Counted from the stretch's first letter, positions 1 to 64,000 are shown. The stretch is DNA of 64,000 bases from an uncultured Nitrospiraceae bacterium (GCA_963846575.1 CAWJWJ010000002.1:1088001-1152000), one strand, 5' to 3'. Notes: generated by a model not told the origin, from the letters alone. Program-made: numbers and translations.

Positions 1-40
1 GCCCAGGGTTCTCGTCACGCTTGCGGGCACCGGAATGGCG
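1..40 (-). ncRNA. Possible 5' part of SRP (4.5S) RNA, truncated by window edge
   Basis: Minus strand reads CGCCATTCCGGTGCCCGCAAGCGTGACGAGAACCCTGGGC, downstream of tRNA-Ser. The tadA-tRNA-Ser-ffs-dnaX order is common in bacteria. The diagnostic CAGG-GRAA-AGCAG core would lie outside the window, so this is mostly synteny inference. Confidence 0.3.
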
Positions 41-198
41 CAATAGTCCATGCCGGCGGCCCAATTCTCCATTCTGGATTGAAACGATATTTCCGTACCG
101 GCGGCGGGAGATTTCTTGGCCATTGGATCAAGTCCAACAGACTGGGGAGCACCGGAACCGCATTCCCTACACTGCTCGATTTGCTAGAGAAGGGGATG

Positions 199-288
<90 letters not shown>

Positions 289-311
289 GCACATAGCCGA
301 CAAAGAGGTGC

Positions 312-340
312 AGCTTAACGTGGTCACTGGCAGGATTCAA
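312..340 (-). promoter_or_regulatory. Sigma70-type promoter for tRNA-Ser
   Basis: Minus strand TTGAAT-17 bp-TAAGCT, ending 23 bp upstream of the tRNA 5' end. Confidence 0.55.
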
Positions 341-553
341 ATGAAATCATGTGCTTGGACGTGATTTTCTTGTGCCCCTACGGGTATCTCACAAGTGAAT
401 AATAAATGATTCCGTTTTGTAATCCCCACATTCCGCCGTAGACTCACGTCGTGCCCTGAAACCGGCGGGACCAGCGTTTTTGCGCATCCGTGGCAGTGGG
501 TCAGTGGCACTTCGTTACGATGCATCTCTCGGTCCACTGGGGTTGAGCATTTT

Positions 554-3500
554 GTGGTCAGACACTCATCGTTAGCCATTCCCTCCGGCGCTACACTCCT
601 CGATGTCCTCAGATGGCGGGCCGAGCACCAACCAGACCAGATAGCCTATGTGTTTCTTCGAGACGGGATTACCCCTGATGGGGTTCTGACCTACAAGGAT
701 CTGGACGCGCGGGCACGCTCGATCGCGGGGTACCTGCAAACCCGATTTATGCCTGGCGCTTGCCTGCTTCTCGTGTACCCACCCGGGCTTGAGTTCGTAG
801 AGGCTTTATGGGGCTCGCTGTATGCCGGAATGGTGGCCGTTCCGGTTCCCCCGCCGGATGCATTTCGGCTCGCTCATGGTACTGCGCGTCTGCACCGTAT
901 CGCGGAGGATGCGCGTCCGGCCGGGGCCCTCAGCACGACTCAGATTTGCACCATGCTGGGACAGGAAGCTCTGCGTGAGGGGTCAGTCGGATCCACACAG
1001 TGGATGACCCTGGAGGAGGTTGGCGACGAATTTTCCCACCAGTGGAAAGTGCCAACGGCAGTTGCTTCGACGCTCGCCTATTTACAATATACGTCCGGTT
1101 CCACCTCCGCTCCGAAGGGCGTCATGGTCAGCCATGGGAATATGACGGCGCAAAGCCGTTGTATCACGCAGGCTGGCGGGTACGAATCACATTCCGTCAC
1201 CCTCTCCTGGATGCCGCACTTCCACGACTATGGCCTCGTGAAGGGTATCGTGCATCCCCTATGGATCGGCCGTCCGTCCTATCTCATGTCTCCGCTCACG
1301 TTTCTCAAACGTCCCTTGCGTTGGCTCCACGCGATTCAGCGGTTTCAGGTGACGCACAGCGGAGGCCCCAACTTTGCCTATCGGCATTGCGTCGAATCCA
1401 TGAGGGCGGAGGATCGTGCCGGGATGGACCTCTCGGGGTGGGAGGTGGCGAGTTGCGGGGCTGAGCCTATTGCGCCGGACACGATCGCTCGATTCACAGA
1501 CGCCTTCGCCCCTGCGGGATTCCGGCCTGAGGCATTTTCTCCTGCGTATGGCATGGCCGAATTCACATTACTGATATCCCTGAAGCGAAAGGGCCTGCTG
1601 CCGACAGTGGAAACCCTCGATCCGGCAGCCTTGGAACAGGGATTAGTCTCCGCCACGAGGGAGGGAGATTCACCCGTTCGGCCGGTCGTTGGCTGCGGCA
1701 CACCGGTCGGAGACACACAAGTCATCATCGTCCATCCGGATACCCTGTCACAGTGCGCGGCGCAACAGATCGGTGAAATTTGGCTGGCTGGAGCCAGCAT
1801 CGCGCAGGGCTATTGGAACAATCCGGAGGAGACCGCACGCACATTCGGCGGGATTCTTCGCGAGACCGGCGAGGGGCCCTTTTTACGGACGGGCGATCTC
1901 GGGTTCGTGAAGGACGGCGAGCTCTTCGTGACGGGGCGGTTAAAAGATCTCCTGATCATACGTGGCCGAAATCACTATCCACAGGATATCGAACGGACGG
2001 TGGAGCAATGTCATGGGCTGCTGAGACGAGGTGGCGCGGCGGCATTCTCCGTGGTGCAGGCGGGTGAGGAGGCGGTCGTCGTTATCCAGGAGGTCGAACG
2101 TCAAGCCACAATGCTCGATATCGAGGAAGTGGCTGGGACCATTCGCGCTGCGGTGTCAGCGCAGCATGATCTCCATGTCTTCGCCATCATGTTCATCAAG
2201 GCGGGTGGGCTTCCGAAAACCTCCAGCGGGAAGGTACAGCGACGGGCCTGTCGCGAGGCCTTCATCAAAGGTGAACTCCCGGTCCTGGCCGAAAGCCGGC
2301 GTGAACTGCCGCGGGTTGCGGTCTCGTCCGCCCTCGTCACGGAAAAAAATGGCCAGGACCTCTCCCGCGATGCACAACTGCGTTACATCGAAGAACACCT
2401 TCAGGACCTGATCGCTGCGCGCCTCGGCAGTACACGGGACGCCATACCTTGCGAGAGACCGGTCCATCTGCTGGGACTTGATTCCCTCATGGCGGCAGAG
2501 GTGCTGCACGCAGTGGAGACAGCATGGGAGGTATCGCTTTCCTTACCGGTTCTGCTCGGGGGAGCCACCATTGTCGATCTTGCGGCGATGATCGGGGAGG
2601 CAAGGCTCCGGCCTGAGACCCGGCCCAATGATGCCTCTTCGGCTGAGTTCTCTTCAGAAGAGTTAATCCCGCTTTCGGAAAATCAGGCTGCCTTATGGTT
2701 CCTGAGCCGGTTGGCTCCGGATGATCCCGCCGCCAACGTGTCGGTCTTGCTGCACCTGCCCTCAGACGTCGATGAAACGTTCCTCCGACAAGCGATTGTG
2801 CAGCTTGGTCTGCGCCATGCGACGCTACGCACTACTTTTGAAACCCAGCAGGACCTTCCGGTTCAACGAATCCACGACCGCCTGCCCATTAGTTGGTCGG
2901 TCGTCGATGGAGCGGCGTGGGACTGGGGGATGATGCGCCGGCAGGCGACCGAAGCAGCGGCGGTCCCGTTTGATCTCCTCCATGGGCCGGTGTGGAGGGC
3001 ATTGCTCTTCCGGCGCCGGCAGGATGCGTTCCTTCTGCTCGTCGCCCATCATATAGCCGTGGACGGCTGGTCGATGAGTCAGCTGGTTGATGATCTCAAG
3101 CGACTCTATGGGGCGGCTCAAACCGGCACGACGGTCCTTGCAGACGAGGTCGGTGATGAAATTGCCTCGTACGGTGAATTCGTCACATGGCATCAAGGCC
3201 TGCTCGAGAGCGAAGAAGGCCGACGTCTGGCCGAGTATTGGCGGACACGGCTCGCGGGGGACCTGCCGAAGTATGACATTCTCTATGACCGTCCCCAGAC
3301 CAGCGTCGAACCAGGCCGGTATAGCTGGCATCCGTTCCATATCGAAGCCTCGTTGACGGAACGGCTCAAGACCTTTGCCCGGGCTGAGGGGACGACGTTG
3401 TACGCGGTCTGTCTGGCTGCCCTTCAGGTGCTGCTGTACCGTTATACGAATCAGGAAGATACGACGGTGGTCACGCCGGTGTTCGGACGAAGCCGGACCC

Positions 3501-6500
3501 GGTTTGCGCAGACCATCGGGGACTTCGTCAACATGCTCGTGCTGCGAGAGCGCCTTCATCCGAACCATAGCGGACGGGAACTACTGGCGCGGACCAAGCG
3601 CACGCTCCTGGACGCACTGGATCATCAGGATTACCCGTACTCGCGGCTCGTGTCGGATCTCCGGCCGACGCGCGATCAGCAACGCGCGCCAGTGGCACAA
3701 ATCCTCTTCGTCCTGCAGAAATTCAATTTGCTCGCTGAACTCGACGCACGCATGGGGGAGTCAGGCTTGCCGTCGTCAGAAGACAGCCGGCCCGGGTGGG
3801 ACACCTACGTCATACCCCAGCAGAGCGGGCAGTTTGATCTCTGTATTGAACTGGCGGAGTCGGGTGACGGGTTGAGAGGGTACTTCGAATATAAGGATCA
3901 GCTGCTCGCGCCGGAGACGGTGGCCCGACTGCAGGAGCACTATCTGCGCCTCCTGGACGGCCTGGTCACCGATCCCGCCGGCCGCATCGGTGAGCTTCCC
4001 CTGATGTCTGAGGCCGAGCAACAGCGGACAGTGCTCGTGTGGGGCCGGGCGCCGAAGCCGACTGTGACGTTGTCCTGCCTTCACCGGTTGATGGAAGAGC
4101 AAGCGCGGCGGACACCCGGCGCCATTGCGGTGCAACAGGGGCATCAGCGGCTCACCTACGGAGACCTGAATGCCAGATCGTCCCGCCTGGCCCATTATCT
4201 TCGCCGGCGGGGAGCCGGGGCTGGTGTCGTGGTGGCCCTCTGTGTCGAACGGTCGCTCGATCTGATCGTCGGTCTGCTGGGCATTCTGAAATCGGGCGCT
4301 GCCTACCTTCCGCTCGATGCCGACTATCCAATCGAGCGACTGGACTATATGTTGCGGGACAGCCAGGTTCGTGTTTTGGTCACCCGACAGGATCAACTGG
4401 CACGGTTACCGGCGACCAACACCCACACCATCTGCCTCGATTCGGAATGGGATCAGATCGCAGGTTGCCCGGACAGCCCGATCGAAGGAACCGATGCATT
4501 ACATAACCTGGCCTATGTGATGTACACCTCGGGATCCACCGGTCATCCCAAAGGCGTGATGATCGAACATCGGTCCATTGCGAACTATGTCCAGGCCATC
4601 ACGGAACTCGCCGGGGTGACCGCGGAGGACCGGTCGCTCCAATTTGCTTCGTTGAGTTTTGACACCGCAGCCGAAGAAATCTTTCCCTGCCTCGCGGCGG
4701 GCGCGACCTTGGTGCTGCGCACTACGGAGATGGTCGAGTCCGTATCGGGGTTCCTTGATCGCTGTCGTGAATGGCAAATCACCCTTCTGGACTTGCCGAC
4801 GGCCTATTGGCATGAACTCGTCGCCCGAATGGAATTGGAGCAACTGGCCTTCCCGGCATGCGTCAGAACCGTGATCATCGGCGGGGAACGTGTCCTTCCG
4901 CACATCGTGCGGCGTTGGGGAAAATTGGTCGGTCACCGAGTGCGGCTGTTGAATACCTACGGCCCCACGGAGACCACGGTCGCCGTCACCTGCGCGGACC
5001 TCACCGTTCAGGAGGTGCAGGGAGAGGTGCAAGGCGAGTTGCCGATCGGACGGGTGATTACCGGCGCTTCGGTTTACGTGCTGGATCAGCAGCGTCAGTT
5101 GGTTCCGGTCGGGGTGGCGGGAGAACTCTACGTCGGCGGCGTGGGAGTGGCCAGGGGATATCGCGGGCGTCCGGATCTTACCGAATCGAAGTTTATTCCT
5201 GATCCCTTCTCTGATCTCGCGGGGGCACGCCTGTATCGAACCGGCGACCTTGTCTCCTGGCGAGCGGATGGGCAGCTGGACTATCGAGGTCGTGTGGATC
5301 GTCAGGTGAAGATTCGCGGATACCGTATCGAGCTGGAGGAGATCGAGGCGGTCCTGAACCGGCACCCCGATTTGGAACGTGCGGTGGTGGAAGTGCGGGA
5401 GGACCAGCCCGGAGATAAACGGATCGTCGCATTCATGGTACTCCGCCCGCAGAGCCGGCTTGGCCTCGAGCAGTTACGCGAACAACTGCGACGACAGCTT
5501 CCGGCTCATATGATCCCCTCGTCCTTTATCGAACTCGAAGCCCTGCCTCTGACGGCTAACGGTAAGGTGGATCGTCGTGCGCTGAGCGTGGCCGCCGATA
5601 GTCGTGCAAGCAAGGTGGATGTGACATCCAGGTTTGTGGCTCCCAGAAATTCCACGGAACAAGTGCTGGCCGATATCTGGGGAGAAATCCTGCATCTCAA
5701 GGACGTCGGAGTACAGGACAACTTTTTCGAGCTGGGCGGGAATTCTCTCTTGGCGACACAGCTGGTCTCGAGGGTCCATGCGTTGTTCCGGACGAGCCTT
5801 CCGCTGCGGAGGGTGTTTGAGACACCCACGATTGCCACCTTGGCAGAGGCGATCGGACAGACGCGGGGAGCCGGGCAGCCGATCGCGGAGAGGATGGACC
5901 TGGCCATCACGAAGGCCCCGCGAGGAATGCCGCTGCCGCTATCCTTCGCCCAGGAGCGGATGTGGTTTCTCTACCGGCTGTCCCCCGGCGCAGCCGCCTA
6001 CAATATTCCGGCCAGCGTGCGCTTGCATGGCCCGCTCAATAGGGCAGCGCTGCGTCGGAGTGTCGCGGAACTGGTCCGGCGTCATGAAACGCTTCGGACC
6101 ACCTTTACACAGACCGACGGGCACGCACGGCAGATCATTCACGAGGTGTTGGAGCCGCAGTGGACCCAAGAGGACCTGCGCGCCGTGCCGTCGGAAATAC
6201 GGGAGCCGCGGGCATTAGAGCTGGCGACCGGCGAGGCCCGCCGTGTGTTCGATCTTGAACGGGGTCCGTTACTGCGTGTCCTGCTGATCCAACTTGGTGA
6301 GGAAGATCATATCTTGGTGATGAGTACGCATCACATCATTTCCGATCAATGGTCCTATGGTGTGATCGCGAGGGAGTTGGTGAGCAGCTACAACGCATTC
6401 TGCTCAGGCAGCCCTTCGTTCCTGCGGCCGGAGCTCGCCATCCAGTATGCTGATTTTGCGTTGTGGCAGCGCAATTGGTTGACGGGACCGGTGCTTGACG

Positions 6501-9500
6501 AACAACTCGTGTATTGGAAATCCAAACTCCTCGATCTGCCGGCCATGACCCTGCCGGCCGACCGACCGCGGCTCCCTGTGCATTCATTTCAAGGAGACCA
6601 CGTGTCGATCGAACTCCCCTGGGCCTTGATCAACCGGCTCAAGCAAGTCAGCATCCGTGAGGGCGTGACCCTCTATATGCTGTTCCTGAGCGGGTTTTTC
6701 GTGCTGCTCCATCGCCTGACGCAACAGCGCGATTTGGTGATCGGGACACCGATCGCGAATCGTAATCGCCTCGAAGTCGAGGAGTTGGTCGGCACGTTCG
6801 TCAATACGCTGGTGTTGCGGACGGATGTCTCGAGCGATCTGACTTTCCGGGAGTTTCTGGCGCAGGTGCGTGACCTGTCGCTTGATGCTTATGCGCACCA
6901 GGACGCACCGTTCGAAAAACTGGTGGAAGAACTGCGTCCGGACCGCAGCCAGGGGGGGCTGCCTCTGGTGCAGGTTCTGTTCAATTTTGCCAATACGCCT
7001 TTCGGGCGTGCGGAGTTTCAGCACCTGTCCTGGACGCCGTACGAGGTGAGTCGGGGCGCGGCACAGCTGGACCTTGGCTTGTCGATCGACCCGTTCGCCT
7101 CTCGCAAGGCCTATTTGGAATACAACACGGATCTGTTCGATCGCGCTACGGCCGAGCGATGGGTGGCGCAATACCGGCAGTTGATGGAAGCGATTGTGCA
7201 GCAGCCCGAGGCTCAGCTCGGACGGCTTCCGATCCTCACCGAACAGGAGCGGCACCGAGTCCTTCGGGAATGGAATGCGACCGAGACGATGGGTGAGAGC
7301 GATGTCTGCTTTCCGCAGCTGTTCGAAGAGCAAGTCGCCCGCTCGCCGGACGCCATCGCCGTGGTTTGTGACGGCGTCGAGCTTTCCTACGCGGAACTGA
7401 ATCGTCGCGCGAATAGAGTGGCCCATCAATTACGTGGCTGGGGTGTGGGACCGGATGCCGTCGTTCCGATCTTTCTGGAACGCTCACTGGACTTACTCAT
7501 CAGTCTCCTGGGCGTGCTGAAGGCGGGAGGGGCCTATCTTCCCCTGGTGCCCGGGCTGCCCATGCGGCGATTGGCCGTCATGATCGAGACGAGCCATGCG
7601 GCGGTTCTCGTCACCTCGTCCACACTGCTCGCCGGCCTTCCACCGCATCAACTGCCGGTCCTGTGTATTGATCGTGACCCGGACACGCTGACGCACTATC
7701 CGGCGGACGACCCCTCGCCTCTGGCAGGGCCGCAGCATCTAGCCTATGTGCTGTTTACCTCCGGATCGACCGGTCAGCCCAAAGGCGTCGAAATTGAACA
7801 TCGCGCCCTCGTCAATTTTCTCCGATCGATGCAACGCGAGCCGGGTGTGACTGGCGCCGATGTGCTGATCGCGCTCACGCCGTTGTCGTTTGATATCGCC
7901 GGTCTTGAGCTCTATCTGCCGCTTCTGACAGGCGCGCGTATCCTGTTGGCCAAGAGCCGGCAGGCGATGGATGGACCCTGGTTGCAACGGGAGCTGGATC
8001 AGGGCACGGTGACCGTCATGCAGGCCACCCCGGCAACCTGGCGGATGGTGTTGCAGTCCGGATGGCAGGGCAAACGTAAGGTCAAGGTGCTCTGCGGCGG
8101 GGAAGCCTTGCCTCGAGAGTTGGCGCAGGAGCTCCTGTCCCGCGCGTCGTCGGTGTGGAATGTGTACGGGCCGACGGAGACGACCATTTGGTCGACCCTG
8201 GAGCGTGTGCGTTCAGCGGAACGGACGGTTCCGATCGGCCGCCCGATCGCCAATACGCAAGCGTATGTGCTGGACCAGAACCGGGAACCGGTGCCGGTTG
8301 GAATACCGGGAGAGCTGTATCTCGGCGGGATGGGGCTCGCGCGGGGATACCGGTATGCTCCACGGTTGACGGAGGAGCGATTTGTCGCAAGCCCGTTCAG
8401 AGCAGGGGAACGGCTGTATCGAACGGGAGACCAGGTGAAATGGTTGCCCGACGGCAGATTGGAGTATCTCGGGCGCATCGATTTTCAAGTGAAGTTACGG
8501 GGATTCCGGATCGAGCTTGGAGAAATCGAGACGCTGCTGGCGGAAGATCACACCGTCGAACAGGCCGTCGTCATCGTGCGGGAAGATGTGCCGGGAGAGA
8601 AGCGGCTGGTGGGTTACGTCGTGGCAAAACACAAAGAGCTGTGCGATCCGGAGTCATTGCGCAGTGCCCTGCGCGAGATGGTTCCCGACTATATGGTGCC
8701 AGCCGCGATTGTTGTTCTGACCGGGTTTCCGTTGACCCCGAACGGCAAGGTTGATCGCAGCGCGTTGCCGGTGCCGGTCGCTGAACCCGTGCATGATAGC
8801 GGGCACGCCATTGAACCGAGAAACCGGATCGAGTTACAGCTGGCCGCGATCTGGGAACAGGTACTGGGCATTACGCCGATCGGCGTACGGGACAATTTTT
8901 TTGCGCTCGGGGGGTACTCGTTGCTGGCGTTGCGCATGTTCAGTGCGATCGAGCAGACGTTCGGCGCACGTCTGCCGATGGCGGTGCTGTTTCATGCACC
9001 GACGATCGAGCAACTGGCCGACGTTCTGGCTGGTGAAGGGCGGACCGTGCGATGGCGGTCGTTAGTGGCGATTCAGCCGGAGGGACAGCATCAGCCGTTC
9101 TTTGTGGTACCGGGGGTGGGCGGCAACGTGCTGGTTTTCGCGCGCCTGGCCAAACTGCTCGGCAACGACCAGCCGTTTTACGGGCTGCAGGCCCGCGGCC
9201 TCGATGGAAAAGAAAAACCGTTCATGCGGATTGAGGACATGGCGGCGCATTACGTCGACGAAATTCGGTCGGTTCAGCCGAATGGGCCCTATCTCATCGG
9301 CGGAACCTGCACCGGGGGGCTGGCAGCCTATGAGATCGCTCAGCAACTCACGGCCAGAGGAGAAGAGGTGATACTCGCTATCGTCGAATCCTGGCACCCG
9401 CGATCCTATGTCACCCACTGGAGCCGTGCCCCGTACCTGTTGTGGCCTCTGTTGTTTGTCGGGATGAAGCTGGTGGCCTACTACCGCCTCATGCGCCCGC

Positions 9501-9925
9501 TTCCCGTGCGCGAGTGGCCGACGTTCTGGCAAGGGAAGGTGAAGCGACTGTGGGGTCTCATGCACCACGGCGAGGCTGCCGAACATCAGGATGAATTCCT
9601 TTACAAAGACCAGGTGACCTACGCCACGTTCCATGCCGCGGCGCGCTATGACTTGAAACCGTTTCGAGGCCAGGTTCTCAATGTGATCGCCTCCAAACAT
9701 CCTGTGACCAATTCCGAGGAGGACACCCGTCTGGTCTTCGGAGCGGCGGCTAGCGGGATGAGCCGCACGATATACCTGCCTGCCGAAGATTCGGGACGCC
9801 TCTTCACGGCGCCTCACGTGCAGGAATTGGCCGCCCATCTCAAGATGTTCTGGCAGGAAGCCAGGGCACAGCTCCGGCGAAAGCCGGACGATCAGAAGAC
9901 CGGATCGTCATCGAGGGCCGCCTGA
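554..9925 (+). CDS. Non-ribosomal peptide synthetase, FAAL-ACP-C-A-T-C-A-T-TE (lipopeptide synthetase)
   Basis: 3123 aa ORF. FAAL motifs (YLQYTSGSTSAPKG, WMPHFHDYGL, GRNHYPQDIE); carriers LGLDSL, LGGNSL, LGGYSL; C domains HHIAVDG and HHIISDQ; two A domains (TSGSTG.PKG, YGPTETT, YRTGD, NGKVDR); terminal thioesterase fold. Start codon approximate. Confidence 0.97.
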   Translation: MVRHSSLAIPSGATLLDVLRWRAEHQPDQIAYVFLRDGITPDGVLTYKDLDARARSIAGYLQTRFMPGACLLLVYPPGLEFVEALWGSLYAGMVAVPVPPPDAFRLAHGTARLHRIAEDARPAGALSTTQICTMLGQEALREGSVGSTQWMTLEEVGDEFSHQWKVPTAVASTLAYLQYTSGSTSAPKGVMVSHGNMTAQSRCITQAGGYESHSVTLSWMPHFHDYGLVKGIVHPLWIGRPSYLMSPLTFLKRPLRWLHAIQRFQVTHSGGPNFAYRHCVESMRAEDRAGMDLSGWEVASCGAEPIAPDTIARFTDAFAPAGFRPEAFSPAYGMAEFTLLISLKRKGLLPTVETLDPAALEQGLVSATREGDSPVRPVVGCGTPVGDTQVIIVHPDTLSQCAAQQIGEIWLAGASIAQGYWNNPEETARTFGGILRETGEGPFLRTGDLGFVKDGELFVTGRLKDLLIIRGRNHYPQDIERTVEQCHGLLRRGGAAAFSVVQAGEEAVVVIQEVERQATMLDIEEVAGTIRAAVSAQHDLHVFAIMFIKAGGLPKTSSGKVQRRACREAFIKGELPVLAESRRELPRVAVSSALVTEKNGQDLSRDAQLRYIEEHLQDLIAARLGSTRDAIPCERPVHLLGLDSLMAAEVLHAVETAWEVSLSLPVLLGGATIVDLAAMIGEARLRPETRPNDASSAEFSSEELIPLSENQAALWFLSRLAPDDPAANVSVLLHLPSDVDETFLRQAIVQLGLRHATLRTTFETQQDLPVQRIHDRLPISWSVVDGAAWDWGMMRRQATEAAAVPFDLLHGPVWRALLFRRRQDAFLLLVAHHIAVDGWSMSQLVDDLKRLYGAAQTGTTVLADEVGDEIASYGEFVTWHQGLLESEEGRRLAEYWRTRLAGDLPKYDILYDRPQTSVEPGRYSWHPFHIEASLTERLKTFARAEGTTLYAVCLAALQVLLYRYTNQEDTTVVTPVFGRSRTRFAQTIGDFVNMLVLRERLHPNHSGRELLARTKRTLLDALDHQDYPYSRLVSDLRPTRDQQRAPVAQILFVLQKFNLLAELDARMGESGLPSSEDSRPGWDTYVIPQQSGQFDLCIELAESGDGLRGYFEYKDQLLAPETVARLQEHYLRLLDGLVTDPAGRIGELPLMSEAEQQRTVLVWGRAPKPTVTLSCLHRLMEEQARRTPGAIAVQQGHQRLTYGDLNARSSRLAHYLRRRGAGAGVVVALCVERSLDLIVGLLGILKSGAAYLPLDADYPIERLDYMLRDSQVRVLVTRQDQLARLPATNTHTICLDSEWDQIAGCPDSPIEGTDALHNLAYVMYTSGSTGHPKGVMIEHRSIANYVQAITELAGVTAEDRSLQFASLSFDTAAEEIFPCLAAGATLVLRTTEMVESVSGFLDRCREWQITLLDLPTAYWHELVARMELEQLAFPACVRTVIIGGERVLPHIVRRWGKLVGHRVRLLNTYGPTETTVAVTCADLTVQEVQGEVQGELPIGRVITGASVYVLDQQRQLVPVGVAGELYVGGVGVARGYRGRPDLTESKFIPDPFSDLAGARLYRTGDLVSWRADGQLDYRGRVDRQVKIRGYRIELEEIEAVLNRHPDLERAVVEVREDQPGDKRIVAFMVLRPQSRLGLEQLREQLRRQLPAHMIPSSFIELEALPLTANGKVDRRALSVAADSRASKVDVTSRFVAPRNSTEQVLADIWGEILHLKDVGVQDNFFELGGNSLLATQLVSRVHALFRTSLPLRRVFETPTIATLAEAIGQTRGAGQPIAERMDLAITKAPRGMPLPLSFAQERMWFLYRLSPGAAAYNIPASVRLHGPLNRAALRRSVAELVRRHETLRTTFTQTDGHARQIIHEVLEPQWTQEDLRAVPSEIREPRALELATGEARRVFDLERGPLLRVLLIQLGEEDHILVMSTHHIISDQWSYGVIARELVSSYNAFCSGSPSFLRPELAIQYADFALWQRNWLTGPVLDEQLVYWKSKLLDLPAMTLPADRPRLPVHSFQGDHVSIELPWALINRLKQVSIREGVTLYMLFLSGFFVLLHRLTQQRDLVIGTPIANRNRLEVEELVGTFVNTLVLRTDVSSDLTFREFLAQVRDLSLDAYAHQDAPFEKLVEELRPDRSQGGLPLVQVLFNFANTPFGRAEFQHLSWTPYEVSRGAAQLDLGLSIDPFASRKAYLEYNTDLFDRATAERWVAQYRQLMEAIVQQPEAQLGRLPILTEQERHRVLREWNATETMGESDVCFPQLFEEQVARSPDAIAVVCDGVELSYAELNRRANRVAHQLRGWGVGPDAVVPIFLERSLDLLISLLGVLKAGGAYLPLVPGLPMRRLAVMIETSHAAVLVTSSTLLAGLPPHQLPVLCIDRDPDTLTHYPADDPSPLAGPQHLAYVLFTSGSTGQPKGVEIEHRALVNFLRSMQREPGVTGADVLIALTPLSFDIAGLELYLPLLTGARILLAKSRQAMDGPWLQRELDQGTVTVMQATPATWRMVLQSGWQGKRKVKVLCGGEALPRELAQELLSRASSVWNVYGPTETTIWSTLERVRSAERTVPIGRPIANTQAYVLDQNREPVPVGIPGELYLGGMGLARGYRYAPRLTEERFVASPFRAGERLYRTGDQVKWLPDGRLEYLGRIDFQVKLRGFRIELGEIETLLAEDHTVEQAVVIVREDVPGEKRLVGYVVAKHKELCDPESLRSALREMVPDYMVPAAIVVLTGFPLTPNGKVDRSALPVPVAEPVHDSGHAIEPRNRIELQLAAIWEQVLGITPIGVRDNFFALGGYSLLALRMFSAIEQTFGARLPMAVLFHAPTIEQLADVLAGEGRTVRWRSLVAIQPEGQHQPFFVVPGVGGNVLVFARLAKLLGNDQPFYGLQARGLDGKEKPFMRIEDMAAHYVDEIRSVQPNGPYLIGGTCTGGLAAYEIAQQLTARGEEVILAIVESWHPRSYVTHWSRAPYLLWPLLFVGMKLVAYYRLMRPLPVREWPTFWQGKVKRLWGLMHHGEAAEHQDEFLYKDQVTYATFHAAARYDLKPFRGQVLNVIASKHPVTNSEEDTRLVFGAAASGMSRTIYLPAEDSGRLFTAPHVQELAAHLKMFWQEARAQLRRKPDDQKTGSSSRAA

Positions 9926-9939
9926 AAGGCGCGGCCCTC
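9913..9939 (+). promoter_or_regulatory. GC-rich stem-loop overlapping the NRPS stop codon
   Basis: GAGGGCCGCC-TGAA-AGGCGCGGCCCTC. No U-tract, so more likely an mRNA stabiliser or pause site than a terminator. Confidence 0.4.
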
Positions 9940-10062
9940 GAACACCAGCGTGGGGTTAGCGTGGCCATGCTAAACTGTCCGCCGACCGGGAGCTTGCGAC
10001 GACGAATGGAGCAGTGAGGCCTCTCCGGCTCTCGGCAGCTTCTTGGCAACTGGATTTCCAGC

Positions 10063-11760
10063 ATGATTAAAATGTACCGGTTCCTTCAGTTTCTTCTCCG
10101 CGGTGCCAGAACCATGATGGTGCTGATGGTGCTCACCGGCCTGCTGGCCGGTCTGTCCAGTGTGGGACTTCTGGCGGTGATCAATAAGCTCATCAATGGC
10201 GCCGGCGTCACATCGTCGGTGTTTGCCCTCGCGTTCATCGGGCTAGCCGTGCTGAAGGTTGTCTCGAACTATCTGTCCCAATTACTGCTGGTCAAGTTCG
10301 CCCAGGAAACCATCCTGAATCTGGGGATGGAACTCTGTTGGAAAGTGGTGCGCGCACCCTATCGCACTCTCGAGCGACGGGGAACGCATGAAATCCTGGC
10401 GACACTGACCGATGACACCAATGCCATGGCTTGGGCGGTGAACGGCTTGCCCGGGCTCGCCATCAATGTCGCCATCCTTGCAGGATGCTCCCTCTACCTC
10501 GTATGGCTCTCCTGGCAGGCCTTTCTTGCGGTGGTGGTTTTGGCCTTGCTCGGATTGCTGGGCTATCGGCAACTCTACAATCGGGTGCTCAAGTCCTCCC
10601 AGGCGGTACGTGAGGCGAAAGGGGCGCTGTTCGAGCATTTCCGAAGCCTCACGGAAGGGATGAAGGAGCTCATGCTGCATCGTGGGCGACGCGAAACCTT
10701 TGTCGCCTCGGATATCCGGCAAGCCGCCGAAGCCCTGCGTCACCACAACCTGGTGACGACCAAACAGTACCTCGCCACTGATTCATGGACGCAGATCCTC
10801 TTCTATGGCTTGATCGGTGTGATTCTGCTGCTGTTTCCCAGACTCCTGGCCTTGTCCGGTGAGTCCCTCACAGGCTATGCCTTCGCTATGCTCTATATGA
10901 TCGGGCCGATGTGGGGATTGCTGGGAATGGTGCCGAATCTCACCCGCGGACAGGTGGCCCTGGAAAAGATCGAAAGCCTGGGATTGGCGTTGGACGAGGG
11001 ACATCGGGAGGGAGGGGCGGAGCGCCCGGTGGCCCAGGGAATGAACCAGATTGAATTTTCGAACGCGGTCTTTTCCTACGACCCGAAAAATGAAGACGAG
11101 CGATCCTTTACGCTCGGCCCGTTGGATTTGAGCTTGGCAACGGGGGAGCTGGTCTTTATTATCGGGGGCAACGGCAGCGGCAAGTCGACATTTGTGAAGC
11201 TGCTCACGGGACTCTACCTGCCGCAGGAGGGCACGGTGCGGCTCAACGGTGAGGCGATCGCGTCCACGACACAGGATTGGTACAGGCAGCATTTCGCAGC
11301 GGTGTTTTCCGATTTTTATCTGTTCAAAAAACTTCTGGGACTTGACCCCTCGTTGGTCGACCGTCAAGCGGACGGCTGGTTGAAGACGCTCCGGATCGAA
11401 CATAAGGTGGCCATCAAGAACGGCGAATACTCGACGGTGAACGTCTCGCAGGGCCAACGTAAACGGTTGGCGCTCGTCACGGCCATGCTGGAAGATCGGC
11501 CTTTCTATGTGTTCGATGAATGGGCGGCTGATCAGGATCCCCAGTACAAGGAGGTCTTCTACGGCGAATTGTTGCCGGAGTTACGGGCGAGAGGCAAAGG
11601 CGTGATCGTGGTGACCCATGATGACCGGTACTTCCATGTGGGGGACCGCGTGTTGAAATTGGAAGAAGGAAAAATTGTGGACGCATCGGCAGGGATCACG
11701 CGTGGCGTCGCCCACCGCGGTGGGCCGCAGCTCAAGCCCGTCGCCCGTCCCTCGGCGTAA
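10063..11760 (+). CDS. Cyclic peptide export ABC transporter (PvdE/SyrD/YojI family)
   Basis: N-terminal TM domain, Walker A GGNGSGKST, signature VSQGQRKRLAL, family-typical FDEWAADQDP and VTHDDRYF. Confidence 0.95.
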   Translation: MIKMYRFLQFLLRGARTMMVLMVLTGLLAGLSSVGLLAVINKLINGAGVTSSVFALAFIGLAVLKVVSNYLSQLLLVKFAQETILNLGMELCWKVVRAPYRTLERRGTHEILATLTDDTNAMAWAVNGLPGLAINVAILAGCSLYLVWLSWQAFLAVVVLALLGLLGYRQLYNRVLKSSQAVREAKGALFEHFRSLTEGMKELMLHRGRRETFVASDIRQAAEALRHHNLVTTKQYLATDSWTQILFYGLIGVILLLFPRLLALSGESLTGYAFAMLYMIGPMWGLLGMVPNLTRGQVALEKIESLGLALDEGHREGGAERPVAQGMNQIEFSNAVFSYDPKNEDERSFTLGPLDLSLATGELVFIIGGNGSGKSTFVKLLTGLYLPQEGTVRLNGEAIASTTQDWYRQHFAAVFSDFYLFKKLLGLDPSLVDRQADGWLKTLRIEHKVAIKNGEYSTVNVSQGQRKRLALVTAMLEDRPFYVFDEWAADQDPQYKEVFYGELLPELRARGKGVIVVTHDDRYFHVGDRVLKLEEGKIVDASAGITRGVAHRGGPQLKPVARPSA

Positions 11761-11791
11761 CGCGAAGCCCATCCGTTGCGCCCCTCGAATT

Positions 11792-12553
11792 ATGACCGCA
11801 GTGCTGATTCCCACCACAGCATCCCTTCCGTTAGTGCCCCTCGACCGCGGGGACGTGCATGTCTGGATGTGCGACCTGTCCCGACAGGCGCATCAACGCG
11901 CGGGCCTGGCGGCATGTCTCTCCAGCGATGAGCAGCACCGTGCCGCCCGTTTCGCCTTTGATCGGGATCGAGAGCGGTTCATTCTCTCCCACGGCCTGTT
12001 GCGCGTGATTCTGTCCCGCTATCTGGCGGTGCAGCCGGGTCGGATCGCGTTTGAGACGGGTGTGTATGGAAAACCGGCGGTTCCGCGTGGATCGGAAACG
12101 TCGCTGCCGATCGAGTTCAGTCTGACGCATTCGGGCCAGCATGCGCTCGTGGCGGTGGCGAACGGGCGCGCGGTCGGAGTCGACGTGGAAGAGTGCCGCC
12201 GTGAGGTGGATGCACTACAACTTGCCCAGCGGTTCTTTGCGGACGGCGAACGCCAGCGGATCGCCCGGGCGCAGGGCCATGAGCGGCAGCAGCTTTTCTA
12301 TCGGTATTGGACAGCCAAAGAGGCCTATCTTAAGGGGCTTGGCGTCGGGCTTTCCCTTGGACTGGACCGGTTCGAACTGCTCTTCGATGAGCGGTTGACG
12401 CAGGCACAGGTCCGTTCAGCCGAGTCGGGCAGTCTGGACGAGGCATGGCTGGTGCAGCCACTTCGGATCGCTGATCACCTGGCCGGGGCGCTCGCGGTGG
12501 AAGGTCAGTCCTGGCAGGTTCAGATGTTCGATGCGGGCACGTTGTTGCCTTAG
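11792..12553 (+). CDS. Sfp-type 4'-phosphopantetheinyl transferase
   Basis: YGKP, FSLTHS, VGVDVE and WTAKEAYLKGLG motifs; start placed at MTAVL. Confidence 0.93.
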   Translation: MTAVLIPTTASLPLVPLDRGDVHVWMCDLSRQAHQRAGLAACLSSDEQHRAARFAFDRDRERFILSHGLLRVILSRYLAVQPGRIAFETGVYGKPAVPRGSETSLPIEFSLTHSGQHALVAVANGRAVGVDVEECRREVDALQLAQRFFADGERQRIARAQGHERQQLFYRYWTAKEAYLKGLGVGLSLGLDRFELLFDERLTQAQVRSAESGSLDEAWLVQPLRIADHLAGALAVEGQSWQVQMFDAGTLLP

Positions 12554-13038
12554 AACTTTTTCCCTCCGGCCGCGTCCTTCCGTAGCTGGCGAAAGAACTC
12601 CTGCAACAGATTGCGGCTTTCGTCGGCGCACAAACCGCCGACGACCTCGACTCGATGGTTCAGGCGAGGTTCGGGAGGGATGTCCATGATGGATCCGCAG
12701 GCGCCTGCCTTGGGATCGGTGGCGCCGAACACCAGACGAGGAATACGAGCCAGGACGATGGCGCCAATGCACATCGTGCAGGGTTCCAACGTGACATACA
12801 GCGTCGTACCGGTGAGGCGCCAATTTTTCTCCTGCCGCGCCGCCTCCTGAATGACGATCAGTTCCGCATGGGCCGTGGGATCCTGCCGGGTTTCCCGTCC
12901 ATTATGGGCCTCGGCGAGCACGACGCCCTCGCGCACCAACAGGGCGGCAATCGGCACTTCGCCTACCAGCGTCGCCGCGCGAGCCAGCGTCAGCGCCTGT
13001 TGCATGAATCGAGAATCGAGATCGTCGAGAGAGACCAT
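12550..13038 (-). CDS. tadA: tRNA adenosine(34) deaminase
   Basis: GEVPIAA, DPTAHAE, TLYVTLEPCTMC, DPKAGA, LNHR motifs. Confidence 0.95.
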   Translation of the reverse strand: MVSLDDLDSRFMQQALTLARAATLVGEVPIAALLVREGVVLAEAHNGRETRQDPTAHAELIVIQEAARQEKNWRLTGTTLYVTLEPCTMCIGAIVLARIPRLVFGATDPKAGACGSIMDIPPEPRLNHRVEVVGGLCADESRNLLQEFFRQLRKDAAGGKKF

Positions 13039-13161
13039 AGTCTTGCCTGACGTGGTTCCATTTGCGTTCAGAAGGCGCGCCCGGTCAGCATCGATGGCGC
13101 ATGCTATCACTGAGCGGTGGTGGAAAGGCAGCAGGAATGAGGGAAGGGGAGGGACAGGCGG

Positions 13162-14178
13162 TTAAATCTGACCGACCAGGTAGATGGCACCCGTCGGTTG
13201 CGGGACTCCCCCGTCCGGTTCCACCGTGACGGCAAATTTCTTCATCCGTGAAAATTCCTGGAGCGATTTGATCAACATGCGACCCTTTTGCCCGGTATCC
13301 AGGCCGAACACCCCGGCGCTGACCGGTTTGTCGTCGATGGCCCAGAGTTGGTACACCTTTCCCTTGGGCAAAGCCGGCAGATTGAACGCGTACAACCAGG
13401 CCTTCTTCGTGACCGGGTCGAACAAGAGGAACGCGCCCGCCGACTTGGCCATCTCGGAACCCGAGAGCGACACCACCTTGGATGCAGGGTTTTTCAGGAA
13501 GGCGCTGAACTCGTCATTCTGGCGGGCCAGGCGCTGCATGGAGCTCTCGCGCTGTGCCAGCTGAGTCCGTACGTCTTCGAGTTCGGTTTCCCGTCGCAGC
13601 AATTGATCCTGCAGGTCGACGAGTTCGCTCCCTCGTCGGTCCAGCTCGGATTTGAGCGCGACGACGACCTGTTCCCGCTTCTGCACATCCGCCTGCAGAC
13701 TGCTGACACGACCCGTTGCCTCCTGCACGGCGGCCCGTAACTGCTGCACTTCTCCCGAATGCTGAGCCGACTGCGAAGAGGCGAGCCAGGCTAGATAACC
13801 GCCGCCCAGGAGCACAGCCAGTCCGGCGAATCCCATCGCAAGGCGAAACGGCCAGGATCGAGCGGGAGCCACCGGCGGAAAGAGGTGGTTCACCCATTCG
13901 CCCGGTTCCAGGCTCGACCGCCCGGCGGCCTTGTCCATCTCCGCCGTGCCTGCGAGAGGGGCTGGAGCCGACAAGATCTTGGCCTTGAGCGTGCTGGGCG
14001 GTGTTGCCGGCGTGAGGCCGAACGGCAGGTGCGACGCCACGGTCTGATAGTCCTTCAGGGCGGCATGGCAGGCGGCGCATCCCGACAGCAGATGAGCTTC
14101 GATGGCCTGTCGCTCCGAACGTTCCAGGGCGCCGATGGCGTAAAGGGGGACCGCTTCTTCCAATTCCTCGTGCGTCAT
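13162..14178 (-). CDS. Anti-sigma factor (RskA family) with ZAS motif and coiled-coil insert
   Basis: N-terminal HLLSGCAAC, one TM helix, heptad-rich region, C-terminal YQLWAI...FAVTVEPDGG..PTG; overlaps the sigma gene. Confidence 0.88.
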   Translation of the reverse strand: MTHEELEEAVPLYAIGALERSERQAIEAHLLSGCAACHAALKDYQTVASHLPFGLTPATPPSTLKAKILSAPAPLAGTAEMDKAAGRSSLEPGEWVNHLFPPVAPARSWPFRLAMGFAGLAVLLGGGYLAWLASSQSAQHSGEVQQLRAAVQEATGRVSSLQADVQKREQVVVALKSELDRRGSELVDLQDQLLRRETELEDVRTQLAQRESSMQRLARQNDEFSAFLKNPASKVVSLSGSEMAKSAGAFLLFDPVTKKAWLYAFNLPALPKGKVYQLWAIDDKPVSAGVFGLDTGQKGRMLIKSLQEFSRMKKFAVTVEPDGGVPQPTGAIYLVGQI

Positions 14179-14780
14179 AACCCTTGACCTTGCGGCAGCG
14201 TGTGATGCAACGACTCCCGGAGTTTAGTCATCGCCAGCTTAATCCTAGTCTTCACGGTGCCGAGCGGTTGATTCAATTTGGCGGCGATCTCCGTATGCGT
14301 CAATCCCTGGTAAAACGCCATCTCGATGGCCTGTTGTTGGGGAGGAGGGAGATCGAGAATGGCTTTGGCCATAAGTTGCCGCAGTTCACTGTCCTCCCGG
14401 GCTTCATAAGGATTCGGACTTACATCGGGGGTGTGCGACACCAGCGGGTGCTCGAGGGAATTAGGCACCAGATGCTGTCCGCGAGAGGCTCGTGCACGCA
14501 GACGGTCGATCGCGCGGCTACGGGTCAAGGTCACCAGCCAGGCGACGGGGTTGCCACGTCCGGGATCGTATTTGGCAATTTTTCGCCACACTTCGAGGTA
14601 GACTTCCTGGAGCAACTCCGCCGCCTCTTCCCGATCACTCAAAATGCGATAGGCCAGCGTGAAAAGCAGCGTGCTGGATTGATCGTAGAGCTGGCTGAAA
14701 GCCTGTGGATCGCCCTTGGCCACACGGGTCAAGAGTTTGGGCTCGATGCTCGATGCGGCTTGTCGGGAGGCAGAATCCAT
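14175..14780 (-). CDS. ECF RNA polymerase sigma factor (SigK-like)
   Basis: AELLQEVYLEVWRK, WLVTLTRSRAIDRLR, region 4 GLTHTEIA...PLGTVKTRI. Confidence 0.93.
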   Translation of the reverse strand: MDSASRQAASSIEPKLLTRVAKGDPQAFSQLYDQSSTLLFTLAYRILSDREEAAELLQEVYLEVWRKIAKYDPGRGNPVAWLVTLTRSRAIDRLRARASRGQHLVPNSLEHPLVSHTPDVSPNPYEAREDSELRQLMAKAILDLPPPQQQAIEMAFYQGLTHTEIAAKLNQPLGTVKTRIKLAMTKLRESLHHTLPQGQGL

Positions 14781-14937
14781 GCAGTCGGCCTAGGCGCGGG
14801 GCACTCCTCTGGGTCTCGGCACGCCACACTATAGCATTCTACGGAGGAAACGACCAATCGGATTGCGATTCGCTGAGCACCTGTCGGCGGTCACGAACGC
14901 ATGAGAGTGGCAGAAGGGGAGCGTGATACCGCTCGGT

Positions 14938-16017
14938 TCAGAAGTGACGGGTCAGAATATGCGCTGCATCTGCCGCGCCCGACAGCGGTGGAGGTGGCTG
15001 GCGGATGGATTGGTCGAAGGCCTGTTGGAACGTTTCCGCCCAACGTCCGTCCAGAAAATCCGCCAGTGATAACTCGGCACCCCGACCGTGGAGCTGGAGA
15101 TAGGCGACCAGTGAATCTTCATCCGCAAAATTGTACCGGCGCACATACACCACTGCTCTGCCCAATGCCACCGCCTCGACGAACGTCCCGTAACCGGGCT
15201 TCGTGAGGATGAGGTCGACCGAGGCCAGCACTTGCTTGAAGGGCCAACCCAGGGCTGCCAGAGAAGTCACCCGCGCGAGCCCGTCGGGCACTGCCCCGTC
15301 CACGATGAAGCGGTAGGAAGGCAGCGATTCCATGTGCGGGAAGGGAATATGCCGGAGGGGGATTCCGCCAAACCCCACCAGCACGATCCGGTCCGACGGC
15401 TCCGCACCGATGGCATCGCGGAGCTGTTTGGGCAGCGGTTCTGAGGGTTCTGCGATGGGACCGATGTCGCGCATGTTTCGAAAGGGTGTCATCGCCGTGC
15501 CTGGCGCCACGCGCAAGAAATAATCGGCTTGCGCATAGGCCTCTCTGATCTGGCGAAGGATGCCGCTCTGGTCATCCACTTCGGGATCGATGAATGGCTC
15601 CAGCACCAGGTCCCATGACAGGGAACACATGCCGATTGTGGCAATGCCCGTTGAGGCCCCGGCGGCCATCGCCAAATGCGACACGTCGGATAACACACAG
15701 GCGGGGCCGGCGGAACGGATGAGTGCGGCCTCCGTCTGGACTTTCGCGCCCCAATCGGCATGGAGGCTGCGGTGGGCGGCCCAGGTGCCTGGCACGTCTA
15801 TTTTCAGGGGCCCGTCTTGAACGCAGCCGACGTCTTGCTGCGCGACACTCAGCTGCCAGGGAATCGTGAGGCGAGGTTCGAAGAAGCCGGCGGGAACGGT
15901 CGTGCGCAGGATCGCGGTGAGATTGGGGACCAGCTGCCCGAGGGCATTCAGCACCGGGGCGACTTGCGCGGCATGCCCGAAGCCGTGACCGGAGACGGAA
16001 CACCAGATCAACGGCAT
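14938..16017 (-). CDS. GT-B fold glycosyltransferase-like protein
   Basis: SGHGFGHA N-terminal motif, LVGFGG, DLILTKPGYGTFVEA. Confidence 0.75.
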   Translation of the reverse strand: MPLIWCSVSGHGFGHAAQVAPVLNALGQLVPNLTAILRTTVPAGFFEPRLTIPWQLSVAQQDVGCVQDGPLKIDVPGTWAAHRSLHADWGAKVQTEAALIRSAGPACVLSDVSHLAMAAGASTGIATIGMCSLSWDLVLEPFIDPEVDDQSGILRQIREAYAQADYFLRVAPGTAMTPFRNMRDIGPIAEPSEPLPKQLRDAIGAEPSDRIVLVGFGGIPLRHIPFPHMESLPSYRFIVDGAVPDGLARVTSLAALGWPFKQVLASVDLILTKPGYGTFVEAVALGRAVVYVRRYNFADEDSLVAYLQLHGRGAELSLADFLDGRWAETFQQAFDQSIRQPPPPLSGAADAAHILTRHF

Positions 16018-16179
16018 GGCAGCCTGTTACAGAAAGATTCACACATCGCATGCGACGCGGAACCCGCCTCATCCTGGCGTCGAAGGGCCGCTCGCGGATC
16101 GGGTTTCCCTACGGCCCGATCGGATGAGGTAGCCGACTGCCCCTCGGCAGTCTCTCTGCGATGCCTGTCCATCGGCCGC

Positions 16180-16383
16180 TCAGCTGTTCGACGAGATGTC
16201 GGATTCCAGCGGTGCGATGTTGTACTGCAACTCCAGATCGAATTCGTCGATCAGTTCGTTCACCGCCTCATGGCCCAAATCCGAGCGGACCTCATTGATC
16301 ACGAGTTCGATGGCCATGGCGGCATGCTGGCCGTACTGAGTGATAGCGGATTCGATCCGTTGTCTGGCTGTATCGAGATTCAT
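16180..16383 (-). CDS. Small acidic hypothetical protein
   Basis: 67 aa ORF with AGGAGG SD, inside a minus-strand operon. Confidence 0.7.
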   Translation of the reverse strand: MNLDTARQRIESAITQYGQHAAMAIELVINEVRSDLGHEAVNELIDEFDLELQYNIAPLESDISSNS

Positions 16384-16400
16384 ACTTCCTCCTGAGTGAC

Positions 16401-16718
16401 CTATCCGAGCGTACGTAATAGCTGCTGGAATTCGGGCACGAGGTCGACTCCCCCGTTCGATCGGCCTGAGACGGCGGCATCGATGCCGGCTTGCAAGACC
16501 GGCTTGGCTGCGTCCTTTTTGCCCAGGGAAACCAGGGCTCGCCCGAGTGCGAGGTGAGAGGCCACGTGCGTCGGATCGAGTTGGGTGGCGACGGTCAGGT
16601 GTTCGACCGCCTCCTCGGCGCTGCCGCCCTCTTGCAGTATTTTGTTCCCCAGGCCGTAACGGCCCAGGAATCCCTTGGGGTTCTTTTCAACCATTTGACG
16701 AAAGGCGCTGATATCCAT
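16401..16718 (-). CDS. Tetratricopeptide repeat protein
   Basis: TPR-like helices (RYGLG, AVEHL, LDP.HVASHLALGRAL). Confidence 0.8.
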   Translation of the reverse strand: MDISAFRQMVEKNPKGFLGRYGLGNKILQEGGSAEEAVEHLTVATQLDPTHVASHLALGRALVSLGKKDAAKPVLQAGIDAAVSGRSNGGVDLVPEFQQLLRTLG

Positions 16719-16788
16719 GAGGCTCCTTCTGAATCATGATCCGCAGGTCACGTGACGCGGGATTGTACCATCGTCGCCGTTCGATCAG

Positions 16789-17565
16789 CTAGGGATGCGC
16801 GCCACGGGCGGCGCGAAGTCGTGCGAGTCGCTCTCGGTCGGCGGCGTCCGGCGCCCGGCCCGTTCCCAGCGCCAGATGATGGAGCCGTTCGACGCAGCGA
16901 ATGGCGGCGATCGTATCCTGTCGTTCCTCGTACAGATCGGCCAGTTCCCGCAGCACCGCCGCTTCTCCGGCGGGGTTGCCTAGCTTGATGAAATGCTCCG
17001 AGGCGTTGTTGAAGCACCGTTCGGCTTCCACCGGGCGCCCGCTCTCACGAAACGTTTTTCCCAATTGACCGTACGTACCGGCAAGGCCTTCTTCGTTGCC
17101 GACCACCCGATGCGAGTCCAACGCCTTGGTGAACCACCGTACGGCCTCTTCCCAATGGTGCTGCCGCCCTTCCTCCATCGCCAGGTTATGGTAGAGAATA
17201 CCGAGCGCGCGGTGATCATTGAGCGGCGTCAGAAGATCAAGGGCCTCAAGATAGTAGGGGCGGGCCTTGTCCGGCAGATCGGCGCCGATGTACAGATTGC
17301 CCAGATTGACCAGCGTATGGGCGATGGCGTGCGGGTCCTGCTCAATCCGTTGAATGGTCAGCACTTCCTTATAACAGGCGTCTGCCCGTTCCAAATCGCC
17401 TGCGAGGGCATAGGTATTGCCGAGGTTGCCCAGACTGTTGGAAAGCTCGCGGGGAGCGCCCGTGACGCGGTCGTCCTTCACGGCCGCTTCCCAGGCGGCC
17501 TGGGCCTGAACCAGATCTCCACGATGCAGAAAAATGCGCGCGCGATGTTTGTCGTTTTCAGCCAT
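16789..17565 (-). CDS. Tetratricopeptide repeat protein (TPR_12-like)
   Basis: Repeated ~40-aa units SLGNLG, TLVNLGNLY, LYHNLA, TYGQLG. Confidence 0.88.
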   Translation of the reverse strand: MAENDKHRARIFLHRGDLVQAQAAWEAAVKDDRVTGAPRELSNSLGNLGNTYALAGDLERADACYKEVLTIQRIEQDPHAIAHTLVNLGNLYIGADLPDKARPYYLEALDLLTPLNDHRALGILYHNLAMEEGRQHHWEEAVRWFTKALDSHRVVGNEEGLAGTYGQLGKTFRESGRPVEAERCFNNASEHFIKLGNPAGEAAVLRELADLYEERQDTIAAIRCVERLHHLALGTGRAPDAADRERLARLRAARGAHP

Positions 17566-17715
17566 GGCCTGCGTGACTCGTTTCTGGTGAAGTACTGGTC
17601 CCCGGCATCGCCCGGAATTGACTCGTGCCCGATGGTCAACGGATGGTGGACGGAATCGTCCGGCGAGCCGTCAGCGGGTTTGTTCTGGATGCCGGACCGG
17701 TAATCGCCCGATTGA

Positions 17716-18138
17716 TCAGTCGCCCCCCTTGGGGGTGTCCTTCCTGAATTCCACGACGATATCATCTTCCTCGTCCAGTCCCAGGCCGGCGCGAAACGAT
17801 TCGAGCAGCTCCGCCACATACGCGAGGTGGCGTGAATCCTTTCCCTCCGGCGAGGCGAGATAGGCCTCGGCCAGTTTCATGCCGGTTTGGAAATGGCGGG
17901 CAATCGTCTCTTCGGTCACCTGCTGCCAGGTGATATAGATACAGAAGGCCTGGAAGGCGTGGGCCCGGGGATGCCGGGAACCCAGCGCGAGCAATTGCTC
18001 ATAGGCCTCGCGAGCCGTGGTTCCTGCATTGGTGGAGAAGGTGCCCTCCAGTTCAACGGCCAGATCCCAGTCGTTTCCGAGTTCGGTTTCCGATTCCTGG
18101 AGTGTATCTTGAGCGGCCAACGCGGCATCGAATTGCAT
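17716..18138 (-). CDS. Hypothetical protein
   Basis: 140 aa ORF with protein-like composition, at the head of the minus-strand run. Confidence 0.7.
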   Translation of the reverse strand: MQFDAALAAQDTLQESETELGNDWDLAVELEGTFSTNAGTTAREAYEQLLALGSRHPRAHAFQAFCIYITWQQVTEETIARHFQTGMKLAEAYLASPEGKDSRHLAYVAELLESFRAGLGLDEEDDIVVEFRKDTPKGGD

Positions 18139-18342
18139 GGGTGACTCTTTCGTGAAGCGAGAGGTGTGACTCTACCGTTGTCGTACCCGCCACATACGGA
18201 CACGTGTCGCCTCAGCATACGCGGGGAGAGAAAAGCAGGTCAATGAGGTCGCACCTTGAGTCGCGGGCACAGGGCTTGTAGATTGAAGAGCAGTCGAGGT
18301 GAGAATTCCCGACCATTGTCTCAACAACTCTGTGAGGGCACT

Positions 18343-18918
18343 ATGGCAGTCGAGTCGGTCATGCTGGCGCTCGGAACGAACGCGCCTTCGTTTGCGCTTC
18401 CCGATGTGGTGAGCGGCGAGGTCGTCAGTCTTGAATCATTTGCCGACAAGTCCGCCCTGCTGGTGATGTTTCTCTGCCGGCATTGTCCCTACGTGGTGCA
18501 TGTTCAGGAAGAGATTGCCAGGCTGGGACAGGACTATGCAGAAAGCGCGGTAGGGCTTGTCGGGATCAGCAGCAATGATCCTGGGCATTATCCGGATGAC
18601 GCGCCGGAACGGCTCAAGGAGATGGCCCAACGTCTCGCGTTTCGGTTTCCCTTCTGCTTTGACGCCACCCAGGAAGTGGCGAAGGCCTACAGGGCTGTCT
18701 GCACGCCGGACTTCTACCTGTTCGACCGGCAACACCGGCTGGTCTACCGGGGGCAGTTGGACGATAGCCGTCCGTCAACCGCCGTTCCGGTCACCGGCCG
18801 GGACGTTCGCGACGCCATCGAGGCCGTGCTCGGCGGCCGGCCTGTCGCCGGTAAGCAACGGGCCAGTATCGGGTGCAGTATCAAGTGGAAGCCGGGAAAC
18901 GCGCCACCCTATGCGTGA
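18343..18918 (+). CDS. Thioredoxin-family / peroxiredoxin-like protein (AhpC/TSA, PRX-like1)
   Basis: APSFALPD, FLCRHCPYV, CTPDFYLFD, YRGQLDDSRP, SIGCSIKWK. Confidence 0.92.
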   Translation: MAVESVMLALGTNAPSFALPDVVSGEVVSLESFADKSALLVMFLCRHCPYVVHVQEEIARLGQDYAESAVGLVGISSNDPGHYPDDAPERLKEMAQRLAFRFPFCFDATQEVAKAYRAVCTPDFYLFDRQHRLVYRGQLDDSRPSTAVPVTGRDVRDAIEAVLGGRPVAGKQRASIGCSIKWKPGNAPPYA

Positions 18919-19163
18919 GCACCGGAGGCTCAGCAGGTTCATATGTGACCAGAGCCGCTGAAGGGGCGGGCGGGATGAAGAGCGACAGGCTCCGGCATCC
19001 TGGTCTCTGTCGGATGTCGCGCGGACTCGTCTGCCGCTGAGCCGGACTGTCAGGAAGCCGTTTATGTTGCTGCAGCATCTGGACTGTGGCGCCCGTCCGG
19101 CGCTTCAGAAAACCTCCCTGACGACCGATAAAGAGAGCCCAAGCCTCGGAGGGATTGTTGACC

Positions 19164-20021
19164 ATGGCAACGGCGAAAGAACTCGTTCAATCCTGCGCAA
19201 ATATCTTTACCCTCCCCGAAATATACCTTCGGGTTCGTGATGTCGTGGAGGATCCGCAGTCCACCATGGAGGATCTGGCGAAGGCCTTGAAAATCGATCC
19301 GGCCATTTCCGCCCGCGTCCTGAAAATCGTCAACAGTCCCCTCTACGGATTTCCCAAGCAGGTTGATACCGTGACGCGGGCCGTGAATCTCCTCGGCATG
19401 CAGGCCGTTCGAGATCTGGTGACTGCCTCCGCACTCGGCCCCTGTGTCAGCAAGATTCCCACGGAGTTCATGGATCTCTCCGCCTACTGGCGCAAGAGCG
19501 TCCTCTGTGCATTGATGGCCGCGAAAATTGCTAAGGCCTGCGGTATCAGAGACAGCGAGCGGTTTTTTATCGAGGGGTTGTTGCGGGATATCGGGCATCT
19601 CGTCCTGTACCAGACCACTCCCGAGCGAGCCCGGGAGGCGTTCATCGAGGCGGGCAATCGCGGGCTGTTGCTGTCAGACGTCGAGCGGGCCCATATCGGA
19701 TGCGATTATACCGAAGTCGGAGCCGAACTCATTCATTCCTGGGGGATGCCGGCCCCCATCGAGCAAGCCATACGTCACCAGTTGAGGCCTCACGACGCGG
19801 GACAACATATCCTGAATGCGTCGATCGTGCATTTGGCCGGCGTGGTAGCGGACCAGAGTGGGTTGCCTGTGTCCACTGCCGTCCGTGAGCAGCCCTTCGA
19901 TCCCTATGCGATGCATCTGACCGGCTTCAACGTTGAAGAGCGGCCCTACCTGCTCAAAGAGGCCGAGGAGCAATTGCAGGAGACCCTCTCCCTCTTCGCA
20001 CCCCAGTCGATCGCAGCCTAG
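19164..20021 (+). CDS. HDOD domain protein
   Basis: DPAISARVLKIVNSPLYG, AVNLLG, GLLRDIG, W.MP..I..AIRH. Confidence 0.92.
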   Translation: MATAKELVQSCANIFTLPEIYLRVRDVVEDPQSTMEDLAKALKIDPAISARVLKIVNSPLYGFPKQVDTVTRAVNLLGMQAVRDLVTASALGPCVSKIPTEFMDLSAYWRKSVLCALMAAKIAKACGIRDSERFFIEGLLRDIGHLVLYQTTPERAREAFIEAGNRGLLLSDVERAHIGCDYTEVGAELIHSWGMPAPIEQAIRHQLRPHDAGQHILNASIVHLAGVVADQSGLPVSTAVREQPFDPYAMHLTGFNVEERPYLLKEAEEQLQETLSLFAPQSIAA

Positions 20022-20109
20022 CCCGGCGAAAGAGCCGTTTCGCCTGTGGCAGGGAGAGGATCGAGTTCTGCCGGGCTTGCCACCACCAGTCCTTCCGTGG
20101 TCACCAACG

Positions 20110-22248
20110 TCAGGCAGGTTTCTCGTGGAGGCGCAGCAGGGCGAGCGAGCGCGCATCGAGGTCGTATTGCAGCCCGCCTTTCATGAGGCTCACGGTCTTT
20201 TCATGGCCGTGCGTCACGGCAGTGTCCAGCACCGGTTGCCAACGCACGCCCCGCTTGTGGGCCGGTAGGGTGAAGGCCCGCGGTTCGTGATGCGCATTGA
20301 GAAGGATCAGGAAGGTCTCGTCCAGGATGTGGCGTCCCTTCGAATCCTTCTCTTCGATCGCATGGCCGGCTAAGCGCACTCCCAGACAGCGCACATATCC
20401 CTGAGCCCAGTCTTCATCCGTCATCTCTTTTCCATCCGGGCGAAGCCAGGAAATATCCTTCACGTCCGCACCGCGGATGTGGCGGCCTTGAAAGAAGCGG
20501 CGCCGGCGGAAGACGGGATGGTGCTGCCGCAATTGGATCAGGCTCTTGGTGAAGGTCATGAGGGCCTGCTGGTGTTTGGTCAGATTCCAATCGATCCAGC
20601 TGATCTCATTGTCCTGGCAATAGGCGTTGTTGTTGCCATGCTGCGTTCGCCCGATTTCATCGCCGCCGCAGAGCATGGGCACGCCTTGTGACAGGAGCAG
20701 GGTGGCCAGCATGTTGCGCTGCTGCCTTTCCCGAAGCGTCACGACCGAGGGTTTTGTCGACGGGCCCTCCACCCCGCAATTCCAACTGAGGTTGTCATCC
20801 GTCCCGTCGGAATTGTGTTCCCCGTTGGCCTCGTTGTGCTTTTCGTTGTACGCCACCAGATCATGCAGGGTGAAGCCGTCGTGTGCCGTCACAAAATTGA
20901 TGCTCGCATGGGGACGGCGGCCCCCGCCCTCGTAGAGATCATTGCTCCCGGAGAGTCGATAGGCCAGTTCGGCGACCTGACTGCCGTCGCCTTTCCAGTA
21001 GCGCCGGAGCGCGTCGCGGTACCGGCCGTTCCACTCCGCCCATCCGGCGGGGAAGTTGCCGACCTGATAACCTCCTTCTCCCAGATCCCATGGTTCTGCG
21101 ATCAGCTTGACCTGCGACAGCACCGGATCCTGATGGATGATGTCGAAAAACGCGCTGAGCCGGTCCACGTCATGGAGTTCTCTCGCCAGGGTGGAAGCCA
21201 GATCGAACCGGAAGCCGTCCACGTGCATCTCGAGGACCCAGTACCGCAGGCTATCCATGATGAGCTGCAGTACGCGGGGATGGCGCACGTTCAACGTATT
21301 GCCGCAACCGGTATAGTCGAGATAGTAGCGGGGTTGGTCCGCCACGAGCCGGTAGTAGGACGCATTGTCGATGCCGCGGAACGACAGGGTGGGACCCAGA
21401 TGACTGCCCTCTCCCGTATGGTTGTAGACCACGTCGAGAATGACTTCGATGCCCGCGCTGTGAAACGCCTTCACCATCGTTTTGAACTCCCACACCTGGT
21501 GGGCTCGATCGGAGGTGGTCGCATACTGGCTGTCCGGCGCAAAGAATCCGATGGAGTTATAGCCCCAGTAGTTGGTCAGGCCGCGGTCGATCAAATGTTT
21601 GTCCCGGATGAAGTGATGGACCGGCAACAGTTCGACGGCCGTGACGCCCAGGTTCTGCAAGTGCTCGATCACGGCCGGCGTCGCGAGGCCGGCATAGGTG
21701 CCACGCAGGTTCTCGGGAATGTCCGGATGCCTGGCCGTAAATCCGCGCACGTGCAATTCATAGATCACCGTGCGATCCCAGCGAGTTCGCAGCAATTGGT
21801 CGCCGCCCCAGGTGAAGGCCTGGTCGATGACGACGCATTTGGGCATGTGCCTGGCACTGTCGTCCCGGTTGAGGGACAGGTCAGCCTCGGCGTCGCCGAT
21901 CGTATATCCGTATAACGCCTCGGACCAGTCGATTGAGCCTGCGATGGCCTTCGCATAAGGATCCAGCAGAAGCTTCGCGGGATTGAACCGGTGCCCCGCC
22001 TCCGGATCGAAGGGCCCATGGACGCGGTAGCCATAATGCTGCCCCGGCCGAACCTCCGGCAGGTAGATGTGCCAGACGTAATCGGTGCATTCCTCGATCC
22101 TGATCCGGTGTGATTCCTTCGCGGCCTCGGGGCCGTCGAACAAACAGAGATCCACCGCCGTGGCATTTTCTGAAAACAAGGCGAAGTTCACTCCTTCACC
22201 GTCCCAGGTCGTGCCGAGGGGGTACGGGCGTCCAGGCCAGATTCTCAT
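20110..22248 (-). CDS. glgX: Glycogen debranching enzyme (isoamylase, GH13)
   Basis: [50 protein letters not shown]. Confidence 0.97.
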
Positions 22249-22471
22249 GCGTGAGCCATGCTCCTTGGTTGAAATCGTTCAGCAGAGCGGTTTCGCGGCG
22301 CGTCGGATGATGGGGCTATCATACAATGGGAGAAACGGGTGGGGTCAATCATGCCGGGGTGTTGACGTCCCGGGCAGGGAGAGAAGGCGGCAGGATTCGT
22401 TTGCGCCTCCCGTGCAAAGTGGGTATAAGGCCTTCGTAGGACGTTTTCAACCAGGATCGTTTTCGCGGAAC

Positions 22472-23059
22472 ATGTCTATGTCATCGTTCCCTGTGCTCAT
22501 CATTGACGACGATGCCATTTTCCTCGGCACGCTGGCCTCGACCTTGCGCCTCAGGCTGCCCGAGGTGCCGATCGAGACGGCGGTATCGGCCGTGGCGTCG
22601 CTCGAGCGGATCAGGGCTCAGGAATATGGCGTCATACTCTGCGACGGACAGCAGGCGGCGATGGAAGGCATCGGGTTCGTGCGGACCATGCGCAAGCTGC
22701 ACCCCCAGACACCGGTGGTGCTCCTGATTGAAAAAAACGATCAGGACTTCATCCGGCAGGCGACCGAGGCAGGGGCCTACGACGTGCTGGTGAAGCCTGT
22801 CGGGGAAAGCACGCTACTCTGTGCCGTCCAGCGTGCCCTCGAAGCGCACCGCCTACGCGGCCAGGTCGCACGCGAGGAAAAACAGCTCATCACGACCCTG
22901 GACAAGATGCTCCGCGATCTCGAGCACCTGTACGGGGCCGACGGGTTGTCTGCGCACTTCGCGGCGTTCATGGATCAGGTGCTGGCAGAGCGGCAGGCGT
23001 CCCGGAAGAACAATGGCTCGTCCAACCATGGATCGAATGGGGGGAACGGGCAGGCGTGA
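22472..23059 (+). CDS. Response regulator receiver protein (atypical)
   Basis: VLIIDDD, ILCDG, GAYDVLVKP and a C-terminal helix; the conserved Thr/Ser position reads VVLLI. Confidence 0.8.
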   Translation: MSMSSFPVLIIDDDAIFLGTLASTLRLRLPEVPIETAVSAVASLERIRAQEYGVILCDGQQAAMEGIGFVRTMRKLHPQTPVVLLIEKNDQDFIRQATEAGAYDVLVKPVGESTLLCAVQRALEAHRLRGQVAREEKQLITTLDKMLRDLEHLYGADGLSAHFAAFMDQVLAERQASRKNNGSSNHGSNGGNGQA

Positions 23060-23267
23060 TGGGCTTCCCATCGACTCTTGAAATTGCCGCGTCCGCACCA
23101 ACGTCTGTGCGCACGTGACACCAGTGGGAACGGCCTTCGGTTCCGGTTGAACCTCTCTTCGGATTCCACTGCCGGCATCGCTATGACACCTTTTAACGCA
23201 AGTCCGGCAGAAATTGGGACATCGCGATGGCTGCGGTGCGAGGCCAGCCATTCCGGTCTCTTGGCTT

Positions 23268-23567
23268 TCAGGACCCGGCCGGCTCTTCGCGCTCAGCCTG
23301 TTCGACCGACAGCAACCATTGGGCCTGCGTGATTGCATCCACCAGCGCGGTCCTGGCCTTGTCCGTTTTCCTGGCGCGTGGGACGACGGTGATAAACACT
23401 TCCGCCGCCTCCAGCAAAGCCAAGAGGGTGGTTTCGGCCTCGGTTCGTGCCTGGGCGCGCCTGGAGACGGCCTGCGGGGACGGCTTCCTTCGACTCCTTG
23501 GTCCAACGTAGGGCTGCGGAGCCACCGGATTATCCTTTTCCAACTCGGGTCGTCTTGATCTGACCAT
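23268..23567 (-). CDS. Hypothetical protein
   Basis: MVRSRR start after GGAGAA; helical C-terminal half (LLALLEAAEVF...LVDAITQAQWLL). Confidence 0.5.
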   Translation of the reverse strand: MVRSRRPELEKDNPVAPQPYVGPRSRRKPSPQAVSRRAQARTEAETTLLALLEAAEVFITVVPRARKTDKARTALVDAITQAQWLLSVEQAEREEPAGS

Positions 23568-23852
23568 ACATTCTCCAAGCCATGAGACAGTTATCTGCGA
23601 GCCACACTGTACTCGATCCACCCTCGTTTTTGCATCGTGCCGCCGGACGCTCAGGCAGCGGCTTCTCGGGAGGCCCGACAGGGTTCTGGGAGCAAGGGAG
23701 CTCCCAGGGTTGTGGCCCAGGCAATCCAGGGATTCATCTAGTCCTCGACCGGAGCCAGTCCTGATAGAACAAAACCAGAAGAAGCCAAGGCCGGCACCCG
23801 GCGGTCTTACCGTTAACAGCCGTTCCACATTCCTCACAAGGAGGTGGTCACC

Positions 23853-24035
23853 ATGCAGAAGCAAATCCAGCACCCGATTCGTCGCACGGAGCCTCAACGG
23901 AATCCGGCCGGCAGCCAGGAAGTATGGCCCTTGTCCGCGCGGGAGTTCATGAAGCTCCCCGTCACGGGATTGCTGACGAAGCGTGATCGCCTGACCTTTA
24001 CGCGTCTCTCGGCTCCCCCTGATCAGGCCGCATAG
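23853..24035 (+). CDS. Small hypothetical protein
   Basis: Strong SD AAGGAGGTG before ATG; 60 aa. Confidence 0.45.
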   Translation: MQKQIQHPIRRTEPQRNPAGSQEVWPLSAREFMKLPVTGLLTKRDRLTFTRLSAPPDQAA

Positions 24036-24176
24036 GCCAGAAGAGCGCCAGTCTCAGTCGGAGGCTCGTTGATCACCAGGCGCATGACTCACGGTAGGCC
24101 TATGCAGACCTATGGCGTCGGGCTGATTCATGACCTTGAACTTATACAATGACCCATTGCCCCATCGGAGGAGACG

Positions 24177-24644
24177 ATGACGCCAGCCACCACGACTCGC
24201 GTCCAGCGACATACTGACGACGAGATCAACGCATGTATCCGGCGAGAGACCGAGCGTAACATTCTCCATGTGGCGCAACAAGGAGACGAGGACATCAGGC
24301 GGCGTCTCGTGGAATTAGATCATGAGTGGGACATCGAACGGACGCTCGAAGCCAATGCGGCTTCGCTTGCCCTGGTGGGACTCGGGCTCGGCGCGTTCCT
24401 CGATCGTCGTTTTTTTCTGCTCCCCGCGGTCGTCGCCGGGTTCCTCCTGCAACATGCCGTACAGGGATGGTGCCCTCCGGTGCCGGTCTTTCGACGCATG
24501 GGAGTCAGGACCGCCAGTGAGATAGAGGTCGAACGCTATGCCCTGAAAGCGCTCCGCGGGGATTTCGATGAGTTGCCTTCGGAACGAAGTCAGGAGCTTG
24601 GTGACGGGAAGGTCAGACATATTGTGGCGGCGGTTACGCGATGA
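24177..24644 (+). CDS. DUF2892/YgaP-like membrane protein
   Basis: ELDHEWDIERTLEANA, TM hairpin, HAVQGWCPP, EIEVERYALKALRGDF; GGAGGAG SD. Confidence 0.8.
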   Translation: MTPATTTRVQRHTDDEINACIRRETERNILHVAQQGDEDIRRRLVELDHEWDIERTLEANAASLALVGLGLGAFLDRRFFLLPAVVAGFLLQHAVQGWCPPVPVFRRMGVRTASEIEVERYALKALRGDFDELPSERSQELGDGKVRHIVAAVTR

Positions 24645-24710
24645 CCTTCGGCCTCTCGCATCGACTGCAGATTGCTGAAAGTGGAGCCCGGCGCAGGGAA
24701 GCGGGGACAC

Positions 24711-25928
24711 GTGGACCAGGAGCATAAGGGCCGGCGGCTCCCGCCCCCCAGCCGGCGAACCTTTTTGCTGGGCGCGGCGGGAGCTGTGCCTCTTTTGTAC
24801 CATGGGCTCGGGAAGACCTTGTTCGCGGCCGCTTCGGAGCCGGGCGAAAGGCCAACCCAGGAGGCCTCCCCGTCCGGCATGATCAGCAGACAGCGAAACC
24901 CGGACAATCTAGAATTTCCCTTCTCCACGCTGAACAGCTTCTTCACGCCCAACGAGCAGTTTTATGTGCGCACGCACTTCGAAGTGCCTCAGCTCAGCAC
25001 CCAAGACTGGACGCTCAGTATCGAAGGCGCGGTATCCACTCCGCTGCAGATCAGCTACGACGAACTTCGAGCGATGCCGTCCGTCACGATGCCGGCGTTG
25101 CTGGAATGTTCCGGCAACAGTCGGGTGTTCCTGAAACCTCCCCAGACCAGCATCCGGTGGGAGTTGGGCGGGGTGAGCAACGCCGAATGGACCGGTGTGC
25201 GGCTGTCCGATCTCTTGGCGCGTGCCGGCGTGAACAACCAGGCGGTGGAAGTCATCATGGAGGGAGCCGATTCCGGAGAGTTCCAGGATCCGAATCCGCC
25301 CACCCCCGGCGTCATTCCTTATGCCCGCAGCCTGTCACTTGAGAAAGCCCTACGGCCCGAGGTGATCCTGGCCTACCGCATGAACGGCAAGGACCTCCCG
25401 CCGTCGCACGGATTTCCTGTGCGCGCGGTCGTCGCGGGGTGGTACGGCATGGCCTCGGTCAAATGGCTGAGGCGCATCATCCTGACGGATCGACCGTTCG
25501 ACGGGTACTTTCAGACGTTTGTCTATTCGGTATGGGAGCGCCGGCACGGGCTTCCGACGCTAGTTCCCGTCTCCGAGATGCAGGTCAAGGCGGAAATTGC
25601 CCGCCCCATGCTTCATGAAGTGATTCCCGCCGGCTCACACTATCGAGTCGTGGGCGCGGCCTGGTCCGGTGAGACCGATGTGAACAGGGTCGAACTCAGC
25701 ACCGACGGAGGGAGGGCATGGCAGCCAGCACGGTTGCTCGATCGCCCTGTGCCGTTCGCCTGGCGTTTGTGGGAATATGACTGGGACACTCCGTCACAAG
25801 CCGGTCACCACACCCTGATGGCGCGGGCCACCGATTCCCGAGGACGCACCCAGCCGATGACAAGGGACCACGACCGGCGGGACGCCCTGGTGACGCACGT
25901 GCTGCCGGTTGCGGTAGAGGTTCGTTGA
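24711..25928 (+). CDS. Sulfite oxidase-family molybdopterin oxidoreductase, Tat-exported
   Basis: SRRTFLL twin-arginine motif, FYVRTH, LECSGN, WTGVRL, HGFPVR, GWYGMASVKWL, RATD..G..QP. Confidence 0.9.
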   Translation: MDQEHKGRRLPPPSRRTFLLGAAGAVPLLYHGLGKTLFAAASEPGERPTQEASPSGMISRQRNPDNLEFPFSTLNSFFTPNEQFYVRTHFEVPQLSTQDWTLSIEGAVSTPLQISYDELRAMPSVTMPALLECSGNSRVFLKPPQTSIRWELGGVSNAEWTGVRLSDLLARAGVNNQAVEVIMEGADSGEFQDPNPPTPGVIPYARSLSLEKALRPEVILAYRMNGKDLPPSHGFPVRAVVAGWYGMASVKWLRRIILTDRPFDGYFQTFVYSVWERRHGLPTLVPVSEMQVKAEIARPMLHEVIPAGSHYRVVGAAWSGETDVNRVELSTDGGRAWQPARLLDRPVPFAWRLWEYDWDTPSQAGHHTLMARATDSRGRTQPMTRDHDRRDALVTHVLPVAVEVR

Positions 25929-25964
25929 GCGCCCTCCTGTACTCCGCCATCCCGAAGTAGCTCC

Positions 25965-26204
25965 TTACTTCATACCCTGGCACCTCATCTTGGCTTGTGA
26001 ATAGGCGGCTTGCTGCTCTTTCTCGGTTCCGCCGTTCGCCTTCACTTTGTCCGCTGCTGCCGTGGCCATTCGTTGACAGTCCGCGCCGGTGGGCGCTTTC
26101 GTCGGAGGCGGAGTGTTTTGTGCGGCATAGCCCGGTGCGAAGGCACCGGCCGTCATCATGGCAGCGCTGAGGAGTCCGGCCAAAGTCAGCTTCGTGATGG
26201 GCAT
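25965..26204 (-). CDS. Small secreted protein with two Cys
   Basis: GGAGG SD, Sec signal MPITKLTLAGLLSAAMMTAGAFAPGYA; mature part about 50 aa. Confidence 0.7.
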   Translation of the reverse strand: MPITKLTLAGLLSAAMMTAGAFAPGYAAQNTPPPTKAPTGADCQRMATAAADKVKANGGTEKEQQAAYSQAKMRCQGMK

Positions 26205-26574
26205 ATGGTCCTCCGGGTTATAGGTAAGGGATCTGTGGAACATCGGAACCGGCACATGCACGTAGGTCGCCGGCACATGAGGAGAGGATCAGGCGTACAC
26301 CCGGTGAGCAGGGCGCGGTCGAGCCTGGAGCGCGGGCAACAGGAAGGGACGCGGCACTCGCGGCGATAGAGAACCGGCGGATGCCGGAACAGCCGATCAA
26401 TTGATGCGCTCTCGAATCGGATCGTTGATGGGAAGGCTGACGGTGGATCGGGCGTAAGGGGGCAGACAGAGTCGCGAGCGGTCCGCTGAGTAGCGGGTGG
26501 AAAACAGCGCAACGCATGCCTCCGACCGGTTTAACGCGAAGCTGGAAGGAAACTGTAGCCGGTAAAGCGGGGAG

Positions 26575-26603
26575 ATTCTGGCAAGGTGAGCCAATCTTGT
26601 CAA
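26575..26603 (-). promoter_or_regulatory. Sigma70-type promoter, copy 1 of duplicated unit
   Basis: Minus strand TTGACA-17 bp-CAGAAT. Confidence 0.65.
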
Positions 26604-27077
26604 GGAAACCAACCTGCCATGACGCTGACCACGCTCCTGATACTGCCGCTTAGGCGAGGGTGCTCCACTGGTCGCACCCTCAGTTCCGACCGGTGGATTC
26701 TGAACGGGTTCGTGCGTCACCGGTGGATAAAGGCCGGTACGATGGCCGCGATAACGCCGGACACTTAGCCGGCTGCGATTCGTCTTGCTTCATGACGGCA
26801 GCGGCGAGATCGGGCTGCTGCTGCTCACGCCGGGCGCGGCACGTATGTCCAGAGTCAGATGGCCGTCCGGTCAGAAGTGCTCAGGGAGGATGGTGGCCCG
26901 GTCGTCTTCAGGGTCGCGGAACGGTAGAGGTCGAACCGCGCTGCTCTCAGGAACCAATGTGGAATTTGACTCGGCCACTGCCTCCGGACAGAGCCGGCGT
27001 GAGGGCGGGAGCGTGAGGGCGGGTGGGACTTCAGGTCATCGCCTGCTCATCTCGGCCCAGGCATGTCGGGGTTACGG

Positions 27078-27136
27078 ATGTTCGATTGCAAGACCTGACC
27101 CCACTCTCCTTGACCCTCGATCCCTCTCCTTGACCC
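27078..27136 (+). repeat. TGCAAGACCTGACCCC motif copy 1, with downstream duplication
   Basis: ATGTTCGATTGCAAGACCTGACCCC at 27078-27102, then CTCTCCTTGACCC twice. Confidence 0.9.
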
Positions 27137-27165
27137 CCATCTCCCTCGCAATCTTCTCGAATGCT

Positions 27166-27790
27166 TTAGGATCGTGGCACCACGATGAAGCCCTCGCCGG
27201 CCTCACCGTAGGTCCTGACTTTTCCCGCCAGCAGCGGTTGGGCGGCGGGCGCAGAGGGCGGCGTCCACCAGGTCGATGGTTCTGAGCGAGTCCAAAGAAT
27301 ACCCGGCCTCGCGAAGAAGGGCAGGCCGGTCGATACGTTTCTGCGCGGCGGAAAGGGTGCTCTTGGCCAGGACGCAGGCCACGGCGTGGGGAAACGTCTC
27401 AAAACAGACTGGCCCTGCCGGTGGGGCGTGACCGGCGAAGAGCTGATAGTCCGGCGAGGGCAGCCGGAATAATGCGGCCCCGTTGAGCATCCAACTAGAG
27501 AAGGGATGACGTTGTCCAACCGTCAGGCTCGGCGTGGCAAAGGTGGTGATGCCGGCGGCGGCCAACGCGCACTCGCAGGGTCTTGCCCGACCGGTCCGGC
27601 TCCAGCAACAGGGGGCGTCGATGCCGACCGCCGCCGCAGCGACGTGTCTGCACCAGGCGGCGGCTTTCCCCGGATCGAGCGTGGCGCAGGTGGCGACGAT
27701 GCGTCTTTCCTGGAGCGCGACGGCGTGAAAACCCTTCTTCGGTCCGCCGACGTCGATGCCGGCCACGACAGGGAGGAAAGAGTTGTCCAT
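27166..27790 (-). pseudogene. DUF429 (RNase H-like fold) protein, frameshifted near the C-terminus
   Basis: GIDVGG, GIDAP, ETFPHA, VDAALCA in one frame; the tail LLAGKVRTYGEAGEGFIVVP is in another frame (shift near 27248). Confidence 0.7.
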
Positions 27791-27882
27791 GGCCGGCTAT
27801 TCTAAAGTGATGCGGAGCACCTTCCAAGGCCGGACGCCTCACCGACAGTCTCGGATCGCCATACAACCCTCTGCCGGGCACA

Positions 27883-28251
27883 TCACCTTGGCTTGGGAGG
27901 CGGGGGTGGCGTCGGCGTTGGGGTCGGCGTGGGCGACGGCGTCGGTTGAGGTTTTTTGCATCCTGACACACAGGCACAATCTCCGGTGTTCATGGTGCCG
28001 TTCGCGTTACTGTTACAAGTCCACAGACTGCCGTCCGGGGCCGTACAGGTCCAGTGGCCGGCGCTCCTGTAGCAGTTTGTGCCTTGTGGCAATCGACCGG
28101 GCGGAGTGACCTTGGTTTTGGGCGGGTCCATTTTCGCCATGGCACTATCGAACGCTGTGCCATGGGCCGATATCAGCCCCATCGTGAAGGAGAAGACCAG
28201 CACATAGCCGAACCCCCGGAAGATTTTATGCCTGCCGATCAGTGAACCCAT
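27883..28251 (-). CDS. Secreted Cys-rich miniprotein with Pro/Thr tail
   Basis: GAGGAGG SD, hydrophobic signal, six Cys, PTPSPTPTPTPTPPPPPKPR tail. Confidence 0.72.
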   Translation of the reverse strand: MGSLIGRHKIFRGFGYVLVFSFTMGLISAHGTAFDSAMAKMDPPKTKVTPPGRLPQGTNCYRSAGHWTCTAPDGSLWTCNSNANGTMNTGDCACVSGCKKPQPTPSPTPTPTPTPPPPPKPR

Positions 28252-28684
28252 CGCCTCCTCCTTTGGCTGTGTAACAGTTGAGTGTTCGTCGCCACGACCC
28301 TGTTCGAGCAAGGTTGCATGTCCACCTGCGGGTCCGGATCTACTCAACAATGCTCAACTATGGAACCAAACAACTGGCTGTATGTCGTAAGCACGGGGGA
28401 ACACGTTCAATCGACGCAGCCCGACTCGATACGGGAGCGTGGCAATGGATTGGAGGCTGACTACATGGTCGGCGAGAGCATTCCAGCCGATCGCGGGCGC
28501 CCGGTTCAAGCGAAAGTCTCTCGAAGTGGATCGTCAACCGTGAAGCACGAGGCGGAATGGAGCGACGGGAGAATCCTCTATAGCCAGAAGTGTGCGGATC
28601 AGCGGATGGAAGACAGCGCAACGCATGCCTCCGACCGTCGCAACGTACCGTGGAAAAGCAAGCTGGTGGCCGCAGAGTCCCGGG

Positions 28685-28713
28685 ATTCTGTCAAGGCGAA
28701 CGATACTTGTCAA
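28685..28713 (-). promoter_or_regulatory. Sigma70-type promoter, copy 2 of duplicated unit
   Basis: Minus strand TTGACA-17 bp-CAGAAT. Confidence 0.65.
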
Positions 28714-28748
28714 GGCGATGTGCCGAGACGTCATTGCTTGAGGCACCC

Positions 28749-28793
28749 TGTTCGTTTGCAAGACCTGACCCCAATCTCATGACCCCAATCTCA
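28749..28793 (+). repeat. TGCAAGACCTGACCCC motif copy 2, with 14-bp tandem duplication
   Basis: TGTTCGTTTGCAAGACCTGACCCC; TGACCCCAATCTCA at 28766-28779 and 28780-28793. Confidence 0.9.
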
Positions 28794-29023
28794 AAGTTGT
28801 GATCCAAAACAATGAACGTGCACAGGCCACGGCTCCGGGCAACTTGTTTGCACGATATTCGTCCTCATAAAACTCTGGGTGCGTTGGTTTTGGATCGGAC
28901 GTATGATGAAGGTCAGGTGGGAGGGCGGTCGAGAGGATGTGGTACCAGACCGGCCGCTCTGTGCCTGCCCTGAGAAACCGTACCGCCCGCAAGCTGGCGG
29001 CCTGAATGTGTCCGGAGGTGAAG

Positions 29024-30409
29024 ATGCATGAGTCCCAAGCTGATGCCCTGGTGTTGTTCGGTGCGACCGGTGACCTGGCGTACAAAAAGATCTTCCCGGC
29101 GCTCCAGGGGATGATCAAACGCGATGAACTGAACATGCCGGTGATCGGGGTGGCCAGACCCAACCGGTCGCTGGAAGAGATGCGGGTGCGGATCCGCGAA
29201 AGCCTGGAGCAGTTCGGCGGGGGGGTCGATGACGCGGCCTATGCCAAGCTCGTCCGGCTTTTCCGGTTGGTGGGCGGGGACTATGGGGATCCCGACACGT
29301 TTGTGCGGCTTCGTCGGGAGCTCGGCAAGGCGGAACGTCCCCTCCATTATCTGGCGATCCCGCCCAGCCTGTTTGCCTCCGTGGTCGAAAGCCTGGGCAC
29401 ATCGGGGAGCGCGCAGGGCGCGCGCGTGGTGGTCGAGAAGCCTTTCGGCAGGGACCTGGCCTCCGCCCAGGCCCTCAACCGGACCCTCTACACGCTGTTC
29501 GACGAATCGGCCATTTTCCGGATCGATCACTACCTGGGCAAGGAGTCGATTCAGAATCTGCTGTATTTCCGGTTTGCCAATTCTTTTCTCGAACCGATCT
29601 GGAATCGAAATTACATCGACCACGTGCAGATCACGATGGCGGAGCGGTTCGGGGTCGACGGCCGGGGGAACTTTTACGAGGAGACGGGGGCCCTGCGCGA
29701 CGTGGTCCAGAACCACCTCCTGCAGGTGGTGGCGAATCTCGCGATGGAGCCGCCCCTCAATGACGAGGGCGAGGCATTGCGGGATGAGCGGGTCAAGGTC
29801 TTCAAGCGCATGCGGCCCCTGACGGGAAAGAGCCTGGTGCGTGGTCAGTTTCGAGGGTATCGCGATGAGGCCGGCGTGGCCCCCGACTCACAGGTCGAAA
29901 CCTTCGCCTCCCTGCAGGTGCATCTCGATTCCTGGCGGTGGGGCGGCGTGCCCTTTTTGATCCGGGCCGGCAAACAGCTCCCGGTCACTGCGACGGAGGT
30001 CGTCGTGAAACTCAAGCGTCCGCCGCAGAACGTGTTCGGCGAAGCGTCGAAGGGCCCCCGCAACTATGTGCGCTTCCGGCTGGGTCCGGATCAGGTGGCG
30101 GTCGCCATCGGCGCGCGCGCGAAGGCGCCGGGAGACAAGATGGTGGGAGACGAGACCGAGTTGTTCGTCTGCCGCCAGGGTGGAGACGAAATGGGCGCGT
30201 ATGACCGGCTGATCAGCGATGCGCTGGCGGGCGACCCGTCCTTGTTCGCACGGCAGGACGGCGTCGAAGCCAGTTGGCGGGTGGTGGATCCCGTGCTCAC
30301 GATGCACACGCCGGTTTACGAATACGAGCCGGGTACCTGGGGGCCGAAGGAATCCCAAACGCTGATCGCGCCGTTCGGCGGATGGGCTAATCCGAAGGAA
30401 CAGGAATGA
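29024..30409 (+). CDS. zwf: Glucose-6-phosphate 1-dehydrogenase
   Basis: [40 protein letters not shown]. Confidence 0.97.
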
Positions 30410-32346
30410 CTCAGCCTGGCAGCGAGCGATCCTATCGGCCGATCCGCGACTATGCACTGATCGGCGATTGTCATGGCGCCGCCCTGGTCGCAGGGGACGG
30501 CGGGATCGATTGGTGTTGTCTCGGCCGGTTCGACGCGGACCCGGCCTTGTGCCGCCTGCTGGATTCGAACGAGGGTGGCTTTCTCTCGACGGCCCCCGCA
30601 GACGAGCACAGGAGTACGCGGGCCTATCTGGACGGGACCAATATCCTCCGGACGACCTTCGCGACCGGCCGGGGCACCGTCGTGCTGACCGACTTCATGC
30701 CCGTGGGTCGAAGGCCCGGCAGTGGACCCCATAATTACGTCGACCTGGCGGCACCGAAATGTGTCGTGCGGATCGTGGAAGTCACGGAAGGGTCGGTCGA
30801 GGTCGAGATCCAGTACCGGCCGACTCTGGCCTTCGGACGGACGAAGGCCCGGTTGCAGGCTGAAGGGAGCCTGATTTCCGCCGAAGGCGGACCGGCCCTG
30901 TATCACGACGTCGCCGGATTTACGCTCGAAGGTGACAGGGCGGCGGCAACCATCCGTTTACGGCAGGGGGAACGGCGGGTCCTGATCCTTGCGGAGAAGC
31001 CCTGGACGAAGGTGAACCCGCTGGCGCTGGTGGACATGTACGCGTCGGTGACGACGGCCTTCTGGCGCGAATGGATCGCCTATTGTCGATACAGCGGGCC
31101 CTATGAACAGGCGGTCAAACGCAGCCTCCTCGCGATCAAACTTTTGATCTATGCCCCCTCCGGGGCCATCGTCGCGGCCCCGACGGCGTCCCTCCCCGAG
31201 GAACTCGGCGGCAGCCGCAACTGGGATTACCGTTTTTGCTGGCTTCGCGACAGCGCGTTCGCGCTCTATTCACTCGCGGTCACCGGGTACGGCGGCGAGG
31301 CCCGGCGGTTCAGCCAGTACCTTCCGCGCGTCTGTGCGGAAACCGCGCCCAAGGTGCAGATCATGTATGGCCTGGAAGGCGAAACCAAACTCGACGAGGA
31401 GGTCCTCGATCATCTAGACGGGTATGGCGGCAGCCGGCCGGTGCGGAAGGGCAACGAAGCCTACAGTCAACGACAAATCGACGTGTACGGAGAGATTCTC
31501 GACTGGGCGCTGTTGTTCCACAAGCTTGGCGGCACCTTCAATCAGGAGGTGCGGGCGTGGCTCGGCGGGTTGGCCGATTTTGTGGCGGATCACTGGCATG
31601 AGCCGGGCCAGGGGCTGTGGGAAATGCGGGGTCCGCCCTTGCAACACCTTCACGGCAAGGTGATGAGCTGGGTGGCGCTCGACCGGGCGATTCGCCTGCT
31701 CGGTCACAAGGCGCGCTGGGATGAGGAGCGTGAGAGGATCGTGGCCCAGGTCCATGCCCGCGGGTTGTCAGGCCCGGACGGCCACCTGGTTCAGGCCTAC
31801 GATCGCCCGGAGGTCGACGCCGCCTTGTTGCTGATTCCGCTCACAGCGTTTCCGGTGGATGACCACATCCTGACCAGGACGATCGAGGCGATCGAATGCG
31901 ATCTGCGGGCCGGCAACTTCCTGCATCGGTACAAGAAACAAGACGGGCTGGAAGGCAAAGAAGGCGCGTTCCTGATCTGCAGCTTCTGGCTGGTCGATGC
32001 GCTGCTCCACGTCGGCCGGTCAGAAGAAGCCGCCGGACTGCTCGGTCGTCTGGTGGCCTGCGCCAACGATGTCGGTCTGTACGCCGAGGAGATCGATACG
32101 GAGACCGGGGCCTTTCTGGGCAATTTTCCGCAGACCTACACGCAACTGGCGTTGATCGGCAGTGCGGTGCACCTCGCCCTGTGCCAAAAGGGGGGCACGG
32201 AGGCGCTCAAGGCCACCCATGCCGAACGCGCCCATCGCATCGTCTCGGCCACACTCGGCTGGCGCGCGATCGTGGCCGCGTTCACGACGACCTGGCGCGT
32301 CGGCCGTGTGTTCTCGTCAAAACGCTCGCTACTGAGACTGGAGTAA
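30406..32346 (+). CDS. Glycoside hydrolase family 15 (glucoamylase/trehalase-like)
   Basis: [60 protein letters not shown]; overlaps the zwf stop. Confidence 0.93.
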
Positions 32347-32405
32347 AGGGAAACTTACTTCCCAGCGCATGTGCACCAGTCACCTGCCGCCATGTCTTGG
32401 GCGGC

Positions 32406-32467
32406 ATGTTCGATTGCAAGTCCTGACCCCATTCTGAGTGCGCAAGTCCTGACCCCATTCTGAGTGC
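32406..32467 (+). repeat. TGCAAGTCCTGACCCC motif copy 3, with 26-bp tandem duplication
   Basis: ATGTTCGATTGCAAGTCCTGACCCC; GCAAGTCCTGACCCCATTCTGAGTGC at 32416-32441 and 32442-32467. Confidence 0.92.
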
Positions 32468-32689
32468 GAGTGGGTTCGTCTTGAAACGGCTGACGATCCG
32501 TTCCTCAAGGAATAGTGAACCAAAGACCGCATCGATCAGGTTTTGAAAGATCGAAGGATCTGGGGCTGTATCAGCGCGTCGCAATCGGGCATAATGAAAG
32601 TCAGTTTTTTTGCCCGCAACTTCGCAGGATGCTGTCGATGGTTGAGGTAAGCGGCACGTGGAATCACTTGACGTTAAATTCGAGGAATC

Positions 32690-33289
32690 ATGAGATTACA
32701 CGCATCACGTTATGGATGGAGCGATGCATTGGCTTGTGGCCTGGTCCTCTGGCTGGTCACAGGCTGCGGGCCCTACATCCGCGCGGAAGGGACGCATCAG
32801 CGCATTCCCCCGCCCGACACGCTTGTGGCGGTCTGGGGCGACAATCCGACCGTAGTGAAGACCGCGTCCATGTGGCTCAAAATGCGGGGATTGGCCGTGG
32901 TCGACCCGGCGCAGGTACAGGCCGAGGTGCAGGATGTCAGCAAGGCGGCCGTGCACCTGCCGAGCGAGACAGACCTGCTGGGCATCGCCGACCGTCTCGG
33001 CATCGAACAACTCATCCTGGTAGGCATGGCCGGAGACCTGAGGGCGCCCTCGATTTTTGTCCGGGGGCTGGAGGTCAAATCTAGGCGTATCCAATGGATC
33101 GGGAGCGCCCGGTATGAGGACTACGTCTCCACGCCCGTCTCGAATCACGTGATCATCGCAACCTGTCGGGCGCTTTCCGCCGCCTGGGGCAACCCGGACC
33201 CGGGCAAGGAAACCTATTGTGCTCCGGCGGATGACGTGGCACGGCAGAAGAATCCGCCTGAGCCCGCGGGCAGAAGGACGCTCCCATGA
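32690..33289 (+). CDS. Putative lipoprotein
   Basis: GAGG SD, lipobox LVTGC; alpha/beta body. Confidence 0.7.
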   Translation: MRLHASRYGWSDALACGLVLWLVTGCGPYIRAEGTHQRIPPPDTLVAVWGDNPTVVKTASMWLKMRGLAVVDPAQVQAEVQDVSKAAVHLPSETDLLGIADRLGIEQLILVGMAGDLRAPSIFVRGLEVKSRRIQWIGSARYEDYVSTPVSNHVIIATCRALSAAWGNPDPGKETYCAPADDVARQKNPPEPAGRRTLP

Positions 33290-33891
33290 GGCAGGGGCTA
33301 TGGCAACCTCCAGGGTGGACGCTCACCGGAATCCTGCTGGCGACAGGGCTGCTGGCCGCAGGCTGCAGCACGATGCAGGATCGCACCAATACTCCCCGGA
33401 CGTCGGGCGAACAATTGCTCCTGGCGCAAGCCATTGAACGGGGCCTGTCTGACCTGAGTCTGCCCCTCTCCACCAATACAGCCGTGGCGGTCAAGTCGTT
33501 CGGATTTACCGACGATAAGGAAGTCGCACACCGGCAGATCGAGAGCTGGTTCCTCGCTCAAGGCTATCCTGTCGTCGAAGACGATAAGGCCGCCATTAAC
33601 GTCCGGGTCCTGATCCAGGCTCTGGGGACCGAACGCAGCGAGACGTTTTTCGGGGTGCCGGCCATCTCCAGTCTCTTGATCCCGCTTGCCTTGCCCGAAC
33701 TGGTCGTGTACCGGGCCGCCAGGCAACAGGGAGTGGCACGGTACCAACTGGAGCTGACGGACGCGAAGACGGGCGCGCTTCTCCATCGCTCGCGTCTCTG
33801 TGAAGGCACGGCCTTCCTGAATCAATTCACCGTCTTGTTCTTGTTTACCTTCCAGCGGACCGACCTCCTCCCCCCGCCTCCGTTTTCATAA
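33286..33891 (+). CDS. Putative lipoprotein
   Basis: Lipobox LAAGC, PRTSGEQLLLAQAIER motif; ATGA overlap with the previous gene. Confidence 0.75.
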   Translation: MRQGLWQPPGWTLTGILLATGLLAAGCSTMQDRTNTPRTSGEQLLLAQAIERGLSDLSLPLSTNTAVAVKSFGFTDDKEVAHRQIESWFLAQGYPVVEDDKAAINVRVLIQALGTERSETFFGVPAISSLLIPLALPELVVYRAARQQGVARYQLELTDAKTGALLHRSRLCEGTAFLNQFTVLFLFTFQRTDLLPPPPFS

Positions 33892-34015
33892 TGAGGGGGT
33901 TGTCACTGGCCCGCCTTCTCTCTCACTACTTTCGAATCGGCCGTCCGGGCTGCCTTGTGGAGGGTCCTCGCCCGGGAGGAGATGCGTCCCCCTTGTCTAT
34001 CGACACCTGAGGACC

Positions 34016-34057
34016 ATCATCTTGCGAGTGGGAGGCGATCCCTCTCGCGCAGGTGAT
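34016..34057. terminator. Hairpin between convergent genes
   Basis: ATCATCTTGCGAGTGGGA-GGCGA-TCCCTCTCGCGCAGGTGAT, an imperfect stem. Confidence 0.4.
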
Positions 34058-34102
34058 CTTCTTCGCGGCAAAGGATCTTTGATGTGTTGTACCGTTCACA
34101 TT

Positions 34103-35503
34103 TCACGCCGCCGCTTTCTTCAGATCCTCGACCAGCAGGTCGAACAACCGGGCCTGCGACGAGGGATCCCGTGCGCGGAGAATGCTGGACGGGTGGTAGG
34201 TTAGCAAAATGCGTGACGAAAACGGGCTGCTGAAAAACCGCCCGTGCTGCCGCTCGATCGAAACCTGCCCGCCGATCAGCGATTGCGCGGCGGTGCGGCC
34301 CAGACAGACGACGATTTCCGGCCGTACCGCCTTCAACTCCGCTTCGAGCCAGGGCCGGCAGGCGATGACGTTCGATGGGCGCGGAGCTTGATGCCGCCGC
34401 AGGCGGCCATCCAGCACGAACCGGAAGTGTTTGACGGCATTCGTCACGTAGAGCTGCGAACGGTCGAGAGCCGCCCTGTCCAACGCCTGGTCCAAGACCT
34501 CACCCGCCGGGCCGACGAATGGCGCACCGGCCAGATCCTCCTGATCTCCCGGCTGTTCCCCGACGAGCATGACGCGCGCGGTGGTCGGGCCGCGCCCGAA
34601 GACTGTCTGGGTGGCGGCAAGGTGCAGCTCGCAGCCCGTGCAGGTGGCCGCGGCCTGGGCCAGATCCGGCAGCGAGGTCGCCATCGGCAGGGCGGCCATA
34701 CGCTGACGGCTGTCCATGACCTGTCCCACGCTGGCCCGCACCCCCTGGGTCAAGGGTGTGATCAGACGAGATTCCGGCAGCCCCTTCCAGAACCGTCCTG
34801 GGAGCTGCGCCTGCATCGCCGTTGGATTGATGCGAGCGGGATTGAACGTCGCCGCGTAATAGGCGCGCCAGACCAATTCCAGCGTATCGTCCGTCGGGGC
34901 CTCCCTCTGCATGACCCCGGGGCCGAACCGCAAGGTCTCACCGTCCCAATGGCTCGAGGCGTCCGGAGTCAGGATGGACCAGCGCAGGGCGGCAAACCGC
35001 TCCACAAAAAACGGCGCGGCGAGTGGCAGGACGGGATGATCCGGCTGGTGCCAGGCGACGTACTGTGCCCCCGCCCCATCGGTGATCTGTCGAAAACGCA
35101 CGAAGGCCTTCATGTGATAGACATCCCGCTGAACCTGCCGTTGCATCTTCAGCAGACGGGAGACCTCCCGGTCCACTTCGACGGCCAGCAAGCGGGGTTC
35201 GGTCGAAGTGAGCCGCCACAGGACCGAATAGAGCAGAGGCCACTTCGAGGCATCGCGATGGTACGCGACGATCTTCAGCATGCTGCGGAAATCTTTGGGA
35301 ATGCGGGGGGCAGGGATCGAACGGCCCGCCGGGAGTTCCCTCGGGGCGCTGCTCTGGAAGTCGGCGAAGAGGCCGGGCAAGGTTGGTTGTGCCGCGGTGG
35401 TCTCCGTCCAGAGCATCTCGGATGGGGGACGCCGCTGGGCCAACTGTTCGAGCGCCGCCGTCAGCCACCCGTCGGGCGTGGGAGTGAAGCAGACGTCACG
35501 CAA
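34103..35503 (-). CDS. DUF4130 - UdgX-type uracil-DNA glycosylase fusion
   Basis: N-terminal HMKAFVRF, RWSILTP, WRAYYAATFNPAR, FWKGLPE; C-terminal CTGCEL, VGEQPGDQED, TNAVKHF, ACRPWL, TYHPSS. Confidence 0.92.
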   Translation of the reverse strand: MRDVCFTPTPDGWLTAALEQLAQRRPPSEMLWTETTAAQPTLPGLFADFQSSAPRELPAGRSIPAPRIPKDFRSMLKIVAYHRDASKWPLLYSVLWRLTSTEPRLLAVEVDREVSRLLKMQRQVQRDVYHMKAFVRFRQITDGAGAQYVAWHQPDHPVLPLAAPFFVERFAALRWSILTPDASSHWDGETLRFGPGVMQREAPTDDTLELVWRAYYAATFNPARINPTAMQAQLPGRFWKGLPESRLITPLTQGVRASVGQVMDSRQRMAALPMATSLPDLAQAAATCTGCELHLAATQTVFGRGPTTARVMLVGEQPGDQEDLAGAPFVGPAGEVLDQALDRAALDRSQLYVTNAVKHFRFVLDGRLRRHQAPRPSNVIACRPWLEAELKAVRPEIVVCLGRTAAQSLIGGQVSIERQHGRFFSSPFSSRILLTYHPSSILRARDPSSQARLFDLLVEDLKKAAA

Positions 35504-35505
35504 GG

Positions 35506-36756
35506 TCAGAGTTGCCCAAAGGTCGCCTCGAGCGAGGCGGAGAACAATTCCAACTGCGCCGGTTTGCTGAGCAGCTCCGGTAGATCGTCCCGGTCTAACC
35601 GCAACAGACGCTCCGAATAGGCCGGCGTGACGATGAACGGCCGTACCCGTCGGAGGGGCACGTGCAGGGTGCGCAGATCATCCAGCGTCACCCGGTGATA
35701 CCGCCGGATGGAAAGGATTCTGGCGACGTTCTTGTATCCCAGTCCCGGTACCCGCAGGAGCTCTTCGCGCGGCGCGCGGTTCACATCCACGGGGAAACGC
35801 TCTCGATGGCGCAGGGCCCAGGCGAGTTTCGGGTCGAGATCGAGCGACAGGTTGGGATCGTCGGCAGTGGTGAGTTCCTCCATGGAGAAACCATAAAAAC
35901 GGGTCAGCCAGTCGGCCTGGTAGAGGCGATGCTCCCGCACCAGTGGCGGCGCCTGCAGCGGCAGGCGGGGATCGGCGTTGGGGTAGGGGCTGAAGGCCGA
36001 GTAGTAGACGCGCTTGAGTCCGTAACGCTGATACAGGTGCGCCGCCGAAGCAAGAATCACCGCATCCGTGCTGGGCGTGGCCCCGATCACCATCTGGGTC
36101 GATTGACCGGCGGGCGCGAAGGAAGGCGCGGAACGCCGATGCGATCGCTCCGTGCGTGCCGCCTGCACCCCTTGCTGAATCTGCCCCATCGTGCCTTCGA
36201 TCACCATCATGTGCTTATCGGGTGCGAGGTGCACCAGATCGGCCTGCGTCGGCAGTTCGATGTTGGCGCTCAGGCGATCCACCCAGCGCCCGGCGTCTAC
36301 GATCAACCGCTGGGACGCGCCCGGTATGGCTTTGAGATGAATGTACCCGCCGAACCGATGGGTCTGCCGCAACGTCCGCACCACGGCTACGAGCTGCTCC
36401 ATGGTGTCGTCCGGCGAGCGAAAGATGCCGGAGCTCAAGAACAGCCCTTCGATGTAATTCCGTCGGTAGAAATCGAGCGTGAGGTCCACCACCTCCTGCG
36501 GGGTAAACGCTGCCCGCGGAATGTCGCTTGAGACCCGGTTGACGCAGAACACACAATCGTAGACGCAATGGTTCGTGAGCAGGATTTTCAGGAGCGAGAC
36601 GCAACGGCCGTCGGGCGTGAAACTATGGCAGATGCTATGGCCATCGGTATGGCCCAGACCGTCCTTGGAGCCGGCCCGGCGGGAGCCGCCGCTGGCGCAA
36701 GACACATCATATTTGGCGGCCTCGGCGAGGATCTTCAGCTTTGTGGTGAGCGACAT
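35506..36756 (-). CDS. Putative DNA modification/repair radical SAM protein (TIGR03916 type)
   Basis: AAKYDVSCAS, CHSFTPDGRCVSLLKIL, CVYDCVFC, YIHLK, REHRLYQADWL.RFYGF, HhH LLRVPGLG. Confidence 0.95.
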   Translation of the reverse strand: MSLTTKLKILAEAAKYDVSCASGGSRRAGSKDGLGHTDGHSICHSFTPDGRCVSLLKILLTNHCVYDCVFCVNRVSSDIPRAAFTPQEVVDLTLDFYRRNYIEGLFLSSGIFRSPDDTMEQLVAVVRTLRQTHRFGGYIHLKAIPGASQRLIVDAGRWVDRLSANIELPTQADLVHLAPDKHMMVIEGTMGQIQQGVQAARTERSHRRSAPSFAPAGQSTQMVIGATPSTDAVILASAAHLYQRYGLKRVYYSAFSPYPNADPRLPLQAPPLVREHRLYQADWLTRFYGFSMEELTTADDPNLSLDLDPKLAWALRHRERFPVDVNRAPREELLRVPGLGYKNVARILSIRRYHRVTLDDLRTLHVPLRRVRPFIVTPAYSERLLRLDRDDLPELLSKPAQLELFSASLEATFGQL

Positions 36757-36941
36757 CGGTCATTATACCCGATGGGCTGGAGTCCAGGGGAGTCCTGGAG
36801 CCTCGCCGCCTGTGGGGTCAGCTTTTTCCGTCGTCACCTTTTATTGTGTTAGCCTGTGGGACGAGGGAGCGATTCTACTAGAGGCTCGCCACCCGGCCCG
36901 GGCCGGTGTCCTGCCGACGAGAGGGAGGGAAATCAGGAAAC

Positions 36942-37628
36942 ATGCTGCGTGTCGTTCTGATCGTGATCATTGTCGGTCTGGTCGTGTTCGGTCCGCAACT
37001 CTGGACCAGGCGGGTCTTTGCCAGGCATAGTGCGCCCCGTCCCGACTACCCGGGCACCGGAGGGGAACTGGCCCGGCACCTGCTGAATCGGCTCAACATG
37101 TCACACATCAAGGTCGAACCGACCGAGAAGGGAGACCACTACGATCCCGTCACCAAAGCGGTCCGCCTGACGCCGGACATCTTCGATGGAAAGTCCCTGA
37201 CGGCCATCACGGTGGCCGCCCACGAAGTCGGGCATGCCATCCAAGATCACGAAGGCTACCAGCCGCTCGCAGAACGGACGAAGCTCGTGAAGGTCGCGCA
37301 GGGAGCGGAGAAGGTGGGGGTGTTTTTGATGATGGGGATTCCGATCGCCGCGTCTCTGGCCAGGACCCCTGCGGCGGGCCTCCTGGTCATGGTGGCCGGG
37401 ATGGCGACGATGGGGATCGCGACGCTGGTCCACCTCTTCACGCTGCCGGTCGAGTGGGACGCCAGCTTCAGGCGCGCCCTTCCAGTCCTCCGGCACGGCA
37501 ACTATCTGTCTCCTGAAGACGAGCAGGGGGCCCGCAGTATCCTCACCGCAGCCGCGCTGACCTACGTGGCCGCCTCCCTCGCGAGCCTGCTCAACCTGTG
37601 GCGCTGGCTTGCCCTGCTACGGCGCTAG
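36942..37628 (+). CDS. Neutral zinc metallopeptidase (YugP-like)
   Basis: DHYDP, AAHEVGHAIQ, TLPVEWDAS.RA, AAALTYVAA. Confidence 0.92.
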   Translation: MLRVVLIVIIVGLVVFGPQLWTRRVFARHSAPRPDYPGTGGELARHLLNRLNMSHIKVEPTEKGDHYDPVTKAVRLTPDIFDGKSLTAITVAAHEVGHAIQDHEGYQPLAERTKLVKVAQGAEKVGVFLMMGIPIAASLARTPAAGLLVMVAGMATMGIATLVHLFTLPVEWDASFRRALPVLRHGNYLSPEDEQGARSILTAAALTYVAASLASLLNLWRWLALLRR

Positions 37629-37808
37629 GCCCTTCACTCACTTTTGCACATGATCGCGCCTGGTGATACTGCGAGCCTGCGGATGGCTTCACAGCGCGTG
37701 TCTAGCGTGCGAGGATCGCCGTATTTGGGACGACAGGTGTCGGCTGCAACATCCAGGGTGATGGTGGCAGCATCAGTGCTCAGAGGCCAATGGGCAAGAG
37801 GAGGACGC

Positions 37809-38156
37809 ATGGAGATGGTTGGAATCTTCGCTGTGGCCTGCGTGACCGACATGGAACGCAGCGTCGCATGGTATGCGCGGTTGATGGGGCCGGCCCCGGA
37901 CGACCGTCCCATGGAGGGGCTTGTCCAGTGGCGGAGCGCCAGCGGCGCAGGACTGCAACTGGTGCTGGAGGTCGAGAAGTCGGGCAGCAGTCTGATCACG
38001 ATCGTGACACGGGAGATGGATCTCGTTCGAGCCCAACTTGCCGCCGCAACACTCCAGCTGGAGCCCAATATTCAGGGCGATTTCGGGATTATTGCCCAGA
38101 TCAGCGATCCCGATGGCAACCGCGTAACTCTCGCTGAGCCGCCACAGGGCATGTAA
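37809..38156 (+). CDS. VOC/glyoxalase family protein
   Basis: VTDMERSVAWY.RL.G and DPDGN motifs; GAGGA SD. Confidence 0.85.
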   Translation: MEMVGIFAVACVTDMERSVAWYARLMGPAPDDRPMEGLVQWRSASGAGLQLVLEVEKSGSSLITIVTREMDLVRAQLAAATLQLEPNIQGDFGIIAQISDPDGNRVTLAEPPQGM

Positions 38157-38311
38157 TCCGACGCGGTGGAGACCTCACGACGGCAACTCCCTCAGGCGGC
38201 GCCGTGAAGGTAGCTTGCCACGATCGGCGGCTGATTAGGAGTCTTAGGCCATGTTGAGGGGGAGAAGGCCCGATCATGGTAGTGACGGGGCTTCATCACG
38301 GCCGATAAAAC

Positions 38312-38349
38312 ATGTTGGATTGCAAGACCTGACCCCATCTTGCATCTTG
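38312..38349 (+). repeat. TGCAAGACCTGACCCC motif copy 4, with 7-bp tandem duplication
   Basis: ATGTTGGATTGCAAGACCTGACCCC; CATCTTG at 38336-38342 and 38343-38349. Confidence 0.9.
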
Positions 38350-38425
38350 GGACAGCTAAATCGGGATCCGCGAAGCCCCGGCACGGCTACGACGCCGTGA
38401 CGGAGCCTCAGCAATTCGAAGACGC

Positions 38426-38944
38426 TCAGTGGCTTTCCTTGTGTTTGCCTTCATGCAAATCGATGACGGTCCCCGCCTCGTTCAGTTCCACCGTCACTTC
38501 CGCACCCTCAGCCAAACCCTTGGTTTTGGTCTCTTGCAGCAAAAGCGGAAACGTTTGCTCCCCTTCCGCCGTCTGTAGCTTGATCTCCTTCTTCATCAAT
38601 CCAACATGCACGAGCTTTCCTGTGACATGCTTGTGCTTCCCCTTTTCCCCCGCATGATGGACGTCAATCAATGTGTTGTTCTCATTGACGGTGAAATCCA
38701 CCTTGTCACCGATCTTGAACTCACGCCCTTGCCGATGCGCCTCTTTTTCGCTTAAAGAATAGGTAGACCCGGTTTCATCCTTAATGGCCAGACTGCCCGC
38801 CTTCTCGACCACTTCCCCCTTGTAATGTCGATGCGTTCCCTTACCCTTATCGTCCGCAACGGCCAATCCCGCCGTACCCAAGGCCACCGCACTGCAGATG
38901 ACCGCCGCAATCACGACTCCTGAAATCCCCTTGGTACTTGTCAT
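38426..38944 (-). CDS. Secreted His-rich protein with two tandem OB-fold-like repeats
   Basis: AGGAGG SD, signal peptide, repeats ending GDKVDFTVNENNTLIDVH and GAEVTVELNEAGTVIDLH. Confidence 0.8.
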   Translation of the reverse strand: MTSTKGISGVVIAAVICSAVALGTAGLAVADDKGKGTHRHYKGEVVEKAGSLAIKDETGSTYSLSEKEAHRQGREFKIGDKVDFTVNENNTLIDVHHAGEKGKHKHVTGKLVHVGLMKKEIKLQTAEGEQTFPLLLQETKTKGLAEGAEVTVELNEAGTVIDLHEGKHKESH

Positions 38945-39373
38945 TTGATCCCTCCTGAATTGAATGAATGAAACCCATCTTCGCCATGGTAATGATCTTG
39001 CCGAAGAGAATCACCCTTTTTCTCTCGGGCCATATGCTATGAGCCGGGACAGCCGGCGGAGGCACACATGCGAGGCAGATGGGGGAAAGGTCTTAACTTG
39101 AATGGTCTCTGGAACGAGTAGGATCCTTACCTTGCATTTAAGGCGCAAACTACAGAGTTCGACCTGCCCCCGAGTCTGCAGGCTGCCTCATGGGGTCTGT
39201 CTGGTGGACGAGGGAGCGATACGTGTGGGATGCCACATCGAACGTGATGGTGCAAGCATCAGCCGACCTGGCCAGCCGGTCACGCATCCCGCTACGCCCG
39301 CTGCTGAGAATGGCGTAAAGAGCGGCCCTGGCATGCGCATCCTGGTCGGGTGTCTGCCGTCCTGATTCAGTCG

Positions 39374-39408
39374 GTGCTAGATTGCAAGACCTGACCCCAT
39401 CCTTGACC
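39374..39408 (+). repeat. TGCAAGACCTGACCCC motif copy 5
   Basis: GTGCTAGATTGCAAGACCTGACCCCAT, followed by CCTTGACC. Confidence 0.88.
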
Positions 39409-39573
39409 TGCAGTATCAAGTTGTATACCGGCGGCGCGGCTGGTGGCACACCGCCTGGCCCTAGGCAATATCCTGGAAAAAAATTGGCAGCCCCGGCCTG
39501 CTCGTCGCCATTGCCGCACCCTGAGTAGTACACTCCTCTCTGTAACCGTCCCCCAACCTGTGAGACCCACTCG

Positions 39574-40578
39574 ATGCTCGTGACGCCGGAAGTGAACAGC
39601 CGGAACAGGAAGCAGGCTCTGGCTGCCGCTGCCCTGGTGGCCCTGGCGGTGTCGATCTGGGGCTGGATCGCCACCCCCATGTTCCTCTTGCTGGTCTTAA
39701 GTCCGTTAACCTATTGGTGGCTGCGGCAGCGCAGCCTGCGGCGTCTGGAGGTCATGACGCAGCCCTTTCCCGCCGAGTGGGAGCCGATCCTCCGCGGCCA
39801 GGTGGCCTTCTTCGCGGCGCTCGATGAGGCAGGCCAGGCACGGTTCCGGCAGATGATGCAGATCTTTCTCGACGAGGTGCGGATCACGGGTATTCGCACG
39901 GAGATCGACGAGACGGTGTTGGTGCTGGTGGCGGCGAGCGCGGTGATCCCCATCTTCGGTTTCAGCGATTGGGAATACCATCGGTTGCGCGAGGTGCTGA
40001 TCTATCCCGACGCGTTCGACGATGCGTACCAGACGGCCGAGGGCCCGGACCCGGCCATGCTGGGAATGGTCGGGCTGCACCATTTGAGCGGGGTGATGAT
40101 CCTCTCCAAACCCGCCCTGCTGGAAGGGTTCGCGCGTCCCTCAGGCAAGCAGAACGTGGGGGTCCATGAGTTCGCGCACCTGGTCGAGCGGGAGGCGAGC
40201 GAGTACGGGCTGCCTCCCGAAGTGCCCTGGCGGGCGGTCCGGCAGTGGGTGCGGTACGTGGCCCGCGAATTGGAAGGTCCACCGGGGCATCATGACCACG
40301 TGAACCCCTATGCCTACACGAACTCCCACGAATTCTTCGCGGTGCTGGCCGAATATTTCTTCACGTCGCCGGATCTTTTGAAACGGCGGGATCCCGCCCT
40401 CTACGCCATGCTCCGTCAGATGTTTCACCAGGACCCGCACGCGTTGCTCCCGCCGGTACCGAGGCGCCGCCGGGGCGTCGGCCGCAATGCCCGCTGTCCC
40501 TGCGGGAGCGGCAGGAGATACAAGCACTGTTGTCTCGCGAAGGCGGATCGGCCTCACGCTGAAGAGAAGCGCGTCTGA
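39574..40578 (+). CDS. MtfA/M90-family zinc peptidase with C-terminal SEC-C motif
   Basis: VLIYPDAF, NVGVHEFAH, YAYTNSHEFFAV.AEYFF, GRNARCPCGSGRRYKHCC. Confidence 0.92.
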   Translation: MLVTPEVNSRNRKQALAAAALVALAVSIWGWIATPMFLLLVLSPLTYWWLRQRSLRRLEVMTQPFPAEWEPILRGQVAFFAALDEAGQARFRQMMQIFLDEVRITGIRTEIDETVLVLVAASAVIPIFGFSDWEYHRLREVLIYPDAFDDAYQTAEGPDPAMLGMVGLHHLSGVMILSKPALLEGFARPSGKQNVGVHEFAHLVEREASEYGLPPEVPWRAVRQWVRYVARELEGPPGHHDHVNPYAYTNSHEFFAVLAEYFFTSPDLLKRRDPALYAMLRQMFHQDPHALLPPVPRRRRGVGRNARCPCGSGRRYKHCCLAKADRPHAEEKRV

Positions 40579-40662
40579 CCTACGGTCCGTCGGACCGGAA
40601 GCGTGGGTTGCGGTGAGAGTGACGGGCGGCCGGAGAACAGGCCGCAGACCTCATGCCTCGAC

Positions 40663-41424
40663 TCACTGTCTGGCGCGAATCTGGAGAAAATCCTGATGGA
40701 CCGACAGGCGGTAGGCTTGCTGGTCCGTCGCGAAGTGTTTGGCGACGTAGGCTTCCAGGTCGCGCCGGGCGGGGGGCCGGCTGATCGGCAGGAGATTCAG
40801 CATGAATTCCGCCACGGTGTAGGCATCGGACTGCTCGCTGGTGTCCACATGGGCCTGGTCGAGGGTGATGTCTACGTCATAGCGGTTCCCATGTTTGGCA
40901 CGGAAGGCGTCGGCCAGGCCGGCCAGGTCGAACCGGTGGCCGAAGAAATGCTCCAGCATCGTCATGCAGGCGGTCCCGCGGTTCTGGAGGATCACGACGG
41001 TCACCCCGTCGGGCGACATCCAGGAGACCAGCCGCTCCAGGTGCGCAAGCCACTCCGCCGCCGGAATGTAGTAGAGGGTGTGGGAGCAGAGCACGAAATC
41101 GCCGGGAGCGGCCGGGCTGGCGTCGAGAATCGACCTGCCGATGGCGTCGGCAAGAGGAATCGCCTGTCTGAGCCGGTTGAGCAGATGGGGGTTGGGCTCG
41201 ATGGCGATCGTGCGGTCGAAGGTCGGGGCGAAGGCGCTGGTGACTTCCCCCGTGCCGGCACCGGCGTCGATGAAGACCTTTTTTGCGGGCAGATCGTCCA
41301 CGACCCGCTGCAAGAACCGCTTCGCGTTGCGCTTCTGATCCGTGTGGTCCAGGAACACCTGGAAGGCGCGTTTGTAATCTTCGCCCTGCGAGTCGAACAC
41401 CCGAATGAGATCCGGTTGCGTCAT
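40663..41424 (-). CDS. Class I SAM-dependent methyltransferase
   Basis: FIDAGAGTG, AIEPN, DFVLCSHTLYYIP. Confidence 0.88.
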   Translation of the reverse strand: MTQPDLIRVFDSQGEDYKRAFQVFLDHTDQKRNAKRFLQRVVDDLPAKKVFIDAGAGTGEVTSAFAPTFDRTIAIEPNPHLLNRLRQAIPLADAIGRSILDASPAAPGDFVLCSHTLYYIPAAEWLAHLERLVSWMSPDGVTVVILQNRGTACMTMLEHFFGHRFDLAGLADAFRAKHGNRYDVDITLDQAHVDTSEQSDAYTVAEFMLNLLPISRPPARRDLEAYVAKHFATDQQAYRLSVHQDFLQIRARQ

Positions 41425-41538
41425 GGGCCGTTCCTTCCGTCGGTGTAGGGTTGGTCCGGGTCGCGGCGGCGTCGCAGCATACGTCTTTTTTCGCGGGAAG
41501 GCGAGGAGGAGTATGCTGCGAACGGCGCTCGCCAGTTG

Positions 41539-42168
41539 CTAGAGTTTCGGAATGTGCAGGGTCTTGCTGATCATCAGGCTGCCGGAGAGGACGAAGAGCA
41601 GCGATAGCGGGTGCAGGTCCCAGGGGCCCACGTTCCAGACTCCCCAGTAGAGGTGCTCGCCCAGCCGATCCTGCCAGGCGGCCGTGGCCAGCAGGCCGGT
41701 CAGCACGAACGTGGTGGGAATGGGCGTGCCTTCGAAGTAGGCCACTTTGTCGGCGCCTTCGGAGAGTTTTTCAGCGGTCACGTTGTAGCGGGCCAGGCGG
41801 CTCACCCCGCAGCAGACGAAGTAGATCAGCGCCATGCCGTCCCAGCCTCCGCGCAGGCCCGCGGCGAAGCCCAGTGCCGCCGGAGCCACCCCGAACGAGA
41901 TGATGTCCGCCAGTGAATCCAGCTCGCGGCCCAGCGTCGAATGCTGGTGCCGCCATCGCGCCACGCGGCCATCGAGCCAGTCGAGCCACAGCGCCGCCGG
42001 CGTCATGGCCGTGGCGGCGAAGAAATAGCCGGGGGATTGGCTGCTGCCCATGTAGAGCATGCTGAGGAAGACCGCCGCGACTCCGCAGGCGGCGTTGCCG
42101 AGGGTCAGCACGTCGGCCAGGTGAAACTCGCGGAGCATCGTAAAGTGTTTGGCGTGGTGCACTGACAT
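41539..42168 (-). CDS. pssA: CDP-diacylglycerol--serine O-phosphatidyltransferase
   Basis: DWLDGRVAR...GRELDSLADIISFGVAP, RLARYN, FEGTPIP. Confidence 0.9.
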   Translation of the reverse strand: MSVHHAKHFTMLREFHLADVLTLGNAACGVAAVFLSMLYMGSSQSPGYFFAATAMTPAALWLDWLDGRVARWRHQHSTLGRELDSLADIISFGVAPAALGFAAGLRGGWDGMALIYFVCCGVSRLARYNVTAEKLSEGADKVAYFEGTPIPTTFVLTGLLATAAWQDRLGEHLYWGVWNVGPWDLHPLSLLFVLSGSLMISKTLHIPKL

Positions 42169-42487
42169 GCTATGAAAATCTACGCGGGCATGCGGCGAAT
42201 GTCCAGCATGGTATCGGATCCGTTCCTGCCTCCGTTGAGTCTGACCCCGGCTCCGATGGTTGAACTCCCGTGAACGCGTCACTTGCGTGCGGCGCTTTAC
42301 ATCCTGGGCCGGTCGCACTACGATGCGCGGCGTCGATCCCGCCCGTCGGCCTGGCGGGTGGTTGCCGTAATCTTACTTGGAGCGTCGGCCCTATTGGTGT
42401 AGGCTCCGGTAGCCGGACCTGTTCAATTCCCCGCGATGACCGGCAGGATGATCCGGCGCACGGACAACAGCGAATCAGGAGGACTGT

Positions 42488-42745
42488 ATGCCGCCTAAGA
42501 GAAAAGTGCCACGGAAGTCAGGACGCAACCGCCCATCCGGTCAGAAACGGAAGGGCGCAGCGGCCAAAAGTGGTGAGGCGGGGATGACCCGTCGCCTGCA
42601 GGACCTGGTGGAGCGGATCGATGTCGTGCTGCCGGAAGTGGCGGCGCGCGTTGCGGCGTTGGAACATCTCCTGCTGGAGCTGAAGCTCTGCACGCAGCAG
42701 GATTTGCGTGCGGCACGAGAGTTTGTGCGCGTCCAGGAAGAGTAG
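42488..42745 (+). CDS. Hypothetical protein
   Basis: AGGAGG SD; basic N-terminus and coiled C-terminus. Confidence 0.7.
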   Translation: MPPKRKVPRKSGRNRPSGQKRKGAAAKSGEAGMTRRLQDLVERIDVVLPEVAARVAALEHLLLELKLCTQQDLRAAREFVRVQEE

Positions 42746-42785
42746 CCGGGGCCGCCGGTCGCGGCTCGATCCTCCGACCGGTCGG

Positions 42786-42974
42786 TCAGGGTTGGTGCTG
42801 TTGATGCAGGGGGTCCGGAAACAGGGTTTTGCATTCCATACAGAGGAGCTGGCCTGTGGCGGTGCCCCGGCTGTCCAGGACTGCTTCGACGAGACGTCTG
42901 TGGTCACAATGCTTTTTCGGAGCGGGGCGGGGGGTCAGCTTCTGAGGCTCCTTCGTGGGACCGACTCGTATCAT
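42786..42974 (-). CDS. Small hypothetical protein, possible Zn ribbon
   Basis: AAGGAA SD; CDH...CMEC pattern. Confidence 0.6.
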   Translation of the reverse strand: MIRVGPTKEPQKLTPRPAPKKHCDHRRLVEAVLDSRGTATGQLLCMECKTLFPDPLHQQHQP

Positions 42975-43271
42975 GCGGGTTCCTTTCGGTAGGCTCTGAT
43001 CTCGAAGGAGGCTCGTCAAGCCGGGTGATGAATCGCTTCTCCAGGCCGAGCCCACGAATGGAAGCATGGACTTTTGCCCTCTCCCGGTCAAGTCATCCCC
43101 GATGGTTTCGACGTTTCCCCACCGACCGGCCCCGCTTCAATACTGCCGATTCGTCTGCCGGTAATTTTTTTTGATGATCTTTCCACAGGATGGTTCGGCT
43201 ACGATTGTCATCAGCCAGGCAGGGGCTGTGACGCGTTTACTTTCTTTCCCCCGCCTCGTTAGACTGCCAGC

Positions 43272-45041
43272 ATGAATACTGAACAACCGCTGCCTCCCGT
43301 GCCGTCCGAACCGCTGTCCGCCGATCCGGTCGATCGAGTCATGGGTTACCACGTGCGCACCAAACACCATTTCCACAAGTATGCACGGTCGCTTGGATTC
43401 TTGGATTGGGCCAATCAACCCAACCCCTTCCGGCGATTCGAGGGGGCCGCGCTGGTCCGTTTGCCCTTACTCAGGGAGGATGAAGGTCCGTCATCGCCCT
43501 CCTATGAAGCGATCTACCGGCAGGGGGCCGTGCCCTCGCAGCCACTGACCATGGAAACGTTCTCGAGGTTTTTTGAATTGTCGCTCGGGCTCTCGGCGTG
43601 GAAGAGAGCCGGAGAGTCGGAGTGGGCGCTCCGCAACAATCCGTCCTCCGGCAACCTCCACCCGACGGAGGGCTACCTGCTGCTGCCTGAAGTCGAGGGG
43701 CTCGGTCTGAAGGCGGGGCTGTATCACTATGCCTCCAAGGAACATGCCCTGGAATTACGCGCGGGTTTTGCCCCGACGGATATCGCTCGCCTGTTGACCG
43801 GCTTTCCGCCGGGCGCCTGTCTCTTCGGTCTGACGTCGGTCCATTGGCGGGAGGCCTGGAAGTATGGCGAGCGGGCGTTCCGGTACTGTAACCACGATGT
43901 CGGCCATGCGATCGGGTCCGCGCGCATGGCGGCGGCCACGCTCGGCTGGCGCATGACGCTCCTGGATGGCCTTGACCAAAATACGGCGGCCATGCTGTTA
44001 GGCACGCACCGCACCGACGACTTCCGCGACGTGGAACCGGAGCATCCCGATTGCCTCGCGGTGATATGGCCGTCGGAGCAGGGAACCGGCCAGACCTTAG
44101 TCGTGAGCCACGGGACGCCGGAGCTGCCGCTGTTTCTGGATCAATCAGTCGTGAAGGATCTGGCCGCCGGGCCCTGGTATGGCAAGGCCAATGCGTTGAG
44201 CCGCGAGCACGGGGTGCATTGGGAGGTCATCGACGAAGTGGCGGAGGAGTCCTGGAAGACCACCACCGAGCAGGTCTCGGTGAAAGCGGCTCCCGGCGCG
44301 GCCGGCGTTTCCGATCGGATGACCCCGTCGCCGAAGGGCCTGGATGCCGGCAGGATTATCCGGCAGCGGCGGAGTGCCGTCTCGTTCGACGGCCGCACGT
44401 CGATTACGGCCGATACGTTCTTCCACATGCTGCAGCGCGTGATGCCGCTGGTCGAGCTGCCGCAGTTGGATCGACCGATGCCCTGGGACGTGTTGGCCTG
44501 GGAGCCGGCGATCCATTTGATGTTGTTCGTGCATCGCGTGGAGGGCATCCCGCCGGGACTCTACGTACTGGTGCGTGATCCGAACAAGCTGCCTCTGCTG
44601 CAGCAGTCGATGAATCCTGAATTGGAGTGGACGCCGGCGCCGGGCTGTCCCGCCGGCCTTCCGCTCTACTGGCTGTTTCAGGGCGATGCGCAACGGCTGG
44701 CGGCGCAAGTGAGTTGTCACCAGGGCATCGCGGGGGACAGTGCCTTTTCGTTGGGGATGCTGGCCGAGTTCGAGGGACGGTTGCGGCAGGGCGGCCCTTG
44801 GTGGTACCCACGGCTGTTTTGGGAGTCCGGTCTGGTGGGACAGGTGCTGTATCTCGAGGCCGAAGCGGCCGGCGTGCGGGGCACCGGCATCGGTTGTTTC
44901 TTCGACGATCCGGTCCATGAAATCGTGGGCATCAAGGATCTGTCCGTGCAGTCGTTATATCATTTTACGATCGGTGGACCGGTGGACGACGATCGGTTGA
45001 TGACCCTGCCGCCGTACCACCATCTGGTGCCTCGCGCATAA
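43272..45041 (+). CDS. SagB/ThcOx-family nitroreductase-like dehydrogenase (two domains)
   Basis: YH.RTKH, LDWANQPNPFRR, NPSSGNLHPTE, WKYGERAFRY, RQRRSA, LYLEAEA.G.RGTGIGCFFDD. Confidence 0.9.
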   Translation: MNTEQPLPPVPSEPLSADPVDRVMGYHVRTKHHFHKYARSLGFLDWANQPNPFRRFEGAALVRLPLLREDEGPSSPSYEAIYRQGAVPSQPLTMETFSRFFELSLGLSAWKRAGESEWALRNNPSSGNLHPTEGYLLLPEVEGLGLKAGLYHYASKEHALELRAGFAPTDIARLLTGFPPGACLFGLTSVHWREAWKYGERAFRYCNHDVGHAIGSARMAAATLGWRMTLLDGLDQNTAAMLLGTHRTDDFRDVEPEHPDCLAVIWPSEQGTGQTLVVSHGTPELPLFLDQSVVKDLAAGPWYGKANALSREHGVHWEVIDEVAEESWKTTTEQVSVKAAPGAAGVSDRMTPSPKGLDAGRIIRQRRSAVSFDGRTSITADTFFHMLQRVMPLVELPQLDRPMPWDVLAWEPAIHLMLFVHRVEGIPPGLYVLVRDPNKLPLLQQSMNPELEWTPAPGCPAGLPLYWLFQGDAQRLAAQVSCHQGIAGDSAFSLGMLAEFEGRLRQGGPWWYPRLFWESGLVGQVLYLEAEAAGVRGTGIGCFFDDPVHEIVGIKDLSVQSLYHFTIGGPVDDDRLMTLPPYHHLVPRA

Positions 45042-45109
45042 CCGCCCGCGTGCGGCACCGGATCGAGCTGGCAGGAATCGCTGGGAGAATGCAAGAAGGG
45101 TAATCACGC

Positions 45110-45964
45110 ATGTTTAAGATCAAGAAGAAGATCGAGAAGCCGAAGCCGCCCATTTTGTACAACGTGATCGAGGATTATTCGGAGTTCGATGCGCCGGGGA
45201 ATGTCACGGTCTGTGCCATGACGCTCCCGGAAGACCTGGCGGCGCATGCGAAGATCCTGGCTGAAAGTTACGAGGTGCCGTTGGAGGAGATGACGGCCCT
45301 GCTCCGGGACGGCGGTATCTATGTCTACCCGCAAGTGGGTGGTGTGCTGACGCGAGGGCTCTTTGCCTGCCGGGTGGACGCGAGCGGCGCGACGCCGAAG
45401 CAGACCTGGGTACTGGACCTGATGCAGTTTGCCGAGGCCGAGCAGTGGGCCAGATCCCGCGCCTGTTCCCTGTCGGAGGCGGCCTCGGCGGTGTTCCATC
45501 GAACCCTGCCCGACGACCTCAAGAAGAAGCTGGAGCAGAAGAACCTGGGACTCGACTACCGCACGTTGGACCGCGCTGTGGCGAAGGGCGGCGACATCAA
45601 GTACATGGATTTCAGGAAAGACTGGTCGCCCCATTTCAAACGGCTCTGCATTATGCCCGATGGCCGGTTGATTGAAACGGGCGGTCTGGAGGAGTTCGCG
45701 CAGCTGCACCAGATCACCGTGCCCCAGGCGAAGCGACTCGTCGAGGAGGGCGGCACGCTGGAAGTGGGACCGGAAGTGTTGGCCTGCCAGATCGTCAACG
45801 GGCAGCCGGCGGTGGCGCGGTTCAGCGCCAAGAACTACGTGAAGGCCAAGGAACTGGTGGCGAGCAAGGGTCTCCATCTCATGGATGCGTTGAGCGAAGT
45901 GGCCTACAACGATCCGGGGATGATGCGGAGCCTTCAGCGGAAGGACCTGGGCGCCCGTACCTAG
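45110..45964 (+). CDS. Hypothetical protein with internal duplication
   Basis: 284 aa ORF with typical codon use; two similar halves. Confidence 0.8.
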   Translation: MFKIKKKIEKPKPPILYNVIEDYSEFDAPGNVTVCAMTLPEDLAAHAKILAESYEVPLEEMTALLRDGGIYVYPQVGGVLTRGLFACRVDASGATPKQTWVLDLMQFAEAEQWARSRACSLSEAASAVFHRTLPDDLKKKLEQKNLGLDYRTLDRAVAKGGDIKYMDFRKDWSPHFKRLCIMPDGRLIETGGLEEFAQLHQITVPQAKRLVEEGGTLEVGPEVLACQIVNGQPAVARFSAKNYVKAKELVASKGLHLMDALSEVAYNDPGMMRSLQRKDLGART

Positions 45965-46141
45965 CCCGGACCATTCACGAATCGCTGCTCCGGCGCCCGA
46001 TCCTCTTGCCCGGCGAGGCTTTTCTCGTTCGGCCTTCTCGACGTACTGCCAGTACGCCTGCGGCGGCCTCACTTGCGAGAAGCCTCGGCGGGCGTCGGTC
46101 TCGAACGCCTCGCGAAGGGATTCCTGAATAATCCGGGCCAG
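45961..46141. mobile_element. MITE/REP-like palindromic element
   Basis: Imperfect 23-bp terminal inverted repeats (19/23), inner stem 46008-46093, central CGTACT-GCC-AGTACG hairpin. Confidence 0.65.
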
Positions 46142-46195
46142 GCTGATGGTCGAAGGTCATCCCGCTATCGCTGGTGTAGGAGGGGAGGAGAAGTC

Positions 46196-46612
46196 ATGAT
46201 CCGGAACATCCTGCTCTGTCTCATTGCCCTGATGATCGGCGGCTGCTCCGCGCACAAACCGGTCCTGTACCCGAACGATCATTTCCGCGAGGTGGGAGCG
46301 GAGGCGGCGGAGTCGGACATCGAGGCATGTATGGCAGAAGCGCGGGAGGCCGGTGCCTCGCCCAGCGAAGGAAAGACGGCCCCGGCGGCAACCGGCACGG
46401 TGGTCGGCGGGGCAGTGGGGTCGGCGGCCGGCGCGGTGGGTGGCGCGATTCTCGGACGTCCCGGACGAGGCGCCATGGTGGGGGCGGCCGGCGGCGCCAC
46501 CGGCGGATTTCTTCGCGGCCTGTTCAGGCGATCGCCGCCGAGCGGAGCCTATATGAATTACGTGAATCGCTGCCTGCACGACCGGGGGTACGATCCCGTG
46601 GGGTGGGACTGA
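46196..46612 (+). CDS. Glycine-zipper lipoprotein
   Basis: Lipobox IGGC, GAVGSAAGAVGGA / GAAGGATGG, YVNRCL.DRGY. Confidence 0.85.
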   Translation: MIRNILLCLIALMIGGCSAHKPVLYPNDHFREVGAEAAESDIEACMAEAREAGASPSEGKTAPAATGTVVGGAVGSAAGAVGGAILGRPGRGAMVGAAGGATGGFLRGLFRRSPPSGAYMNYVNRCLHDRGYDPVGWD

Positions 46613-46633
46613 TCGCCCTCAGGCTTCGCCCGG

Positions 46634-47062
46634 TTATCCCTGACCAACCCGCCACTTCCGCCGCAGCATGACCCCGATCCAGGTGCCGCTCACATTGCAG
46701 ATGATATCCGACAGGGCGGCGCGGCGGTTGTGGGAATAGAGCTGATAAAGCTCGACCGCGCAGGAAAGACAGAGCCCGTACAACATGACTTTGACCGCCA
46801 GCGATCTCGTGACCGTGGGACTCCGCTGGAGATAGAGGAGCGCGAACGGCACATACAGCAGGATGTTGACGGCGATGTCGAGCCAGAATCCGGCGGTCCA
46901 TATTTCCTCGGCGGGTGGAATCCACTTGAGGAACTCCCAATGGCCGTGCGCAACGAAGTGGGTGTGATAGATGCCTGAGGCTGCGATCAGGCAGACATAG
47001 ACCATCCAGAGGAACAGCCAGACGGTCGGGGAACTGGTGCGTGAATGCGTGAGGGCTATCAA
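46634..47062 (-). CDS. VanZ family membrane protein
   Basis: DIAVNILLYVPF, S.AVELYQ, R.A..SDIICN..G; TTG start overlapping the upstream TGA is assumed. Confidence 0.8.
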   Translation of the reverse strand: MIALTHSRTSSPTVWLFLWMVYVCLIAASGIYHTHFVAHGHWEFLKWIPPAEEIWTAGFWLDIAVNILLYVPFALLYLQRSPTVTRSLAVKVMLYGLCLSCAVELYQLYSHNRRAALSDIICNVSGTWIGVMLRRKWRVGQG

Positions 47063-47475
47063 GGGTGTGTGGGCGTCGCCTGTCCTGATTCTTGCAGAAC
47101 CCGCTCCAGGGTTTCCAGCAGTTTCTCTTTGGCGATCGGCTTTTGCAGGTAGGCTGCGGCGCCACAGGCCAGGACTTTCGCTTCGAGGCCCGGTTTGGTC
47201 TGGCTCGTGGCGACAATGATGGGAGTCGTCTTGGTGTGCGCATTCGCGCGCAAGCGGTCCAGGACGAGCAGGCCGTTGCCGCCCGGCAAACCGAGATCGA
47301 GAAGTATCACGCGCGGTCTTTCCCGCAGGGCTATCCCCATGGCTTGAAAGGCGTCGGACGCGCTCAAACAGCAAAAGCGAGTCCCCTGCAGGAAGGCCTT
47401 GATGAGGATTTGATAGTCGGGGCTATCGTCGATGATGAGAAGACGAATTTGTGGGGCTGGTTCTGCCATAGGCAT
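47059..47475 (-). CDS. Single-domain response regulator
   Basis: LLIIDD, ILLDLGLPGGNG, IIVAT, YLQKP. Confidence 0.9.
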   Translation of the reverse strand: MPMAEPAPQIRLLIIDDSPDYQILIKAFLQGTRFCCLSASDAFQAMGIALRERPRVILLDLGLPGGNGLLVLDRLRANAHTKTTPIIVATSQTKPGLEAKVLACGAAAYLQKPIAKEKLLETLERVLQESGQATPTHP

Positions 47476-47531
47476 AGATGCCGGGATTGCGCCAGGCGCC
47501 CGCGCCGGGATCGAGTAAGCCTGTCATACAG

Positions 47532-47897
47532 TTATTTGTGAGCAAGTTCGGTTTCGACGGCGTCCAGCATGGCCTTCAGGTCAAAAGGCTTTTCGAACGC
47601 TTGATGGGCGCCGAAGAGTTTCGCAATTTCGAGAAAGTTGCGATCGCCCTGGGCGCCGGTCATGGCAATAATTTTCGTATCGATGTATTCCCTGGTGAGC
47701 TGCAAGGTGGCTTCCAGGCCATCGACTTCCGGCATGAGCAGATCCATGATGAGCAGATCGGCTTTATCCTTCTGATAGAGGCTCAACGCTTCCCGTCCAT
47801 CCTTGGCTTCGACGACTTTGTGGCCGGCCTTTTCCAGAACCTCGCGCAGCAGGCTGCGGATGGATGCTTCGTCATCGATTACCATGATGGTCGCCAT
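47532..47897 (-). CDS. Single-domain response regulator
   Basis: IMVIDDE, LIMDLLMPEVDG, IIAMTG, FEKPF. Confidence 0.93.
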   Translation of the reverse strand: MATIMVIDDEASIRSLLREVLEKAGHKVVEAKDGREALSLYQKDKADLLIMDLLMPEVDGLEATLQLTREYIDTKIIAMTGAQGDRNFLEIAKLFGAHQAFEKPFDLKAMLDAVETELAHK

Positions 47898-48085
47898 AGC
47901 TACTCCTCGAAAGGGTCTATCAGGTTTGTATGAAGGCTTATGGATTGCGCAATGTCGAAGTCGACACCTACGAAGCTTACCGCCTGGCTGAAACTCTGTC
48001 CAGGAAAGAGTGAAAGCAGGGAGGCCGTAGATTGTCGTAGACCGCGACATCCTACCCTGGCCGGCCGCCAGACGCGAGCGTTATC

Positions 48086-51000
48086 TCACGTCTCGTAATC
48101 CGCCGTTCCCGGTCGTTCCCGTCCCGCCAGACGGGAATACAGGGCCGGCAGAATCAGGAGCGTCAGAATGGTCGCCGTGACGAGCCCCCCGATCACGACG
48201 GTGGCCAGGGGCCGTTGCACCTCCGCGCCCGTGCTCGTCGCCAGCGCCATGGGAAGAAATCCCAGACTGGCCACAAGCGCGGTCATGAGCACCGGCCGCA
48301 AGCGATCCATTGTGCCGTGATACAGGGCCTCATCCGTCGGCAGCCCCTCATCTTCCAGGTGACGGATGTGGCTGACCAGCACGACCGCGTTTAACACGGC
48401 AATGCCGAACAGGGCGATAAAGCCGATGATCGCGGAGATGCTGAGCGGAAGGCCCCGCAGCCACAGAGCCAGGATGCCGCCGGACAGGGCCAGTGGGACG
48501 TTGAGGAAAATCAGGAGGGCCGGGCGCATCGAGCCGAAGATCACCGACAGCACCCCGAGAATCAGGAGCAGTGTGACCGGCACGATCGCTGCCAATCGCC
48601 AAGCGGCTTCCTGCAAATGCTCATATTGTCCGCCCCAGATCAGTTCATACCCGGCCGGGAGCGTGACCGCCCGGGCCACCGCCTGCTGAGCCTCGGCGAC
48701 GAAGCCGCCCAGATCCCGCCCTCGAATATTGCATTCCACCACGATGCGTCGTTGCACATGTTCCCGGCTGATCTGCGCCGGGCCTGAATCGATCACGATC
48801 GTGGTGACGCGCGAGAGCGGCACGAGTTCACCGTGCATGGCCGGGATCAGAAGATTGCCCAGCATGCCGGGATCCCGGGAGGCGCGGTCGGTGAACCGTA
48901 CGACCAGTTCGAACCGCCGTGCGCCCTGGACCACGGTGCCCACAACCGTGCCGGCCCGGGTGGTTTGGACGAGTCTGAGGACGTCTTCGGCCGTGAGACC
49001 GTATCGCGCGATTTCTGCGCGATCGACAATGACGCGCAGGAGCGGCAATCCGGCCACCTGCTCAACCTTGACGTCCGCCGCGCCCGGTACGGCCTGAAGG
49101 GCCCGCGCGGCGCGGTCGGCCTGCTGTTTGAGCAGGTCCAGATCGGGGCCGAAGATCTTGACCGCGAGATCCGATCGCACGCCGGCAATCAGTTCATTGA
49201 AGCGCATCTCGATAGGTTGCGTGAATCCCAGGCCGACGCCCGGTACCTGCTCCAGGAGGGCATTCTTCATCACCTCGATCAGGCCGTCGCGATCTGCGGC
49301 TGTGACCCAGTCGCGTTGAGGTGTGAGGATGACGAAGACATCCGACAGTTCGACACCCATCACATCTGTCGCGACTTCCGGACTGCCGGTACGGGTGACC
49401 ACCTGGGTGACTTCCGGAAAACGGCGCAGCACCCGCTCGATCTCGAGCGCCGTGGTGACGGACTCCGTCAGCGAGATGCTGGGGAGTCGCCAGACCTGCA
49501 CCGCGAGGTCACCTTCCTCGAGACGGGGGACGAACTCGATGCCGAGCCTGGTTCCCGCCGCCAGACTGAGAGCGAAGAGGAGCAGGCTCGCCACAACGGG
49601 CCAGACCGGCCGGGCCACGGCCCATCGCAGGCAGGGGGCATAGAGGTTCCGGAGCAGGCGGAGGAGCCGCGTCTCCTCATGCTGTGGCCGGACCCGCACG
49701 AACCAGAATGACAGTAACGGGGTGACCGCGACGGCGAAGAGCAGGGATCCGGCCAGGGCCATGATGACCGTCAGGGCCATCGGTCTGAACATCTTCCCTT
49801 CGATGCCGGTCAGCGCGAGGATGGGCACGTAGACCAAAATGATAATGCCGACGGCGAGCGTCATCGGTCGCAGCACCTCCCGCCCGGCCGCGAGCACCAC
49901 TGCCAGCCGCTCCTCGCGATTGCCGGGCGGTCGGAGCGCCAGGCGGCGAAGGATATTATCGATCATCACGACGGACCCGTCGACCAGGAGGCCGAAGTCG
50001 ATGGCGCCCAGGCTCATGAGGTTGCCGGAAATATTCGCCTGCATCATGCCGGTAAAAGCGATCAACATTGAGAGAGGGATGGCCGAGGCCACGATGAGGC
50101 CGGCCCGCAGATCGCCGAGAAACAGAAAGAGTACGGCGACCACCAGCAGGCCGCCTTCGACAAGATTGTTACGCACGGTGGTCATGACGTGAGAAACGAA
50201 GCGCGTACGATCGTAGTAGGGCTCGATCGTGACGCCGGCCGGCAGGCCGGCTTGAATCTCCCGCACGCGCGTCTTGACGCGACTGACCACCTCCTGCGCA
50301 TTCTCGCCGGCGAGCATCTGCACCATGCCGATCACGGTTTCGCCCTCGCCCATGGCCGTGGCGGCGCCGATCCTGAGGGCGGAGCCCTCCGTGACCTCGG
50401 CCAGATCCTCAATGTAGACCGGAACCCCGCCAGGACCGTGCGCGACCACGATGCGGGCCAGGTCGCTCGCGCTCGTGGCCAGGGCTTCGCCCCGGATCAA
50501 AAGCTGCTCGCGCCGGTGTTCGATATACCCGCCGCCGACGATGGCGTTGTTCCGCTGCAAGGCCTCGAAGATTTGTTTCAAGGACAATCGATAGGACAGC
50601 AACTTCGAGGGGTCCACGACCACATGGAATTGTTGCGGCTCGCCTCCCCAGATGTTGACCTCGACGACGCCCGGCACCGCGCGCAGCTTCATCCCGATGT
50701 CCCATTGCAGCAGGGTTCTCAACGCCATGGGGCCATAGCCCGGGCCTTTGACGGTGAACTGATAGACCTCTCCGAGACCGGTCGTCAGGGGACCCATGAC
50801 CGGTCTGCCATACTCCTCCGGGATGCGTTCCATGGCCTGGGCCAACCGCTCCGCGACGAATTGCCTGGCGCGATAGATGTCGGTCCGTTCATCGAAAATA
50901 GCGGTGACGACGGAGAGGCCATACCGTGAGACCGACCGCAGTTCCTGCAAAGCCGGTAGGCCGTTCAGGGAGGCCTCGATCGGAAAGGTTATGAACTGCT

Positions 51001-51181
51001 CGACCTCGATCGGCCCCAGCGCCGGCGCGCGGGTGAGAATTTGCACCTGGACCGGCGTCAGGTCCGGGACAGCGTCGATTGTGAGATGGGCGAAGGACCA
51101 GAAGCCGGAGGCCATCACCAGCGCGATGGCCACCAGCGTAAAAAAACGATAATGAAGGGAGAAGGTCAGCAGGCGTTCCAT
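48086..51181 (-). CDS. czcA: Heavy-metal efflux RND permease (CzcA/CusA family)
   Basis: IDAVPDL, NLMSLGAIDFG, IEGKMFRPMA, FTQPIEMRFNELIAGVRSD, RLRPVLMTA, EVQRPLATVVIGG. Confidence 0.95.
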   Translation of the reverse strand: MERLLTFSLHYRFFTLVAIALVMASGFWSFAHLTIDAVPDLTPVQVQILTRAPALGPIEVEQFITFPIEASLNGLPALQELRSVSRYGLSVVTAIFDERTDIYRARQFVAERLAQAMERIPEEYGRPVMGPLTTGLGEVYQFTVKGPGYGPMALRTLLQWDIGMKLRAVPGVVEVNIWGGEPQQFHVVVDPSKLLSYRLSLKQIFEALQRNNAIVGGGYIEHRREQLLIRGEALATSASDLARIVVAHGPGGVPVYIEDLAEVTEGSALRIGAATAMGEGETVIGMVQMLAGENAQEVVSRVKTRVREIQAGLPAGVTIEPYYDRTRFVSHVMTTVRNNLVEGGLLVVAVLFLFLGDLRAGLIVASAIPLSMLIAFTGMMQANISGNLMSLGAIDFGLLVDGSVVMIDNILRRLALRPPGNREERLAVVLAAGREVLRPMTLAVGIIILVYVPILALTGIEGKMFRPMALTVIMALAGSLLFAVAVTPLLSFWFVRVRPQHEETRLLRLLRNLYAPCLRWAVARPVWPVVASLLLFALSLAAGTRLGIEFVPRLEEGDLAVQVWRLPSISLTESVTTALEIERVLRRFPEVTQVVTRTGSPEVATDVMGVELSDVFVILTPQRDWVTAADRDGLIEVMKNALLEQVPGVGLGFTQPIEMRFNELIAGVRSDLAVKIFGPDLDLLKQQADRAARALQAVPGAADVKVEQVAGLPLLRVIVDRAEIARYGLTAEDVLRLVQTTRAGTVVGTVVQGARRFELVVRFTDRASRDPGMLGNLLIPAMHGELVPLSRVTTIVIDSGPAQISREHVQRRIVVECNIRGRDLGGFVAEAQQAVARAVTLPAGYELIWGGQYEHLQEAAWRLAAIVPVTLLLILGVLSVIFGSMRPALLIFLNVPLALSGGILALWLRGLPLSISAIIGFIALFGIAVLNAVVLVSHIRHLEDEGLPTDEALYHGTMDRLRPVLMTALVASLGFLPMALATSTGAEVQRPLATVVIGGLVTATILTLLILPALYSRLAGRERPGTADYET

Positions 51182-51188
51182 GCGAGCC

Positions 51189-52361
51189 TCAGTCACCCGA
51201 TCCGATGTGCTCCTTGAGGAGCACGTTTTTGAGATCGAAGACGCCGTCAACGACGACCTGGTCTCCGACCGAGAGCCCCTGCCGGATCTCCGCCCACCCG
51301 CCGCCCTCACGCCCCGCCTCTACCGGTACGAAGGCATATCCGTCAGCCCTGGCGACGAAGACGCCCCTGGTCCGGTCCACGGTCGTGAGCGCGGACAGCG
51401 GGATCGCGAGCAGGGGCGGGCTGGCGTGGATGAGCGCCACCTCGACGTATTCATGTGGCTTCAGGTGTCCCCCCGGATTGGCGACTTCAAACCGCACGCG
51501 GATGGTGCGGGTGGTTTCATCGGCCATCGGTGCGATGTAGGTCAGGGGAGCGGTCATGGGATCACCTCCCTTGGGCGTGATTGTTCCCGTATCCCCCTCC
51601 TTGAAGTTTCGAGCCTGCTCGATCGGCAGGCTCGCGAACACCCAGACCCGGCTGGTATCGACGACCTCGAAGAGTTCGTCTCCCGGCGCGACGCCCTGTC
51701 CGCGCACGGCGTTCTGAGTGACCAGCCTGCCTGCGATCGGCGCGGTCAGCGTATATTGATGGCCCTTGTCATGCCGTCCCTGCTCGATCTGCTTGAGTTC
51801 GACGGTCGGAATCCCCATGTTCAGGAGTTTCTCGCGGACATGTTGGAAGCGCGCCTGGGTTTCGAGATACCGGCCTTTGGCATCGATCAGTTTCTGTTCC
51901 GTGACGATGTCGTCGGCACGGAGTTTTTCCGTCCGGCGGAAGCTGTTTTCAGCGACATCGGCCTGGGCCTTGCCGACCAGGTACTCTTCGATCAACTGAT
52001 CGAGTTGGAGGCTGCTGATCGCGACGAGTGGCTGGCCGCGCGTGACCCGATCCCCCAGTTGCACATGCATCTGTTCCACCTGGCCGGCGATGCGGGAGGT
52101 GATCTTGGCGACCTGTGCAAGATCAAGCGCGACTTCGCCGGGCGCGGCGATTCGTTCCGGGATCGATCGCAGGGAGGCGCTCTGAACCTGCAGCCGGTCG
52201 CGGACGGCCGCAGACGGATGGATCGACGCAACCTCGCGCGCCGCCGGTTGGGTTTCCATGGACGGCGTCGGTTTGGGCGGTTCGGCGCCCTGATCGCGAC
52301 AGCCGGGCAGCAGCAGCGCGGTAACGACGAGAGGAACCATCAGCCGCGCGGGAGGGTTCAT
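51189..52361 (-). CDS. czcB: RND periplasmic adaptor lipoprotein (CzcB family)
   Basis: Lipobox LPGC, biotinyl-like GDRV..GQPL, APIAG, TRT..VR. Confidence 0.9.
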   Translation of the reverse strand: MNPPARLMVPLVVTALLLPGCRDQGAEPPKPTPSMETQPAAREVASIHPSAAVRDRLQVQSASLRSIPERIAAPGEVALDLAQVAKITSRIAGQVEQMHVQLGDRVTRGQPLVAISSLQLDQLIEEYLVGKAQADVAENSFRRTEKLRADDIVTEQKLIDAKGRYLETQARFQHVREKLLNMGIPTVELKQIEQGRHDKGHQYTLTAPIAGRLVTQNAVRGQGVAPGDELFEVVDTSRVWVFASLPIEQARNFKEGDTGTITPKGGDPMTAPLTYIAPMADETTRTIRVRFEVANPGGHLKPHEYVEVALIHASPPLLAIPLSALTTVDRTRGVFVARADGYAFVPVEAGREGGGWAEIRQGLSVGDQVVVDGVFDLKNVLLKEHIGSGD

Positions 52362-53614
52362 AACGAGACCCCCAGCGAGCGTTCCAACCGGGCGAGGGCG
52401 ATCGACAGATCGGCCCGTGCCTGGACATATTCCAGTAAGGTCTGCCGGAAGACCCGCTGTGCATCCAGCACATCGAGCAGACTCGCCGCGCCATGCCGGA
52501 AGCTGGTGCGGGCCACGGTCACGGTCTGTTCGGCCTGCTTCAGCAATCCGGTTTCGAAGACCTGCAGTTGATCCTCCGCCGTGCGCACGTCCTGCGCATA
52601 TTGGGTGATGGCCTGCTCCAGTTCGGTCTGCGCCCGTCGGCGCTCCGCGTCGGCGCGGAGTTTCGCCCCGAGTGCCGTCTGGATTTCTCCCTGCCGCCGA
52701 TACCAGAGCGGCAGCGGCACGCTGAGCCCCGCAACGACCGATTCATCTCCCGCCTCCCGGTGATAACTCCCGATGAGGCTGATGTTCGGCACCCGCGCTT
52801 CCCGTTCGAAGCGCAGGGTATGTTCGGCCTGTTCCGCCAGTTTGCTTTGGCGCCGGACGGCCGGGTGTTGCTCCAGGACCTGGGTGAGCGTCGCGTCCAC
52901 GCTCACGACCGTTGTGGGAGTGTGGAAGTCGCCTTGAATGGCAAACTGCTTGCCGAGTGAGCCGGCGGTGAGCGCGTTCAGGCGGCCCTTCGCAACCACC
53001 AGGCTGTTCGTGGCGCGCGCGACCTCTTTTTGTGCCTTCTGGACTTCGACGGTGGATTTCATGCGGTCGAATGAGGTGGCTTCACCCGCTGCGATCCGGG
53101 CGTTCACGGTCTTTAAAACCTCCTCGACCGCGCTGACGTTTTGCGCCGCCAGTTCCACGTCACGCTGGGCGAAGAGCAGCTGGTAGAAAGCGACCTTCAC
53201 GTCGGCCTGCAACGCCAGGCGCTGATCTTCCACCTCGGCGTTCGCGCCAGCCACGCCGGCATTGGCCGCGTCCTGTCGAGCCTGCCTCTTGCCCGTCCAT
53301 TCCAGTGGTTGTTCGACGATCACGGTGCGTTCGGTGACTCGTACCCCGGTGCTCGGGTCGCGGATGGCTCCTCGTCCGGCGCTGCCTGAGAGCGACGGAT
53401 TCGGGTAGGCGCCTGCGGCAATCTGTTGGCCATGACGCTGTTTCAGCAACCCTTCGGCGCCGGCCAGGGCGGGATTATGCTGAACGGCCAATGCCAGGAT
53501 GTCGGGGAGCGAATCGGCCGCGGCACGTGGTTCATCGGCGAGAGCGGCGGCCTGTTGGCCAAGGCAAACGAGCGTGCCTGCCAGACACAGTGAAGCGAGG
53601 GTACGGGCAATCAT
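52358..53614 (-). CDS. czcC: TolC-family outer membrane efflux protein (CzcC-like)
   Basis: Signal peptide, YPNP, PLPLW.RRQGEI, G..SLLDVLDAQR. Confidence 0.9.
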   Translation of the reverse strand: MIARTLASLCLAGTLVCLGQQAAALADEPRAAADSLPDILALAVQHNPALAGAEGLLKQRHGQQIAAGAYPNPSLSGSAGRGAIRDPSTGVRVTERTVIVEQPLEWTGKRQARQDAANAGVAGANAEVEDQRLALQADVKVAFYQLLFAQRDVELAAQNVSAVEEVLKTVNARIAAGEATSFDRMKSTVEVQKAQKEVARATNSLVVAKGRLNALTAGSLGKQFAIQGDFHTPTTVVSVDATLTQVLEQHPAVRRQSKLAEQAEHTLRFEREARVPNISLIGSYHREAGDESVVAGLSVPLPLWYRRQGEIQTALGAKLRADAERRRAQTELEQAITQYAQDVRTAEDQLQVFETGLLKQAEQTVTVARTSFRHGAASLLDVLDAQRVFRQTLLEYVQARADLSIALARLERSLGVSL

Positions 53615-53719
53615 GTGGCACCTCCTCCTTCGCAAACCTCCCGGCCGCAGGAACGACCTGTTGCTGCCGATCAGTGGTTCACGATCCTATGATGGAAAGA
53701 AATTGACCGGGAACGGACG

Positions 53720-54196
53720 TTACCCAAGCGAAGGGGAGGGCGGGGCACGTGCAGGAATCTCGTGAACGACGAGCCCCGGGCACGGGGTCGAGGCGTCTTC
53801 CTCTTCCGTCAGATCCGGACGGGGCGGAGGCGGCAGTCCCAAGTGACTGAGAAAGATGAGATGGATCAGTCCGGGCTTGAAGCACTTACGATCGGGCGAA
53901 TTATGCAGCAGGGAGAAACCAAACTCCGGGTCAGCCGTCAAGGGATGCAGGCTGCCGCTCGACAGCGGGAGCCCGGCGTCCGGATCCATCGTAGCCGGAA
54001 CCTGGTCGTGATGATGGCCGAATTCACCATCGAGATCGGCGGAAAAAACCGTATGCACGGCTGCGGCATGCACATGGACGGCCTGGCCGTGATGCGGATC
54101 GATCTCCGGATGGATGTGGAAAAGAGGGATTGCGATCAGCCACAGGATGGCCCAGGCGCGGAGCAGGGGGTGTCGTTTCAACGTCGGATGGTGCAT
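53720..54196 (-). CDS. His-rich exported protein upstream of czcCBA
   Basis: HIHPEIDPHHGQAVHVH, HHH, C-terminal RAPP motif. Confidence 0.65.
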   Translation of the reverse strand: MHHPTLKRHPLLRAWAILWLIAIPLFHIHPEIDPHHGQAVHVHAAAVHTVFSADLDGEFGHHHDQVPATMDPDAGLPLSSGSLHPLTADPEFGFSLLHNSPDRKCFKPGLIHLIFLSHLGLPPPPRPDLTEEEDASTPCPGLVVHEIPARAPPSPSLG

Positions 54197-54383
54197 GGAT
54201 GCCCGGCCCAGGGTTATCGACGTGACGCTACCACAGGGAGTCGACCACATCAAGAAGCCCCGGGTACAGGGAAGCGCGTCAGATCTGTCTCCTCAGTCGC
54301 GCCCGTCATCTGCGGAACGTGATGGATGAGCGCTTCCATGGTCAGCTCCTCCGGTAGGGCGATGAGGAGGGAATCGGGGGCCT

Positions 54384-54425
54384 AAAAAAGAGCGGGGGAG
54401 AAATAACCGAGGCTACTTCTCCCCC
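54384..54425 (-). terminator. Rho-independent terminator
   Basis: Minus strand GGGGGAGAA...TTCTCCCCC stem followed by a T-run. Confidence 0.65.
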
Positions 54426-54446
54426 TGGTCACGAAACAGTCGGGGT

Positions 54447-55616
54447 TTACCGACGGTTGTCCTCCCGGATGGTGCCGTCCATCGCGTTGGTGTGCGGATC
54501 GCGAGGCTGTCCCCGGTTGATGGACTGATTCTCACAGCCCCCGCCGAGGCAGTCGGGGTTGTTGATTCCACTCCCCGTCGTGGAGCCTGCGGTGTCCGCC
54601 CGGCGAGGAATTTGAACAGGCTGACCATCGTTGATCGCAACCTGGTTCGCGAGCAGCACCGGGTAGTTGCCGACTTGAACGACCCGGCCGTCGGCCACGA
54701 TTCGATCACCGGGTGCCGCTTTGCTGACACCAGGCGCGGTCATGTCCTGACCCAAATCAACGATCGCGAAACGTCCATCCGAAGTCTGGACCGCTGCGGT
54801 GCGATGCATTTCCGAACCGCGGTTCGTGCGGACGTCGCGGAATTGCTGAATGCGGCCTTCGATCTGCCGGTTGTCGGCCGACGACGTCCCGGCCATGCGA
54901 TGAAGGTTCGCACGGTTGACGCCCGATTTGACTTGCTCAGCCATCAGGACTGAGTACTGGCCCACCTCTTCCCATTGCCCTCCCACCTGGATCTGGTCCC
55001 CCTTCGCGAGTGCCATGTCCAAGGTACGCCGGTTCGGACCCAGGTCCGTGATGACTGGCCGTCCGTCGGTCGTCTTGATGAGAGCTACCGTGTTTTGGTC
55101 ACCGGTGGTCCGGTTTCGCACTTGTTTGGTTGAGGTCACGGTTCCCCTCACGACATGATCGTTGTGAGCGGTAGAGGAACTGGTCATCCTTGAGGTCCGG
55201 GCATCCGGCATCCCGTAGTTCGGATCCCGCTGATCGTAAAACCACGGTTCGTCATAATATTGTTGAAAGGCGGACATCTGCTCCGTGCGAGTCTGCGAGC
55301 GGTTCATATTCCAGGGATGCGCAGCGTCCGACGACCCTGTGTCATCGCCATAGGACGTGGGTGTTGCATTTCTGTTGTTGGTGCGGCTGGCATCGGGACT
55401 GTCGTAAAAATCGTAATACCAGTTATCGGTTTTATATGGATCCTCGTAAAACCCGCCGGTCAGATCGCTGTTGCGCATGCGTGTTCCGTCACTGGCGGTG
55501 GTGTCGGAACTGCCGATGGTCCGAGGCTGTTCAGCAAAGAGGGTGGTCCCGCCCAGGAGTCCCACTCCCAGGACAGCGGCGAGCAGCGCGGTCTGTGTAT
55601 GTTGTCGTTGTGGCAT
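54447..55616 (-). CDS. Secreted protein with Tyr/Asp motifs and two OB-fold-like repeats
   Basis: AAGGAGG SD, signal peptide, TDLGP / VDLGQ repeats. Confidence 0.82.
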   Translation of the reverse strand: MPQRQHTQTALLAAVLGVGLLGGTTLFAEQPRTIGSSDTTASDGTRMRNSDLTGGFYEDPYKTDNWYYDFYDSPDASRTNNRNATPTSYGDDTGSSDAAHPWNMNRSQTRTEQMSAFQQYYDEPWFYDQRDPNYGMPDARTSRMTSSSTAHNDHVVRGTVTSTKQVRNRTTGDQNTVALIKTTDGRPVITDLGPNRRTLDMALAKGDQIQVGGQWEEVGQYSVLMAEQVKSGVNRANLHRMAGTSSADNRQIEGRIQQFRDVRTNRGSEMHRTAAVQTSDGRFAIVDLGQDMTAPGVSKAAPGDRIVADGRVVQVGNYPVLLANQVAINDGQPVQIPRRADTAGSTTGSGINNPDCLGGGCENQSINRGQPRDPHTNAMDGTIREDNRR

Positions 55617-55879
55617 TGGTGCCTCCTTGAATGAGAGAAAGTAGGGAGTTGTTATGCTGATCGTGCAAGCGGGCTCTTAGGTTTCGCGATAACCCTTCCG
55701 GTCCCCACCCCCACTCTTAGCAAGACGCGCACCCTGGGAGCCGCACATGAATCAAGCGGGATATTATGGCGTTCTGCTTCACCTCTGCTTTCATGTTGCC
55801 ATCGTGCAGGGACAGCTTGTCTCCGGGCGGACAACCTGTCGAGAGGAAGTTCCTGCATGCCTCTGCCCGGGGGCTTTAC

Positions 55880-56224
55880 CTAGTGTCCGACTGCTCCCGT
55901 GACTCCACCGCCACCCGATCCCGGCTCGAAGCGTTTCTCCGGGGATCCGCTTTCACTGCCCGAAGACTTGTCATCCTCATGCTTGGATTTGCGGCCGGTG
56001 ACTTGGTCGTCCGTGCCAGGCGTTCCTGATGGCCCGGGTTTCTTGCCGTTGTCAGGCTGCTTGGTCGCTCCATCGGACGAGCCGGGATGTTTCCGACTGT
56101 CTTCCATCACCCGGGGCGTCGGCCCTTTCTTCGACTCTGCCGCGCCCGATGGTGCGATGGGCAGACCGATGAAGCCACCGACGAGGAACGCGATCGTGAC
56201 GGTCAAACATGTCCTTCCCTTCAT
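55880..56224 (-). CDS. Small secreted low-complexity protein
   Basis: GGGAGG SD, signal peptide, G/S/K/P-rich tail. Confidence 0.7.
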   Translation of the reverse strand: MKGRTCLTVTIAFLVGGFIGLPIAPSGAAESKKGPTPRVMEDSRKHPGSSDGATKQPDNGKKPGPSGTPGTDDQVTGRKSKHEDDKSSGSESGSPEKRFEPGSGGGGVTGAVGH

Positions 56225-56311
56225 ACTTCCTCCCTGTTGGTTAGATCATCAGATATGCGGCGTTGTAGATCGCGGCGTGACCGCAAGACCACCGGCAGAC
56301 ATACGCTTGAT

Positions 56312-56611
56312 CTAGGGCGTTGGACGGTCGGGGCTCTCCCTGGAGTACCGCAGATGGAAACCGTCGAACGGCCTCTTGAACAGGCTTCGTACCACATAGG
56401 GCATGATCACAAAGGTGCAGAGCAACGTCACCAGCGTAATGGGAACAAACGCCACCCACAGCGGGGGTCCCGAACGCGTGAGTTCGGGGAAGAGGTACAA
56501 CAGCAGTCCATTCATGGCGAAGATGAGCAACATGAAGCTCCCGACGGTGCGCCAGAAGACCGCCCATCCGAGGGACAGCGACTCACGATAGGTCGGTTCG
56601 ACAGAGTGCAT
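56312..56611 (-). CDS. Small two-TM membrane protein
   Basis: GGGAGG SD; two hydrophobic helices. Confidence 0.72.
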   Translation of the reverse strand: MHSVEPTYRESLSLGWAVFWRTVGSFMLLIFAMNGLLLYLFPELTRSGPPLWVAFVPITLVTLLCTFVIMPYVVRSLFKRPFDGFHLRYSRESPDRPTP

Positions 56612-56624
56612 GATGAGGTCCTCC

Positions 56625-58043
56625 CTACGGTGGCGGAACGGGGCTTGGCAAGGGCGGGGTCGGCCCCGGCAGGGGCGGTTCCGGTCGTGGATCAGGGGGA
56701 CGGGGGACGGGGTCCGTCGGTCCCGGCCCCGGCTTGGGCACCGGCGGGGGATCGGTCACGGTGCCGATAGGGACGGTCAGCCAGCCCGCCAATAGGAGCA
56801 GGAGTATTCCCCGAGCCGCTCGTGCGACGGTTGTATCCGGTTGACTGGTTTGCATAGGCGAGGCCATGGGTTCTGTCCTCTCTTCAGGAATGGCTTGCGG
56901 TGTCTGCTGATGTACAACGCGCCGCGCCTGTGAGACGTCCGCAGGGCGCGAGGCTCTGGCGACTGAGATAGGACTGTCCGCTACCGATGGAACAGGACGA
57001 TAATACAGGTCGAGCCAGGGGGCCATCTGAGCGCTCTTGTGCCGCGTCTGTTCCAGGCGAGCTAGAGCCAGCGAAGTCCATTTCACGAGTCTTTCCTCCC
57101 ATCGGGCCCACGCCGCCGTGTCCTTATTGGCGACCGTCATCAGCGTGTCGGGACGTATGCCCAAAGGAGCAAAACCGTGGCGGGCCATCAACCGGTTCAT
57201 GGTGGGCACCGTATATCCATACAAATAGGGAAAGCCCAGCAGATTGTTCCATGCCAGCGCCGCTGTGACCCATCCCTTCACCGGTTCCACGCATCGATGC
57301 TGCCAGGAGAGGAGCAGGCGGAATGCGGAGCCGTTCGGCACGCGGATGACCAATACGCCGTCCTCCCGCAACATCTGTCTCGCTGCCGCGAGCGTGGAGT
57401 CGGGATTCGGCAGTTGATCGAACGTATTCCAGATCGTCACGGCGTCGGCGGTCCCGGGTGCGACCGGGGCTTCCACGAGCGTGCCGGTAAAGACTTCCAG
57501 TTTCCGGTTCCGGCAGAAGGCAGCCACTTCCTTCCCCGGATCGACTCCCATCATCTTCCAGCCGCGTTCCCGGCCCGCCGCAAGAAAACCGCCGACAAAA
57601 CTGCCGACCTCGACGACAAAGGGCGCACTCGACGCATCCTCCCGCAGCCGGGCATCGAGCGCCTGCGCTTTGGACTGGGCCCATTCATGTTGGAGTGCGA
57701 ACTCCGACCGGAGGTGTTCTTCGCCATAACGGTCCGCGCTATAGGTTTCAGTGATGCTTCCTGCGGGAGGGCGCGGCGAACGACAGACTAATCCGCAGCC
57801 GCGACAGGCCACGATGTTGGTGCTGTACGATTGGGTGAATTCCGCACGGTCCTTCGGGGTCGACTCTTGCGGATGTTTCAAACGGCGGCGGTGAAAGCGG
57901 CGCAGATAGTCAAGCTGTTCGCGTAACTCCAGGGCGGAACAGAGCTCGTCTGCTTCAGATCCGCCACAGATATGACAAAAAAATCTGACGGAGACGACAG
58001 ATGGTTCCACCTTTGGATCCTCTGAAGTGTGAAGCATCGACAT
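56625..58043 (-). CDS. Class I SAM methyltransferase with Zn-binding N-terminus and in-frame TM/Pro-rich tail
   Basis: CHICGG...CRGCGL, VEVGSFVGGFL, GVDP, GVLVIRVPN; about 80-aa hydrophobic and Pro-rich extension. Confidence 0.82.
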   Translation of the reverse strand: MSMLHTSEDPKVEPSVVSVRFFCHICGGSEADELCSALELREQLDYLRRFHRRRLKHPQESTPKDRAEFTQSYSTNIVACRGCGLVCRSPRPPAGSITETYSADRYGEEHLRSEFALQHEWAQSKAQALDARLREDASSAPFVVEVGSFVGGFLAAGRERGWKMMGVDPGKEVAAFCRNRKLEVFTGTLVEAPVAPGTADAVTIWNTFDQLPNPDSTLAAARQMLREDGVLVIRVPNGSAFRLLLSWQHRCVEPVKGWVTAALAWNNLLGFPYLYGYTVPTMNRLMARHGFAPLGIRPDTLMTVANKDTAAWARWEERLVKWTSLALARLEQTRHKSAQMAPWLDLYYRPVPSVADSPISVARASRPADVSQARRVVHQQTPQAIPEERTEPMASPMQTSQPDTTVARAARGILLLLLAGWLTVPIGTVTDPPPVPKPGPGPTDPVPRPPDPRPEPPLPGPTPPLPSPVPPP

Positions 58044-58065
58044 CGGTCGATCCTTCCGAAACTCG

Positions 58066-58830
58066 TTATGGCTCCACCACCGACGCATTGTCGGTGAGAA
58101 ACGGGTGATCCGTCAGGGCCTGATAGGCGACGGCCGCCGTGTGAATCGGAGACACCTGCATGAGAAACGGCGTGAACCAGTCCGAGTCCGCCACGTCGAA
58201 CGTGTCCGGGATGACCACCCGCCGGAGATGCTTGAGATAGGCCGCCTGGATTTTCAAGGGGACGGAGGTGACGGGGCCGATCGTCCCGTCCGCGGTAATG
58301 GTCCCGGTCATCGTTCTGTCCAAAGGGATAAAGTCTCCCTTCGCGAGCGCCACCACGGAGAGCCCGACGATGGCCGACAGACTGTCGCCATAGATGGTTC
58401 CGGCCGGTTCATGAACCGAGAGACTCACGGTCCATGAGTCAGTACGTAAACGTGCCGCATGTGCCGCGCGGTCGATAGCTGAGAGAATGGCGATCTCGGT
58501 GCCGGGGCTGAAGGACCCGCGTCCGGTGAGAAAACTCACCACGATGCCGTGGTGATCGGCGCGTCCTTCCCACCCTACGACCAGTTCGCCCACCGCGCCT
58601 TCCCGAGCGCGTTGCGATTCGACTTCCTCCACGATGGTGACACCCAGGAAGCGAATGATCTGCGCGCGTTGAGTTTCTGCCCGAACCGGTTGGGGCAGAA
58701 ATGAGACCAGTGAGAGGAGTGACAGGATGACGGCCAGCCCTAGAACCCACCACCGACTTGGCATCGCGGTTAGATGCTCCTGTTTATGAGATTGTCTGCA
58801 TCCTGCCAGAAGGGACTGCGCGTCCGACAC
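58066..58830 (-). CDS. Exported S16 (Lon C-terminal) serine protease
   Basis: GDSLSA (catalytic Ser), MTGTI.ADG.IGPV, PLKIQAA (catalytic Lys); N-terminal hydrophobic segment. Confidence 0.85.
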   Translation of the reverse strand: MSDAQSLLAGCRQSHKQEHLTAMPSRWWVLGLAVILSLLSLVSFLPQPVRAETQRAQIIRFLGVTIVEEVESQRAREGAVGELVVGWEGRADHHGIVVSFLTGRGSFSPGTEIAILSAIDRAAHAARLRTDSWTVSLSVHEPAGTIYGDSLSAIVGLSVVALAKGDFIPLDRTMTGTITADGTIGPVTSVPLKIQAAYLKHLRRVVIPDTFDVADSDWFTPFLMQVSPIHTAAVAYQALTDHPFLTDNASVVEP

Positions 58831-58971
58831 TAGGCACCTCCCTATATTGATAGGCGGCGAGGCCTGGTCCGTGGCCTGGTCTTAACACCGCGGTCGATCC
58901 GGACGCCGGATGGAGCGATCTAGCAGCTGGGAGGAGGGTGTAGGGGCCCGGGCCGGAGGATCAGGAAAGGG

Positions 58972-60825
58972 TCACGCCCGCCGGGTTCGTCGATGGAGGA
59001 TCCCTGCGAGGGCTCTCGGAAGCTCGGCGGATTCGAGTTCCTCGATGGTCGTGGGAAGAGCGAGCGACCAGTTGGGATAGTCTCCGGCCGACGACGGCAG
59101 ATTGGGACGTTCGTTCACTGCGCAGGCGGCCTCCAGTTCCGCGAGCACCACGGCGGAGGGTGCGTTCGACAGCTGTTCGAAGGTCTGCGTGATCGCGAGG
59201 GCGACATCAGCGCGGGGGTCGAGATCGCTCGTCTCCATGATCTTCTGCCTGAACTCATCCTGCGCGGCCTGATTCGGTGTCACCCCATGTGCCCGTTGCA
59301 CGTCGAGGTCCGCCCCGGTCCAGACACCGGCCAGGGTGGGCAAATCATGGGTGGTGACCGCGGCCAGCGCCTTCTCCGGATATTTTGACGGCGGCTGCTC
59401 CTCGAACCAGAGGAGACGGTAGGAGAGCACGTTCTGTTCAGCCAGCATCTCGCGCACGCCTTCTTCCACGGTTCCCAGATCTTCGCCGACCACGATGGCA
59501 TTGGCGCGCTGACTTTCCACGGCCAGGATCGCCAAAAGTTCCTGGGCGGGGTAGCGCACAAAGGCGCCGTCCTTGGGCTGGCAGCCCTGCGGCACCCACC
59601 AGAGTCGGAACAGGCCCATGACATGATCGATACGAATTCCTCCGGCATAACGGAGGATCGATCGAATCGTTTGTCTGAACGGCTCATAACCGGCCGAGCG
59701 GAGTTTATGCGGGATGAAGGGCGGCAGGCCCCAATCCTGGCCGGCCTTGTTATAGAGATCCGGAGGAGCCCCGACGGTCATGTCGGCTGCGATCAGGTCC
59801 TGCCACAACCAGGCGTCGGCTCCGTCCGGCGAAAATCCGATAGGGAGGTCCTGCATGATCGGCACTGAGCCGGCCGCCCGCTTCAATTGTTGATTGAGCA
59901 ACCACTGCAACCACATGTGAAACCGGACCCGCTCCGCCTCGGCGGAGGCGAACGCGGCGATGCCCGGGTGATCGGGGCGGCGATACTCCGAAGGCCACTC
60001 GCGCCAGTTCGCACCATGTTTCTCGGTCAGGCAACAGAAGAGGGCAAACTGCCGGAGGGAGTCGCCTTCCTGCCGTCGATAGAGGTCGAAGTCCGGGTCG
60101 CCATCGAACTGTGCCCAGAGGAGCTGCAGGGCCTCCTGTTTCAGCTGAAACACCCGGTCGCGGTCGATCCGGCGATCTTCGTTGAGGGCCTGTCCGAGGG
60201 CGGCGAGGCGAGTCATGTCCTGCCCGAGTCTCGCCGCTCCCGGGATTTCTTCGATCCGCAAATACAGCGGATTCAAAAAACGCCGGCTCGAAGGCGAGTA
60301 GGGACTGGCTTCCTGCGGCAGCAGCGGTTGAATCGCATGCAGGGGATTGATGAGGAACAGTCCTGCCCCCAGGCTCCCGGCCCAGGTCGTCAATCGGCGG
60401 AGATCGGCAAGATCCCCCATGCCCCAGCTTTCCCGGCTGCGGGTCGCATAGAGTTGCGCACTCCACCCCCAGATCCTCAGGTCGTCGGGCAGATGGCACC
60501 GGCCCGGTGTCACGATGAGGAGCACAGACGCGTCGGGATTTTCGTTGGCTGCGAGTCGGTGATATCCGATCGGCAGATCCTTCGGCAACCGGTTGGCCAC
60601 TTGTGTGGTGCTGCCGTCTTCGAGCGTCAATGTCGATGCCGTCTGGAGCCGCGGCGATTGGCCTTGTCTGATAATCTTGACGCGTTCTTCGCACCAGGAA
60701 GCGGCAGGGGGTGGAGGCGGTCCCATGGACTTCCTGATCCGTGCCTGCGCTTCTTGAGACACCCGGCGCTTCTTCCCGGCGGCATCTTCGTACGTGGTCT
60801 GAATTCCCCACAGGCTGGTCTTCAT
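58972..60825 (-). CDS. malQ: 4-alpha-glucanotransferase (amylomaltase, GH77)
   Basis: QLYATRS..SWGMGD, SPYSPSSR, GAPPD, IRIDHVMG, GEDLG, TTHDLPT. Confidence 0.96.
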   Translation of the reverse strand: MKTSLWGIQTTYEDAAGKKRRVSQEAQARIRKSMGPPPPPAASWCEERVKIIRQGQSPRLQTASTLTLEDGSTTQVANRLPKDLPIGYHRLAANENPDASVLLIVTPGRCHLPDDLRIWGWSAQLYATRSRESWGMGDLADLRRLTTWAGSLGAGLFLINPLHAIQPLLPQEASPYSPSSRRFLNPLYLRIEEIPGAARLGQDMTRLAALGQALNEDRRIDRDRVFQLKQEALQLLWAQFDGDPDFDLYRRQEGDSLRQFALFCCLTEKHGANWREWPSEYRRPDHPGIAAFASAEAERVRFHMWLQWLLNQQLKRAAGSVPIMQDLPIGFSPDGADAWLWQDLIAADMTVGAPPDLYNKAGQDWGLPPFIPHKLRSAGYEPFRQTIRSILRYAGGIRIDHVMGLFRLWWVPQGCQPKDGAFVRYPAQELLAILAVESQRANAIVVGEDLGTVEEGVREMLAEQNVLSYRLLWFEEQPPSKYPEKALAAVTTHDLPTLAGVWTGADLDVQRAHGVTPNQAAQDEFRQKIMETSDLDPRADVALAITQTFEQLSNAPSAVVLAELEAACAVNERPNLPSSAGDYPNWSLALPTTIEELESAELPRALAGILHRRTRRA

Positions 60826-60972
60826 GTGTCAGATCTCTCCCTATTCCACCGTGGGCAGTCAGGCCGCGCGGCGAGGCAGCGATGCCTCCGCCGGCCTTGG
60901 CGCCTCTGCGTCAAGACCACTGGAGGAGGCACAGCTGCCCGTTCCCCGCTTCGGATCTTTTCTTGAGGACTC

Positions 60973-63159
60973 CTATTTCATGCGGTTCCAGTGGCGATGC
61001 TTACTAATGGCCTCAATAAAGGTATCCCCCCAATCGGAACCTTTTTTCTCGGAAATCACCCCCGGCGCAGACGTGATGCCCACCGCCTTGAACAATTCAG
61101 TCCCTTCCTGTTCAGCGGCCAGGGCCTTGCCGTGGTTGTAGGCTTCGCGAACAAAATGGCGGGCCTCATAGTCGCCCAACAGGCGTTTCACGCTTTCTTT
61201 CCCCCCCGCGATGTACACCGCATCGTACAGGATTGAATCAGCGGTCGCTAGCGACTTGTCGATCTTGAGGCTGTCGCCTGAGGCACTCTGCAACACCCCT
61301 AAATGGGGCGCGATGAGTTCCGCGGTCGCGCCTTTCTGTTTCAGACGATCTTCCATGCGAAGGAGATCGGCGCTGTCCACTCCGTCGGCGGCGAGGATAG
61401 CGATCTTCCGGCTCTTGATGGATTGGCTGGGCCCCTCGACCTGGCTCAAGCCTTTGGCCTTGCCTGCCTTCGTGCTGTCCTGCCCCTCAGGAGCTTTGAT
61501 GCCCAGGTACGTGCCGACCAGCTTGGCCAATGGCCCGTCGATTTTGGCGAGGTGTGCGACCATCCGCTGCTGAACGTCCTTCTTGGTCACCTTGCCCAGT
61601 TCGAACTGCAACGCTTGGCGGATATGCTCTTGTTCCGGCAGGGTCATGCTGTTGTAGAACAACGATGCCTGGCTGTAATGGTCGCCGAAGCTGGAGCTCC
61701 GCTCGCGTATCTTGGTGCCCTCGACCCGCGAGGGATAATGGACATACCCGCCTTTCTCGGCGGGTGCTTCCTTGGGCGATCCCTCCAGAGAGTTCGGATG
61801 ATAATTGGCCTTCCCTGCTCGATTCGCAAAACGCATCATGCCGTCTTCCTGGAAGTTGTTCACCGGCGATTTCGGTTGGTTGATGGGCAGCTGAACAAAA
61901 TTCGGCGTGCCGAACCGATTCAGCTGAGTGTCCAGATAGGAAAACAGACGGCCCTGCAGGAGCGGATCGTCGGACACGTCGATTCCGGAGACCACATGGC
62001 CGGGATGGAAGGCCACCTCCTCGGTTTCGGTGAAGAAATTATCCGGGTTCCGATCCAGGGTCAGTTTGCCGACCCGCTGAAGCGGGATCAGGTCTTCGGG
62101 CCAGAGCTTCGTCGGATCCAGGATGTCGAAGGGAGCCTTGCCTGCGTCCTCCTCAGGGAGGAGCTGCAGCGCCAGTTCGTACTCTGCAAACGCGCCACTC
62201 TCGATGGCGTCCCACAGGTCTCGCCGGTGGAAATCAGGATCTTTCCCCGCAATGAGCTGCGCCTCGTCCCAGACCAGCGAATGCACCCCGAGTAACGGCT
62301 TCCAATGAAATTTGACGAAGGTGGATTTGCCTTGCGCGTTCACGAGCCGGAACGTATGCACGCCGAACCCGTCCATCATGCGGTAGCTGCGCGGGATCGC
62401 GCGATCGCTCATGATCCACATGACCATGTGCATGGATTCCGGCGTCAGGGAGATGAAGTCCCAGAAGGAGTTGTGGGCCGTCGAGCCGGTCGGGAATCCA
62501 TTATCAGGCTCGGACTGAAACGCATGGACCAGGTCGGGGAACTTGATGGCGTCCTGAATGAAAAAGACCGGGATGTTATTTCCTACGAGATCCCACACGC
62601 CGTCCTTGGTGTAGAACTTTGTGGCAAATCCTCTCGCGTCACGAATCGTATCGGCGGTCCCGCGGGAACCGTTCACGTTCGAAAAGCGGACGAAGACCGG
62701 TGTCTTCACGGACGGATCGGAAAATACGGCCGCCTTCGAATATTGAGTCAAGGGCTTGTAGACCTGAAAATATCCATGCGCGCCGGACCCGCGCGGGTGC
62801 ACCACACGTTCGGGCATGGGTTCATGGTCGAAGTGCATCATCTTCTCCCGGAACTGAAAGTCTTCCAGCAACGTGGGGCCTCGCACGCCGGCTTTCAATG
62901 AATTATCATCGTCGGCGATACGGGTGCCCTGGTTCGTCGTCAGCGAGGTGCCATCCGCCACGCTGGGTTCATTCGCGTCCCGCGGGGCAATCTTAGGATT
63001 GGTCTCGGAGTTCGAGTCAGCCCACAGGGACTGGGGAGCGGCCCACGGCCCGGTTGTGAAACTTAGAACGGCGCTCAGAACGATTATCGTTTTCAGGGGG
63101 TAACGGCGGGGGACGGGTCCAACCAGGCCGGACGGAGAAGGAGATACGTGGGTCGTCAT
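60973..63159 (-). CDS. katE: Large-subunit catalase (HPII type) with C-terminal GATase-like domain
   Basis: [50 protein letters not shown]. Confidence 0.96.
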
Positions 63160-63531
63160 AGAAGCCTCTCTTTCGTGAATGAAGCTGATGGGCTGAGACA
63201 CAAGGACCTGCTTCTCAGGGCACGCGATGTGTTTCCCGGGCTTATTTGAGGTACAGGGGGCAATGTTCTGCTGCTCAACGGGATCTGTCGGCTCTCGTGC
63301 AAGTGAGCTCCGGGCATCCTCCTATGCAATGTTCGGGCTCGCGTGTGTCGGTGTCCCATGGCGGATGTTTCCCAGGTAGAACGAGAGCAGGCGGGCCGCA
63401 GGAGCCCGCGCGGCAGGATCTGGAAGTAGCGTTTTGTCCGTAACCGGACAACCTGTCCGCGGTCGCAGCGGGGATGGCAACGCCAGGGCGCAGTCTGGTT
63501 GAATAAGCAAGCCGTGCATCCTGCGTGCGGA

Positions 63532-63547
63532 TGGTGCATCATTTGCA
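63532..63547 (+). promoter_or_regulatory. Possible sigma54 (-24/-12) promoter for treZ
   Basis: TGGTGCATCATTTGCA = GG-N10-GC with TTGCA, 66 bp before the ATG. Confidence 0.45.
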
Positions 63548-63613
63548 TCACTCACGCCCCGCTTGCGGTGAGGGGGAGTACGGGGCCGTTCAAAGATTGG
63601 AAAGGAGCGCGGA

Positions 63614-64000
63614 ATGGGTTACATGCGACAGAGTTGTGGCGCGGTGCTCGCGGCTGATGGCGCGGTTGAATGGCGGCTGTGGGCCCCGAAAGCCAAACAG
63701 GTCGACCTCATCCTGATCGACGGGAGCCACCGGCACGTCGAATCGATGGTATCTGAACCTTGTGGACATTTTCTTTTTCGCCGGGAGAATGTGTCCGAGG
63801 GACAGCGCTACATGTTTTCGCTTGATGGGGGACCGGACAGAGCCGATCCGGCCTCCCGTTGGCAACCGGATGGAGTAGGCGGTCCCTCGGCATTGCTGCG
63901 CCCCGCGCGATTCGAATGGTCGGACAATCAGTGGCAGGGCGTTTCCCGCCAAGACCTCGTGTTTTACGAGGTGCATGTCGGGACCTTTACGGCAGAGGGC
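63614..64000 (+). CDS. treZ: Malto-oligosyltrehalose trehalohydrolase, 5' part (runs off window)
   Basis: Read directly from the sequence: AAAGGAG SD, WRLWAP, DPASRWQPDGV.GPS, F.WSD..W.G, FYEVHVGTFT.EG. Confidence 0.92.
   Translation, partial: MGYMRQSCGAVLAADGAVEWRLWAPKAKQVDLILIDGSHRHVESMVSEPCGHFLFRRENVSEGQRYMFSLDGGPDRADPASRWQPDGVGGPSALLRPARFEWSDNQWQGVSRQDLVFYEVHVGTFTAEG

Follow-up and report, generated by a model that had tools for sequence, protein, structure and literature searches.

Co-oriented repeats in an accessory region of an uncultured Nitrospiraceae bacterium are probably solo ends of a TIRtron

Introduction

What has placed five copies of one short repeat, all in the same orientation, between unrelated genes of an uncultured Nitrospiraceae bacterium? 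The copies lie in a 64-kb stretch of its chromosome, which was analysed as a whole and is here called the window. A first-pass annotation had proposed that a recombinase encoded elsewhere uses the repeat for gaining and losing genes, and had pointed to a likeness between the repeat and the end of certain transposase genes. Both ideas were followed up computationally in the window, in the genome to which it belongs (G000) and in related genomes.

Results

A scan with the 25-mer, allowing up to three mismatches, gave five matches in the window, all on the + strand (Table 1), against a mean of 0.00 matches in 100 dinucleotide shuffles. This bears out the five co-oriented sites of the first-pass annotation, which had four starts right and put the second at 28749 instead of 28748. 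As it had stated, all five are intergenic, lying between ORFs taken as genes, and no complete copy occurs elsewhere in the window; the scan found there only a partial 25-mer at 32441-32456. The latter belongs to a tandem duplication of 26 nt (32417-32442 and 32443-32468), made up of the outer 14 nt of copy 3 and 12 nt of flank, which is the partial duplication described before. Degenerate repeats of GACCC plus 10-15 nt trail copy 1 to about 27137, and the related genome G048 has a degenerate repeat at the position matching copy 5.

Table 1. Repeat copies, modules and X150 units in the window (TIR, terminal inverted repeat; the copies are presumed solo TIRs)
Feature	Position	Strand	Remarks
TIR copy 1, solo	27078-27102	+	0 mismatches; ATGTTCGATTGCAAGACCTGACCCC; nhmmer E 7e-8
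Copies 1-2: DUF429 gene	27203-27790	-	
Copies 1-2: small ORF	27756-28109	+	
TIR copy 2, solo	28748-28772	+	2 mismatches
Tandem 'stutter' at TIR copy 2	28766-28793	+	TGACCCCAATCTCA x2
Copies 2-3: glucose-6-phosphate dehydrogenase (G6PD)	29006-30409	+	
Copies 2-3: GH15 glucoamylase	30406-32346	+	
X150 unit before TIR copy 3	32264-32405	+	about 140 nt; local alignment
TIR copy 3, solo	32406-32430	+	1 mismatch
Copies 3-4: ORF	32690-33289		no Pfam family
Copies 3-4: ORF	33286-33891		no Pfam family
Copies 3-4: DUF4130+UDG	34103-35503	-	
Copies 3-4: radical SAM protein	35506-36756	-	
Copies 3-4: Zn_peptidase_2	36906-37628		
Copies 3-4: ORF	37644-38156		
Third X150 unit, 5' piece	37727-37776	+	after Zn-peptidase gene
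TIR copy 4, solo	38312-38336	+	1 mismatch
Copies 4-5: His-rich OB-type ORF	38426-38944	-	
Copies 4-5: 87-aa ORF	39102-39365	+	end within X150 unit
X150 unit before TIR copy 5	39212-39373	+	
TIR copy 5, solo	39374-39398	+	3 mismatches; GTGCTAGATTGCAAGACCTGACCCC
CDP-alcohol phosphatidyltransferase gene	41539-42318	-	right-hand core neighbour of array

A Pfam scan of 45 window ORFs (24 + 21) found DUF429, G6PD, GH15, DUF4130+UDG, radical SAM and Zn_peptidase_2, the module contents claimed earlier, and no transposase or integrase family, again as claimed. The module between copies 1 and 2 (27203-28109) had no DNA match among the 39 genus genomes listed. The G6PD and GH15 module is 89% identical to G003, while the flanking core genes are at 75-77%, and parts of the module between copies 3 and 4 vary in presence and absence across G003, G048, G023 and G052.

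Some copies share more than the repeat itself. The 25-mer of copy 3 begins 60 nt past the GH15 stop, and the X150 unit in front of it covers the last ~60 nt of this gene, encoding its atypical C-terminal tail. In local alignments the stretch before copy 3 resembles the pre-TIR stretches in G048 and G023 (z 25-27) as well as that before copy 5 (z 7.1); window copies 3 and 5 have related inner flanks, and the inner flank of copy 1 is unrelated to those of the others. A third X150 unit runs unbroken into the TIR in G048 and G023, while in the window about 535 nt (the 'VOC' ORF region) separate its 5' piece from copy 4.

The postulated enzyme acting from elsewhere has a plausible counterpart about 721 kb from the window on the same chromosome, namely a single Y1/HUH transposase gene (G000:C2:1848650-1849486; 278 aa) bracketed by inverted copies of the repeat at C2:1848600-1848626 (-) and 1849478-1849504 (+), which are 100% identical over 26 nt (1848600-1848625 and 1849479-1849504). 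The protein is the sole match to Pfam Y1_Tnp in the genome (E 4e-14, 53.2 bits, cut-off 23) and scores slightly below the cut-off for NCBIfam REP_Tyr_transpos (75.2 bits, cut-off 80); HTH_38, HTH_30 and HTH_23 match residues 244-275 with E 7e-5 to 9e-4, all below the Pfam gathering scores. It has H-Y-H at residues 60-62 and a tyrosine at residue 119 (in CRYVVLNP), which we take to be the catalytic residues, and phmmer gave no match among PDB sequences. The TGA stop of the gene falls within the repeat. The peptides that had been read from the window copies (MFDCKT, LFVCKT, MFDCKS, MLDCKT and VLDCKT, each before a stop) do follow from their letters, but the transposase gene uses another frame and ends in ...EEEHV before its stop, so that the Y1 transposase ending in CKT which had been envisaged is not what this genome's single Y1 gene encodes. 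Of the proposed likeness to a Y1/HUH REP-associated transposase gene, what stands is that the motif brackets the only such gene in the genome.

The outer end of the repeat reads GGGGTCAG and fits GGGGWSAS. The element belongs to a known, little-studied type, the TIRtron with its transposase TIRYT (Di Nocera, De Gregorio & Rocco 2013, PMC3733652), equal to TnpA-Y1 subclass 2.1 (Quentin et al. 2018, PMC6006769), and is neither a classical hairpin REP nor an integron. As far as the sections of these accounts on which we draw extend, it shares with TIRtrons a RAYT-like HUH/Y1 gene that has long terminal inverted repeats, and no REP hairpins, on its two sides, the outer GGGGWSAS motif (PMC3733652; also PMC6006769), here GGGGTCAG, and a repeat that overlaps the 3' end of the gene and is moderately abundant elsewhere in the genome as singles, pairs or clusters. 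Subclass 2.1 proteins combine the absence of REP hairpins with a C-terminal helix-turn-helix (PMC6006769), for which the weak, sub-threshold HTH matches make residues 244-275 a candidate here. Compared with the same sections, four features are additional here: solo ends that are co-oriented, face away from the element and have gene-sized spacers between them, a tip with tandem stutter, a genus-wide link between intact gene and intact repeat, and an 18-mer of the repeat that is identical across many phyla.

REPtrons, i.e., RAYTs with REP/BIME or REPIN sequences, are at least in the portions of the literature used here (Nunvar 2010, PMC2817692, which also gives background for the HUH/Y1 class as single-strand cut-and-join enzymes; Bertels & Rainey 2011; Bertels 2017, PMC5581495) similar in having a domesticated-looking Y1 transposase that is present once and lies between two inverted copies of a short, dispersed repeat, in the clustering of repeats near the gene, and in an enzyme presumed to be active on the repeats in trans. 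REPs, however, are short hairpins, usually with a GTAG or CGTC head, whereas the repeat here is no palindrome and has no GTAG head; they number hundreds rather than 13, REPINs are inverted doublets whereas all 11 solo copies in this genome lack an inverted partner, and REPs are described as lineage-specific whereas this repeat is common to several phyla. No shared hairpin was found in the 13 genome copies, the inner flanks of 103 copies are no more structured than the outer ones (p 0.30), and the repeat matches no Rfam family. A classical REP/REPIN system with its RAYT is ruled out by the missing hairpin (13 copies; 103 for flanks), the missing GTAG head and the missing inverted solo partners. 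IS200/IS605 elements (IS608, ISDra2) belong to the same catalytic superfamily (Pfam Y1_Tnp) and are likewise ~900 bp elements with one gene, but they end in subterminal hairpins, lack inverted repeats and insert in a replication-strand-specific manner. They are ruled out by the perfect 26-bp inverted pair, the lack of a hairpin signal and the distribution of copies over the leading (9) and lagging (4) strands; this distribution shows no bias, whereas IS608-type single-strand transposition predicts one.

Throughout the 4.2-Mb genome, the copies prove to be strongly clustered and locally co-oriented, as the first-pass annotation had expected: there are 13 (two at the transposase, 11 solo) in four tight clusters, and the minimum in 100,000 random placements of 13 copies was eight clusters. 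One solo copy (C2:2041612) retains ~30 nt of the 3' end of a TIRYT gene. In other phyla, 46 of 157 copies have an inverted partner, compared with 0/11 solo copies in G000, and the tip is stuttered in 34 of 155 copies from many phyla (22%), compared with 1 of 135 control GACCC sites. In the outward direction the repeat can be read as GTG ATT GCA AGA CCT GAC CCC (MIARPDP), a frame that continues into a rluB-like ORF at the right end of the TIRtron.

The conservation of the exact 18-mer in many phyla raises the question whether the 25-mer is kept for a host function, for example as a protein-binding site, a terminator or an outward start signal (functions of this kind have been proposed for some REPs), with the transposase gene merely lying between two such sites. 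Copies follow genes or stand 175-260 nt ahead of the next one, which would suit this reading, as would the entry of the MIARPDP frame into the rluB-like ORF. Speaking against it are the small number of copies (13, in four places of a 4.2-Mb genome), their absence or decay in 16 of the 39 genus genomes, their inconsistent position relative to genes, the lack of a hairpin and the lack of an Rfam match, and we regard such a function as highly improbable.

The same unit is found in other Nitrospira-type genomes: at least 10 other genomes of the genus have the transposase gene between inverted copies ~882 bp apart. Moreover, intact genes go together with intact repeats. Counted with the 18-mer at up to one mismatch, 13 genomes with a near-full-length TIRYT contain 99 copies (median 8), and 16 genomes without a TIRYT match at E<=1e-10 contain 21 (median 1); G003 and G048, which have no TIRYT gene, hold decayed copies at the orthologous sites. 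Three genomes (G020, G045 and G041) have the TIRtron at a distance of ~2.5 kb from the homologue of window 41539-42209, this homologue being preceded by a TIR at 20-40 nt, and in G015 the TIRtron abuts the homologue of the window's CDP-alcohol phosphatidyltransferase gene. Since the TIRtron thus stands beside the homologue of the array's flanking gene in four other Nitrospira-type species, the array looks like an old home locus. We regard the five sites as probable solo copies of the TIRtron's terminal inverted repeat, which is 25-26 bp long, and the array is likely a remnant of the place where this element once resided. Around TIRtrons, 19 solo copies point away from the element and 4 do not, but many of these are orthologous and not independent, and the concordant orientations largely trace to one shared ancestral arrangement. 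Within genomes, copies resemble each other on the inner side only (in G018, 43 inner-similar pairs and 0 outer-similar ones).

Do differences in gene content between relatives have their breakpoints at the repeats, the check that had been suggested? Some breakpoints do fall exactly at a copy. The block shared with G003 (at least 89%) ends at 32432, at copy 3, and G003 is without about 32467-36811 (4.36 kb), starting directly after this copy; the far end of the indel lies at an unrelated place (36808-36824). The block shared with G048 (92%) begins exactly at 38312 with copy 4, and in G048 nothing separates the X150 unit from the TIR that precedes the OB module, whereas the window has an extra ~535 nt at this point, reaching the inner edge of its copy 4. 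Furthermore, in G003 a gap of 4.4 kb separates the blocks that flank the copy at L003 10139, and a 90% block begins 13 nt beyond the copy at L002 3820. Three or four copies thus lie exactly at gene-content breakpoints, which is not above the expectation for intergenic sites: 5 of 34 block ends are within 40 nt of a repeat, where ~0.6 would be expected over the whole sequence and ~4 over intergenic DNA only. Five of the 11 solo copies are inside G000-specific DNA and have no resolvable junction. Every resolved indel has one end only at a repeat, in comparisons with two or three distant relatives that do not polarise its direction.

These junctions bear on the integron-like cassette array proposed at the outset, in which the 25-mer would be a conservative site-specific recombination site for an enzyme acting in trans, with circular modules and one site per cassette. 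Like integrons and CALINs, the window has a co-oriented array of short sites with gene-sized spacers that separates promoter-poor modules, and in several related species such arrays are polar relative to the transposase gene. Module content varies between species, identity to G003 and G048 is 86-92% in modules and 74-82% in flanking core genes, and certain breakpoints are exactly at the site. However, no comparison made showed a polymorphism of repeat-cargo-repeat versus single repeat, the other end of each indel being at an unrelated place, and no excised circle came to light in the reads, which were too fragmentary to reveal circles or joints. Modules also exist without a site of their own: none of 26 metagenome loci with relatives of the His-rich OB protein has the repeat, and in the closest of these relatives (83-91% aa identity) homology stops 38 nt before copy 4 is reached. 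What accompanies the repeat is an HUH/Y1 nuclease, from a class known to cut and join single strands rather than to recombine duplex sites conservatively. An IntI-type tyrosine recombinase, attI and an attC-like fold (103 copies, p 0.30) are all missing. The absence of an integrase from the 45 window ORFs, of a site fold, and of the site from 26/26 OB-relative loci rules out an integron or CALIN proper, and we consider cassette behaviour in the wider sense very unlikely. The proposal is partly supported, in that a Y1/HUH enzyme encoded elsewhere is indeed linked to the motif, the copies are clustered and locally co-oriented, and some breakpoints fall exactly at a copy.

It is also possible, though in our view doubtful, that the copies are purely passive relics, i.e., dead ends of TIRtrons or mini-elements in insertion-tolerant DNA that had no part in gene-content differences. 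The remnant of TIRYT at solo copy C2:2041612 would fit this, as would decayed second TIRtrons next to intact ones in G001 and G018, at least 10 diverged (70-88%) 370-bp mini-elements within 38 kb of G018, the 5 of 11 solo copies within lineage-specific DNA, and block ends at copies that do not exceed the intergenic expectation. Yet copies are near-perfect in genomes with the gene and decayed in those without it, which speaks for an ongoing interaction with the enzyme; the stutter is specific to the tip (34/155 versus 1/135), which implies recurrent events there, and three junctions lie within a few bases of a copy's edge.

Discussion

The five sites likely mark spots at which DNA was gained or lost, rather than an integron-like cassette system. 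As to how this may have happened, we infer cleavage at the tip, an origin of the stutter there, and a role in gene gain or loss. TIRYT would bind the repeat in trans, probably via its putative C-terminal helix-turn-helix, and would nick and rejoin one strand at or near the TGACCCC tip. Repeated rounds of cleavage, priming and rejoining, or slippage at the tip, could leave short stutter copies and occasionally duplicate a whole repeat. DNA next to the nicked ends might be lost or gained over time, by adjacent deletions or homology-anchored illegitimate joins, and the outcome would be solo ends in one orientation, facing away from the element and separated by unrelated genes. The repeats would thus represent the termini of the element, or those of its derivatives of ~190 nt, within a remodelled neighbourhood, not parts of self-contained cassettes. 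The sections of the TIRtron and subclass 2.1 accounts on which we draw (PMC3733652, PMC6006769) describe no activity of any TIRYT.

A more far-reaching version, which we regard as unlikely, is that TIRtron tips are hot spots made by the enzyme: the transposase would nick its own and solo ends, these would stutter and duplicate, foreign or neighbouring DNA would be captured or lost, and a polar array of modules would grow outward from the element, its modules being exchanged between species. If this were true, such tips would be the single-strand-nuclease counterpart of an integron platform, built on a repeat that is conserved across bacterial phyla.

A repeat family with one enzyme gene

The first-pass annotation had marked five co-oriented sites in the window, and the five copies stand, all on the + strand, except that copy 2 had been placed one base off. 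Chance is rejected as their origin, since ATGTTCGATTGCAAGACCTGACCCC, searched as a 25-mer with up to three mismatches, matches five times in the window and 0 times in 100 shuffles of it (0 expected), and since the copies also cluster genome-wide. In the source genome (4.20 Mb, two contigs), where the window is C2:1088001-1152000, a 19-nt core with up to two mismatches occurs 13 times, always on contig C2 and in four places, while 13 points placed randomly in 100,000 trials never formed fewer than 8 clusters; the clustering anticipated by the annotation is thus borne out. A 16-mer search of the window adds just one partial duplicate, and beyond this and the 13 copies an nhmmer profile found no degenerate copies genome-wide. 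A replication-strand bias is unconvincing (9 vs 4 copies). A known RNA family can be discarded as the identity of the repeat, as Rfam returned only two irrelevant matches in 26000-40500, both with E>0.7. Likewise, a hairpin or REP structure is rejected: folding of all 13 copies gave no consistent hairpin in or beside the repeat, and a comparison of inner and outer flanks of 103 copies from other genomes gave nothing consistent (p 0.30).

Positions of repeat copies and associated features (plain numbers, window positions; C2, contig of the source genome; L001-L003, other C2 stretches with repeats; genome-wide copies from the 19-nt core search)
Feature	Position	Strand
Copy 1	27078	+
Copy 2	28748	+
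Copy 3	32406	+
Partial duplicate next to copy 3 (second of two 26-nt tandem units)	32441	
Copy 4	38312	+
Copy 5	39374	+
Single copy	C2:873658	
Second cluster, left end of element	C2:1848601	-
Second cluster, right end of element	C2:1849485	+
Second cluster, further copies	C2:1856570, 1861820, 1866855	
Third cluster	C2:2041612, 2044139	-
Solo copy with gene remnant	C2:2041612-2041666 (L003 7612-7666)	
Right end running into rluB-like ORF	C2:1849479-1849540 (L001 9479-9540)	
Similar stretches before copies 1 and 2	26492-26605, 28601-28715	
GH15 gene, window	30406-32346	
Tail of window GH15 protein	32200-32346	
GH15 gene, second cluster	C2:1861896-1863842 (L002 3896-5842)	
GH15 gene, third cluster	C2:2044195-2046150 (L003 10195-12150)	
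DUF4130+UDG / radical SAM pair	34103-36756	
Left core neighbour	about 24177-24653	
Segment missing from G003	about 32467-36811	
Retained start of X150 unit	37727-37776	
Blocks shared with G003/G048	28878-32432, 36824-37631/59, 38312-39130, 39515/25-40546	
CDP-alcohol phosphatidyltransferase gene	41539-42318	
Non-ribosomal peptide synthetase ORF	554-9925	
Gene-less elements of G018	G018:C6:322001-360000 (L154, L155)	

Two inverted copies of the second cluster form a perfect 26-bp inverted repeat that brackets a 278-aa ORF, the only Y1_Tnp match in the genome (Pfam, E 4e-14, over cut-off). Against the NCBIfam model of REP-associated tyrosine transposases it scores 75.2 bits (cut-off 80), its C-terminus has weak helix-turn-helix matches, a sequence search of the PDB gave 0 matches, and close homologues are annotated as 'REP element-mobilizing transposase RayT' or 'transposase'. 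The proposed link of the motif to a trans-acting Y1 enzyme is hence upheld by this sole gene between inverted copies. The suggested likeness to the 3' end of Y1 genes was also correct, because the last codons and stop of the ORF (…GAA CAT GTG TGA) lie within the repeat; the gene ends in another frame, however, and the expected CKT* ending had to be dropped. The window itself, as had been stated, has no transposase or integrase family among its 45 ORFs scanned against Pfam. Tblastn and blastn detected no decayed transposase genes beside the window copies; the solo copy C2:2041612 alone retains a remnant, ~30 nt similar to the 3'-terminal codons of the transposase gene, and lies within a ~980-nt stretch missing from G003. 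All five relatives compared lack the element at the orthologous position, which is flanked by an amine-oxidase gene and an rluB-like gene. Read outward, the repeat encodes MIARPDP (GTG ATT GCA AGA CCT GAC CCC), and at the right end of the element this frame crosses an in-frame 15-nt tandem repeat into the rluB-like pseudouridine synthase ORF, whose N-terminal region is different and longer in G048 and G003.

Class of the element

The repeat starts with GGGGTCAG, is non-palindromic and forms no consistent hairpin; the element is therefore a TIRtron by definition and falls outside the definitions of classical REP/REPIN, IS200/IS605 and integrons. The feature is real and well defined, and it adds a new example to a class that has been described but not studied. 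We know of no function or mechanism shown so far for TIRtrons. In the available portions of the 2013 study that named them, TIRtrons are RAYT-like genes between long terminal inverted repeats (TIRs), their enzymes are TIRYTs, many of the repeats share a GGGGWSAS motif, and the repeat families are moderately abundant, as singles, dimers or clusters (Di Nocera et al. 2013, PMC3733652). In the 2018 classification, again as far as the available portions go, most TIRYTs fall into subclass 2.1, with C-terminal HTH or DnaA-like domains and without REP hairpins (Quentin et al. 2018, PMC6006769). The present element likewise has long inverted ends and the GGGGTCAG start, and its HTH matches are weak. 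Neither 15-mer of the repeat was found in the papers searched, though the TIR-sequence figure of Di Nocera 2013 may show it.

Distribution and link to the gene

Of 39 genus genomes, 30 carry an 18-mer of the repeat (up to one mismatch), with 146 copies in total; 3/5 genomes of a neighbouring family have it too, and a search of 11 genomes belonging to two further families of the order found none. In a species-representative collection, at least 138 stretches contain the exact 18-mer (R at one position), and the listed records carry labels of Nitrospirota, Acidobacteriota, Rokubacteria, Gemmatimonadaceae, Beta-, Gamma- and Deltaproteobacteria, Planctomycetota, Elusimicrobia, Actinobacteria, Paenibacillus and others. 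Whereas the REPs of classical RAYTs are described as lineage-specific, the 18-mer is the same to the letter across records with labels of more than 10 phyla (L013-L150, loci in contigs of other species). Among those listed, 35/138 loci have TIRYT-like coding sequence within their flanks, and 46/157 copies have an inverted partner at most 90 nt away.

Presence of the gene and repeat numbers correlate within the genus. Thirteen genomes with a near-full-length TIRYT (uninterrupted, identity of 64% or more across 250 residues or more) contain 99 copies (median 8), 10 with partial, broken or distant matches hold 26, and 16 without a match at E<=1e-10 hold 21 (median 1); we give counts and no test, since kinship would inflate any test. 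G003 and G048 have the window modules at 86-92% identity and lack the TIRYT gene, and their orthologous copies are decayed, one with 5 mismatches in 25, one with 3 mismatches and a third with an indel.

A probable former home locus

The window's CDP-alcohol phosphatidyltransferase gene has homologues near the TIRtron in four other genomes. The distance is ~2.5 kb in G020, G045 and G041, where a TIR precedes the homologue by 20-40 nt; in G015 the two abut. On the other side of the TIRtron are homologues of a MazG-like gene and a 176-aa ORF, which in the source genome belong to the second cluster. Solo copies flanking TIRtrons point mostly outward (19 concordant, 4 discordant), and many are orthologous. 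The five window copies lie to the left of the phosphatidyltransferase gene, with the TIRtron now 721 kb off; their orientation fits the side of the TIRtron arrangement that faces the start of this gene. The window array thus looks like an old home locus of the element.

Copies as possible module boundaries

The annotation had further read the copies as boundaries of gene modules in an integron-like array. Pfam confirms the genes it named between the copies (DUF429, G6PD, GH15, DUF4130+UDG, radical SAM, Zn_peptidase_2). Core genes flanking the array are 74-82% identical to G003 and G048, and four blocks of the region reach 86-92%, intergenic DNA included. Some copies are preceded by a unit of ~150-190 nt, X150. 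In G003 the order is GH15, X150, a decayed copy 3 and then directly the upstream region of the peptidase gene, so that the segment in between is missing there. In G048 and G023 the peptidase gene is followed by X150 and a TIR, and in G048 the OB module comes immediately after this TIR; of this X150 unit the window keeps only the first ~50 nt, and ~535 nt of inserted DNA then reach to the inner edge of copy 4. For the copy at L003 10139 in the third cluster, two blocks, one 37 nt before it and one inside it, are separated by 4.4 kb in G003, and in the second cluster a 90% block starts 13 nt past the copy at L002 3820. The DUF4130+UDG / radical SAM pair, missing at this locus in G003 and G048, is conserved in six or more further genomes of the genus (78-83% DNA identity) and adjoins the window's left core neighbour in G023 and G052. 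Elsewhere in the window, an ABC exporter gene follows a non-ribosomal peptide synthetase ORF of 3123 aa, which has three AMP-binding, two condensation, three carrier and one thioesterase domains.

Several junctions of gene content are therefore at or near copies, as had been supposed, but 5/34 block ends (at least 84% identity) within 40 nt of a repeat is far over the whole-sequence expectation (~0.6) and not over that for intergenic DNA only (~4). This tells against a true cassette system, as does the fact that each resolved event has just one end at a repeat. Moreover, 5/11 solo copies merely lie within source-specific DNA, and 0/26 metagenome loci with relatives of the OB protein carry the repeat (up to three mismatches), homology of the closest ending 38 nt short of copy 4. 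We thus regard a cassette system as very unlikely; the likeness to an integron is, at most, one of architecture. That the copies are passive debris in an accessory hot spot, and that this is the whole story, seems to us possible though rather doubtful. Four soil-metagenome runs hold small shares of the region, with short contigs only over 24001-42000; these have no joint or loose end at a repeat and are silent either way on circles and deletions. A 26-mer spanning X150 and copy 3, searched for nearer strains, had no exact match in metagenomes.

Fine anatomy of the ends

Judged by alignment, X150 is the longer unit that ends in copies 3 and 5, and the interrupted unit before copy 4 belongs to it as well; the flanks on the inner side of copies 1, 2 and 4 show no relation to X150. 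A ~115-nt stretch before copy 2 is 72% identical to one about 470 nt before copy 1. The window GH15 protein has a ~50-residue tail that its paralogues lack and that is encoded by the X150 unit preceding copy 3; the 3' end of the gene thus appears to have been replaced by repeat-derived sequence. Three GH15 glucoamylase paralogues in the genome are 38-39% identical to each other (aa), and a TIR copy lies 30-60 nt past each 3' end, which places a GH15 gene at 3/4 of the TIR loci.

In G018 the same inverted repeat delimits an element of 370 bp without genes, with at least 10 copies in 38 kb (70-88% identity, 2-5 kb spacing, unrelated genes between) and an interior without homology to X150. Where copies within a genome resemble each other, they do so only on the inner side (in G018, 43 inner- vs 0 outer-similar pairs), as ends of elements should. 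Immediately beyond the tip, GACCC(C) plus 6-30 nt, sometimes the whole repeat, is tandemly repeated in 34/155 copies from many phyla, vs 1/135 control GACCC sites; window copies 2 and 3 and the TIRtron right end are examples of this stutter.

A possible mechanism and its meaning

With sites, repeat family, enzyme gene and gene-repeat correlation established, we propose that TIRYT recognises the repeat and would nick and rejoin one strand at its tip. Abortive or repeated cycles could then produce the stutter and occasional whole-repeat duplications, and breaks at TIR ends might favour adjacent deletions or one-sided captures of DNA, which would leave outward-pointing solo ends between unrelated genes. 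That the copies instead serve the host as functional sites is highly improbable in our estimate.

TIRtrons have had a name since 2013 (PMC3733652) and a place in a classification since 2018 (PMC6006769). The present locus is a clean natural example, with one intact gene, eleven solo ends and relatives with and without the gene, and it is also informative through ends that are decayed where the gene is missing and a stutter that is tip-specific across phyla. Together, these features lead to testable predictions on the cut site of the enzyme and on whether it reshapes its neighbourhood. If TIR ends do not promote local gene gain and loss, the repeats are simply common debris of elements, and the modules just an accessory hot spot where such debris happens to lie; if they do, this would be a new route to genome plasticity in nitrifying bacteria and in many other phyla.
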